Assembly: GCA_047495785.1 (NCBI GenBank)
Contig: JBLDXI010000033.1
Span: 1,302,001-1,366,000, forward strand
DNA from: Lepidodermella squamata
Taxonomy: Eukaryota; Animalia; Gastrotricha
Direction of reading: 5' to 3'
DNA: 64,000 nt
Part shown: positions 1 through 64,000 of the stretch, in pieces
Layout of the letters: each line of letters begins with the position of its first letter
Numbering within the stretch: position 1 is the stretch's first letter
Notes under the pieces: model-generated
Seen by the model: the letters and a program-made list of their open reading frames with translations, nothing else
What the model was told of the DNA's origin: nothing
Databases searched by the model: none
Position numbers and translations under genes: made by a program

Positions 1-17
1 TCACTTTGTTTTGAAAG

Positions 18-3000
18 GCCTCAAACGTTCGCTGTGTCGTAATATCGGACGACAATGTACGCTGCCGATCGGTATCAATCGGCTGTCTGTATAGCGAAAG
101 GGCAGTACCCCCCGCAAATTTAGCTTTGTTCGCCAGTGCGCCTGAGTGTACCAACGCTCGGAAGCAATTTTTTGTCATTCAGTCGGCTACGCAATTGACG
201 CGAGACCAAGTGGTTGCGAAATGCACCGAAAATAACGCGAGCATTGCTACAATCAAAACTTGGGACGAACAAGGCGAGTTTCGCCAACTTCTTGCCAGCC
301 AGTCGATTTCTTCCGTTTTTGTTGGCCTCACGCGACCAGCCGGCTTTCCACGTTGGGTTTGGGACGATGGAACTAGACTTAAAGTATTGCCACTGCAGTG
401 GGGAAGCAGTGAGCCAAGCGGAGATGGCGATTGCGCCGAATATTCCGCTTCACCTGACGGTCTATACCTCGGAGATGTTTCTTGTTCGGCTGTCAAATTG
501 TCGGTGGCCTGCGAAATATATGTTCAGCCAGCTGTAAGTTTGATACTTGTAAAAGCTGACTCTAAATTAACTAAATATTCAAACTGAGGATCCTACGTAT
601 ATTTCGCGCATTTAGTCAACTTAGGTATTAATTTGTAAATGTCGCATTTCTTCATTCTAGGTAGAAGCTGCGTCGTCCTATGTCCGATGTCTTGCGAAGT
701 TTAACACTGGTTCGGTAAGCTGCAGGAAGAACTCGACAGGCTGCTACTTCGGCGAGCAGTCTTTTCCAGCTTCCCACGTTTTTCCGTCAGAAGACAGCTG
801 TCTAAATGCACAAAAAACATTGTTTGTACTCGTTGATCCGAAATTTAGCAATTTTGATGCCGCTAGCAGTCTTTGCCGGGCAAATGGCGGTCAGTTGGCA
901 ACAATCAAGAATCAACTGGAGAAAGATGAACTTGAACGTTTGCTGACAGAATTGGGCATCGAATCAGCCTGGATTGGTATTGAAGTTATTTCGTGGGTTG
1001 ACGGTAGCCCCCTGGCGTTACAGTCGTCTTCGTTGCAATGGGCCCCTGGCGAGCCGAATGCCAATAATCTATTTGGTCAATATTTGTTTTTCGACTCGGA
1101 TGGGCAGTATTCCGCCGGTTTCTACCTGAAAAGCGTCAATAGCTCAAATACATCACCGGGCATAGCTTGCGAAACATTTGATCCGAATTATGTCGCCCAC
1201 GCGATAGTAAGTTGTTTTACAGAACTTGTTTTTCATGTTTTAGTGGCTTCAATGGTGCAGAATCTGTTTATTAGATCAATGATTTTAATGAAGATTAGCA
1301 ATCTTTTTGTTATTTGTTGCCTATTTGTTTCCTAGTCTCGTAGCGTTCGATGCGTGCCCAAGTCGTCTGGATTAGTCAAATGTCGTTCGGCTACGGCGGG
1401 ATGTTACGAGAGTGAAAAAAACTTTCCAGCGGGTGTTGTCTATGCAAGCAAGGATGAATGTAACTCGGTTGTCAAGCAAATTTTCATAGTCAAATCGACG
1501 ACACAGATGACGCGTGATGAAGCTGCATCGAAGTGTTTCGAAAATGGCTGGCAAATGGCATCGATCAAGACGTGGGATGAACAAGGCAAATTGAGGCAAC
1601 TGCTCACTAACCAGTCAGTCACTACAGTATTCGTCGGGCTACAGAAAATAGACGGGAAGTGGAAATGGGCCGATGGTTCTGATCTCTCAGCAATTAATCT
1701 TCAGTGGGGCAACAACGAACCGAGCGGAGACGGGGAATGTGGCGAATATTTCACCTTCGGCGCCTCGTCTCCCTTGCCTGCTGGTCTGTATCTTAATGAT
1801 GGAGCATGCTCGGTCACTGAATTGGCCGTTGCGTGTGAAACTTTTGTTCTGCCCACCGCTGCGCCAGTAAGCTTTTTCCCATTCATTTTGCGATGGCTCA
1901 CTAAGATTTGGGCTAGATCAACTAGATTCCTTAGTCATCGTAATTAGAACCGCGAAGAATGATTCTATAGCCCAGATTGAATCGTACACATTTCTTACCC
2001 CTTTCTGATTTTCCAGGTGGGAAGCTACGCGCGATGTGTCGGTGTTCGGAATGATGGCTTGGTCGCCTGCCGCCCGACTTCGCCTGGCTGTTACTTTGGT
2101 GAGACGAATTACGCTAGCTACGATTCGTTTGAAAGCTGTGTGGCCGCGGAGAAACGACTTTTCATCCTAGAGGGTGGTCGAACATGGCTCGACGCGAGCA
2201 ATTTTTGCCAATCTGAAGGCGGCTTTTTGGCGACGATTAAAACACCAGGGGAGCGTTCAGCCATGCTCGAACTGCTCTCGTTGTGGTCGCTCGACCAGGC
2301 TTGGATTGGCTGGTATGACTCTACTTGGGTCGATGGGGCGAAATTCACGCCGTTTCCAAAGCAATTGGGGCCTAATGAGCCGAATGGTGATGGATTGTGC
2401 GGCGAATATTTCATCTATAACGCTGACACCCAGAGGAACTACTCCGCTGGGCTTTATTTGAACGACCTCAATTGCACCTGGTCAGCGCCCGGGGCTGTTT
2501 GTGAAACATTCGGCTCATTGAGAGCTGGAGGACTTCAGGTAAATAAATAAATTATTTTTATCGCTCCATCTCAAAAGTGCTGACGAATAATGGTGCTTTC
2601 ACAAATGCGTCCGACGAGCGTCCGACGTTTTCGGCGCCCGAAGTTTCGTAATAGGCGCCCGAAGTAGCGTAATAGTTGTCCGACGTTTAGATTTCCTTTC
2701 ACATACGCGCGCACTTCGGCCCGCGCCCGAGGTTTAAACAATAGCGCGTCCGACGCGGCGCGCGCACGCACAACAAAGAACGTCGGATCGGAGGCCCCCA
2801 AAACTACCGTCCGAAGTGCGTCCGAACCGAAGCTTGTAGCGCGCACTATTATTACACGCACACCAATAAACGTAAGCGCGCGCGCGGCCATTCGACTGCT
2901 TGACTGACTGTGAAACACTCAAGTCGTCTTGAATTACGACGAGTCATGAAAATGAGTTCCAAATATACCACAAAAGCTTATAAATAAGGCCGGCAAAACC

Positions 3001-6000
3001 GCGCTCGGCGCGGCAAGAAAAAATTGATGATATGCAAATCATGCGTCTCAATCACATAATTTTTCGATGAAATTTAGATTTTTATGATCCGCATCGCATT
3101 TCACGTCTCATTACTTAGTTGAATTCAGCATTAACGCTGAAATGGAAATTTTTTTGCCTGACCCCTGCCACTCGCATGCACGCGCGCTCAAGTGCGTGAC
3201 ACCCAGCAACTTCGGCGACTAAACAATAGAGACTTCGGGCGCCCGACCGCGCGCGCGCGTCCGAAGTGCCACTGATAAAGCTCTCCGACGTTTCGCTTAG
3301 CTCTACCGAAGTTTGCGAGTTGCTAGCCGAAGTTTTCACCGTCGGATGCATTTGTGAAAGCACCATAAGGAAAATGTTTATGTTACCCGTATTTGATCAT
3401 TTTTGACGCCGGATAACAACAATATCCGAGTTTCATCGGTGGACAGCGATGGATATTAGTCCTTCAGGCCAATATTCATCGCGCTATCCACCTATGATAT
3501 CAAACCGGATATTGAATATTATCTCGCCACGCATTCAAGAATCGGATTATAATAAATGGCCTTCGGGCAGATATTTTCCGCTATCCGCTTCAAAGCTCGC
3601 AGATATTGTATAGTATTCTTTATATTCTTTCTAGTACTCGTTCGTGCGATGCGAGAATCCAGCTTCGGGAGAGGTATTATGCTCGCTGCAGCAATTGGGA
3701 TGCATTATCAATGGATATACCCGGCAATTCCCGAATGCAATCTTTACGACCTTGAAAACATGTGAAAATGTCAAGAAGGTGTTCTCCGTGTTGAAATTCT
3801 CACAACCAAAGACGCAAGCCGAGGCCCAGTCTGAGTGCTCTGGCGTTTCCGGTCGACTGGCGACAATAAAATCGTGGGATGAACAAGGCGAGATGCGAGC
3901 CGTGCTCGCTCGAGAGGCAATTACCTCTGCCTGGGTTGGTCTTGTGGGTATCACGAACAATGCGGGCCAAAATTACGGCTGGGTTGATGGTTCTAATTTC
4001 ACTGCCTTACCCTTGCAATGGGGCTCACAAGAGCCTAGTAACAATCAGAATTGTGGCATATACGATTTCTACAACTCGACTTTAACCGGTCTATATCCGG
4101 CTGGTCACTACCTCAATGACGTATCTTGCGACGTCCTTGTTTCCAATGCTGTGTGCGAAACTTACGTCCGACTCACTGTTACAGCGTCGTTTGTAAGTTA
4201 TTTTTTCATATCTAATGGATTACCAAATGACCAAATGAATTAATTTTATTTAACGTCCTCCGTAGGCATGAAAATGTGATTTTTGACACTTCTGAAGATT
4301 TAGCATCAAGATCATCGCTTGAAAATTCGAAATTTCTGAAATATAATTTTGTGCTAAAAGTGTGTTTGTAACAGACTGGCTACGTTCGCTGCATCGATAT
4401 CAGTGGATCAGTTCGTTGCCGCTTGAATACCACAGGATGCTACTTTGGCGAGCAAGCTTATCCACCGTCAACCTATTACGAAACTAGAAGCGACTGTCTT
4501 TCCGCTGTGAAGACAATTTTTGTCGTGGACACTCCTCAATACCGTACTTGGGAAGACGCAAAAGCTTTGTGCGCCGCCAAAGGTGCGCAGCTTGCTACGG
4601 TCAAGACAGCGTCTGATCAAAATGAAGTCCTTTCTTTGCTGTATGCGTGGAGTCTAGCTTCAGCTTGGATTGGCATACGATTCTCAAAATGGACAGACGG
4701 CAGTATTTTTCAAACTCAGCCTAATCAGGTTATCGCTTTACTATTCTTTCTTGTCTTTCGAACCTCACGATTTGAAGACTGCAGAAATTGTTAGTATAAT
4801 GAAAAGTGATGTATCATTAGGTGAAAATCTTTGTTTGAAATTGTAATTGTAATTGTAATAATTGTAACAATTGCTAACTAAAACAGAATTTGTGGGGTCC
4901 CAATGAGCCGGATAACGATGGCGCGTGTGGCGAGTTCAGAGCGTACACGCGTACTGAGAACTGGCTATTCAACTTTTACTTGAATGACGCAGATTGCAAT
5001 GGCCGCTCTCAAGGTGCTTTATGCGAAATCTATGATCCGACCTATCAGCGTCCCTTACCTCCAGTGAGTTAGCCATTTATTCTTTGTTGCAATGGCCATA
5101 ACCTCCAATGTTCACTGCAACTTATTGGCATCCGACTTTCCATTTTTCAACTTATTTTCTGCTGAGATTTCTTATCAATTTTCCAATTTAAAAGAATGGC
5201 TACAAACGCTGCGTCAATCTAGTCGGAGAGGCTACCTGTTTAACGAACTACGCCAGATGTCCAATTTTCACCGTCCCTCTCAGCTATTTGTTCAATTCGG
5301 CTGAAAGCTGCGCAAACGCTGTCAAGACGATGTTTTTCATTCCAACGCAACAAGGCACTGTCGACTGGAATAGAGCTAGTGACCTGTGCACGGGCGAGGG
5401 CGGGCAGCTGGCGAACATCAAAGCGCCTGTTGATCAGATTGCGATACGCCGGCTATTGTCGGCCTGGCGAATCAAGAGTGCGTGGGTTGGCTGGGCGAAC
5501 TCGAAATGGATAGATGGTAGCAATTTTACAGCTCTCGTCCTGCAATGGGGTCCTGGCGAGCCTTCAAATTCGAGCAATTGTGCCCAGTACTCTCGTTTCA
5601 ACATATCCCTAAAAGTAGCACAAGAGTACCCTATATATTTCCTGGCAAACTTGGCTTGTGATGCTAAGCTGACCGATGGAGTTGTCTGCGAAACATACGA
5701 CCCATCGTACGCCTTCTTCCCTCCTCCGGTAAGGGTTTCACAGGAGTTGCCTTGAGCTAAAATAACTACAATTGACTTTTCAGGAGGGCTTCGAACGATG
5801 TCTAGCAACTTCGAGCGGGTCAACTACGTGTCGATCAACGCTAAATGGGTGCCAGTCAAATGGAGAAGAACGCTACCCAGATGACTTGATTTTCCCGACA
5901 TTGCAGCGCTGCGCGAACGCCTCGAAGGAGTTTATCTTAATCACGCAGCAACTGACATGGGACGCAGCGAAAACTGTTTGTTCAGATCAGGGCGGTATGA

Positions 6001-6293
6001 AGCTGGCAACTGCAAAAACGGCGGATGAGCGGCAAGAACTGCGCGATTTCGCTGCCCAAGGCATATCAGTTTGGATAGGCTTGTTCCAGCCGGAAGGAGA
6101 CAGTGATTGGAAGTGGATAGACGGATCGCCATATGACTCTCTCGCCGACCCTTTAACTCCGGGCGTGACAGCAACGGGACCAAGATGCGCCCTCTACAAG
6201 CGTGATAAATCAGACGTCGTTGTGCTCTACGATCAACCCTGCAGCTTGCAGAGCCTCGGTGTTTGCGAGTCCTTTTTCGACGTGTCGACGTGA
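18..6293 (+). CDS. Multi-domain C-type lectin, copy A (5'-partial; 8 [4-Cys module + CTLD] units visible), multi-exon
   Basis: Repeated CTLD motifs (A..C...G.LATIK, WIGL/WVG, W.DG, W...EP[S/N/D], C, YLND..C...CE). Units are joined by phase-0 GT-AG introns (e.g. after 533, 1206, 1866, 2538). Stop TGA at 6291-6293; no TM segment. Confidence 0.9.
2591..3365. mobile_element. MITE, PIF/Harbinger (Tourist)-like, in a lectin intron
   Basis: TIR tggtgctttcacaaatgcgtccgacg ... cgtcggatgcatttgtgaaagcacca, flanked by TAA on both sides (2588-2590, 3366-3368). Interior is CpG-rich and non-coding. Confidence 0.85.
3411..3524. repeat. Imperfect palindrome / foldback element in intron
   Basis: tcatcggtggacagcgatggatatt pairs with aatattcatcgcgctatccacctatga; outer aatatccg pairs with cggatatt. 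Confidence 0.6.
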
Positions 6294-7187
6294 AAACAGT
6301 GCCCATAGCCATTATGGACTCACTTTGCTTTTATAAACCTGCCTGAACACTTTATGCCCATTCAATGATGTGGTGCTTTACTTTATTTTGTGAACTCATA
6401 ATTATTTCCTTGCCATCATACATCCGTTGATTGACGATATTATGTTATTTTTGGTCTTGATTGTGTCGTTGAGCCGTAATTTTCAGAATATGGCTGTGCA
6501 ACGCGTTGAAGCGCGTAATTTCAGAAATATTTTAAAGCTGTGAGAGCTTCAACTACGACAACTGATAAACACTGAAAAGCATGCTTCATTCCTGAAGGCT
6601 AAGCGAAGCTGATTACGGGCTTGATTGGCGTTCGACATCTCAATCAGCTGGGCGAAGTGTCCCAAATTTGCAAAGACAATTTTTAATTTTAATGGAAAAT
6701 GGCGAGCATCTCCAAAATTTCATTTTGCAGCAAAGCAGATCAAGGGTATGGACTGGCTAAAGAATAAGTTGGATAATAAGATAAAGTTTAAGTTACAAGT
6801 ATGCGGTTTTGTTGCATATTTGGGGCACTTTACCCGTCGAGCTATTTGAAGTTTATATTATTATGTATTTTGATTAATTTTGCTTCTTATTTGTCATTTT
6901 TTCTGATTCGTCTTCCGAGCGTTTATGCCCCGAATCGTGTGAAATAAAGCTATGTATTTATTGCTATAAAGAAGAGCTTAATATAACTAGATACACGAGG
7001 TTCTTGCTTGCTTTTTCATTACATAGTTTCAGGATTCTCAAATGTTCATTAAATGTCTGGGTTCACGCAATTCTCATAAAAGCCTGAGTTGTACAATCAG
7101 TACCCAGATGAATTTCACTCGAAAAATGACGTCTAAAATATTGAACACAACTCGGCAATCGGGAAAAAGGTAAGACTGGCAACACGA

Positions 7188-7560
7188 AGCCTTGGCCTTC
7201 CAGAGCCGAGAATTGCTTTCGAATGCGTTGGAGGCAAAGCTGCGGGTGATTTAGCTGCAACTCTTGGTTTCGGCGGCGCCTTGGTTACTTATGGCCTGAT
7301 GCCAGCCCATGCAGCTTGACCAGATGAGTGTCATCATGAAAGACCTTCGCGTACTTGGCTTCACACTCAATTCATGGATGGATAACGAGTATAAAGCCAA
7401 GGATTTCGAGAAGTTGCTTGTTAAACTCATTCAGCTATACTCAAGCGGTGCTCTACGCTTGCCTAAGATCAACAAATTTCCAATTGAACAATGGCGCGAT
7501 GCACTGAAACTGGCGACCACTAGCTACTCAAACACCAAAGTTCTACTGCAAATGAATTGA
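7188..7560 (+). pseudogene. 5'-truncated MECR-like enoyl reductase pseudogene fragment
   Basis: LGLPEPRIAFECVGG...ALVTYGLM, then a frameshift into QPMQLDQMSVIMKDLRVLGFTL...KVLLQMN*. Homologous to the C-termini of the MECR-like genes at 27082, 45764 and 62787. Confidence 0.8.
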
Positions 7561-7681
7561 AAAAAATATTGCGCACTTTTGATAATAGACTCGTTAATTA
7601 GTTTAGCTCAGCATTGTTTTTCGTGCATATGTCTTTTGGATTCTTTTTCAAGAAGCAATAAAATTATTTTTATTTTACTTG

Positions 7682-9480
7682 AAGAATTATTTTCCTCTCT
7701 TCCGTCGAAATTGATGACGAAATTGTCTTGAAAATATTGCTCAGTCTCTCCGATTCGTATGCCGTCTGTCCTGATGGCCTTCCTACAATTTTCTTTAAAA
7801 AAATGGCACACTCTCTATGTACTCCGCTTGCTCATATCTTCAAATCTTCTCTATCTCACGGTGTCTTACCCGATATCTGGAAAATCGCGTCCGTTAAACC
7901 TATAGCTAAAAAACCGAATTCCAAAAAACCTGTAGACTATCGCCCTATCTCGCTCACCTCCGCTGCATGTCGTGCCTTTGAAAAAATTATTAAAATAAAT
8001 ATTCTTGATTTTTTATTAACTAATTCTATTATTTCTTCGGAGCAACATGGCTTTCTTCTTCGTAAATCTACCGCTTCCCAGATGCTTGAATGCTCTCACG
8101 ATTGGTTTTATGCCATTGAATGCGATGAGTTCGTTGATATAATTTACATAGATTTCGCCAAGGCATTCGATACTGTTTGTCACTCTAAACTTCTTAAAAA
8201 ACTAGCTAGAATAGGCATCAATGGTGATCTCTTAAATTGGATTTCTTCTTATCTCTCAAATCGCTCTCAATTCGTAATAGTAAATAATTCTTCTAGCTCT
8301 CACTCACCGGTTACCAGCGGGGTTCCTCAAGGCTCCGTCCTTGGTCCCTTACTCTTCCTTATCTACATTAATGATATCGTTCCTATTTTACCTGCCGGAG
8401 TTTCGATTAAACTCTTCGCCGATGACTGTAAGCTCTACATTAAATTCTGCTTTAATAACGCTATTTCTTCTTCTTCCAAATTATCATTAGCTCTCGATAA
8501 AATTTTTACTTGGATAAACGACTGGCAACTTAGCCTCTCCATCGACAAGTGTGGTGTCCTTCATCTGGGCCGTAACAATCCTCATTTTTCATATTCTCTT
8601 GGTTCTCATCAACTTCCTACCTGTCACTCGTACAAGGACCTCGGTCTGATCATCGACGACGGTCTCACGTTTCGCCCTCATCTTAGCACTATTGTTACCA
8701 AAGCCTATAACTGCGTTAATGCTATTCTTAGAGCCTTTCATGGCCAGTCGCCTTCCGTTCTCGCCTGGGCTTATCGCGTCTATTCTAGGCCTTTACTTGA
8801 ATACCTACCTTCCATTTGGTCGCCTTACAAAAAATGTGACAAAGAACTTGTTGAAAATGTACAAAAATACTTTACCCGTCGTGCCTTGGGCTTCTCTTCT
8901 CATGATCCTAACCGCCCATCTTATAAACAAAGGCTTTTAATCCTCAAACTAGACTCTTTAGAAAAGCGCCGAATTCTTTTAGATCTGTTTCTTCTGTACA
9001 AAATTTACTACAATGCAGTTGATTCGTCTATTTCTTCTTACATCGAACCCTTGTCTACTAAAACTCGCGGTCATTGTCATCGTCTTAGATATCGTCGACC
9101 TGATGACCGTTATCGCAATGCTACCTCGCCTCTTTTCGCAAATTTTTTTCTTAATCGCGTTCTTCCCATTTGGAACGAATTACCGTCTCATATTTTTCCT
9201 TCTTCTGACAATTTTGATACTAATCTGACATATTTTAAATCAAAAATACGTAAACTTGATTTTTCTAAACACTGCACTCTTACTAATTGATTTTTACTAC
9301 TTCATGCTCTTCAAAACTACATTCTCCCCCTTCAGAACTGTTTTATATCATTACATTACCCGCTATACGGTTCAGAGTTAGTGGCCTGCGTGCCCTTCTG
9401 TTTCCTCGAATTTTGTACCATCATATTTTTTTTCATGAATATATTTTTCGAAATAAAATAATAATAATAATAATAATAAT
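7682..9480 (+). mobile_element. 5'-truncated non-LTR retrotransposon (CR1-like), RT domain
   Basis: Uninterrupted ORF with YRPISLTS, QHGF, DFAKAFD, GVPQGSVLGP, FADD and C-terminal TRGH. Ends in AATAAA plus a (TAA)n tail at ~9452-9480. Confidence 0.92.
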
Positions 9481-10015
9481 ATTTTGAAGCGGTTTTCACC
9501 AGTCGATAGATCTAGTCTGCGGTAAACTATCCTCCAAATTTCGTTAAAATCGGGTTCGAGAGAAAAATTGCTGATGAATTTTTGAAAAATCCTATTTTTC
9601 CATGCGATGTTGTGGCCTGAGTTGATTGTCTCTTATGCCAGAGGCTTTAAATCCTGAAAAAACACATTGTACTCTCCAAACATGAAGGCTTCATAAAGTT
9701 GGCGCAGATCATTCAAAATATCCCGAAAAATCATTTCGTATCGCGGTTGGTGGATAAGACCTTCTCTGCGTGGGCTCCAAGTCGAATTTCCCTATGAAAT
9801 TCCCACGTTATTGACCTAAATCATTGCTAAAAAAATTTCGATTAAGCCTTTTCATAGGTTGATGCCATCCAACCTAAAATGCCATTTTTAAAGAATGAGA
9901 ATTGTTAATAATTGTTCGTCATCAACCTTTCCTCTCGAACCCGATTCAAACGAAATTTGGAGCAAAATTTACCGCAGACAAGATCTGTCGACTGGTGAAA
10001 ACCGCTTCTAAAAAT
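9481..10015. mobile_element. Non-autonomous DNA transposon/MITE with ~95-bp imperfect inverted repeats
   Basis: gaagcggttttcaccagtcgatagatctagtctgcggtaaa...gggttcgagag matches the reverse complement ctctcgaacccg...tttaccgcagacaagatctgtcgactggtgaaaaccgcttc. Confidence 0.8.
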
Positions 10016-10821
10016 TTCTCACGGTTTTGAAGTTATTGAAAGAATGCGATGCAGAAAAATATAATAATGATAATAATTAATGCTTAAATATTCGCGCAAA
10101 AAATAAACGCCGATGTTGACAGCCAGTGACTAAGCATTGTACAATATGGTACGAACGGTAGGGATTTTACAACTTTTCTCTCACTAGCAGCGGAAATGAT
10201 TTGTGTTACGGTTCAACTGATAATCATCTGGAGTCTGGAGCTGCTGATGGTATTGTGGTCCATGCTTCTGTATTTGATTGTTTCCACTGTTAGAATCCCT
10301 CAGATTTATTTTTTCCCTGGTCTGCTTTCATTTTTTTCACGCGCCCTATTTTTGCAGAACTTGAACTTTGATACCACGAAACCGGGCCATATTCAGGGCG
10401 TGATTTTCCTACACGACGCAGGGCTGTTTTTAAGGCCAAAAGGTTTTGAATGACTGACACGCGTCCATAAAGAATTTTTTGCCTGTATCACAAAACCTTT
10501 ATAAATTTTTTTCAAACATTCACTTCCTTTCTCACTTCAATTTCAAAAAATTTCCTCTACTTATTCGATTGGATCGATGCATTGAGCTCATCAATATCTC
10601 ATTCCCATTTTGAAATAGCGCCTTCCCATTACCTATTATCACCGGGCTGACTTGATAACCTGCGTGATTCGGAGTCAAAGGCCAATTTAATCAGTACTTT
10701 CAGCAAAAAGAGAAGCAGCTTGACTCATGGTAAAGCAGGCAGATCCAGGCTAAAACATTAGCACACCTTCCTCTTTCCATTGAGGCGTTTTTTATTTATA
10801 CAGTTTAGCTAGTTTTTGAAG

Positions 10822-13800
10822 ATGTTTAATCGGGCGCTATTATTCATACTATGCGCCAATTTCCTTCTGGAAAAAGCTCGCTGTCAGAATTATATTCGCT
10901 GCTTTACGAGCGTGGACGATATTTTTATTCGCTGCCGACGCGAAACCAAAGGCTGCAAACAATTGGAGTATCAGGTTAGATAGTGTTTTGTTAATGCCCA
11001 CTGATTTTGTTCATTAATTTTCAGCTGGGCTTATTTCCTAATAAAACAAGCTGCATAAATGGCGTAATTTCCAATCATTAGTTCTCAATCGATTATTCTC
11101 TCGTCAATTACTGAACAGCCAGCTATACTGTGCTTCGATTATCGAACCATAACTCCCGAGTGTCGTCCTGGAGACATTGAATGTTCTTCGAATGAGATCT
11201 TGGTAAGTTTTTGATTATACGGTTATGGCTTTTTCCATAATGGACGCGCGAAATTTTCCAATGTGGCCTTATTGGGACATCTTTTTCCATTCCACTAGCT
11301 TTTTGCAGTCGCCGATTTCCAATTTTTATTTTACAAGAGCTTCTGCGTCACAATTTTTACCAGGCGTTTTAACAAACATTACAAGAACGCTATCCAAATT
11401 TAGCTTGAATGACTCTATTTGAATAATCTCGATATTTTTCAGATTGATAAATTCAACTCGATGCCAGCTTTCAGGAAGAATTTCGAAGCCTGTCAAACGG
11501 CCGCACTTCTTTTCCCCGTATAGATTTACTTCAACAAAAATGGAAATATTACTATAAGGCCTTTTCTTGTGTACCAGAAGCAACAATTCAGGCGGTGTTC
11601 CTCTAGCAACGAGGTGTCAACATGTGTTCCAGTCCGATCTCTAACTAAATGTCCTCCAGACATGGTTTGCCTTTCTGCTTTGCCGTAGTTCAAAGGCTAA
11701 GGAGTTTAAAACCAATTTTACAGACAGCGGGCGCGGTATTCAGAGGGCTCTCCCCCTGTCTATCGAAAGCAGGTAAGACATTGCGAGCTTTTCTTTGAGA
11801 ATCACTAACTCGCCCGGCTGTCTAGTTCCCATTCCTTACGATGAGCAGCCTCACGTGCAGTGCCTGGAAACTACGACCGGAAAGTTCAAAGCCTGTCGCC
11901 CGGAGAGCGTAGGCTGCATAGCGGACATCGAGACGAAGTCAACAACTGTTGGCATCTTCCCAAATAAAACGGCATGCCTTGTGTCGGTTAGTTTTTCCAT
12001 TTTCTTTTTATAGTTTCTTTTTATAAAATGCTTATAATCATGAGTCATGAGAACTAGAAACGAACCTCAAGCTAATAGAATATTCAAATCAAAGACGTGC
12101 GAGAGTTTAGTTTTGCTATCATAAAGGCTACGTTCCTGAATTTTGATTGCATACAACATCCGCTTTTTTTAACTGTTTACAGATACAAAATACAACTGAG
12201 ACTAATGTAAACGATTACGTGCGCTGCGTCGCGAAATTGCAGAATGGGGCGGTCAGCTGCCGTCTGCTTGGTTGCGCTCCTGGAGAGTACCGCTTCCCGC
12301 CCTGTCTCTCGTTTCCGACTGAGATGGACTGTCTCCATGCCAAAAAACAATTTTTCATCGTCAACAGCTCGACCTCGATCACTCGAGACGACGCCAGCTC
12401 GTTGTGCGGTGCACAATCCGGGCAGCTTGCAACGCTGAAGACTTGGGACGACATGGGTGATTCTCTTCTTAATTTTTTCAAAGAGCTTGGTTTGTTGGTC
12501 TATATGAGCCACCGCGCAAGGAAAACTCGCATATCAGCACGATTTTAGTTTGAGAATATTAGGAATTTCTTTTATGAAAAAATAATTATATGTATTTGTA
12601 ACATTCGACAACTCTCTAGCGATAATTTCAAATTTTCGAACACCGAATCTCGTTTTCAACACACACCATTCTCTGCTGTCCTTCGCAGAATTTCTGTCCT
12701 CTTGATTCATCGTAGGTCAGCTAATAACTCTTAGCTCGGTTATTAACCCTGAATTTAGCGTAAAGGTGTAATGGGGATCGTCATATTTTCCCCGTGAATT
12801 ACTCATTAAGCATGTAGCTTGGCCCCGTCTTCGTCTCTACTTGACAAATAGTCGTTTTCATAACTTATTCAGGTGAGGCGCGTTATCTACTGGGTTCGCC
12901 GTCAGCACAGTCAGCATGGGCGGGGTGCTCCGCCCGCCTTGGAACTCGCATATGGATCGATGGCTCTGCGATGGTGGATTTATTTATTTATTTATTTCAA
13001 AGCTATGACGCCCAAGAGAGAGCAGCTTGACAATAGTGAATTGAAAATGAAACAGATAATTGCAGGACAGGTTACAGAGGTATAGGACATTGGCAAATGA
13101 TGACATAAAAAATGTTATTAAGTGCATATAGCAAGAGTGAGCGATTGAACAATGATGAGAATTAAGTTAAATAACAAAATCATAATAACATCACAACAAA
13201 ACAGCATCGCAGCATTATAAAAATATATAGTGTATCGAATTTATCATAGGCCTAAACCAGTGGAATTTCTTTCGTAAAAATAAGCATAAACATTTGAGCG
13301 GCACGCTTCGGCTGACTCAGCATTTTGAGCTTCTGCAGGCAATTGATTCCAGAGATCGGGACCGCGATAGCTAAGGCTCAACGTACCACGAACTGACAAA
13401 TACGTCGGCTTGAACATTGGCTCAGTGTTACGTGTTGAGTAGCTGCCAACCGGGTTCAGCTTGAAAAGTGTTTGAATCGCAGCCGGTGCTTGTTTATTCA
13501 GGCAATTGTGGATGAATGTCGCCAAATGGATGGCGTGTTTCTGTTGAACGTTGACCCAGCCGAGTCGATGGCGAAGAGGCTCCGCATCTGCGAGTGAGTG
13601 AGCGCCGCATATGATTCGGACGGCACGATCTTGCGTTGACTGAAGCTTTGCTAGAGTAGTCGGTGCTGCCTGACCTAAGGTTAGGTCACCGTAATTGATA
13701 TGGCTGAATATCAAGCCATTGGCCATCATGATGGCAGTTTTTCGGTCGACGAATTTCGCAGCTAGTTTGAGGGCATACAATCCCCGTCGAGCCTTGCTCT

Positions 13801-16800
13801 TTGCACCTTTGATATGCTTTTTGAAGGAAAGTTTGCAGTCAATGGTGAAGCCAAGAGTGGTCATAACTTTTGATGGTCCGATAACTGCGTCGCCGATAGT
13901 GATGGAAAAATCCGGCGCGGATGGCATAGCACATTTCAAAAGCAAAAACTGCGACTTTTTCCCATTAACTGCCAAAGAGTTGCTGCTGAGCCATGAGCAA
14001 ACACGATTCATCTCTTGCTGTAGAACTGATCGTAATTCATTGACATTTCTGCTTGAAAAGTAAATTGTGATATCGTCGGCGTATTGCTTTATTCTGCACC
14101 TAGTAACAACTGCTGACAATTCGTTAACGTAAACCGTAAACATTAGGGGTCCAAGTACGGATCCCTGTGGAACGCCGAGATTCACCGATTCGAATGAAGA
14201 CAATTCGTTGTTGACCTTAGTTGCTTGTTGGCGACCTTGAAGGTAGTTTTCTATCAGTTGCAATGCCGACGGTGATAGGCCGGCGCTACGAAAAGATTCG
14301 ATAATGCCCGCGTGGTTGAGTGTATCGAAAGCCTTCGATAAGTCGATAGAAACAGCAGCAACAACCTTGCCATTACACATAGATTGCCGCCAATCCTCAG
14401 TGAACTCAGCTACGCAAGTGTCAGTTGAGTGCTTTTCTCGGAAGCCATGCTGCGATGGCGACCAAAACTTAGAGAGATGAGCTTTTAGTTGAAAAGCTAA
14501 GCATCGTTCGAACGTTCGAGCAACCGGCGATGTGATAGAGATCGGGCGATAGTTGGCGACATCTGTTCTATTTCCTGACTTGTGAAGAGGGGTCACAATT
14601 GATGCTTTCCAATCCCTAAGAAAAACTTTTTCAGAGATTCCCATGTTGAAAAGTCTCATAAAGTGAGGCGAAAGGGTTGACTTAGCCATTTTCACGATGC
14701 ATTCCGGAACGCCATCGTAACCAGTAGTCGATTTGTAAGAAAGCTTGTCGATTGCCGTCTCAACTTCGATCAAAGACACAAATCTGAAGTCGAAGCATTG
14801 ATATCCTGTGCGACGTCTGACATAGTTGAGGCTAGTTGAGAGCGCCTTGGCGACCTTCTCACCGGCGTGCGCAAAGAAGACGTTGAATTCATTTGCTTTC
14901 ATCAATGACTTCTCCTTGTCCAGTTCTTGAAACGAACCACGAGATTTAGGTTTCGGTCGGAATTCGCCAATAACTCGCCATATTTTCCGAGGATCTCGAC
15001 CAGCTTCTTTGACTCGCTTGTAGTATTTGGCACGTCGAATCTTGCGCCGTAGTCTTTGCCGCTGGCGACGCGAGAGATTAGGATCGATAATTGGCTGCAC
15101 TCGCTTGTTTGCTCGACCAGGTTTTTTGACAATCATCGGGGCGACTTCGTTAATTGTGGCCAAAATTGCGGTTTTCAGTTTCAGCCAGTACGCCTCGCAT
15201 TCAACGGGTAAGTCATCGTCGATTTTTCCCAGTTTTGCTTTTAGGCAGCTATTCAATCGGTCTGAGTCAATATTTCGAAGATCACGAAACACGCGCACAT
15301 CCTTGACATTAGATTTCTCGCTTCCTTCGTCTTCGATTACCAAGGTTGTCCCATAGTGATCGCTGAGTCCAACCACTGTTCCCGTAGTAGCAACTTTGGA
15401 GGCTGGAATGTTAGTCCAGTAATGGTCCAAGCATTTTCCTGATGCGGGGCGCGTTACCAAGTTTTCATAGGCAGGTTGTAGTCCGAAATCGTTGAAGACC
15501 TCACCCATCGCTTCTGCTACACCCGGATTTCTGAGATTCCAGTTGAAATCACCCGATATTATATGATAGTCGGCTTCTGCAGACATACATTCGGTCAAGA
15601 ATGTTTCAACTTCGTCTGCGTCGGCCGATTTGAAAGTTTCGGGACAACTAGGCCGTCGATATATAGCTGTTACGGCCAGTTTTTTCCCTGACGGTAAAGG
15701 CGGTAAAGGTATGGACGTGCCTTTACAGTGGGCCAAAGGCGAACCGAGTGGCGATGGTGCCTTTTGCTTGTTCAAAGTTTACGGGAATTTAAGCCCGCCC
15801 GGTTGGTATCTCAACGACGTTCCAGGCAACTCATTGTCTTCGGATGAAGAAACAAGTGCATCAATCGGTGTTTGTGAAACGTTCATCCCCTCGACTATCG
15901 TGGTATGCCTTAGATTACTTCATATGTAAAGTCGCAACATGAAAGGAAAATGTGCCATCTATGATCTATGATCTATTCCAGGCTCATGCATCATGCTCGA
16001 TAATGGCTCTTTTGTTTAACAGACAGGTTATATTCGATGCGTAATGCCCTATTTCCAAGGAGCAGTGACTTGCCGGTCTAACGCGACTGGCTGTTACTTT
16101 GGCGAATATGCACATCCGCCGAATTATACGTTCGCCGACGCGGCTAGCTGTTTGAATGCCACTAAAAGGCTATTTCTTGTGACATATCTTAATGCGATAA
16201 CTCCACAACGAAGTCCGACCAACTATCGGTATTTTAACGAAGCATGTTCAATGAAAGGTGGGCTTTTGGCTACCATTAAAACGGAAGTGGAACATAATGC
16301 GGTGCGACTTTTACTCATGGATGCTTACGTTGATCTGGCCCTCATCGGGCGATCGAGTGGCTCGGCGTGGGTAGATAGTAGCCCGTTTGCGCCGCTTTCT
16401 TTGCAATGGGGACCAGGGCGCCCTACTGGATATGATTGCGCCGAATATAGATATTTTAATGCTTCAATCGACAAGCCGGCAGGTATTTACTTAAGTGACG
16501 CCCCCTGTCTCAAGTTTTGGGAAGCCGCTGTTTGTGAAACCTTCGATCCAACTTACGACACAACTCTCCAGGTGAGCTTATCACAAATGATTAGGTATTT
16601 TATTTTTATATAATTACGAGCTCCGAAAACTAGACTTCCCGCCACTTTCCGTAAAATACGAATCTAACTATAACGGATCTAAGTATTTATGAGAGATGAC
16701 AATTAAACCATTTTAGCATGCCTTTCACCTTGAATCTCTGGTCAGGCATTTCACTTTGTTGTTTTCAAAGGCCTCAAGCGTCCGCTGTGTCGTAGCATCG

Positions 16801-19800
16801 GGCGACAATGTGCGCTGCCGATCGGTATCAATCGGCTGCCTGTACAGCGAGAGAGCAGTACCCCCTGCAAATTTAGCTTTGTTCGCCAGTGTGCCTGAGT
16901 GTACCAACGCTCGGAAGCAATTTTTTGTCATTCAGTCAGCCACGCAATTGACGCGAGACCAAGCGGTTGCGAAATGCACCGAAAATAACGCGAGCATTGC
17001 TACAATCAAAACTTGGGACGAACAAGGCGAGTTTCGCCAACAACTTCGCCAGCAGTCGATTTCCTCCGTTTTTGTTGGCCTCACGCAGCCAGCCGGATCT
17101 CCATTGGGTCTGGAACGTTGGATTTGGGACGATGGAACTAGATATGAGGCATTGCCACTGCAGTGGGACAGCAGTGAACCAAGCGGAGATGGCGATTGCG
17201 CCGAATATACCAGTACATCTGTCGGTCTATACCTCGGTGATGTTTCTTGTTCGGCTGTCAAATTTTCGGTGGCCTGCGAAATATTTGTTCAGCCAGCTGT
17301 AAGTTTTTGATAATTGTAATAGCTGACTCTAAATTAACAAAATATTCAAACTGAGGATCCTAACTATATTTCGCGTTTTTAGTCAGCTTATTAATTTGTA
17401 CATGCCGCATTTCTTACTCTAGGTAGAGGCTGCATCGTCCTTTGTCCGATGTCTTGCGTGGGGAAACCCTGGGTCGGTAAGCTGCAGGAAGACCTCGTTG
17501 TTGACCTCGACACGCTGCTACTTCGGCGAGCTGTCTTTTCCATCTTCCCTGGTTTTTCCGACACAAGAAAGCTGCCAAAATGCACAAAAAACATTGTTTG
17601 TACTCGTTGATCCGAAGTTTAGCGAGTTAACAACCGTTAACAACCTTTGCCGGGCAAAGGGCGGTCAACTGGCAACAATCAAGAATCAACTGGAGAAAGA
17701 TGAACTTGGTCGTATGCTGTCAGAATTGGGCGTCGAATCAGCCTGGGTTGGTATTGCAAGTGATGCAGGTAATGCAGTGTGGATTGATGGTAGCCCCCTG
17801 GTGTTACAGTCGTCTTCGTTGCAATGGGGCCCTGGCGAGCCGAATGCCAATAATATATTTGCTCAATTTATGTTTTTCGACTCGGATGGGCAGTATTCCG
17901 CCGGTTTCTACCTGAAAAGCGCCAATATCGCAGATACATCACCGGGCATAGCTTGCGAAACCTTTGATCCAACTTATGTCGCTACCGCGATCGATGTAAG
18001 TTGTTTTATAGAACTTTTTTCATGTTGTGGTGGCTTCAATGGTGATTTGAATGATTTGAATGAAGATTGGAAGTCTTTTTGTTATTTGTTTCCTAGGCTC
18101 GTAGCGTTCGATGCGTGCCCAAGTCGTCTGGATTAGTCAAATGTCGTTCGGCTACGGCGGGATGTTACGAGAGTGAAAAAAACTTTCCAGCGGGTGTTGT
18201 CTATGCAAGCAAGGATGAATGTAACTCGGTTGTCAAGCAAATTTTCATAGTCAAATCGACGACACAGATGACGCGTGATGAAGCTGCATCGAAGTGTTTC
18301 GAAAATGGCTGGCAAATGGCATCGATCAAGACGTGGGATGAACAAGGCAAATTGAGGCAACTGCTCACTAACCAGTCAGTCACTACAGTATTCGTCGGGC
18401 TACAGAAAATAGACGGGAAGTGGAAATGGGCCGATGGTTCTGATCTCTCAGCAATTAATCTTCAGTGGGGCAACAACGAACCGAGCGGAGACGGGGAATG
18501 TGGCGAATATTTCACCTTCGGCGCCTCGTCTCCCTTGCCTGCTGGTCTGTATCTTAATGATGGAGCATGCTCGGTCACTGAATTGGCCGTTGCGTGTGAA
18601 ACTTTTGTTCTGCCCACCGCTGCGCCAGTAAGCTTTTTCCCATTCATTTTGCGATGGCTCACTAAGATTTGGGCTAGATCAACTAGATTCCTTAGTCATC
18701 GTAATTAGAACCGCGAAGAATGATTCTATAGCCCAGATTGAATCGTACACATTTCTTACCCCTTTCTGATTTTCCAGGTGGGAAGCTACGCGCGATGTGT
18801 CGGTGTTCGGAATGATGGCTTGGTCGCCTGCCGCCCGACTTCGCCTGGCTGTTACTTTGGTGAGACGAATTACGCTAGCTACGATTCGTTTGAAAGCTGT
18901 GTGGCCGCGGAGAAACGACTTTTCATCCTAGAGGGTGGTCGAACATGGCTCGACGCGAGCAATTTTTGCCAATCTGAAGGCGGCTTTTTGGCGACGATTA
19001 AAACACCAGGGGAGCGTTCAGCCATGCTCGAACTGCTCTCGTTGTGGTCGCTCGACCAGGCTTGGATTGGCTGGTATGACTCTACTTGGGTCGATGGGGC
19101 GAAATTCACGCCGTTTCCAAAGCAATTGGGGCCTAATGAGCCGAATGGTGATGGATTGTGCGGCGAATATTTCATCTATAACGCTGACACCCAGAGGAAC
19201 TACTCCGCTGGGCTTTATTTGAACGACCTCAATTGCACCTGGTCAGCGCCCGGGGCTGTTTGTGAAACATTCGGCTCATTGAGAGCTGGAGGACTTCAGG
19301 TAAATAAATAAATTATTTTTATCGCTCCATCTCAAAAGTGCTGACGAATAATGGTGCTTTCACAAATGCGTCCGACGAGCGTCCGACGTTTTCGGCGCCC
19401 GAAGTTTCGTAATAGGCGCCCGAAGTAGCGTAATAGTTGTCCGACGTTTAGATTTCCTTTCACATACGCGCGCACTTCGGCCCGCGCCCGAGGTTTAAAC
19501 AATAGCGCGTCCGACGCGGCGCGCGCACGCACAACAAAGAACGTCGGATCGGAGGCCCCCAAAACTACCGTCCGAAGTGCGTCCGAACCGAAGCTTGTAG
19601 CGCGCACTATTATTACACGCACACCAATAAACGTAAGCGCGCGCGCGGCCATTCGACTGCTTGACTGACTGTGAAACACTCAAGTCGTCTTGAATTACGA
19701 CGAGTCATGAAAATGAGTTCCAAATATACCACAAAAGCTTATAAATAAGGCCGGCAAAACCGCGCTCGGCGCGGCAAGAAAAAATTGATGATATGCAAAT

Positions 19801-22800
19801 CATGCGTCTCAATCACATAATTTTTCGATGAAATTTAGATTTTTATGATCCGCATCGCATTTCACGTCTCATTACTTAGTTGAATTCAGCATTAACGCTG
19901 AAATGGAAATTTTTTTGCCTGACCCCTGCCACTCGCATGCACGCGCGCTCAAGTGCGTGACACCCAGCAACTTCGGCGACTAAACAATAGAGACTTCGGG
20001 CGCCCGACCGCGCGCGCGCGTCCGAAGTGCCACTGATAAAGCTCTCCGACGTTTCGCTTAGCTCTACCGAAGTTTGCGAGTTGCTAGCCGAAGTTTTCAC
20101 CGTCGGATGCATTTGTGAAAGCACCATAAGGAAAATGTTTATGTTACCCGTATTTGATCATTTTTGACGCCGGATAACAACAATATCCGAGTTTCATCGG
20201 TGGACAGCGATGGATATTAGTCCTTCAGGCCAATATTCATCGCGCTATCCACCTATGATATCAAACCGGATATTGAATATTATCTCGCCACGCATTCAAG
20301 AATCGGATTATAATAAATGGCCTTCGGGCAGATATTTTCCGCTATCCGCTTCAAAGCTCGCAGATATTGTATAGTATTCTTTATATTCTTTCTAGTACTC
20401 GTTCGTGCGATGCGAGAATCCAGCTTCGGGAGAGGTATTATGCTCGCTGCAGCAATTGGGATGCATTATCAATGGATATACCCGGCAATTCCCGAATGCA
20501 ATCTTTACGACCTTGAAAACATGTGAAAATGTCAAGAAGGTGTTCTCCGTGTTGAAATTCTCACAACCAAAGACGCAAGCCGAGGCCCAGTCTGAGTGCT
20601 CTGGCGTTTCCGGTCGACTGGCGACAATAAAATCGTGGGATGAACAAGGCGAGATGCGAGCCGTGCTCGCTCGAGAGGCAATTACCTCTGCCTGGGTTGG
20701 TCTTGTGGGTATCACGAACAATGCGGGCCAAAATTACGGCTGGGTTGATGGTTCTAATTTCACTGCCTTACCCTTGCAATGGGGCTCACAAGAGCCTAGT
20801 AACAATCAGAATTGTGGCATATACGATTTCTACAACTCGACTTTAACCGGTCTATATCCGGCTGGTCACTACCTCAATGACGTATCTTGCGACGTCCTTG
20901 TTTCCAATGCTGTGTGCGAAACTTACGTCCGACTCACTGTTACAGCGTCGTTTGTAAGTTATTTTTTCATATCTAATGGATTACCAAATGACCAAATGAA
21001 TTAATTTTATTTAACGTCCTCCGTAGGCATGAAAATGTGATTTTTGACACTTCTGAAGATTTAGCATCAAGATCATCGCTTGAAAATTCGAAATTTCTGA
21101 AATATAATTTTGTGCTAAAAGTGTGTTTGTAACAGACTGGCTACGTTCGCTGCATCGATATCAGTGGATCAGTTCGTTGCCGCTTGAATACCACAGGATG
21201 CTACTTTGGCGAGCAAGCTTATCCACCGTCAACCTATTACGAAACTAGAAGCGATTGTCTTTCCGCTGTGAAGACAATTTTTGTCGTGGACACTCCTCAA
21301 TACCGTACTTGGGAAGACGCAAAAGCTTTGTGCGCCGCCAAAGGTGCCCAGCTAGCTACGGTCAAGACAGCGTCTGATCAAAGTGAAGTCCGTGCTTTGC
21401 TGAAAGCGTGGAGTCTAGCTTCAGCTTGGATTGGCATACGATTCTCAAAATGGATAGATGGCAGTATTTTTCAAAATCAGCCTAATCAGGTTATCGCTTT
21501 ACTATTCTTTCTTTTCTTTCGAACCTCACGATTTGAAGACAGATTTTGAAGCAGAAATTGTTACTATTATTATACTACTATTAAAAAGTGATGTATCATT
21601 TGGTGAAAATCTTTGTTTGAAATTTTCTAACAATTGTAACAATTGCTAACTAACAGATTTGGTGGGGTCCCAATGAGCCGGATAACGGTGGCGCGTGTGG
21701 CGAGTACAGAGCGTACACGCGTACTGAGAATTGGCTATTCAACTATTACATGAATGACGCAGATTGCAATGGCCGCTCTCAAGGTGCTTTATGCGAAATC
21801 TATGATCCGACCTATCAGCGTCCTTTACCTCCAGTGAGTTGGCCATTTATTTTCAGTTGTAATGGTCATAATATTCAATGTTCACTGCAACTTATTTTTC
21901 GCCCTTTTCCATTTTTCAACTTATTTTCTGCTGTGATTTCTTATTAATTTTCCAATTTAAAAAGAATGGCTACAAACGCTGCGTCAATCTAGTCGGAGAG
22001 GCTACCTGTGTATCGAACTACGTCGGATGTCCAATTTTTACCGTCCCTCTCAGCCATTTGTTCAATTCGGCTGAAAGCTGCGCAAACGCTGTCAAGACGA
22101 TGTTTTTCATACCAACGCAACAAGGCACTGTCGACTGGAATAGAGCTTTTGACCTGTGCACGGGCGAAGGCGGGCAGCTGGCGAACATCAAAGCGCCTGT
22201 TGATCAAATTGCGATACGCCGGCTATTGTCAGCCTGGCGAATCAAGAGTGCGTGGGTTGGCTGGTCAAACTCAAAATGGGCCGATGGTAGCAACTTTACA
22301 CCTCTGGTCCTGCAATGGGCTCCTGATGAGCCTTCAAATTCGGGAAATTGTGCCCAGTACGCTCGTTTCTACATCTCCATCAAAGTAGCGGAGTACCCTG
22401 TATATTTCCTGGCAAACTTGGCTTGTGATGCTAAGCTGACCGATGGAGTTGTCTGCGAAACATACGACCCATCGTACGCCTTTTTCCCTCCACCGGTAAG
22501 GATTTCACAGGAATTGCTTTAAGCTAAAATAACTACTCCGAACTGGCATCTAATTGACTTTTCAGGAAGGCTTCGCACGATGTCTAACAACTTCGAGCGG
22601 GTCAACTACGTGTCGATCAACGCTAACTGGGTGCCAGTCAAATGGAGAAGAACGCTACCCAGATGACTTGACTTTCCCGACACTGCAGCGCTGCGCGAAC
22701 GCCTCGAAGCAGTTTATCTTGATTACGCAGCGACTAACATGGAACGCAGCGAAAACGTTCTGTTCAGATCAGGGCGGTATGAAGCTGGCAACTGCAAAAA

Positions 22801-23075
22801 CGGCGGATGAGCGTCAAGCACTGCGCGATTTCGCTGCCCAAGGTGGAGCATTTTGGATAGGCTTGTTCCAGCCGGAAGGAGACAGTGATTGGAAGTGGAT
22901 AGACGGATCGCCATATGACTCTCTCGCCGACCCTTTAACTCCGGGCGTGACAGCTACGGGACCAAGATGCGCCCTCTACAAGCGTGATAAATCAGACGTC
23001 GTTGGGCTCTACGATCATTCCTGCAGCTTGCAGAGCCTCGGTGTTTGCGAGTCCTTTGTCGACGTGTCGACGTGA
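10822..23075 (+). CDS. Multi-domain C-type lectin, copy B (signal peptide, stand-alone 4-Cys modules, then 10 module+CTLD units); first CTLD exon interrupted by a LINE, so possibly a pseudogene
   Basis: ATG 10822 MFNRALLFILCANFLLEKARC (signal-like), followed by small Cys-module exons to ~11987. CTLD exons start at ~12183/12873, 16023, 16771, 17423, 18097, 18778, 20396, 21136, 21965 and 22566. Stop at 23075. The small N-terminal exon structure is uncertain. Confidence 0.8.
12979..15711 (-). mobile_element. 5'-truncated non-LTR retrotransposon (APE endonuclease + RT; L2/CR1-group, Crack/Daphne-like)
   Basis: ORF 13244-~15710 with IYRRP, SGDFN, LDHYW, SDHY (endonuclease) and YRPIS, DLSKAFD, GVPQGSVLGP, YADD (RT). 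(TAAA)n tail at 12979-12997; putative TGGA target-site duplication at 12975-12978 and 15712-15715. Confidence 0.93.
19352..20126. mobile_element. MITE, PIF/Harbinger-like (copy of 2591-3365)
   Basis: Same TIRs and TAA flanks, at offset 16761. Confidence 0.85.
20172..20285. repeat. Imperfect palindrome (copy of 3411-3524)
   Basis: Same sequence at offset 16761. Confidence 0.6.
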
Positions 23076-23875
23076 AAACAATGCCCCATAGCCATTATAG
23101 ACTCACTTTGCTTTTATAAACTTGTCTGATGAACACTTTATTCCCATTTAATTATGTGGTGCTGAACTTCATTTTGTGAATTCATATTATTTCCTTGCCA
23201 TCATACATCCGTCGATAGTCGATATTATGTTATATTTTTTCTTGATTATGTCATTGAGCCGTTGAAAAAAAAATCCCAATTTTCAGAAAATGGCTGTGCA
23301 ACGCGTTGAAGCGCGTAAGTTCAGAAATATTTTATAGCTGTAAGAGCTTCAACTACGACAGCTGATAAACACTGAAAAGCATGCTCCCTGCCTGAAGGCT
23401 TAGCGAAGTTGATTATGGGCTTGATTGGCGTCCGACATCTCGATCGACTAGGTGAAGTGTCCCAAATTTGCAAAGACATTTTTTAATTAATGGAAAATGG
23501 CGAGCATCTCCAAAATTTCCTTTTGCGGCCCGGCAGTTCAAGGGTATAAACACCCTCTACTGGCTAAAGAATGGCATCTCGCAAGCTTCAGCCTTAGATA
23601 AAGTTTACGTTAGAAGTATGCAATTTTGTTGCAGATTTGGGGCACTTTATCTGTCGAGCTATTTGAAATTTATATGTATTTTGATTAATTTTGCAAAATA
23701 ATCTTGCAAAATAATCTTGCAAAATAAAACTATTTATTTATTATTTATTATTTAATATAACCAAGTACACAACGTTAAATCTTGATTGCTTTTTCATTAC
23801 ATAGTTTCAGGATTCTCGAATGTTCATTAAATGCCTGGGTTCACGCAAATCTCATAAAAGCCCGAGTGGTACAAT

Positions 23876-24023
23876 CGAGTGGTTGTTCGGGCGCCTGTCT
23901 CGTCGCTGAGTCCGTGAACGCCTTACCGTTTTGTCGCGCGCAACACTGATGCGACACCCGTGACACGCGACACCGCTGAGTCGGTGAACAAGTGCGCGAC
24001 TGTCGTGAGTCCGTGAACCCAGC
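23876..24023. repeat. Short GC-rich inserted fragment with three gagtc[c/g]gtgaac repeats, probably a transposon end
   Basis: Absent from unit A, where MECR-like sequence lies instead. Ends cgtgaacccagc; the inverse ctgggttcacg lies at ~23836. Confidence 0.5.
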
Positions 24024-24121
24024 TTAAGATCAACAAATTTCCAATTTAATAATGGCGCGATGCACTGAAACTGGCGACTACTAGCTACTCAAACACCAAA
24101 GTTCTACTGCAAATCAACTGA
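24024..24121 (+). pseudogene. Residual 3' end of MECR-like pseudogene
   Basis: aagatcaacaaatttccaatttaataatggcgcgatgcactgaaactggcg matches 7465-7560 and carries in-frame stops. Confidence 0.7.
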
Positions 24122-24576
24122 AAACAAATATTGCGCACTTTTGATAATAGACTTGTTAATTAGTTCAGCTCGGCGTTTGTTTTTCCTGCATGTCTTGGAT
24201 TCTTTTTCAAAAAGCAATAAAATTATTATCATTTTACTTGGTGTGTTGGCGGGACGAGATGAAAGCTCACAGGAAAGAGGATTGACGGAGTCATAACATT
24301 CGAGCACCACTTAGCAGTATACGTTTCGAAGAAAAGCTTACACGTGTTGCTTACATGGGGGTAAATTCCAATAAGAGGCGTCTGAGGACGTCAATCAGCT
24401 ATCTTGTCGGGGACATAGCATTGTTGAAATATGATCAAAACAGTCCGGCGGAAATGCGCCTCAAAAGCAGCCACGTGTCGGCCCAGACTATTGCTTCTAG
24501 TAATTGAAAAGGCCAAAAACTGTGTCCCATACAGCTATAAAGGGTTGTTACATTGAGCGATGTTTGTAATTCTGAA

Positions 24577-26951
24577 ATGATGCATGCAGTAATTATTGCC
24601 GTATTATTTCTTCTCCACCCTAAAATATCGGATGGATTTCAAAAAGAGAATGAGCTGACCATGTTCGGAATTATACCAACCGGTCCAGTTGGTAACGTCG
24701 TCTGTCAAGCAGCAATGGAGGTCGCGATAAAAAATGTCAACTCACGTCGAGACATCCTTCCAAACTACAGCCTCAAACTCGTCTTCGCCGATGACGATGC
24801 AGCGAATACTGATAAAGCTATTGTGCGGTACGTTCAATTCATGGATTCGCAAAACAACAGTTGGCTTGCCAGTCCTATCATCGTCGGACCGATAGTGACC
24901 CTAGGCTGCACGACAATCGGAAAATTCGTTCATCACTACGGGTCGACCCAACTCGCAATCGGTTGTGGGGTTTCAGTGTTGACGGATAATAGAAAGGTAT
25001 ATCCTAACCTATACCGGGTCGGGCTATCAGACGAAGTCAACATCCTAGCTTCGATAAAGCTGATGAAAGAACTCGGCAATTGGACACGGGCTGCTTTGGT
25101 ATCAGACTCGACTTTTTCCTATGACTTCGACGCCGCAAAACAGACTGAACGAGAATTGAACATGGCCGGAATTTTGGTACCTTGGTTCAACGTGATCCCC
25201 GCGATAGACGAGGCAGCGTACTTGAGACTGAAAGCAGCAAATGTTAGGATCATTTTCATTACGATAAGCTCTGTACCGGCATCTTTTGACATTTTATGCG
25301 GGATGCATCGTTACGGAATGCGGCCTTCGAACGGGTAAAATCAACAGGTTCTGAAAAATTCTGCTAATTATCAATTTATTTCAGTTATGTTTTCATCTAC
25401 CGCGGATCCACCTTAATAAATGAGCGCGGGACAGTGGCTAGCCTGAACCCGAGTTGCGGAGCGGCTGCTGTCACGGAGCAGCTATCCGGAGCATTTCTAG
25501 TCGGCGTAACCCTTGGTCCAGTGAAAAATTCCATCTCAAGCCTCGGTCATGATTCGATTTCCTTCGAAAAGGCTTTCATTGACGAGGGAAATCTGACTGC
25601 CCCGAACGTTCAGCTATCTCTAAGCAGAAGTCACGTGATGCGTCACAAATGCTACGACACTATGGTTCAGGCGATAATGGTTCTCGATAAAGCCGGGAGA
25701 AAATTAGCTAGGGAAAACCTGTCCCTATCAGATTTCCGAACTTCTCCCCAAGTTGTAGGCAGCATTGTAAATCAGACGGTTGTAGAGACTACCTATTCAT
25801 CTCTTCGAGTTGGCGAGACCACATTGTCGAAACGTGGCGAACCAGATTACGAGCCGCTTTACATCAAGCAGTGGCGAATAAATACTGGAGGCTACGGGGT
25901 TGTCACCCACGAGCTTTTATACAACGAGAGAACTGGGGAGAGACAACTTGTTAAGGTGGATGGCCCGATCTGGATGACTCAAAACGGCCGAAAACCCAAT
26001 GATTCCTGGCGGGATATTGATGACGTATTCGAAGTTCCCAAGGCAGTTTTCGGTGTTGTTTTACTAATCAGCATTGTTATGGGATCGGCTCAACTGTTGC
26101 TTGCTCGAGCTTCGTTCAGGGTCGAAGTTGATAAAGTGAGGATAGGCCTTATTTTCGGCTGTTTCCTCCTCAATATTGAGGCCGTTGTCTTAGTTGCTGA
26201 TAGCGATTTGGTTCCTTCATTATCACTCTGTATATCAAGATTGGTGTTCATAACAATCGGCGTATCTCTAGTCCATGGCTGTATATTGTGCAAAATGCTG
26301 GAATTGTGTCAACAAAAATTAACCAAGCCGAAATCTCGTGCTAAGAAAATATACGAAAGTAACAGTACATCCTCTTTTAGAAGCAAAATTTCCCGAGCAA
26401 CGAGGAAATTCAATCGAGTTGCGTCAACTGTGTCATCGCTTTCGTCCAGAATCTTTGACCGATCTCGCAGTTGGATCTTCGCCTACTCTTGCGGCGTGGC
26501 CTTCGTTCTTATCAACGTGGTCATTCTGATGATTTGGCTGATGCTTGACCCACAAACAACTCGGGTCGTCGAAATTGCCGACCAGCCACAATTTGACCTA
26601 GATTTGGACGCTTATGTTCACATAAAAATGGTTGCGTGTCAATCTCGAGCCGAGCCGATTTTTCTTGGGATTTTCGGAATTATTCATATTTTTCTCATTT
26701 TTGTTGTAATTGTTAAAGGTTTCAGTCTAAAATACGTGATAAAACCTACATATTTTGATGATTTGATGGGAAACACGTATTGCATGGTGAATTCTTGTAC
26801 GCTGTGTTTAGCCACCATGCTTATCTTATTCAGTGTTCGCTCTCCTTTGACCCAGAACATCGTTCTATCTTTTGTTTCACTGATATTATCAGTGTCAGAA
26901 TCAATTATGGCAAATTTTCAAATATTCAAAGCATTCTATCAAAGGCGCTGA
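24577..26951 (+). CDS. GABA-B-like class C GPCR (Venus flytrap + 7TM), paralog 1; one intron ~25335-25384
   Basis: Signal peptide; VFT motifs NSRRDILPNYSL, YPNLYR, WTRAAL, ANVRII, G|YVFIYRG. Seven hydrophobic segments including TM3 C..RL....G....G...K and TM4 W...DP. Confidence 0.85.
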
Positions 26952-27081
26952 GTGATTTTTGACATTCTAATTGGACTGTCTTTTAAATAAATTGTGAATC
27001 GCATTTCCAATTTGTCACATTCAATTTCAGAGCTTCAAGTTGACATAATTTTGAAATTCAATTCACACTTTTAACTTTATT

Positions 27082-28403
27082 ATGGAGACTTTTGGAAAGT
27101 TGGTATTTTCCAAGCATGGCGAGCCGGCCAACGTCTTGGGCTTCGCCGTTGAACATGTGCCCAAGGACGAAGCCATGATAATCCGTGGCCAGGTGAAAGT
27201 TCGAGTTCTTCTCTCACCAATTAATCCTTACGATTTGGCGATTATTCGCGGCATTGTTCCGTTCCACGGGACATTGCCAGCCGTTCCAGGTAATGAAGGA
27301 CTCGTTCAAGTCGTTGCTGTAGCGGACGAGACGGCCTCATTCAAACCCGGTGACTATGCAGTAGTTACAAAACTAGGCTGGGGTGAGTGAAAAAGGCGAA
27401 ATTTAATTGTAATTTCGATCCTATTTTTCTATTTTAACCAGGCATGTGGAAACAAGAAGGCTTCATTGACGAGAAATTCCTCTTCAAGATACCAACATCG
27501 ATGCCATTTGATGCAGCTTCTATGTTACTGATCAGCACAGCTACGGCTTACACGTAATTTTGATACTTCGTAATATCGCTAAAACCTTTGTATTATACTT
27601 AGGCTGGTTAATCGCGTTTCAAAGCTGAAACCAGGTGATACTTTGATTCAAAACGCTGCCAATTCCGCCCTCGGCCAGGCCGTTATTCAACTGGCGAAAT
27701 TTCGCGGAATACACACGATCAATGTGGTTAGAAATCGACCGAATTTGAACGATACCGTCGAATTCTTGAAAAATCTGGGCGCCGACGTCGTCATGACCAA
27801 CGAACAGCTCAGTGACGAGAAAGAGCTCGCGGGCTACATGAAAAATGTCCCGAGACCGAAAATCGCTCTCGATGCAGTTGGTGGGCACATTTCGATCGAT
27901 CTAGCAAATTCGTTGGAAACTGGTGGTCAGTATTTCTCGATTGGATACCTCAGTGGCGAGCCGGTTAAAGTCACCCAAAATGATCTTATTTTTCGAAGTA
28001 TTAGCGTTCACGGATTTTCGTTGGCCAGGTATATTTCAAATTCGCAGCAAAATTAAACACGTAAATTTGAATTTTTTAAATTCGTAATTTCAATAATTTC
28101 GAGTGTTTTGCATTTATTTCCGCTTCATAAATTGAATAATTTTTTTTCATAAATTTCAGCAATTTTAAAATGGATAATTTTTGCATTTTTTTTTTAATTT
28201 TAAGGTGGCGAGAAGAGCATGGCGAATCAGAGTTTCGCAAAATTTTGGTCGAGTTGGTCGAACTCTATGTGAAGAAGAAGCTGAAAGCAGCTAAAAGTCG
28301 TGCCTTCAAACTCAACGAATGGCATGCCGCCATTGAGGCAGCTACCAAAGCCCAGTCTGGCGAAAAAATCCTGCTCCAGCTTAATGAAATCGAGGAGAAA
28401 TGA
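27082..28403 (+). CDS. MECR-like trans-2-enoyl-CoA/thioester reductase (MDR superfamily), paralog 1; 4 exons
   Basis: VRVLLSPINPYD, LPAVPGNEG, GDTLIQNAANSALGQAVIQLAK, INVVRNRP, ALDAVGG, C-terminal KILL. Confidence 0.88.
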
Positions 28404-29285
28404 AGCTAATTAAACACTTGATGACTTTGACTTTAATTAATGCATCGACTTGATTATAATCTATGGACTTTCCCAGTGATTGGTATAATATGAGGATAAT
28501 AATATTATCGACTCATGCAATGTGTTGCGCATCCGGTCCATGCCGCAGAATAATAAACAAATCAAACAAAAGTGCCGATAATAGCCAAGCTACCTGTACG
28601 CGCTTATCGATGAGCGCATTATTTAATCGCGGAAATATACCCGGCTATTTATTTAAGAACAATAACAATCGGCAAAGTTTTAATGCAATCATAACAATAA
28701 GCAGGGTGGTTAGCAATAGCACGCTAACATTATATTGAGTCGCGGTATGCGATGTATTTATAGACACACGCCTGTGGGTTTTTTATAGCTATACCTCGCA
28801 CTCGCAAAAAATAACAATTATCATTCGCCGGTAGCATGCCCCCTTTTTCGCGCCCTGCTTCTGCTGTCTTTATTATAATAAAAAGAGGAAATCTCAAAGC
28901 CCATCTTTCTAGGCAAACAGCCGCGTAATAGTATCCTCGTAAAAAAAAAGAGTTTCATCTTTGCGCGTAATACACGGGCGTTGATAGTTCGCTGTATAAA
29001 CAATGGACTATAAGGTCGGTATAGGGCGAGCCAAAAATGTATATCTGACTATTGTTTATAGCCCCCTGTATCATATAAAGCATAGGTGGACCTACCTACT
29101 ACCTACTATACCGCTTTATCAGCGACCGTGTAAAATGATGGAAGCGTGTTCATCTAACATAAACTCATTTACTCATCGTTTAACTTCCTCCTCAATATTG
29201 TTTAGCTAAACAACTCATTGGTAGATAATAACAATGATAATTAATTACCCATCACCCGCGTTATCACGCTTTGTGGCATTGTGTG

Positions 29286-30523
29286 ATGATGATGGCTAGC
29301 TTGAAATCAACGCGATGCCGCTTCCTACTCGGAGGCCTAGGTATAGCCCTGATGTGGGCGGCAGTTGTCTACCTGCCGATTGATAGCCTATTAAGGTGGC
29401 GATCTCGCCCGTGGTACGAGGACGATATTTCCTACTGGTACCTGCGTAGCCTGAAACGGTCCAATTCCTCCATTGCTCATCTAATTTTCAACTTCACGCG
29501 ACAAGATGCGGCTAAATATCGACAAGCGGCTATCAGGCACTTCTACAAGCCTCGTATGACTCCAAATCAGTCGAAAATTCTGTGGGTTATTAAAAGAAAT
29601 TTCAGCGCAAATTTTGAATTTAATATTTAGGACTGATACTCTTCGCGACTGTATTCAGCTGTTGGATCGTGAAAATGTCAAGTACATGTTATATTCCGGT
29701 ACTTTGATCGGATATTACCGTCACAACAGAAGCATAGTTCCATGGGACGACGATGCCGATCTTGCGCTAATTCCAGAAAGTGAACATCAGGTTGCCCGAA
29801 ATTGTTTAATTTTTTCCAAATTTTAAACTATATTTTTAGATCGTAACCTTGCAGTCGAATTTAGTTCGGCGAATCGAGGCTGATGGAGATCGATTATACA
29901 ACGGTCTGAGGCTTACTTACGTCGAACCACAACGAAGATTTAAATGTTACTACGGGGCGGCTACAAATCGAACCGAGGCCATTGCCGGTTACAAATGGAG
30001 ATGGCCTTTTGTTGACCTTCAATTCATGGTTCCGCGGTACAGGCCGAAAACAGCGCCTTTGTTCCTACAATCGGGTGATATTATGATCGAAGATGCGACA
30101 CCTATCAGGGACTTTCAGGTAATAGGGAAATCATAAAGAAAATTATTCAGCAAAATAATTAATTTTAATGCAGTATCCGATGAAAATGATTTTTCCTCTA
30201 AAACGCGGCTATTTCACGAAAGAAAATATTCCGGTTTTTGTACCAGCCGATATTAAAGGCGTATTAGCGGCAACTTTCAAAGTTAAAGATTGCAAATCTC
30301 AAGGTGCGTTTGACCTTGATCTGTTAATTCTTTGAGGTTTTTGAATTTTTGTTCTATTTCAGATTATGACCATCATACCGAAAGCCATATTAAACACATT
30401 TTCACAGTGCCTTGCAGTGAATTAACTAGTTTTATCACTGATTTTACTAATATTTTGTGATTTTTTTTAATTTTAGCTGGCGCTTTGTCCATGATAGATG
30501 TAACATTCTCGAAAAAGAAATGA
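29286..30523 (+). CDS. LicD/fukutin-family (nucleotidyltransferase-fold) type II membrane protein; multi-exon
   Basis: N-terminal TM anchor; YSGTLIGYYRH..IVPWDDDADL, WPFVD, IFPLKR, C.S..YDH. The 3' end is uncertain (30460 if the last 48-nt intron is not spliced). Confidence 0.85.
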
Positions 30524-30599
30524 AAGAAAGTTTGGTTTGAAATTATACACTCGTGAAGTTTATTCTCGAAACGAGGTACAAAAGACCGCCGCCGGTCGC

Positions 30600-30785
30600 A
30601 CGTACTTCCACCTGATAAGAACATATTGTCGGAATTAGCTGATCGAAACAAAAGTTTGGGATTTCAAAGTTCATCCTAGCGATTACAATTTCAGTCTCAG
30701 AGGCGGAAAACCCGCACAGTCATGCCACGGCGACCCCTGTTACTCGGGACGACAGTATTTAAGGCACTTAAAAAAGACATAAAAA
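30600..30785 (+). promoter_or_regulatory. Conserved upstream motif block shared with GPCR paralog 4
   Basis: cgtacttcc, ctgatc[g/a]aaacaaaagtttgg, aggcg(g)aaaac, ttactc and ttaaggc..ttaaaaaag occur in the same order at 36840-37040. Confidence 0.55.
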
Positions 30786-30828
30786 GACATTCATTCAAGC
30801 ATTGACCTTGTTAAACAATAACAATTCG

Positions 30829-33212
30829 ATGTGGAAAATGACTAAGCTGTTGAACATGTTCAGCCTCTTATGCATTTCCTACGCGGTTGCAACCTACAAG
30901 CCAAAAGAATTGACAGTTTTCAGTCTTGCTCCAATAACACCTGCTGGCAACGCCGCCTGTCAAGCTGCGATGGAAGTCGCCTTTAAAAACGTCAATTCAC
31001 GCTATGACATATTGCCAGACTACAGCCTAAAGCCAGTCTATGTCGACGATGAGTACGCAGTCACCAGCAACGCGATAAGGGGTTACGTTGAATTCATGGA
31101 ATCACAGAACAGCAGTTGGTTGGCGAGTCCTATCGTAGTGGGGCCTATGATCACCCTCAGCTGTGTAACAATCGGTAAATTCATCCAATTCTACGATACA
31201 ACGCAAATCGCTACTGGCTGTGGAGTTGCAGGTTTGACGGAAAACAGAAGGATCTACCCTAATCTATACCGTGTTGGGCTATCTGACGAGGCAAATATTC
31301 TGGCTTTCGTGACACTAATGACAGATATCGGCAATTGGACACGAGCTGCTTTAATGTCCGACTCGACTAATTCCTACGATTTCTACGCGGCTAAATTGAC
31401 AGAACGAGCGTTGAATGATGCTGGAATTTCAGTTCCATGGTTCAATTTATTTCCTGCAATCGACAATGCGGCTCTAGTTACGTTGAAAGGCACTAATATC
31501 AGAATCATTATTATTGTCATGAGCGGCATTCCTCAAGTTTTGGAAATTTTGTGCGGTATGTACCAACATGGCATGACTCCAACAAAAGGGTATAGTTTAA
31601 AAAATTATGTCACCTCATTTATTTCAAAGTTCCCCAATTTTGCAGATATATCTTTATCTTCCGAGGTGCCTTCATAATAAGCGAAAGGAACATTGTCGGT
31701 AATTTGATACCCTCATGTGGACTGGCGGCAGTTGTAGAGCAACTCTCCGAGTCGTTTATAGCCGGAGTAACTCAAACCCCCGTTAAAAATTTCATGTCGA
31801 CTCTCGGCTACGATTCCGTAACCTTCGAAAGAGCATACATCGAAGAGGCCGCAAAAATAGCGCCTAACGTGTCGACTGCTCAAATGAAGAATCAGGTCAT
31901 CCGACACAAGTGCTATGATACCGCTCAGCAAGCCATTGTTGCTCTGGATAAGGCAGAAAAAGAGTTGTCGAAGCAAAACTTGACCCTATCAGATTTTCGT
32001 AGCCACCCCAGAATTGTTGGTGAAATTGTCAATCGAACAGTATCGCGATCGAGGTACATGTCAGTCAGGGTTGGGGAGGTAATTCTATCGGATAGAAGCG
32101 AACCAGATAATGAACCACTCTACATCAAACAATGGCGAGTCAATACCGGCGGAAGCGGCGTTGCCATCTATGAAATCATTCAAGATGCCCGTAATGGGTT
32201 GAGGCAGCTCGTGAAAGTAAGAAATCCGACGTGGCTGAATCGTAATGGCAAAAGACCTAACGATTCATGGATGGAAATTAACGACATCAAGGGCATATCA
32301 ATGTCGATATTTCTAGCAGTCCTGATTATCGGTCTGATTGCCTTTTCTATCCAGTTCTATTCTGGTTACGCCAGTTGGAAGAAGTTGAGACATCAAAGTT
32401 ATCGGATATTGGCCTTCCTATTCGGCTGTTCCCTGCTCAACATTGGGGCAATTATCCAGGTAGCTAACCGTGACTTGGTCGAGCCTGTTTCTCAATGCGT
32501 TGCTCGATTAGCCCTCCTAACCCTTGGCTTGTCTGCCATTCACGGAGTCTTAATTTCAAAACTGATGCATTTGAAATTTAATCACTGTACGAAACCAAGC
32601 TCTACAGTCAAGCTGGGTACTTGGGGGAGTATTAACGCAGCATCATTTAGCAGCCCTGCAACGCATCATCGACGTCTAAGGCCAGCTCATCGAGGAGCTT
32701 CACCTAAATTCCTAAATTTGCCAAAAATATCTACCATCTCGTACGCATTCGGTTTAATATTTTTTGCAATCAATGCGATGGCCTTGATCATTTGGATGAT
32801 CACGGATCCTCTAAAAAAACAGCTTCTTAAACTGGACGAGGATCCTGAGTACGATCCACGTTTCGATGGATATAGATATATGTCAGTAATTTCTTGTCGA
32901 TCTGAGAATGAGGCGATTTTTCTTGGAATACTCGGCGCTTTTCATGTTCTGCTGATGGTATTTGGTTTCATCTTTGCCTATGAGTTGAGGTATCTGATAA
33001 ATCGAGATTCTATTGGAGAGCTGAATCAGGTGAAGTACTGTTTCATGAATTCTTGCACTCTGTGCCTAGCAACTGCGCTTATTATCACTTTGAGTGACTC
33101 GCCATTAACTCAAAACACAGTTCTTGCTTTCGCTTCACTGACGTTATCTGTGTCAGGTTCAATAGCTATGTTCTATAGGCCTGTTAAACTGCTTTTACGC
33201 CATGACCTATAA
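30829..33212 (+). CDS. GABA-B-like class C GPCR, paralog 2; one intron ~31591-31645
   Basis: Highly similar to paralogs 1 and 4 (ACQAAMEVA, WLASPIVVGP, YPNLYRVGLSDE, RHKCYD, EPLYIKQWR, 7TM). Confidence 0.87.
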
Positions 33213-33711
33213 GCTTTCGGCTGACGGGGAATCTTTAATCAGAATAAATGCTATCTGTCGTAAGCCTTTCAGCCCATTGGCAAGAAAAATGAGTGCCTAT
33301 GCTTATAGGTACTCATCTGGATTCGAAAAACCAGGAGAATTCATAAGCACCTTCTTATAAAGAAACCTAATTAAATGAAAAGCCGAACACTTTCGCCCCG
33401 AAAGCTAAAGCTAAAATATCAAATTTGATAAGTGAAGTCGTGTTTCATGGTGTCTAGCCATGATTCTTCACGTGACCAAATTGCACATATGAAAGAAAGT
33501 GATCGGTGCAATCGCACGGGAGTTGAGTATCTAGGCTCTGCAAATTGAAAAACAAGATCGATTGCATATCTTATTTGGTCACAAGGGGTGAGGAATTTCA
33601 CTCCATCGGGCTTCTAAATTCAGGGGGTCATCGTCATCATAGCAGATAATTCGCTTTAGTCCGTTTTCAATTAGCAGAGCCTAGATACTCAACCGTAACG
33701 GCAATCCTAAA

Positions 33712-36219
33712 ATGCTGCCAGCAGAAAATCGCCGATACTTTTTGCTCTTGCTTAGTCAAATTTTACTTGGTTTAGAAGCCCTGAAACCCAAAGTTCTGTC
33801 AATGCTGGCTCTAATTCCTATTAACGAAGAGGAAATTCATGGCGGAATCGGTTGCAAAATGGCAATGCAAGTTGCTGTTAATATTGTGAATGCCCGGTCA
33901 GACGTTTTATCGGATTATCATCTTGATGTAATATATGCTGACGAAGGCGAGGATGTCCCAGCCTACCAAGGCAACGCCCTACGAAATTTTTTCAAATTTC
34001 TAGAAAATTCCACTCTGAAAAACTTGACCACTAGCCCTATCATCGTTGGCACTATCAGTCCGAACGGGTGTCAGTTCATAGGAGCTTTCGCTCATCTGTT
34101 CAACATGGTCGAAATAGGTCTGGGTTGCAACCTACCAATGTACTCTGCAAACAGAAAGCAGTTCGCAAATTTCTATCGTAGTGCCATATCCGACGAAGTA
34201 ACTCTCTATCCCTTGGTAAAATTTATCAAGGAAGTTGGTAACTGGACGAAAGTTGCCATTTTATCAAGCTCCCTTGTCGACTATGACGATATCATGTCAG
34301 CGCATACTTACAGAGTGCTAACCAGCGAGGGTGTTAAAGTCGCTTGGTTTAACAAATTTCCGGCAATTGACGATAATTTCGCTTCTTTGAAATCAGCCAA
34401 TGTTCGAATCATAGTGATTTTACTACTTCAGCTAGATGTCCTCTTCGCGACTCTGTGTCAGTGGTACAGAGCCGACATAACCCCACAATCAGGTTTTGTA
34501 TTCATATTCAGAGGAAGTACTGTTTTAAACGAAAATGGCCTGATGGATGCTCTGAGCCCGATATGCCCTAAAGCCATCGTCATGTCACAGCTTCAATCAG
34601 CTTTCTTCATCGGAACGATCGGAATACCGAATTCTATCGGAGATTCAGTAACGTCATTGGGTTACGATATTGTCACTTTTGATCAAGAATTCGCCAATCT
34701 GGTTCGAAACGCGACTCGCACTCCACCTCAGTTTTTAAAGGGCTACGCCGTCAGAACGCGTTGTCATGATACTATGCTCCAAGCTATTTTAACTCTTGAT
34801 TCCGCAGAAATTAAACTTAGAAAAGTTAACATGACCCTTGGGGACTATCAAAAATCACCAAAGCTTATCTCAAATGTTGTGAATGAAAGTATGGCGGCGA
34901 TCAATTTCACAGGCATAAGAGGTACAGGTCCAATGCGTTACTCCGAACGTTTGGAATTCGAGAACGAACAGCAGCAAATCAAACAATGGTTCCCGGGAAC
35001 TAATGGCTATGGAACTTTAATCTACAAAGCTTACAAGTTAGAGCCATGGCCCTATAACAGCAGCTCGTTCATATTTCATAAGTCGAGCTCGCCTGAATGG
35101 ATTTTCACCAATTCAGACGCGCCACCCCGAGACTCATGGAATATGAAATCAGCCATTGTCACACATCAGCCGTGGCTTCAATATTTTGTCATTGCCACCT
35201 CTACAATGTTGTCCGTTACTCAGTTTGGGATCATTGGCAGGGTAATATGGTTGTCGAAGATAGAATCAAAACCAATGTTGGCCAATGGAATTCAAGGTCT
35301 GCCACTTGGATTGCTATTCTGCAATTTCGCCGCTATTACCTACTCGCAATCAACTTCGTGCAGCTTGCGATTAGTTCTCCTCTTACTTGGAATTGCGCTG
35401 ATTGTCGGAAGCATCTTCTTCCCTCTTTTGGGCATGTTTCGGGGAAGCAGGCGTCGTATTGCTGGCACGCATTTCATCCGCATCCATGCATCGATCAAGA
35501 AGCGGAAACGGGGGCAAACAACAACCGCTAGTGAATCTACCTCTCCCTACCTAGGCCTGTCTGAAGTTCAGTCTAAATACGATGATAAGAAGACACATAA
35601 TCATTCATCCTTAGCGACTAGTCAGCATCATGTTGATTCTCAACAAAATGCTGAAGAACTCGAGAGATGGTCACGAAAACTCAGCCCATATTGCCAACTT
35701 ATTTATTTCGCTGTTAATTCAGTTGTATTAGCAAGTTGGTGCATTGCGAGTCCGCCTGAGTTAAATCTGAAGGATTTTGCCGCTAAGCCTATCTATGACA
35801 TGTTAACAGATACATTCATCTACCTGAAAGTTCTATCCTGTGAATCACCTGAGCAAATTCAGTGGATAGGAGGTATCTTTGCCATTCATAACTTATTACT
35901 CCTGCTTTCTGTTGCATTGGGCTATGAACTGAGACATTGGAAGCCACAGAGTCAACGAGCTTTCTCGAATTTCCAGCAATTTCGTATCGCTGCTATCAAT
36001 ACTTTGTTCGTTCTGGTGGCAGTTTTCATTATATTAGTGATTTTCAATGGCAAGCCTTTGGTTCAGGACCAAGTGATAGCGCTGTCACTACTGGTGAACT
36101 CACTGATTCTAACAGTCATCATGGTGGTTGTAGGCAAGCATCTGAAGCCAATAGTTGAACCTATCGCATCATCAGCCATCGATACTGGGAGGCATGGAAA
36201 TACGGGCCGAGATTTATGA
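33712..36219 (+). CDS. GABA-B-like class C GPCR, paralog 3 (intronless, more divergent)
   Basis: Single 835-aa ORF with signal peptide, VFT motifs (VNARSDVLSDYHL, FANFYR, WTKVAIL, ANVRII) and 7TM. Confidence 0.87.
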   Translation: MLPAENRRYFLLLLSQILLGLEALKPKVLSMLALIPINEEEIHGGIGCKMAMQVAVNIVNARSDVLSDYHLDVIYADEGEDVPAYQGNALRNFFKFLENSTLKNLTTSPIIVGTISPNGCQFIGAFAHLFNMVEIGLGCNLPMYSANRKQFANFYRSAISDEVTLYPLVKFIKEVGNWTKVAILSSSLVDYDDIMSAHTYRVLTSEGVKVAWFNKFPAIDDNFASLKSANVRIIVILLLQLDVLFATLCQWYRADITPQSGFVFIFRGSTVLNENGLMDALSPICPKAIVMSQLQSAFFIGTIGIPNSIGDSVTSLGYDIVTFDQEFANLVRNATRTPPQFLKGYAVRTRCHDTMLQAILTLDSAEIKLRKVNMTLGDYQKSPKLISNVVNESMAAINFTGIRGTGPMRYSERLEFENEQQQIKQWFPGTNGYGTLIYKAYKLEPWPYNSSSFIFHKSSSPEWIFTNSDAPPRDSWNMKSAIVTHQPWLQYFVIATSTMLSVTQFGIIGRVIWLSKIESKPMLANGIQGLPLGLLFCNFAAITYSQSTSCSLRLVLLLLGIALIVGSIFFPLLGMFRGSRRRIAGTHFIRIHASIKKRKRGQTTTASESTSPYLGLSEVQSKYDDKKTHNHSSLATSQHHVDSQQNAEELERWSRKLSPYCQLIYFAVNSVVLASWCIASPPELNLKDFAAKPIYDMLTDTFIYLKVLSCESPEQIQWIGGIFAIHNLLLLLSVALGYELRHWKPQSQRAFSNFQQFRIAAINTLFVLVAVFIILVIFNGKPLVQDQVIALSLLVNSLILTVIMVVVGKHLKPIVEPIASSAIDTGRHGNTGRDL

Positions 36220-36839
36220 ACCAGGAATAATCGATTTTCTCTATATTACCTTGATCTACCTATGGTGTTCTATTGTTTTTGCTGGCATTCTCCGTCTGTA
36301 ATTGCTACACTGTAACTGGCTAATTGCTGTTATAAATATCTAAATAAAATAATAAAGTGGCGATGAAATTAGAGCACCTATTGTTAATCTGGTAACTCGT
36401 CGCCAAAGTGAGAAGTGCCTTATGTATACATTTTAATCTCAAAACTAGAGTGTAAAACTGTATACATTAACTGTGTAAAACAGGGCCGAATGTGACATGC
36501 GGACGCTATATTCGAAAATTATTCGGCGTTCAGTTACTCGCATTTAAGGAGAAGAAGATAATTTATAAATCGAGATCAAGAACCAAAGCCAGGGCACCTT
36601 GGATTGCCACGTGGCTTTTCATTAGCGAAAATAACCCGGTGCTATCAACTACAGCTTTTCAAATTAAAGATAAAACATATTTTGGAGTACGAATGAACTT
36701 GCTGAACTAGGTTAATATTATATCAAACGATGCTCTAGTTGGGATACACCTGTGCTATTCTCGAAAGCGCGGCAAAGAAGGCGATTTTCTTGGTATGAAA
36801 TTACATGCGCTTATTGTCCACTCAGAGAACACCATGTAA

Positions 36840-37042
36840 CGTACTTCCGCCACAGCCGCTTATATCACATCATCTGATCAAAACAAAAGTTTGGAGTTTC
36901 GGAATTCCTGTGAACACCTACATGATCTATAAGGCGAAAACTCCGCTTTACGACGCATTCACGTGATATTATGCCTAAATGACTTCCTCTTACTCTTGAC
37001 CTCACTAATAACCATGCTACTTAAGGCGTTAAAAAAGGACAA
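36840..37042 (+). promoter_or_regulatory. Conserved upstream motif block shared with GPCR paralog 2
   Basis: Same ordered motifs as 30600-30785. A partial tgatcaaaac...ggcggaaa also lies at 24432-24453, upstream of paralog 1. Confidence 0.55.
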
Positions 37043-37075
37043 TACTGTCCTATTCATTTTTTGACCAGTATTTCA

Positions 37076-39480
37076 ATGGAAAATAATAACCAGGTTTTCA
37101 TAGTGTCCATGGTCTTGACTTTAGTCATTGCGGTAGCATGTGATAAGCCGAAAGAGTTGGTAGTCTTCAGTCTTGTTCCAATAACACCCATTGGCAATGC
37201 CGCTTGCCAAGCCGCAATGGAAGTTGCAATCAAGAACGTGAATTCTCGCAACGATATTTTGCCGCAATACAGTTTGAAACCGGTCTACGTGGATGACGAT
37301 TTCATGGCCACAAATAAGGCAATAATGCGTTACGTTGATTTCATGGAATCGCAGAACAGTAGTTGGTTGGCAAGCCCTATTGTTGTAGGGCCCATGATCA
37401 CTCTCAGCTGTATAACAATAGGAAGATTCCTCCAATTCTACGGATCAACTCAAATCGCCATTGGTTGTGGAGTAGCGGTGTTGACGGAAAACCGACAAGT
37501 TTATCCGAATCTATACCGAGTTGGGCTGTCTGACGAGGTGAACATCGTGGCTTTCGTGAAACTAATGACCGACGTTGGAAATTGGACACGAGCTGCTTTA
37601 ATATCAGACTCGACCAATTCCTATGATTTCGACGCAGCAAAGCAAACAGAGCGGGAGCTGAATATTGCTGGAATTTCAGTTCCATGGTTCAATGTTATCC
37701 CAGCGATCGACGATGCCGCACTTCGGAGTCTAAAAGCCGCTAATGCCAGGATTATCTTTATGGTTATGAGTGGAGCTCCGCAGACCTTGGAAATTCTGTG
37801 CAGCATGTACCAATATGGCGTGACTCCTGCAAATGGGTAATTCAGAAAAGATTCCTATGGTGTTTTCTAATTTAATTATGATTTTTCAGATACGTTTTCG
37901 TATTTCGAGGGGCAAGCATCATTAGCGAGAAAAGCATTGTAGGCAGTTTGGTTCCATCATGTGGCGTAGTGGCAGTTGTAGAACAACTTTCAGGGTCTTT
38001 TCTAGCCGGAGTAACTCTGGGCCCGGTTAAAAATTTCAACTCGACACTAGGCTACGATGCCCAATCCTTTGAGAAGGCGTACATCAACGAAGCAGCGAGA
38101 CTTGCACCTGACTTGCCAGCCAATCAAATGCGGCTGCATACAATGCGGCACAAATGCTATGACACTGCCTTACAAGCCATAATTGCTCTAGACAAGGCTG
38201 AAAGGGAGTTGTCGAAGCGAAATATGTCCCTGTCGGATTTTCGAAGCTTCCCACAAATTGTCGGTGACATTGTCAATCGAACGGTTTCGAAATCTCGCTA
38301 CTCGTCACTTAGGGTTGGGGAGGTTATTCTCTCGAATAGGAGTGAACCGGATAACGAACCCCTCTACATCAAGCAATGGCGAGTTAATACAGATGGGAGT
38401 GGTGAGGTAGTATCAGAAATGCTATTTGATTCCCGCAGTGGGCTGAGGCAGCTTGAGAAAGTTAGAGACCCACAGTGGCTGACCCGTAATGGCAGGAAAC
38501 CTAACGATTCATGGAAAGAGATCGATGATATTGACGAGATAGACATTTCGATATTCATATCAGTTTTAGTTATCGGCTTGCTCGCATTTTCACTTCAGCT
38601 CATTTTCGGTTTCGCTTGTTGGAAACACCTGAAGCAAGAATTCTATTCGAAATGTTGTTTTCTCTTTGGGTGTCTTCTACTCCAAGTCGGGGCAATTATT
38701 CAGGTCGCTGATTATTTTGTCGATCCGGTTTCACAATGCATAGCCCGATTAGTTTTATTGACACTTGGTCTATCTGTAATACATGGATGTCTGTTTTCGA
38801 AACTTCTGGATTTGCGACTCAGCAAATGTTTCAACCCAAGCTCCCGAAAAAAGAAATGGTACGAGAGAAGTAATAATAACCCGACATCATTTAACAGCAT
38901 TACAACAAATAGCCGACTTCTGACAAGTTTCAACCGAGTTGCGTCAGCGGCTTCGTCCGTTTCATCCAAAGTCTTTGAGATGCCGAAGAAATATTCAGTT
39001 TTCTATTCATCTGCAGCAACTTTTGTTGCCCTGAATGCGCTTATTTTGATCATTTGGCTAGCTGCCGATCCCCAGAAAAGGCAGTTAGTTGAGTTGGGCG
39101 ATGAACCTGACTACGATCCCGATTTGGATGCCTTCGTTCACACATTTGCCGCAACCTGTAGCTGCCGACACGGAGTAATTTATTTGGGAATTCTCGGAGC
39201 TTTGCACGTTCTCCTCATGGTTTTCAGCTTCATTTTGGCATATGAACTCAAGTTCCTGATTATTCGAGACGCCATTGGAGAGTTGCAAGAGGTCAAATAC
39301 TGCTTGATGAACTCGTGCACTGTGTGTCTTGCTACGGCGCTTGTTCTCACCACCTTCGAATCCCCGTTAACGCAAAACATTGTTCTGGCATATGTTTCGT
39401 TGGCGTTGTCTCTATCAGGATCACTGACTATGTTTTACAGACCCACTAAACTCTTACTACAAATACGTCAGGAAATTTGA
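37076..39480 (+). CDS. GABA-B-like class C GPCR, paralog 4; one intron ~37837-37889
   Basis: Same motifs and same intron position as paralogs 1 and 2. Confidence 0.87.
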
Positions 39481-39827
39481 TTCTCTCCTATTTTACGGAA
39501 CCAAAGCAAAAGTATGGGTAACACTTCAGTCCTTTCGTGATTTCCGAATTCGTTTTTCACCGATTTAATGTTGTAGCAAGTACCTAACAATCGAAACCAT
39601 ATTATTTACCTTTAATGATGTGTGTTTTAACTCTGAATTATTCAGCTTTCAATATGCCATTTGGGACATTTCCGTACCAAGCAGGTGAAAAATTTATAAT
39701 CCAACCACTTAACCAAGGATGGAACTGTTCTCACGTGTTTTTTGGCGTATAAATAAATAATTGAATAATGGCTAGCCTGGGTGTTTTCAGGTATTTCAAT
39801 TTGCACGTTCATTTCGATTTTCAGAGC

Positions 39828-41432
39828 ATGCTGTCAGTAAACCCATACTTCCTCCGTTGTGTTTTCGCTGCAGCTGTTTGGCCACTCGCAGGTAGAAAAG
39901 TTCCATTTCCTTCTCCTCCCCATATCTTCTGAACTGATGTAACTACAGTGAGCTATACGGCTTTGTTCCGACCACAGCCTGATGTGACTTCATTGCCCTT
40001 GCCCGAGCAATATGCGGGCGCCGCTACAGTCTACACGCTGGATTCATTTGACATGGTCAACGCAACAGTTGGAGGCTCGCTCGGAGGCCATGTCACTCTG
40101 AGCGACGATGCAACCATAACGTTCGATGGCGTAAGGCTTACTAGTGAGACTAATGAAGTGTACTCCTCTTACATGAAAAATGTCAATGTAAAAGTTATTT
40201 TTCTCGCTTATCTCTCTTAAGATCATATAATATTTTATAGTATTTCGACGAATCGGCAACCTCTTTCCGAATCGAAATGGATGTGCATGCTTCTTATCCC
40301 TATGAAGGCTACACTGGCTGGCTAATTGTAATAATCGACTACGACTCTGTTACGCTCCGTAACTTGAATAACGCAAGAAAAGATGAATGAAGTTTCGTTG
40401 TATTTCTCACAGGCCAGAATGCAGAAACTTTGGCTTATGATACAGTACTAGGCCCGCAGGGCCTGATGCTGACACTGGAAGTGAAGACAGCTGGTCTGAT
40501 GCATGCGACAGTCCTTAATGAAGCAGAAACAGGCACCGTCCCTATACCCGGGGTTTCCTTTCTGTCATCTTCACCCGCGTGTGGCTCGGGTAGAGCCCTC
40601 ACTTCATCTGGCACGAGCGATTTTCGCTTAATCATTCAATCTCACGAAGATTTGGTTACGGTAAATGAAGCCTTTACCCTTAAACCCAACTAATTCTGAC
40701 TAAAGGTTGCCCTTGGGAACGGCTTCAACGAGTCATGTATATGTTTTTCCGAATTACCTGTTCCTGGAATAGGGAAAACTATGGCGTCTACACTAGCCAA
40801 CGTGGTTGTCGCCGGAACATGGGGTCAATATGTTGACTTGCTCATCACAAAGCTGTATTACTTTGGTTTAACCCCTGGTACTGACGGTGGATCTGCAATG
40901 CCAACTGCAGGGCAGTGCTTACCCAAAGATTTCACGGCTTATACAAAAAAGTAGAATTTGCGAGTATCTATGTTTCGAATTAACATCTAATTTTTGAAAC
41001 AGGGCTCCGACCTCGAAAGCTCCGACCTCGACAGCTCCGACCTCGACAGCTTCAACCTCTAAAAGTTCTACAACCACTTCAAGGTGGGTTTGATAACTCA
41101 TTGATAGGGATTTTCAACCTTTTTTATTACAAAGTGTCTCTACGTCTACCGCCATGACAAGCTCTAGTACGAGATCATATAGTACTGATTCCTTGTCAAC
41201 ACTATCAACGACTGGCCAAGCAATTTCTGCCGCGGCGATTTCGACATCAAGAGTACCGACCGACAAAAGCAACGCTTACATCATCGCAGCAGTAGTGGGC
41301 AGTATTGTTTTTGTAATTGGGATCGTGCTTTTGGCCTACAATCATTGCAGGAAGAACAAAGGACCGCAGCAACGAGTTGAGCCTGTGCCGCTCGAAGACC
41401 TGATGCGCGAATCTGCCCTCAGCAGAAGATAG
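39828..41432 (+). CDS. Orphan type I single-pass membrane protein with Ser/Thr-rich stalk; multi-exon
   Basis: Signal-like MLSVNPYFLRCVFAAAVWPLA and frame-compatible short GT-AG introns. APTS repeats; TM AYIIAAVVGSIVFVIGIVLLAY followed by basic CRKNK. Confidence 0.7.
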
Positions 41433-42631
41433 AACAGTTTTTTATTCTATATCCTTTATACTTATACTTAAGTAAAATCAAAAATTGAATTCAATGCTGT
41501 ATTTGAGACAGTCAGAAAAAAGTTCGACATCGCATATCGAACACCTAAAGACAAATGGATTGTCTAGCAAACGGTTTCGTGCAAAAGAGCGATCGTTTTA
41601 ATAAACAGTTAAGCATAAGCATTGAGAATGTGTCGTATTTGGAGTGAAGTCTATTTTTACAATTGGTCGAGATGGAAAATATCTTTCCGTAGCGCAAAAG
41701 GAAAATTGTGGACAGGGAAACTTTGTACAGCTCTTCTGCTTAGTAGGTGAATAGCTTCGCAACGCCGAACTATCATTTTGGGACGAAATTTGGCATGGGC
41801 GTACCCATAATTGGAAATCACTCTGACACACCTCCGTTCGTCAGATGCAGTGAAATTCGGAAGTTGCCCACGGTTAGGAGCTGCCTGCTTTGAGACTAAA
41901 AATATCTCGCACGCGCTTAAAATATTTTTAGCTCTAAGCTTGGGTTCGAATAATGCAAAAATAGAAAGCTTAACTCAGACAACCCGGAGAGTTTTAATAA
42001 TATGTTTAAAAATATGAATATTCATGAGGTGCTAATTAAAATTCAGATGCAATAAGGACGAGCAAAGTTGCAAGATAAAATACTCTAGATTCGCTCTAAC
42101 TTGGCGCTAATAACAGCACATTTCTCTCTGATTTTAGCGCTGATTTAAGAATCTTCTAGTTTCAAGATACATCATGAAATATATTCATAATACACTTGCT
42201 ATCCTACTTTCATCCGAACTATTTTTAGGGCTGGTCCGTTTCCATTGCTATTTGCCATTGCCGGAACTGCACATTGTTGTTAGGGTGGATTTATTTAGCA
42301 GCTAGTCCTTCGATATTCCCGTCTATTTAAATGTCTTCTTTGATTTGTTCATTCTAATATTACAATTACAAAGTGAATTAACATAAGCGTCATTAACTAG
42401 TAAAACTTATTAAAGCATTAAATGAAATCAGCAAAATTAGGATATGCATCCGATATAAAAAATTCGCATCTCGCCACGAATCATTATGAAGTGAGCATCT
42501 GATATCGGCAATTAATTTTATTTTTAGTTGAGAGCAAGTCGTTCAGACCTTATAGAAGCCTCATGGATCCTTTCTGAGCAAAGTCAACGCTGAAGGCAGT
42601 TCCTAAATAACGAAAATACCAAGTTTCATCA

Positions 42632-45323
42632 ATGATAGCATTTATTGTAATTAATTTTTTGCTCGGAACTCCGCAATTTTCGCTGCCAGTTGGCGGTCAG
42701 AAATTGTCGATGAAATCCCCGATGCCAAACATTGTGAGCCCGAATCTTGGAGTTTCAAGTAACAAACAGCAACTCAGAATTCTAGCCACTGTTCGCTACG
42801 GTTAGTAATTTCAACATCCTCCGAACTATTATTTAACTTTCTCTCAGGTGGAATGAGCGCTCCAATTGGTCCAATGAGCACAGAAGCGACTCGAATAGCC
42901 ATAGAATATGTTGCGAAAATCGGGCTGCTCACGAACTATGAACTCGCCATTGAGTTTATAGATAACCAGGTTTGACTCATCCTCTAAAAATCAATGCACT
43001 TTCTACTTATTTTTTACTTGAAGTGTGACCAGTCACTCGGTATATCAAGGTTTCTCAGCGCTATGAAGGAAAATGAAGATGCGGACTATCGTCTTCCCGT
43101 GTTCATCGGTCCCGAGTGCCGCGATCAGTTGGCAATAGCCCAGTTAGCTCAACATCTCAACTTTGTCGGGGTATAACTCATTAGTCCTTATTTCACCCGA
43201 ATTAATGATGATATTTTTCAGCTGGCCTCTTCCCCTATCAGTCCTTTGATGTACCACATGCGGGACTTGTATCGGTCTTACTACGTCATCACACCCTCGC
43301 CGGATGTTTTCAGCAGTGCCCTGGTCGGACTTATTCAATCGATAGGCTGGAGCAAAGTTTCGGTTCTTGGCGACTCAACGCCGTTAATGGAATACTTGAA
43401 CTCCGTTCTGGCTAAGGACCTCGAAAGAGCTAATGTTACCATAACCAGTTTAGCGAAAGTATTTTACCCGCCAACTGGACTTGCTGCTACCGAAGACAAT
43501 TACAGAGATGCGATTGAACAACTTCGCAAGAACTGGCCTAGAATTGTTGTAGTCAACGCCCAGCAAGGTGGCTACATCGCATGCTACCTACACAAAGCAG
43601 GCCTTTACGGGCCAGGTTACGTCTATCTAGTCCATCCTTACACCAAATTTTCATCCAACCACCCTGTTCGATGGCCTTGGTGCACCGAACATATGCTCTT
43701 TGAGGTGTTACAAAGCGTTATTTACTACAACTATGAGCCTATTATTAACATCAAGAATCGCGTTGTTGATTCTCTCGGAATGAAATTGAGCACATTCGAA
43801 GAGGCATTGCTTCAACGAGTTGATCGCACGGATAATTATTACTACTGGGAGTGTTGTAGAACTTTCATGTACGAACAAGTGATGGTTGCAGCTCTAGCGC
43901 TGAATGACACAGAAACTATCTTGAATCTACGCAATCAAAGCTTAGCGGATTGGGTTACATCGAGCAGCAATTTTCGGAACAGCGGCATTCAAATACGTGA
44001 CTTGATTGCAGCTTCTATGGAAAACGTGGTCTACTCGGGTTTCTACTCCGACCTGAATCGATCGATGAACGCTAAGAATGGACGAGTTGCGTTCAACCAG
44101 GTTCAGCTAATGAAAAATCCGGCCGAATCCCAGAAATCCGGTTTCGATGCCTCATTGCAAGATGTTACGATAGCAATTCACAATGGCAGAAGCAATTTCC
44201 AGTTGTTGACTCAAAAATTGAAGTGGCAGACTCATGACGGAATGCCACCTCCTGATTCGCTTCAAATATTTTGAGTTAAGGAACCTTTGTTACCGATTAC
44301 AGCAAGGTCTGCTATCACAGCTATTTCTTCGATTTTGTTAGCGATGATCGCGGTGGTTTTTCTCCTTCTAATATTGATGCGAAATCGAGAAATTATCCGA
44401 CATTCTTTATTAGAGTTCAACGTCCAGGTTTTGCTTGGATCGATGCTGATGTTAGCAGGTGTCCTAACTACTACGCATGATATGGAAGCAAACGTGCACC
44501 AATTTTGCATGGCGAAGTGTTTTCTCGTGATATCAGGTTTCTCGCTGATGTCATCGTCACTATTATGCAAACTTTGGTTAGCTAAAACTCTAATGGTAGC
44601 CAAAAACGATCGCCCAAAAGTGAAATTCCGATTAGAAGCTTTTGCCTCAAGCGCATCAGGGCTCGACCTGCCTCGCGCTCTGGCGCCTCATGTTATTCAA
44701 CCTGTCAACCTTGATAATTTAAGAAAAAACGGGATATTGCGGGCGATTATTCTGTCCCTTTCAATCGACTTGATTGCGATAATTTGGCTGTCGATATTTC
44801 CATTTAAGAGCGCTGTTATGGAAGGACCCTTGCAATATTCAACCATTGATCTAAGCCTAGCCTACCAGCCGTATAGTTACGTCTGTTCACTATCGAGTTC
44901 GAAAATTGGAATATTCCTCCCACTTTTTGCTACCATTTTCTGCTTAATCTATTTCATCGCGTTGTTTCAGGCTGTATCCGTTCGAAAGGTTGGTTTCACT
45001 GTTATAATATTGAAAGAATTAGTTGAAATATTGATATCCAGCTTTCGAGTGCTATGATAAATGATATTCACTTGGTTGGTTCCGCAACATACGCAGTCGC
45101 GCTGGTTTCTATAGCTGGAGCTTTGGTGGTCGCGGAATTCTTTTCAAAAACTGACGCGGCATTGCAAATAGGGCTAGATTCTGTCACGATCATCGTAGCA
45201 TCTTTGCCACCTGGAATAATTTTTCCGTCAAAAGTAATAATTTGTTATAGCATTCGTTTTTCATGGTAAGATATTTTGCAGGTTTTGCATCGCTGGTTCC
45301 GCGACAGTAGGGTTTATTCCTAA
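42632..45323 (+). CDS. GABA-B-like class C GPCR, paralog 5 (divergent, multi-exon) with an in-frame TGA at 44272-44274; possible pseudogene
   Basis: LLTNYEL..EFIDNQ|CD, VFIGPEC, GWSKV, RIVVVN, CYLHKAGLYGPGYVY, W....PPPD; 7TM with FCMAKC, LCKLW and VRK|LSSAMIND..VG.A.Y. Confidence 0.8.
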
Positions 45324-45763
45324 CCGCAATCACGTATGCGATGAGACACTTCGCGAACATGTTTATCTCGAGTGATCAAAAGCTTAATTTTACGTATTAT
45401 TTTGAAATGTTTAATAATTTTCGGAAATAAAATTAATAAATTAATCTATGCCTCTTATCGGTGGAATGAGTTAGGTAATAAAATATTCTCATGTAATGAA
45501 GTTCAAAGGTCGTTCAAAGGTTCAAAGGTTCAAACGATACCGTTGTATCGCTATTTGGACTGAAAAAATGAGACTATTATTGACCTATTCTTGACCCACT
45601 TACCATTGAACTTTTTCAACCATTGACCATTTTTTCACACGCATTGAAACAAAAGCGTGCAGCTCATTTCAATCTACCAAGACACACGCTTGATTGTCTA
45701 ATCATTTTTCTGCACATTATTTCTGATCATTTTTTAGTGATTATAATAACAGTTCATAATAAA

Positions 45764-46868
45764 ATGTCGACTTCTGCTAAGAAAATCGTCCTAACCGCTC
45801 CATCGAAAGATCCGACTGCAGGACTGAGTCTCGTGGAGGAATCCATTCCCGAGCCAAAAGCTGGCGAAGCTCTCGTAAAAGTTCTGTACTCCCCAGTCAA
45901 CCCAAGCGACGTTGGTGTCTTAAAAGGAGGTTATGCCACTCGTTTCCCACTGCCAGCAACGCCCGGTTTGGAGGGTGTAGTCGAGGTGGTCAAGTCACCC
46001 AGCGGTGCCTTTCAGCCGGGTGATCGGGCCCTCGTTCAAACCCCGATGTGGGGCTACTGGCGCCAGGCTGGAATCGCGCTAGAAAAAGACCTCATGAAAT
46101 TGCCGAAGGAACTACCGGCCGAAGCTGCTGCAACTCTGATTGTCAATCCATGCACTGCTTACATGTAAGAAAAGCCTGATGGGATCTTCCGATATAATTT
46201 TGAAATTTTGTAGAATGGTTAAGCACAGTATCCCACTTACCGCGGGAGATGTGATCATTCAAAATGGCGCTAATTCGGCTCTTGGAAAAGTCGTCATCCA
46301 ATTAGCTAAAGCCCTTGGTTATAAAACCATCAATGTCGTCCGAGAACGGCCGAATTTGCAAGAGCTGGTCGATGAGCTGAAGAAACTCGGCGCCGATGCT
46401 GTCATCACCGACGAACAGTTGAAGGGCGGTCTTGACAAGCTTAATCTCGGCCTCCCAGCTCCTAAATTGGCTCTTGAATGTGTTGGAGGCGAGGCTAGTC
46501 TTCACCTTGCTTCAGCTTTGGCTAACGGCGGAACTCTAGTTGAATACGGCGGCATGAGTGGCAAGCCTGTTTTCCTGTCCCAGGGTGACCTGGTATTCCG
46601 TGAAATTCGCGTGACCGGCTTTTGGTTGACCTCGTTAGTTGAGACATGACTTTTTTATATTATTTTCACATGTTTACCCTCATTTAGGTGGATTACGAAC
46701 AAAAACGAGGCTTTCATTCAAGTTGTCAAGGACATTGCGGGTCTTTACGTGACTGGCAAGTTGGAAATGCCGAAATTCCGAAAATTCCCAGCTGAGCAAT
46801 TCAAAGAAGCTATCAATCATTCGACAGCCGGCTTTACCAACGAGAAGGTCCTGATTCAATTTAATTGA
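45764..46868 (+). CDS. MECR-like enoyl reductase, paralog 2; 3 exons
   Basis: SPVNPSDVGVLKGGY, LPATPGLEG, VNPCTAY, IQNGANSALG, ALECVGG, YGGMSG, GFWL, KVLIQFN*. Confidence 0.9.
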
Positions 46869-47033
46869 ATCATCTTGAAACATTGATTCAACAAAACTGT
46901 TTATCAGAAGAATAAATTTCAGAAAAGCATCAATTAAAATATTTATTATCCTTCTTAAAACTCATTATGAGTCATGATGGCGAATGATGAGCAAAATAAC
47001 CGACAGTTTCAATGCAAAATGGCAGTAAGATCC

Positions 47034-49052
47034 TCATTCATCAGGTTTATGAAACGAGTGACTAGGCGACGCTGGTGTCGATATAATTACCTCAGCCGAC
47101 TGACTCCGAGTTGTTCGACCACCACTATTACCTGGCACGTTCAGCAAATTAGGATCCGAGCCGCTCAGCGACTCGTTCGACCTTCGCCTCGCGCCGCTGT
47201 AGTAGCTGATGTACTTCAAATTATCGTAGTCACCCTCGATTTCGTCCGGCAACTCGATGATAGGCTGCGGTGATGGTGTCTGCGTCCGGTTCAGTAGGCT
47301 GGTCGATGCTGACCGCTCCAACAATTCGATGACGTCACCGGGCGCCGCTGCTGCCGTTGTCGGATCAATAGTGATAATATTTGCATTTATTCGCCGTTGT
47401 TTTTTTCGCTCTTTCAACGCTAACACATCTTTCAACCGGCGGCCTGGCTTTTGAAACAACACAGTCTCGTCCTCGGTTGCAACAACAATTATCTGGAAAA
47501 AAAGTTCAAATTCAAACAACAATTAGTTCAAATCAGAATCCAGGTTAACAAATTTCAAAACGGCCCGAAGCAAAATAAAAAAATGTATAAGACAACATGA
47601 AACGATAACAAATAGGAGCGTAGTGATTTTAAAATTTTCTGTCGTGTTTGCAATTAAAGGTGATAATAATATTTTTTTGTGAAGCTGTCATTGCACGAGG
47701 CGCATAGCAAATTTTTATTGCATTATAGCCATGCTTCGTTTGTTTTTTTTCAGCGGCTTCAAACCTTTGTTATTAGCTCTTCGGTGGTGATCTACGAGTT
47801 TCAGCTAATGAAATAAACACACGAGTTGATCGAAATCTATTATATCTAGGAGCAACTAATAAAATGATAGTATGAACTTAAAATTAATTCTAAATTTAAA
47901 GGTAAATGAACTTAAAATTTGCGTATCGAAACATTCACACGCATCAGGTTCCTTACGAAATTTTTTACAGCATATCTTCCATTTCGATTATTATTGTCGA
48001 CTATTTTTATACAAGAAGCAGTAAGTTAATTGAGCCGAAAAAATATTGCGAGAAATATAAGCTGCTAGTTAGTTGAAAAATCAACTTAATTTCGAAAGAA
48101 AGCCTATAATATTTCATTTCTTACACTAGCATATCGAAAAGCAACTATCACTAGTAGTCAAGTAGCAGCGGTCATAGACACATAGATCGCTCTATTTTTT
48201 TCCGATAAAAAAAGCAAACATTAATGGCGATTTCTGATTAAGATCAGATTACTAGGGTACTAATAAATTGAAATACCTTGGATAAACCACGAGGTCTCGG
48301 AGCTAGAGGCCCTTCGCGTTCTATAATAAAGTCTGCGGCGGTTCGAGGTCGAGATTCCGGTTTGTTCTGGTTCGAACTACCGCATTGATTCTCGTGAATA
48401 GACCCAGGCGATGTTTTAGGATCTCCGCCGCATAGCAAAGCTTTCGGGGTGAGAGATCTGGCCGAAAATCGTTTTCTATCGACGTCTTCGTTATTTGCTG
48501 AACCTTGGCCGGAAACTGTTGACATTTGTTGGCGGTAGCGTTTGTTGTTTTTCTTACGGCGCATGGCTTCTTTCGGCGGGCGTAGGTTCCAGGCCCAAGA
48601 GATCCATAATTGGTAGACGGCATAGCACCATGCGATGACAACAAAGCACATGATTATTATTTCAGGTATCGAATAACCGGTTGGGAAATCGTCGAGTTGA
48701 GTAACATTTGGCAAGTCATCGCGGCTGAAATTCCGCTGAGATATGATGTTATCTAAATTAAAAAAAAAACCTCCTTAAAAATTAAGTTTCAATTTTCAGG
48801 AAACGTACTTGGAAAATTCGTTTTGAGAGCCGTGTTTGCGAAAATTTCGGCTGTAGTAGATGCTGAATTGAGCGGCGATCGTGTAGACCTTGCTTGCTGC
48901 GCCAATTTAACTGTTTGGTAAGATACCGATCGCAAATTAGGCAGGCTGCTAGTAACATTAGTGCGTAGTTTTTTATCACTAATTGACTTCCGATTATCAG
49001 CAGATTTCCGCTGATTTACCAATAGCGGATTACTGCTGCTTTTATTTCGCAT
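47034..49052 (-). CDS. Single-pass membrane protein with disordered flanks (TM weakly reminiscent of the FNDC4/5 C-terminal region); at least 3 exons
   Basis: Exons ~49052-48808, 48753-48277 and 47492-47034 join in frame across GT-AG introns. TM EIIIMCFVVIAWCYAVYQLW followed by RRKKNNKR. The 5' end is uncertain. Confidence 0.6.
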
Positions 49053-51242
49053 GCTGTCGGAAATCTGCTGCCCTACTTTTTGTTAGGACCCGAGGTGAGC
49101 CAAAATAATTTTGCATGTCTACTATTATTATTCCTACCCATTATAAAATCAGACTCGTCGCCGGTCGATGAATCGGCGGCCGATGGTGATAACAGACTGC
49201 TGCTTTCACCGCCTAAAAACAGCCTAGAGCCAGTTATTGGCGAATCGCCGTTGTTGTTTTCTGCATCGGCACCGAAGTACCAGCGCGTTGGCGCAGCACC
49301 GCCGCCGTCAGCGTCGTCGTGCAGAGACATGACCACATGCGACGGGGGCACGTATCGCTCATCGTATTGGGCGCCCATTTTTATTGTGCGTTTTTCCAAG
49401 TCGCCAGCAGCAGCCACAGCAATAAAGCGCGCACTTGAAGCGCGGTGTGTGTTGTTTTGCTGTGCGTATTATTATTACCACGTCAAGCCTTTTTTCGTGA
49501 TGACGATAAGTGAATGACTCATCAATCAGGCGAGCGATCACAAATGCAGAGAGAGCGCCTTAATGATTTGCAAACAAGTATAATCCGGTATAATGCAACT
49601 AGAAACAATAAGCACAATATATAAAATCCATACAAAATCCTAAGGTGGACGTAAGAAATTTTTCTTCGCGTATAAAAATTTTGCAAAAATTCGTAGTCAC
49701 AGGAAATTGCTTCAACGGAGCTAATACTAAATTTCGCGAACTATATTTATATTCATGTAGCTCCCTGCAATTTAGCTTTAGAAATCTAAAATTAAAATAA
49801 TTGTAGATGTCCTGGACTGCCAGGCCCGTATGTTTCCGAAAAATTTGCCATATCACGCAATAATATGGATGAAAAAAATATTAGCTATAATATAGATGTT
49901 GCGGCAGTTGATACATGATTTCGCTATTAAATCAATCGCTCGTACGCGATGGTTTTTGGGCTCCGTGCTGGGATTTGAGCAGCTTTACGCACCAGTTTTA
50001 TCGACAAGGGATGAACGCGAGTGTTGAAAAAAATCCATAAAAATAAGCGCGATTGCTTAACATACTATAGGTGGCGATTTGTAATAACGCATCGCAAAAA
50101 ATGTGGTTAATTGATTCCTCGTTGAATATACAAGATCGTGTATCAAGTCAACTTCAAAAAATGAGCTGATTTTTCTGAAACGATGCTATCGCTGCTTCAT
50201 TCCCACAGTTATTTCGAAGAATAAAAAACTAATTTTTAATAAACCGAGAAGTATAGCCATTTGATTGAGATTAAGAAACTAGTTGATTAATTCACGAAAA
50301 ACAGCATGTAAAATGACGAGTTTGACCTCTTCCTCTCGAGTTCGAAAGAAAGATGAGTTTAGCAATAGGCAAGTTATTACCCATCTTTATTTCTGTGTAT
50401 TATTTCTAGCGCTATCAAACAAATGATAGTGGCGAGCGGAGAGGGATAGGAAAAAAAAACCACCGCCGAAGCGATGATAATAGCTTCATCGTGCGAGTGC
50501 GCATCACGATTTGTGGGAACTCGGCAGACACGTAAACATCGAATATAGTATAGATGGGTTAAAGTCCTTCATGCTGCTACGAAGCATAGAGATGAATAGG
50601 TAGGCATAAAGTCAGCACGAACTAGCCCGCGGAAAAAATACTTTGGCTTATTTGATTTATTGATTTTATCGACGCGAAACAAGACCAAATAATAATCATC
50701 GTACTAAAATAATAACCGAGCTAGGATAAGTACCCGGAAGTACTGCGTTTACCCTATAGCGTTATTGCTTCATTTTATTTACCCAAGAATTTCAATCAAA
50801 CGAGAAATGACAAGTTATTGCCGGGCTATAGGTGATGATCATTCGATTAGTTGAACGCAGCGTGGGTTATGCGTGAAAATGCGGACTTCGCCCCCATCGC
50901 AAGTTCTGCGATATAAATGACAATGCACAGGCGGCAATGGCGTGTGGGTTTTAGGTCGCATCTAATTGCCGTCTGTCGCGATACATGACAGCGTGTGACT
51001 GCGATGCCGCCTTGAGGTCAATCAAGTGTGAAATAATTTTTATTTTATAATCCATTGGGTATACAAAAAATATCGCTTTTCACTTACATTAACTGATATT
51101 CTTCAGAGATTTTCCCGCCACGATAGCAAAAAAAATCCGATTTAATTAAAAATATTTATTCTCCGAGGTTTAAAAGCGAAAATCTTAACTCAACAATTTT
51201 AAGGTGGATTAAAATGAAAATATTTGAGATCGAGACTGGACA

Positions 51243-53022
51243 TTAATATCGTGGCGTGTAAAAGCCTTGTTTGAAAGTGAACTGTTTGGTTTTTCGAGCC
51301 GATTTCGGAGATATTTCCGGTGAATCCATTGCAAGTTTCGCATCTGATTCGAGTAGCGATACAGACCCACCGTATGTGGCTATTTCAGTTCCTATTCGCT
51401 TTTGTTCAGCTTCCAACAGCCGTAATTGCTCGGCGTCGTAGGACTCGGCATCCTGAAACACTTGACATCGCTTCATACATTGATGCTCGTCCGGCTTGTC
51501 GCGGGTTCTATAGCAGCTGCAGAAATGCTCGGTCGCATCAATCTGAGATGGGGGACCGATATTAATAAAATAAACTTAAAATTTAAAATTCTCACGTTCG
51601 GCTCCCGGCAAATGTAGCACATGCTTGTATAGCACTTGGGGCACGTCACGAAATTCGAACTTCCATTGTTCTGCCAAAGCTCCGTGTTGCATTTCGAACA
51701 TTTTCGCTTCACAATCGCATTCTTCTTCTCCTCCCTAAATAAATTGTAAAAAAGTTCAAAATTTCAAAAATTTCAAAATTTTACCATTCTAGCTGAAGCT
51801 TAGCCTCTTGAACACGTTTGCAATTTTGACAATCGGTTTCTTTGATGTCAGACCAAGCCGCTTGGCATTTATGGCAAAATGCGTACCAACACCTGGCGAT
51901 CGGGCATCGAGTTGCCCCGGGCCTAGCCAGTTCGTGTTTGTCCGCAATCCAGTCGTAGGCGCACTGTGGACACCGGCGATGCAGCTTCCGGTCGTCATTT
52001 GTAAGCTCATGAGCAGCTTCCAGTGACGTGAAATACCGCTTTGTGTTGACGTCCAGCATACGTTCGAATTCGTAAAGATGGCCTGGACTGACTTTTGTCG
52101 CGATTTCCTGCCTCAGGAAAATTGACTCGCAAGTCGGGCATGGCAGGTAATATTTCTGCGCAATACATTTTTCAATAAAAATTAATTTAAATTGTTTGAA
52201 AATTTATTAGTTAATTAAAATTTAATTTTAATAATTTTAATAATTTAATTACATTTTAATTTAATTTAAGCTAATTTATATAATTTTGATGAAGTTGAAT
52301 TTTTGAAGAAACTCTGCTACAACATTAGTAATTTTGTCTACTCATATTTTGAAATTAAAAACTTACTCCTCCTGTGCCGTTAACAGTGCAATGTTTCGTC
52401 CAACGAGCCATGCAATTTTTGCAAAAGAGATGATCGCCTCGGCAAGGTATCATTTCATTGATATCAAACAGATCGAAACAGAGCATGCATTGCGTTTTAA
52501 CGAGTCGCTCGTCGTAGTCTCTGAATAACTTCACCATTCGATGACATTTCGGGCAGTAATACACCGTACATCCTGGCACGAGATCGCTTGAAATCGCCGG
52601 CAAAAAACAGGATGGGCATCGTTTGAAATAGGGCGTGATATTTCGAGGCGCGAAACGGCGGTTGAGTCGAATCAAAAAATCCATCAACGAATCGCGATTT
52701 GTCGAGGCGGCTATGGTTAGTAATTTCGGATCGACCTTAGACGTGCTGATTTTCAAAGGCTGGCCGCGGAATTGCGTCTGGTCAAGCGAGACCGCCTTGT
52801 CGTAGCTATCTTGCTTTCGAAATTCGACGATCGCGTAGCTAAGATACAGCTAATGTATTGTTTTTATAAGGACGATGAGTGTACTCACCCTAATGACTGG
52901 CCAGTTTTCGGGTCCCGCTGGAGTTTGACGCGCGGTGCTTCGCCGCATTTTGAGCCGAAGTGCAGGCTCAGTTCTTGATCTGACGTTCCTTTTTCGAAAT
53001 TACCGACGAGAAGGCTTAACAT
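51243..53022 (-). CDS. RRM (PABPN1-like) fused to an RNF216/TRIAD3-like RBR (RING1-IBR-RING2) module; 5 exons
   Basis: LLVGNF...ELSLHF..CG...RV...D..TG.SLG|YAIVEF...AVSLD...FRG..LKI (RRM). CMLC..C...H.FC..C...C..C (RING1); RRCPQC...CP..RC...FC..C...W (IBR). CSKC...TCPKC...MCYIC..|..EHFC...C..RC..F.D...D (RING2 plus RNF216-type tail). May extend upstream past the acceptor at 53052. Confidence 0.8.
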
Positions 53023-53257
53023 TTCGCTGTCACGCAAATATATGGAAAAAGCCTAAAAACTTGGAAATTTAATCCAAATCAGTTAGAAGACGATGGTAAT
53101 GAAGTAAAAAATGTTGCTAAAAGACTGCCGTATTCCAGGAGAAAAATTGCTTCGAGTTACCTGAGTATGAAAGGCTATTGAATTTGAAGTCTTTTGACAT
53201 GAAAAACTGCCCTCAATAGCAACGCACGCATTGACAAAATCGTGATTATTCTTAGGT

Positions 53258-53293
53258 CAATTAGGCGACATTGCGCAATCTGCCGCCTAATTG
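53258..53293. promoter_or_regulatory. Symmetric element in a head-to-head promoter
   Basis: CAATTAGGCG ... ATTGCGCAAT ... CGCCTAATTG; TATAAAA at ~53334. Confidence 0.45.
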
Positions 53294-53436
53294 CCTTATT
53301 TGAGTTGCGCAGCTATTACGCGAGTAATTCGATTATAAAACGATTTTTCTCAAAGAAATTTATCACACTTTTTAAATCATCTTGTCTATAGTTTATCTCA
53401 ACACATTTTTCACATCAATATTTTCGATTGATTTTA

Positions 53437-56400
53437 ATGTTTGATTTTATATCAAACCCGCCGATCCTTTCGGCGCTGTTGGTGCTGTTATCGGCGTCAG
53501 ATTTGGTGTCCAGTCAGGGCTTTGAGGCTTACTCGAGTCGAAACCAAACCTGCTGTACGGTCGATGTTGTCTACGTCATAGACAACGCGTACTACAACTC
53601 GAGCAATGAAACGTTCCCAGGCGCTGCGATTTTCAACGCCCCAGAAACATCGTGCATGGACCTGCGGTTTGCTTCGGTCGAGTTCGGAAGCGACGCCAAT
53701 GTGATATACTGGCTGAGCAACTTCACTAGCACCGAAGAAAGTCTCGCGGCTATTCAGAATTACACCCTGGGACCTTATCTTGGGCCGGATCACAACGTCT
53801 CCGCAGCCTATGATCTCGTCAATTCAACGGTAAGCCAAATTTTTTGCATAAATTATTAATTATTAATTTTAATTTTAAATTGATTAATATTTAATTTTAA
53901 TTTTAATATTTTTTTGAAAATTCACAAATTTTTCGAAATAAAAAAATTAATTAAATTGCTAGTTAACTTTTTTAATTAATTTGAAAATTTTTTTTTTTCA
54001 GGTGCTCATTGTGAGTAATGGCAGGCGATCGAATGCCTCAGCCGCCGTTATCCTGTTCACTGGCGCCGATCTCGGCAACCAAACCAGCATGGCCCTGCTC
54101 GAATTTCTCAATTCGACCGCACACTTGCTGGTCGTCGCTTCAGGCAGCAACTACTCGAACGAAACCTACCTCAACTACGTCACATCGCCTGACTACCTAT
54201 TCAACTACGAAAACTTGACCGCCAGCAACCAGACGAATCAAATTCTCCGCGAGTTTTGCCCGAACGCTTTCGGAGCGCCAACCTGCTGCAAATCCGACGT
54301 TGTTTTCGTCATCGACCGCGCGTTCCTCGACACGCTGAACGAAACTGAGCGAGCCAACATTCTACAGCGCAGCTTCGAGAGTCAAAACCTGCAATGCCCG
54401 GACTTGAAGATCGCCATCATTGAATTCGGCTCGATCGCGACAGTTTTCGCCAATTTCCAGAATATGACTACGCCGAATGAAACAATTTCCAACTTTTTGG
54501 CCGAGGAGATGACGAGCAACTACAGCCTAGGAAGCGGGCACAACCTTCACCTAATGCCTCATCTTATCGAAAGCAAGGTTAGAAAAAATAAATTTAATTT
54601 TACTTTAAATTCGAAAAATTGATAAAAAAATTAAAATTAAAAAAATGTAAAAATAATTATTAAAATTTGAAAATTAAAATTATTAAAGTGAAATTGAAAA
54701 ATTTGATTGGAGGATTCAATTTTTTAATTTTTAATTTTCTAAAAACTTAAAAAAATTAATTTCCAAATTTTTCCAGGTTTTGAAACAGCAACTTGGCCAT
54801 CGAAGGGATGCTAAGCCTGTGATTGTTGTAGTCACCGGTGCCGATCCTTCGTACCCTGCCCTTGCCGAATGGCGATTCCGGCAACTCGAACGCCACACTG
54901 GAGCTGTGGTTCTGGTCGAAGCAATTGGCTCGAACTACACTGAAAATTACTTGCTACCGATCGCCTCAAGCCCCGAAGACTTCTACGTCCTTGGTGGCAA
55001 TTCGACCGACTTCAACAACACCGAAGTTTGGCAATCAGTCTGCAAGGTCTGGCCCCAACCCGCCACCCCACCGGTTCCGAGCTTCTGCTGCGATACCGAT
55101 TTAGTCTACATGATCGACCAGGCCTACTTCTCAACGCTGAACCAATCAGACCAGCAAATGATTTTCAATCAAATTTTCAGCGATGACCTTCTGATTTGCC
55201 CTAATGTCAATGTCGCCATCGTTGAATTCGGGTCAAATTACACGATTGTCAAGTATTTCAACGAAACTGGTGGCTATGCGCCTTACGACTACCTGGTCGA
55301 CTATTCGATTTCGAACAACACCCAGGGCGATGAGCATAACGAAGAGTTGGTCTACCCTATCGTTCGAGATGTTTTGCTGTCGCCGGATTTCGGCCGCAGG
55401 TCTAACGCATCGGCTGTCGTGTTGCTGGTAACCGGGGCTGATCCGACCAACCAGAACGCATCTGCTATCGAGGCGATGCTAACTGGCGCGAACGCGACTA
55501 TGAAGGTGTTGGCAATCGGCAATAACTACACCGAGATGTCCCTCCGCGATTTGGCGAGTACCTACGCCGATTTCGTGCCCTACGACCTGCCGATGATGCA
55601 TGACAACGAAACCATGATGATGCCGTTCAACACAGCCGAAATCTACGGCGACATCTGCCCGTCTACCGTTACCTACTGCTGTTTGTCTGACATCGTTTTC
55701 CTGATTGATCGAGCTTACTTCGCGAACAATACCAACCAAACTGAGCAGTTGACGCAGTTGTTCACCGATAACCGCTTGGCGTGCCCGGACATTCGTGTGG
55801 CAATCGTTGAGTTCGGCTCGGTGGCGAATGTGGTCATGTACCTGAATGAGTTCAATACGCCGGAGGATTTGGTCGTTTTCTTGCAGAACTACACCTTGGG
55901 ACCGGATCTTGGCAACGAGCACAACGCGGCAGCAGCTTATGCCCTCGCTGCTTCCGATGTAAGTCATTTTGAGAATTTAATTTAATTTAATTTAAAAATA
56001 ATGAAAATCAAATTTTAAATTTTAAAATTTAAATTAAAAAAATAATTAAAATCAAATTTGTGCCGGGAAAAAATAATAAATATTTTTCAAGATTTTTTTA
56101 GATTTTCCAACATAAATATTTTTCCTTTGGAATATTTCAGCTGAATTTTAATTTCGCCGTTTTCCGAATTTCCAATTTTTCTAAATTTCTTTCCAATTTT
56201 TCGAACTAGGTTCTCACGTATGACAACGGTCAACGGCCAGCTGCGACTCCCTATGTCGTTTTGGTAACTGGTGCCGAGTTGACGAACCTTACCGAAGCCA
56301 TCAGTGAAGCCTCGGCTTTGAAGCAAAACAACACCATTCTACTGGCGAACATCATTGGCGACATTTCAAACACCTCGTCCCTTGAACCCCTGGTTTCGCT

Positions 56401-59400
56401 GCCGGAATACATTTTCACTGCAAACAACACGAATTCGACCGCTGCAAACGCTACTCTGTTCGATGTTCTGTGCACGGAAGTTTTGCCCCCGATCCCGACG
56501 AACGCCACGTGTTGCCCGGCTGACATTGTCGTTCTGATCGATCGCGCCTATTTTGCGAACCAAACCAACCAAACTGAAGTCCTGGGCCAGATTTTCGACC
56601 TGCGGAACCCGCATTGCCCCGAGATTCATGTTGCAATCATCGAATACGGCTCGAATGCGAGTGTCATTTTGTACCTGAACAACTTCACGGCGAGTTCGGG
56701 TAACATGACTTTGGGTACAGCATTGCGAAACTACACCCTAGGCCCTGATCTTGGACCTGACCACAATGCCAACATGGCCTACGCCCTAGCCAACAGCCAG
56801 GTAAATAATTCAAATTAATTGAAATAATGGAAAATTGATTTCAATCGTCTCCAGGTTTTGACCGAAGAAAATGGATTCCGACCGAACGCTACGACCGTTA
56901 TTGTCCTAGCCACTGGAATCGAACCGACGATGCTGAATGAAACTATTTATGAAGCCTTGCAGTTGAAGCAAAACGGCGCCCTTCTCGCCGTCAGCGCGTT
57001 CGGCGATGCTTACAACCAATCGTCACTCGCAGCCCTTGCTTCGTCGCCTGAGTACTTCTTCCCAGTGAGTGAAAATCAAACCGAATCAGTTGCTAACCAA
57101 TTTTTGCGATCAATTTGCGCTGCGAATACCACCTACATCGCCCCGTCAAACAACTCGTCGACTACAACCCCCACGGGCTCGGAGACTACAACGCCTACCG
57201 GCTCGATGACTACGACCACAAGCAGGCGGCGGAGACACCGGCAGCCGATTTGCTTCGGCTGGATTTGCTTCCGGGACGATGAAGATCCTTCGATGAACAC
57301 GACCTGCTGCGCCTCTGACCTCATTTTCGTCATCGATCGCAATTACTTCCTGCAAAATTCGTCCAGTGGCGAATCGATGGGCAACGAAACAATGGCTGGC
57401 AATCGAACTATGCTGCTACAACAACTGTTCAACAACTCGAAATTGGCTTGCCCCGATGTTCAAGTCGCGATTGTCGAGTACGGCTCGAATGCGACAGTTA
57501 TCGCCTACCTGAACAATTTCACTAATGCGGTTATGATGGAGGGCGGTGAAGACAATTCGACCAACGCGACAATGTCAACTGAGCTTATCGATTTCCTTCA
57601 AAATTACACGACCAGTCTGGGCAGTATGGACCTTGGGCCACTGCAAAATCTCGATTTGGCTTATCTTCTTGTTCAATCTGAAGTTTGAATTTTTTCCATT
57701 TTTCCCTTCTTTAATTAATTGTTCGAAGTGTTCTTTCGTACACATTTATCTAAGGCGAAATTACCTTTCATATTAGGGTTAGGACTTGGTTGAGGTTCAA
57801 GGTTAAGGTCGGGATTGGGTTCAGATCGATTTTCAGTTTTTCCAAAGTTCGATTTTAGGTTCCCTGAACTTCACCCAATAGATACCAATAGCTTCACCGT
57901 TTGGGTTAGGGTTAGGGTTAGGGCTTCGATAGGGTTCAGGGTAAAGGTTAGGGTTGGGTTTAGGTTGATTTTCGAGTTTTTCCAAAGTTCTATTTTGGGG
58001 TCCTTGAACTTCACCCAATAGCTTTTCCAAGCGAAAGGAAATTTGCTAGGTTTCCTGAACCCCATTTTAAAAACCGAAAACTAGCTGGCATTTCCTTAAC
58101 GTTTCCAGCTCGAATTAATTTTATGTTTAATTATAGATTGCACCCTAATTTCTTTCAAATCCTAGGTTTTGTCGCCTGAATACGGTCGCCGGTCAAATGT
58201 CACGGCTTTTGTCATCTTACTGACTGGCTCAGACCCTACAAACGATACTGCGGCTCAAAATGCTTCGCTGGCGCTTCAACCGAATGCAACCATGGTTGTT
58301 CAAGCGTTCGGCAACAACTACACCCAACCGCTGCTCGAATCTCTGGCTACGTCACCTAGCTATTTCTTCGTAATGAATGAAACCTCGTTCGAAAATATGA
58401 CAGCAACAAACGAGACATCTCAATCACTTTTCGACATTGTTTGCGCTTCAATGGCCCAGAACGAAACTGCATCTCAAAACCAAACCGCCTCGAATCAAAC
58501 CTGCCCGGTTATCGATATCGTTCTGCTGGTCGATACTGCCTATTTCTTGCAAAATGCGTCGGCACTGAACGCGTCGGCGGGTGGCGGAAACATCACGAAC
58601 AACTGGTCGAACGAAACTCAAACTCCGTTAGTCTTCCTGAACCAGCTGCTCAACAACCCGCTGTTCGAATGTGCGACAATCCAAGTTGCGATCATCGAAT
58701 TCGGCTCGTCAGCTAGCCCTGTGTTGTACCTGAGCAATTTCACGGCAAACGCGACCAGTCCACAATCGATTGAACGAGCTGCTGGTGACATATTCCAGTC
58801 TCTCGCCGATTATTTGAGAAACTACACCTCGGGTCTTAATAACCTTGGTCCGCAGCATAATGTGGCGCAAGCGTTGCAAACTGCAGCTCAGTCAGTCTTG
58901 AATTGCTGCGGTCGCCGAGTCGACGTCCCGGCTTCTATTTTGCTGATAACCGGCGCTGATCCTTCGAATCAAACTGCGGCGGAAAGCGAGGCGAATTCGC
59001 TGAAGAATGACACAACGATCATCGTGATTGGGGTGGGTGACAATTTCACGCAAAGTCTCCTGGAACCTCTGGCTACGTCGTCGCAATTCTTCCTGCCTGT
59101 CTTGCAAACTGAAAGCCCGGAAGTTGCGATTGAACAAATTGCGGCTTTGATCGCCGCTGCGGCTGAAAATGCGACCGCAGCTAATGCTACTTCGACTACC
59201 AACGAAACTACTACAGCGACACCTGCTTTCAATGAAACAACGACTGCCTCTGGTTTTAATGAAACTACAACTGCCACCGGTTTCAACGAAACTACAACTG
59301 CCTCTGGCTTCAACGAAACTACAACTGCCACAGGTTTCAACGAGACTACGACGGCAACTGGTTTCAATGAAACTACGACAGCAACTGGATTCAATGAGAC

Positions 59401-61815
59401 AACTACAGCTACCGGTTTCAATGAAACTACAACTGCTGCAGGATTCAACGAGACTACAACAGCAACTGGATTCAATGAAACTACCACTACCTCGGGTTTC
59501 AATGAAACTACGACAGCAACTGGATTCAATGAAACTACCACTGCTACTGGTTTCAATGAAACAACTACTGCGGGTGGCTTTAACGAGACTACAGCGCCTT
59601 CGTTCAATGAAACTACAACTGTCCCCAGTTTCAACGAGACTACGCCTGCCTTCAACGAAACTACAACACCGTCTTTCAATGTCACAACGCCTGGGTTCAA
59701 TGAAACTACCACGGCGATGGGTGGCAATATGACTACGCCAGCGCCAGGTACTGGCAATCAAACAATCGAAGCGTCACAGTTCTGCTTCACCTGCCAGGGT
59801 CGGCACAATCGACGAAGCTTGTTTGCAAACCCGAACGACTGCCACTCATTTTACCAGGTAAAATCGCGATCAAAATCGATGATTCAACCAATTTTTTATT
59901 TTTCGAATTTTGTAAGAAAATTTTGAAATTTTCATTGAAATTTTCAACTTTTTAAAAATAAATTAAAATCTAAAAATAAATTAAAATTAAAATTTTTTTT
60001 AATTTTTTTAATTTTCTAATCAATTTTTTATTTCAGTGCTTCTTCTTCGGCTCTGCAACTGCTTTCGGAATTTTCCATCAATGCCCGGCCGGAACATTTT
60101 TCAACGCCGAAACTTTGATTTGCCAACCCGAAGGTCCAACGCCTTGCCAAGACGAGTGCCAGGATACCAGCATGAAGTGTTGGGCTCAACCCGGCAACTG
60201 CGCTAGGTTCTACGTCTGCGCGAACGGCGCCTCATACGGCCAGTGCTGCCCGCCGGAAACCAGTTTCAACCCGGAACTTTGCACCTGTGAGGACGACGTG
60301 TTCTGCACGGATAACTGCACATCAGGCAACCCGCAGACACCCATGGTCGCCGCGACAGCCCTCCCGCCGCCCACTGTCAACGGTTCAGTCTGTCAGGATA
60401 GCTACGGCCAGTCGTTCCAAGCCGTGCCAGGCCGGCCTGATCTGTTCCAGCAAATCGACCGCAGACCCCGCCGCCGGCCTCGCGTCACCACCCAGACCTG
60501 CCCTCTCGGCACCCAATTCTCCCTGCAAGAATGCGCCTGCACCACCGATCCGACTGTTGTTATCATCCCACCTGAATTCGGAGGCGAACCGCGTGCAACT
60601 CAACCGGCTAATCAGTGCTTGCTGTACCTGCCATTCGACGGCAATTTCAGCGACGCTTCGATTTACAAATTCTCAACCTTCCCCTTCGGCGATGTTGCGA
60701 TCAATACCGGCAGCCCGGCTGTTGGGTCAGGTTCGATGTACGTCGACAACGGCCGGCTTGAAATTCCGGGCTTGGAAGCTGTTGATTTCAGAAACACAGC
60801 AACCTGGTGCTTCTTCTTCAGGTGGGTTCCAGAAAATTGATCCTAAGATTTAAAATTAAATTGAATTTTAAATTTTAAATTCAAATTCAAATTTAATAAT
60901 TTGAATAATTTGAACAATTTATTAAATTTTATTTTTATTTTCCAGGTGTGATGACCCTAGCGGCTGTACTATTGATTCTGGTCTTCTTTCGAACAACCGA
61001 GACACCTCCGCATCTCGTTTCTCGATAATTATAGCTACTCTGGCTAACAACAGTGTCGTAGCCAGGCTGATGTTCCGCGACGGCAGCTCGCAGCCTATTG
61101 AAGTTGTCGGCAGTTTGTCGGAACAAGGTGCTCAAATGAACAATGAGACCACCACGCCGTCTGGTATGAACGAAACCACAACCGGTGGCGATCGGCACCA
61201 CGGGCTCAACGAGACTACGACAGCTGGCGGTTCCGAGACGACAGCTGGCGGTTTCGAGACTACAACTGCCGGTGGCCAAAATGAAACAACTACAGCTCAA
61301 GGGTTCAATGAAACAACTACGGCTCAAGGTTCCAACGAGACAACGACTGCTCAAGGCTTCAATGAGACCACTACAGCTACTGGTTTCAATGGGACATCGA
61401 GTGGCAATGAAACTTCAACTTCGCCCATGGATTCGGTTACTCAAGCTTTCTTGGGTGCGGCGCCGCCAACTGTTTCGATGACGACTGGAACTTGGCAACA
61501 CGTTTGTGTCGTCATGACTCAAACCCGGACTGTTCTTTACCTCAACGGGGTATGAAACTATTTTTTCTATTTTTCCTATTTAGTTTTCGATTTGTTTCTT
61601 AGAACCGAGTTCAAGATGTTCGTAGCGGCGGTTCGCTTATGATTTCGCAATGTCCTTACGTTCTCGGAACTGATCAGGCCTACGGCAATTTCCGCGGCTC
61701 TATCGACGAAGTGCTGATCTGCGAACGAGCTTTCACCAACACCGATGTTCAGGCGCACATGAGCGGCGACCGGGCGACCCTCGCATCGCGCGGCTTTTTC
61801 CCCGCTCAAGCGTGA
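53437..61815 (+). CDS. Secreted Pif/BMSP-like matrix protein: 7 VWA domains, NETTT mucin repeats, ~3 chitin-binding (ChtBD2-like) domains, C-terminal LamG/ConA-like domain; multi-exon
   Basis: Signal peptide; seven C(C)..D.V..[I/V]D.[A/N]Y / .AI.E[F/Y]GS.A / R......L.TG repeats. ANPNDCHSFYQC...CPAGTFFN...C and similar domains. CLLYLPFDGNF.D, TWQHVCVV...LYLNG and FRGSIDEVLIC (LamG). Confidence 0.85.
57773..58021. repeat. Intronic element with degenerate TTAGGG arrays and a duplicated ~44-bp block
   Basis: ttagggttagg at 57773 and gggttagggttagggttaggg at 57903. ttttccaaagttc.atttt.gg..cc.tgaacttcacccaatag occurs at ~57838 and ~57977. Confidence 0.65.
59200..59712 (+). repeat. Coding tandem repeat (mostly 27 bp; GFNETTTA[T/S])
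   Basis: About 19 units in the 58169 ORF. A second block lies at ~61140-61415. Confidence 0.9.
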
Positions 61816-62786
61816 AATTTACGCCGATTTTTCACTCTCTGATATCGTTCTAATTTTGCTCAAAAAAAGTATTCAAACAGTTGAACACGAAGACTACTAT
61901 TATTTATTCTAAATCTTATCGGTCGATATTATCTCATGTGAAACATAATTTGAAAGAAATAAAATACACTATATCAAAACCAGGACAGATTTTTTTCATT
62001 TTTGAAGGTCTTATGGAATAGTAAAAGAAATCCCATGCGCAGAGAGCACGGCATGCACCGCGACTGTGACCTACTTATATATCACCGCCATTTATTGATT
62101 CATATTATAAATAAAAATGTCACGTGTGCGTGTCCGATCGCCTGACGCAAATTTTGTATTATCGATCCTTGTGAAGCCGTGTTTGCTCTAGTGCAGGTTT
62201 TGCCCCATTTTTTGCCCAGGTGGTTTGACCACTCATTCATTATTTCTCGCGTGAGCCTGGAATGTAAAAAAGTAATATTTGACCGACTGCGTCGGACACT
62301 GCTATATAAATCGCCATTCATGCGATGCAAAGCCAGAATCTCATTTTTCAGAGCAATCTTTATTGTTTCTAGTGCTTTTAACAATCTAAACCTTAAATAA
62401 AATTAGATAGCGGTGCTGGTAATAGAGCATCGCGCCCTATAAATTCGGCCAGTTATTGGGTGTTTCCTACTTTGACGGCCAGGTGAATTTTTAGAAAATA
62501 TTAAGCAAATACAGAATTATAGGGAATCTCTTGGACTATCGAATGCCGGTTTCCACAAGTCCGAACGATTTTAAGCTTAATAATAGCTAATTTTGTAGCC
62601 ACCTGGGCAGCTGGCCAGAATTAGGGAACCTCATCCAATTAATACCTGAAGTTTGATACCGTTGATGCGTCGAATTTTTTCATTTTCTTTGAAATAGGCA
62701 CGGTTGACGGTAAATTTGTTCATTTTAAATATTTAAATATTAGGATCCTATTGAAATTATCGAATAATATATACTTCACAGCGACC

Positions 62787-63890
62787 ATGCCAGCTATTAC
62801 GAAGAAACTTGCCCTATCCAGTACGTCGAAAGATCTAACCGCTGGTCTGTCCCTGGAAGAGGAAACGCTGCCGGAACCGAAGGCTGGCGAGGCGCTAGTC
62901 AAAGTTCTGTACGCTCCGATCAATCCGATCGATATCGGCCTCTTAAATGGAAGCTATACCTCTGGCGTCTCACTGCCAGCAACGCCCGGTTTCGAGGGTG
63001 TAGTCGAAGTGGTCAAGTCACCCAGCGGCGCCTTTCAACCAGGTGATCGGGCCATCGTTCAAACACCGGGGTGGGGCTACTGGCGCCAGGCTGGAATCGC
63101 GCTAGAAAAGGACCTCATGAAATTGCCGAAGGAACTGCCAGCCGAAGCTGCAGCCACTCTGATCATCAATCCATGCACTGCTTACATGTACGAAAAGCCT
63201 AATGGGATTTTCCGATATTATTTTGAAATTTTGTAGAATGGTTAAGCACAGTTTACCACTGAACGCCGGAGATGTCATTATTCAAAATGGCGCTAATTCG
63301 GCCCTTGGGAAAATCGTCATCCAATTAGCCAAAGCCCTTGGTTACAAAACCATCAACGTCGTTCGTGCTCGGCCGAATTTGCAAGAGCTGGTCGATGAGC
63401 TGAAGAAACTCGGCGCCGATACTGTCATCACTGACGAACAGTTGAAGAGTGGCATTTCAAAGCTGAATCTCGGCCTCCCAGCGCCTAAATTAGCTCTTGA
63501 ATGTGTTGGTGGGGAAGCTAGCCGGCACCTAGCTTCGGCTTTGGCAAACGGCGGAACTCTGGTCAACTACGGCAGCATGAGCGGCCAGCCTGCTAATCTG
63601 TCGCAGGGTGACCTAGTTTCCCGCGACATACGTGTAGTCGGCTTCAACCTTCATACGTAAGTTTGATTTTAATTTTTCTTGTTTTCTATCGCAACCAAAG
63701 AAAATTATTCAGGTGGTTCGCCAAGCCAAATGAGTTCTCTGAAGTTGTCAAAGATATTATTGGTCTTTACGTTAGCGGAAAATTGCAGCTGCCGAAATTT
63801 CGCAAATTTCCTGTTGCCGAATGGAAAGAAGCTATCAAGCACTCTGTTACTGGCTTTACAAACGACAAGGTTCTCATTCAGTTCAATTGA
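62787..63890 (+). CDS. MECR-like enoyl reductase, paralog 3; 3 exons
   Basis: Closely similar to paralog 2, including the intron 1 sequence; APINPIDIGLLNGSY, IQNGANSALG, KVLIQFN*. Confidence 0.9.
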
Positions 63891-63967
63891 ATCTTAATGA
63901 CTGCAAGGAATGTGACAGTAATTGCGAATTCGTTTGAACATTATATGCTGTTTTTGAACCCTTCGAC

Positions 63968-64000
63968 TTATCTCATGTGAAACATAATTTGAAAGAAATA
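63968..64000 (+). repeat. Exact 33-bp copy of 61929-61961, running to the window edge
   Basis: ttatctcatgtgaaacataatttgaaagaaata at both positions (offset 2039). Confidence 0.8.

Follow-up and report, generated by a model that had tools for sequence, protein, structure and literature searches.

Does the gene between 53022 and 51243 join an RNA recognition motif (RRM) and a RING1-IBR-RING2 (RBR) module in one protein, and if so, can this protein still work as a ubiquitin ligase that is guided by RNA? The DNA comes from Lepidodermella squamata (Gastrotricha; assembly GCA_047495785.1, contig JBLDXI010000033.1, positions 1,302,001-1,366,000 of the forward strand), and we refer to the whole analysed stretch of 64,000 nt as the window. 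A first, sequence-only reading had proposed a PABPN1-like RRM fused to an RNF216-like RBR ubiquitin-ligase module, and from this an RNA- or poly(A)-guided protein of the ubiquitin system. We find that the RRM-RBR gene is real, expressed and maintained; the protein, to judge from its sequence, probably belongs to a known enzyme family, as a non-catalytic or atypical member.

The gene occupies 53022..51243 of the minus strand, in five exons separated by four GT..AG introns. A local script that joined the exons gave a spliced frame open over 1416 nt, equivalent to 471 codons and a stop; the joined exons were used for this frame test and for the classification of variants, and all similarity searches were carried out exon by exon. 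The protein of 471 residues contains, in this order, the RRM, a short linker, a CxxC...CxxC zinc ribbon, RING1-IBR-RING2, and a Cys/His-containing and acidic tail. Exon 1 (52889..53022) begins with the ATG at 53022, and its translation runs from M-L-S-LLVGNF, with beta1/RNP2 of the RRM (LLVGNF), to GQSL at the end of the first RRM half; the exon ends in phase 2. We place the start codon at 53022 because there is an in-frame stop upstream at 53055-53053, and because a relative on the metagenome contig L001 has its Met at the same place. Intron 1 (52839..52888; 50 nt, GTGAGT..TTAG) interrupts the RRM just upstream of RNP1, and exon 2 (52367..52838) opens with YAIVEF; this exon holds the second RRM half (52837-52751), a linker, the zinc ribbon (52618-52544) and most of RING1 (from 52489). 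After the AT-rich intron 2 (52156..52366; 211 nt), exon 3 (51785..52155) adds the last zinc pair of RING1, CPTC (to 52129), a linker, and an IBR-like Cys cluster at 51975-51817, with its spacing judged by eye. Intron 3 (51735..51784; 50 nt) precedes the RING2 (Rcat) scaffold in exon 4 (51596..51734), which is followed by intron 4 (51543..51595; 53 nt) and by exon 5 (51243..51542) with the end of RING2, EHFC (to 51519), a Cys/His cluster (to 51465), an acidic helix-like stretch, the tail, and the TAA stop codon at 51245-51243. No paralogues of the gene were found within the 64-kb window.

Support for this gene model comes from contigs of an independent run, X1, which is labelled only "RNA?", compared with run X2, which is DNA. 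X1 contigs skip exactly 52839-52888, 52156-52366, 51735-51784 and 51543-51595, all of which read CT..AC on the plus strand and hence GT..AG on the gene strand; the coverage in X1 matches the exons, with zero depth in intron 2 and in both flanks. None of the four exon joints was seen in the DNA run X2. Given the exon-only coverage and the exact joints, together with their absence from X2, we take X1 as transcript evidence. The joint between exons 2 and 3 (52367 to 52155) is spanned by one X1 contig of 373 letters with at least 131 letters on either side, and exon 4 lies in a contig of 307 letters, flanked there by 87 letters from exon 3 and 82 from exon 5. The joint between exons 1 and 2 (52838->52889) is seen in one X1 contig with 22 letters on its short side, while a second contig that stops at 52889 carries 8 loose letters identical to the first 8 bases of exon 2. 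Exon 5 is covered by X1 contigs; at the other end they extend only to ~52961, so that the first ~60 coding bases are uncovered. The intron at ~52839-52888 that had been postulated to separate the RRM halves is thus exact to the base (52888..52839) and is skipped in X1, and the X1 joints link all exons: one mRNA carries both the RRM and the RBR part. The fusion is also independent of any splicing argument, since the second RRM half and RING1 share the open exon 2, whose frame does run on without a stop into the C3HC4 RING1, as had been proposed.

Two contigs at the 3' side of the gene deserve mention in their own right. At 51592-51750, an X2 DNA contig seems to skip 157 bases, including the whole of exon 4 with RING2. 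The probable cause is a misalignment or, on the other haplotype, an indel in an intron, because the short side has only 21 letters and both introns start with similar AT-rich repeats; an allele that lacks exon 4 is a further conceivable cause. At 51138-51244, one X1 contig fuses the coding end (51244 and above) with an inverted copy of 51138-51222 and then runs into 22 A; it is either an assembly chimera in the 3' UTR, or it represents a convergent polyadenylated RNA ending at 51222. Because of this contig, the 3' end of the gene as placed here is provisional. An AATAAA on the gene strand at 51155..51160 is a likely poly(A) signal, and X1 depth ends near 51138.

The surrounding window is animal DNA with short introns, in which the other long ORFs encode LINE reverse transcriptases, a class-C GPCR and VWA domains. 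At 53428-53859 and 54780-59926 on the plus strand, a gene with a signal-peptide-like N-terminus starts ~400 bp from the RRM-RBR gene, in head-to-head orientation, and ORFs downstream carry VWA domains. A single ATG ORF of 835 residues at 33712-36219 (plus strand) matches ANF_receptor and 7tm_3, and is apparently an intron-poor class-C GPCR gene. LINE-type reverse transcriptase ORFs (RVT_1) are located at 13244-15775 (minus strand), where there is also an endonuclease-type match, and at 7728-9290 (plus strand). The ORF sets at 820-4243 and 17498-21004 (plus strand), ~16.8 kb apart, have equal lengths (197, 177 and 199 aa), suggesting that the left end of the window contains a large tandem duplication.

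The gene is not only transcribed but also under strong purifying selection, and is maintained. Compared with the second haplotype or strain present in X1 and X2, the window shows 30 exonic differences, 28 of them synonymous and 2 non-synonymous, against a background of ~304 synonymous and ~1109 non-synonymous sites. Relatives are very few. HMMER with exon 2 against 1.84 billion representative proteins returned one true relative, P0001 (E 2e-32), which sits on the metagenome contig L001 (1396 bp). The contig ends after the first bases of exon 3, and the comparison covers the RRM, the zinc ribbon and RING1. Exon 1 shares 58% identity and has its Met in the corresponding place; the intron of L001 (777..828, 52 nt) has the same place and phase as intron 1; and exon 2 is 44% identical, with every ligand of the zinc ribbon and of RING1 kept. 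Since start, intron position and phase, and domain order are all shared, the front-end architecture of RRM, zinc ribbon and RING1 is, as judged from this pair of sequences, conserved across species. Word-index protein searches with exons 2 and 3 gave no match, in a length window that leaves out full-length relatives; metagenome scans, based on the exon-2 alignment in one case and on a degenerate pattern of the invariant peptide HFGSKCGEAPRV in the other, gave no second orthologue. One candidate, P0002 (1033 residues with repeated Cys-containing units), was rejected as a composition-driven match. Another protein, P0003, has 158 aa and contains an RNF216-like RING1 and, after a very short interval, a RING2 with the catalytic Cys kept; this protein may be a fragment, or else a minimal form of RBR-like protein.

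We then ask what kind of RRM this is. Pfam RRM_1 matches exon 1 over profile positions 1-38 (19.7 bits, E 7.8e-4) and exon 2 over positions 41-70 (16.2 bits, E 0.0097); the halves were scored apart, exon by exon, and each is just below the cut-off of 20.7 bits, with a plain sum of ~36 bits. The two ranges are contiguous halves that together make the domain a member of the profile as a whole. Searched singly against all solved structures, the RRM halves have ePABP2 and PABPN1 at or near the top. With two-sequence profiles of each half, the PABPN1/ePABP2 chains 3ucg, 3b4d and 2jwn take ranks 1-3 of the whole PDB, with E between 0.0012 and 0.0028 for the first half and from 1.3e-6 to 0.0057 for the second. 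As both half-profiles rank these chains 1-3, the "PABPN1-like" assignment made from the letters alone was right.

Whether this RRM also binds RNA in the usual way is a different matter. RNP2 reads L-L-V-G-N-F here and V-L-V-R-N-F in L001, while RNP1 reads L-G-Y-A-I-V-E-F here and L-G-S-A-I-L-H-F in L001. Measured against the canonical RNP1/RNP2 consensus, one of the three stacking aromatics is kept here (the RNP1 Tyr in LGYAIVEF) and none of the three in L001; here, Leu stands in place of the RNP2 aromatic and Ile in place of one of those in RNP1. Canonical RNA binding by the RRM therefore appears doubtful, since the RNA-stacking aromatics are poorly kept, although the one RNP1 aromatic that is still present counts against dismissing RNA binding. 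The idea of guidance by RNA or poly(A) is weakened by the replacement of most of the RNP1/RNP2 aromatics, and because of it "poly(A)-guided" must be regarded as unproven.

The second half of the protein belongs with RNF216. RING1 (residues 117-150 of exon 2) is of the C3HC4 type (zf-C3HC4 E 0.0017, 18.6 bits, cut-off 21), with the ligands C-x2-C-x11-C-x3-H-x2-C-x2-C ... C-x2-C, which are the same in L001; its best solved match is RING1 of RNF216 (E 2.8e-5). RING2 in exon 4 matches Pfam IBR with E 2.4e-4 and 21.5 bits (cut-off 24.3, for an exon of 46 residues), and its best solved match is again RNF216, with the RING2 chains 7m4n and 8eb0 (E 3e-4). Among solved structures, RNF216 chains rank first for both RINGs, and the next RBR matches, HOIL-1/RBCK1, have E >0.1; the RNF216-like nature of the module is thereby borne out. 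The IBR between the RINGs is less clear: exon 3 matches IBR_1 with E 0.67 and the IBR of RNF31 with E 0.33, both of which are weak, and the Cys spacing is compatible by eye. Ahead of RING1 there is an extra CxxC...CxxC zinc ribbon, which is conserved in L001 and to which the start of the RNF216 IBR aligns weakly; in a single comparison it matches the gene's own IBR exon with E 0.038, which is no more than suggestive of an internal duplication of zinc ribbon and IBR. A tail of RNF216 type had also been claimed, and here the evidence does not follow: exon 5, searched whole or with its first 45 residues, gave no RNF216 match in the PDB and nothing significant in Pfam, so that the likeness to the RNF216 extension of helix and zinc finger after RING2 is by eye only and has no statistical support. 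ESM Atlas features for exon 2 were uninformative (best score 0.77), and an AlphaFold2 model of exon 2 from a 2-row alignment, with a mean pLDDT of 46.9, was unusable.

The decisive residue for the function of the module is in RING2. RBR ligases are defined by a cysteine relay, in which an active-site Cys in RING2 accepts ubiquitin from the E2; here, this Cys is absent. In the alignment to 7m4n and 8eb0, where the crystallised chains carry C688A, the residue under C688 of RNF216 is a Ser, in the local sequence N-N-G-S-S-N-F-V-T-C. An ungapped alignment to RING2 of P0003 (E-G-T-C-N-L-M-T-C) gives the same result, with the second Ser under the Cys and the six flanking zinc cysteines in register. 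The two adjacent serines are encoded by AGT (51661-51659) and TCG (51658-51656), the latter at the active-site position, with no differing letter in X1 or X2. C688 is the active site of RNF216 (PMC9834252). The zinc scaffold of RING2 is intact despite the Ser; however, because Ser replaces the catalytic cysteine, a working RBR ligase is unlikely, and the ligase activity originally supposed for this protein loses much of its basis. Since the RBR enzyme class fails on its defining Cys, we call the protein "RNF216-like" and not an RNF216 ligase. From its sequence, the gene is best filed as a lineage-specific paralogue in the RNF216 family, to which a PABPN1-type RRM would have been added and from which the catalytic cysteine would have been lost.

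We suggest, with a probability of roughly 0.55, that the protein acts as a non-catalytic scaffold or regulator, whose RBR core would serve to bind ubiquitin or E2~Ub, with the RRM binding an RNP or protein partner. The Ser at the active site would most likely block the normal thioester relay from E2 to E3 to substrate, while RING1 and RING2 could still dock E2~ubiquitin or ubiquitin chains. The RRM-fold domain might tether the protein to RNA or, as we consider more likely, to a partner within the nuclear poly(A) machinery, be it a protein or an RNP; we favour such a partner because the RNP motifs are degenerate. With its intact zinc scaffold and Ser active site, such a protein would be a natural counterpart of the Cys-to-Ser trap mutants made in the laboratory, and it could reveal what an RBR core that is unable to pass on ubiquitin is used for, be it the binding of E2~Ub or of chains, the regulation of active paralogues, or oxyester chemistry.

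Of the alternatives to a non-catalytic scaffold, the one closest to the original proposal is an active RBR E3 ligase whose RRM would bind RNA or poly(A) and so direct the enzyme to its substrates. It would account for the PABPN1-type RRM, the intact zinc ligands of RING1 and RING2 and the strong purifying selection, and RNA-binding E3 ligases are an established class (PMC5707401); we nonetheless consider it unlikely, as there is no cysteine at or beside the active-site position, and not one canonical stacking aromatic is conserved between the protein and L001.

Still more improbable, in our view, is a serine-based RBR, in which Ser352 would carry ubiquitin as an oxyester, so that the protein would be a slow ligase, or else a ubiquitin acceptor or sensor with the modification itself as the signal. 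This would fit the two adjacent serines in an otherwise conserved RING2, and the fact that the gene is under selection, but no natural RBR that uses Ser as its nucleophile is known to us. Engineered Cys-to-Ser RBRs do hold ubiquitin as a stable oxyester: Parkin C431S takes it up in this way, and the same is stated for HHARI and HOIP (PMC3549971). A Ser nucleophile in RING2 could thus, by analogy, in principle be loaded with ubiquitin. On the other hand, oxyesters discharge poorly to lysine, and polyubiquitination of the substrate is abolished in C431S Parkin (PMC3549971). In its most far-reaching form, which we regard as a long shot, the protein would be a natural RRM-tethered RBR with Ser as ubiquitin acceptor, either as a long-lived oxyester sensor on an RNP or with transfer to hydroxyls of a partner; if true, a serine-accepting RBR would be a new catalytic flavour in the RBR family.

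The last possibility, a young decaying duplicate (an expressed pseudogene) or a mis-joined model of two genes, is very improbable and largely refuted: the catalytic residue is lost, the RNP motifs have diverged and there is one relative among 1.84 billion representative proteins, yet the frame of 471 codons is open, synonymous differences outnumber non-synonymous ones by 28:2, the orthologue on L001 (58% and 44% identity in exons 1 and 2) keeps all cysteines of RING1 and of the zinc ribbon, one RRM half shares an exon with RING1, and every junction is present in RNA-like contigs.

How, then, does the non-catalytic scaffold that we favour compare with known systems? Proteins of the PABPN1/Pab2 family have an RRM that is flanked by a coiled-coil N-terminal segment and an Arg-rich C-terminal domain. 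The RRM described here is of the same subtype as that of PABPN1, ePABP2 and Pab2, and shares the motifs HF..CG...RV and LD...FRG; unlike in that family, Met is directly ahead of beta1 and zinc modules follow the RRM, with neither the N-terminal coiled coil nor the Arg-rich C-terminal domain, and the canonical RNP aromatics are not kept.

RNF216/TRIAD3, a human RBR E3 (PDB 7M4M, 7M4N, 8EB0), is the best solved match for both RINGs and has the same order RING1-IBR-RING2; by eye, RING2 also ends alike, in HFC, and is succeeded by a further Cys cluster and by an acidic stretch of helix-like character. The protein described here differs in that C688 is a Ser, in the extra zinc ribbon ahead of RING1, in a tail without detectable homology, and in its N-terminus, which is an RRM, with the SIM and ubiquitin-binding-type modules absent. 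In the domain scheme of RNF216, the N-terminal part is made up of SIM and CUE or UBA-type modules, and there is no RRM (PMC9834252), in agreement with what the sequence-only reading had said of this family. In a literature search, RNF216, an RNA recognition motif and an RBR were not found together, and the combination of a PABPN1-type RRM with an RNF216 core was not found described for RNF216. RBR ligases have reportedly been linked to RNA metabolism, by Lucas et al. in 2006, and an ancient subfamily of helicase RBR proteins exists (PMC2904391). The concept of RNA-binding ubiquitin ligases as an established class of RNA-binding E3s covers HECT, RING and RBR domains, and in the human list the RRM is among the RNA-binding domain families of RING-type ligases (PMC5707401). 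The protein differs from these ligases in that its ligase module has no nucleophile; like them (RING with RRM, KH or CCCH, of the CNOT4 and MEX3 types) and like the helicase-RBR proteins, it combines a domain of RNA-binding type with a RING-class module.
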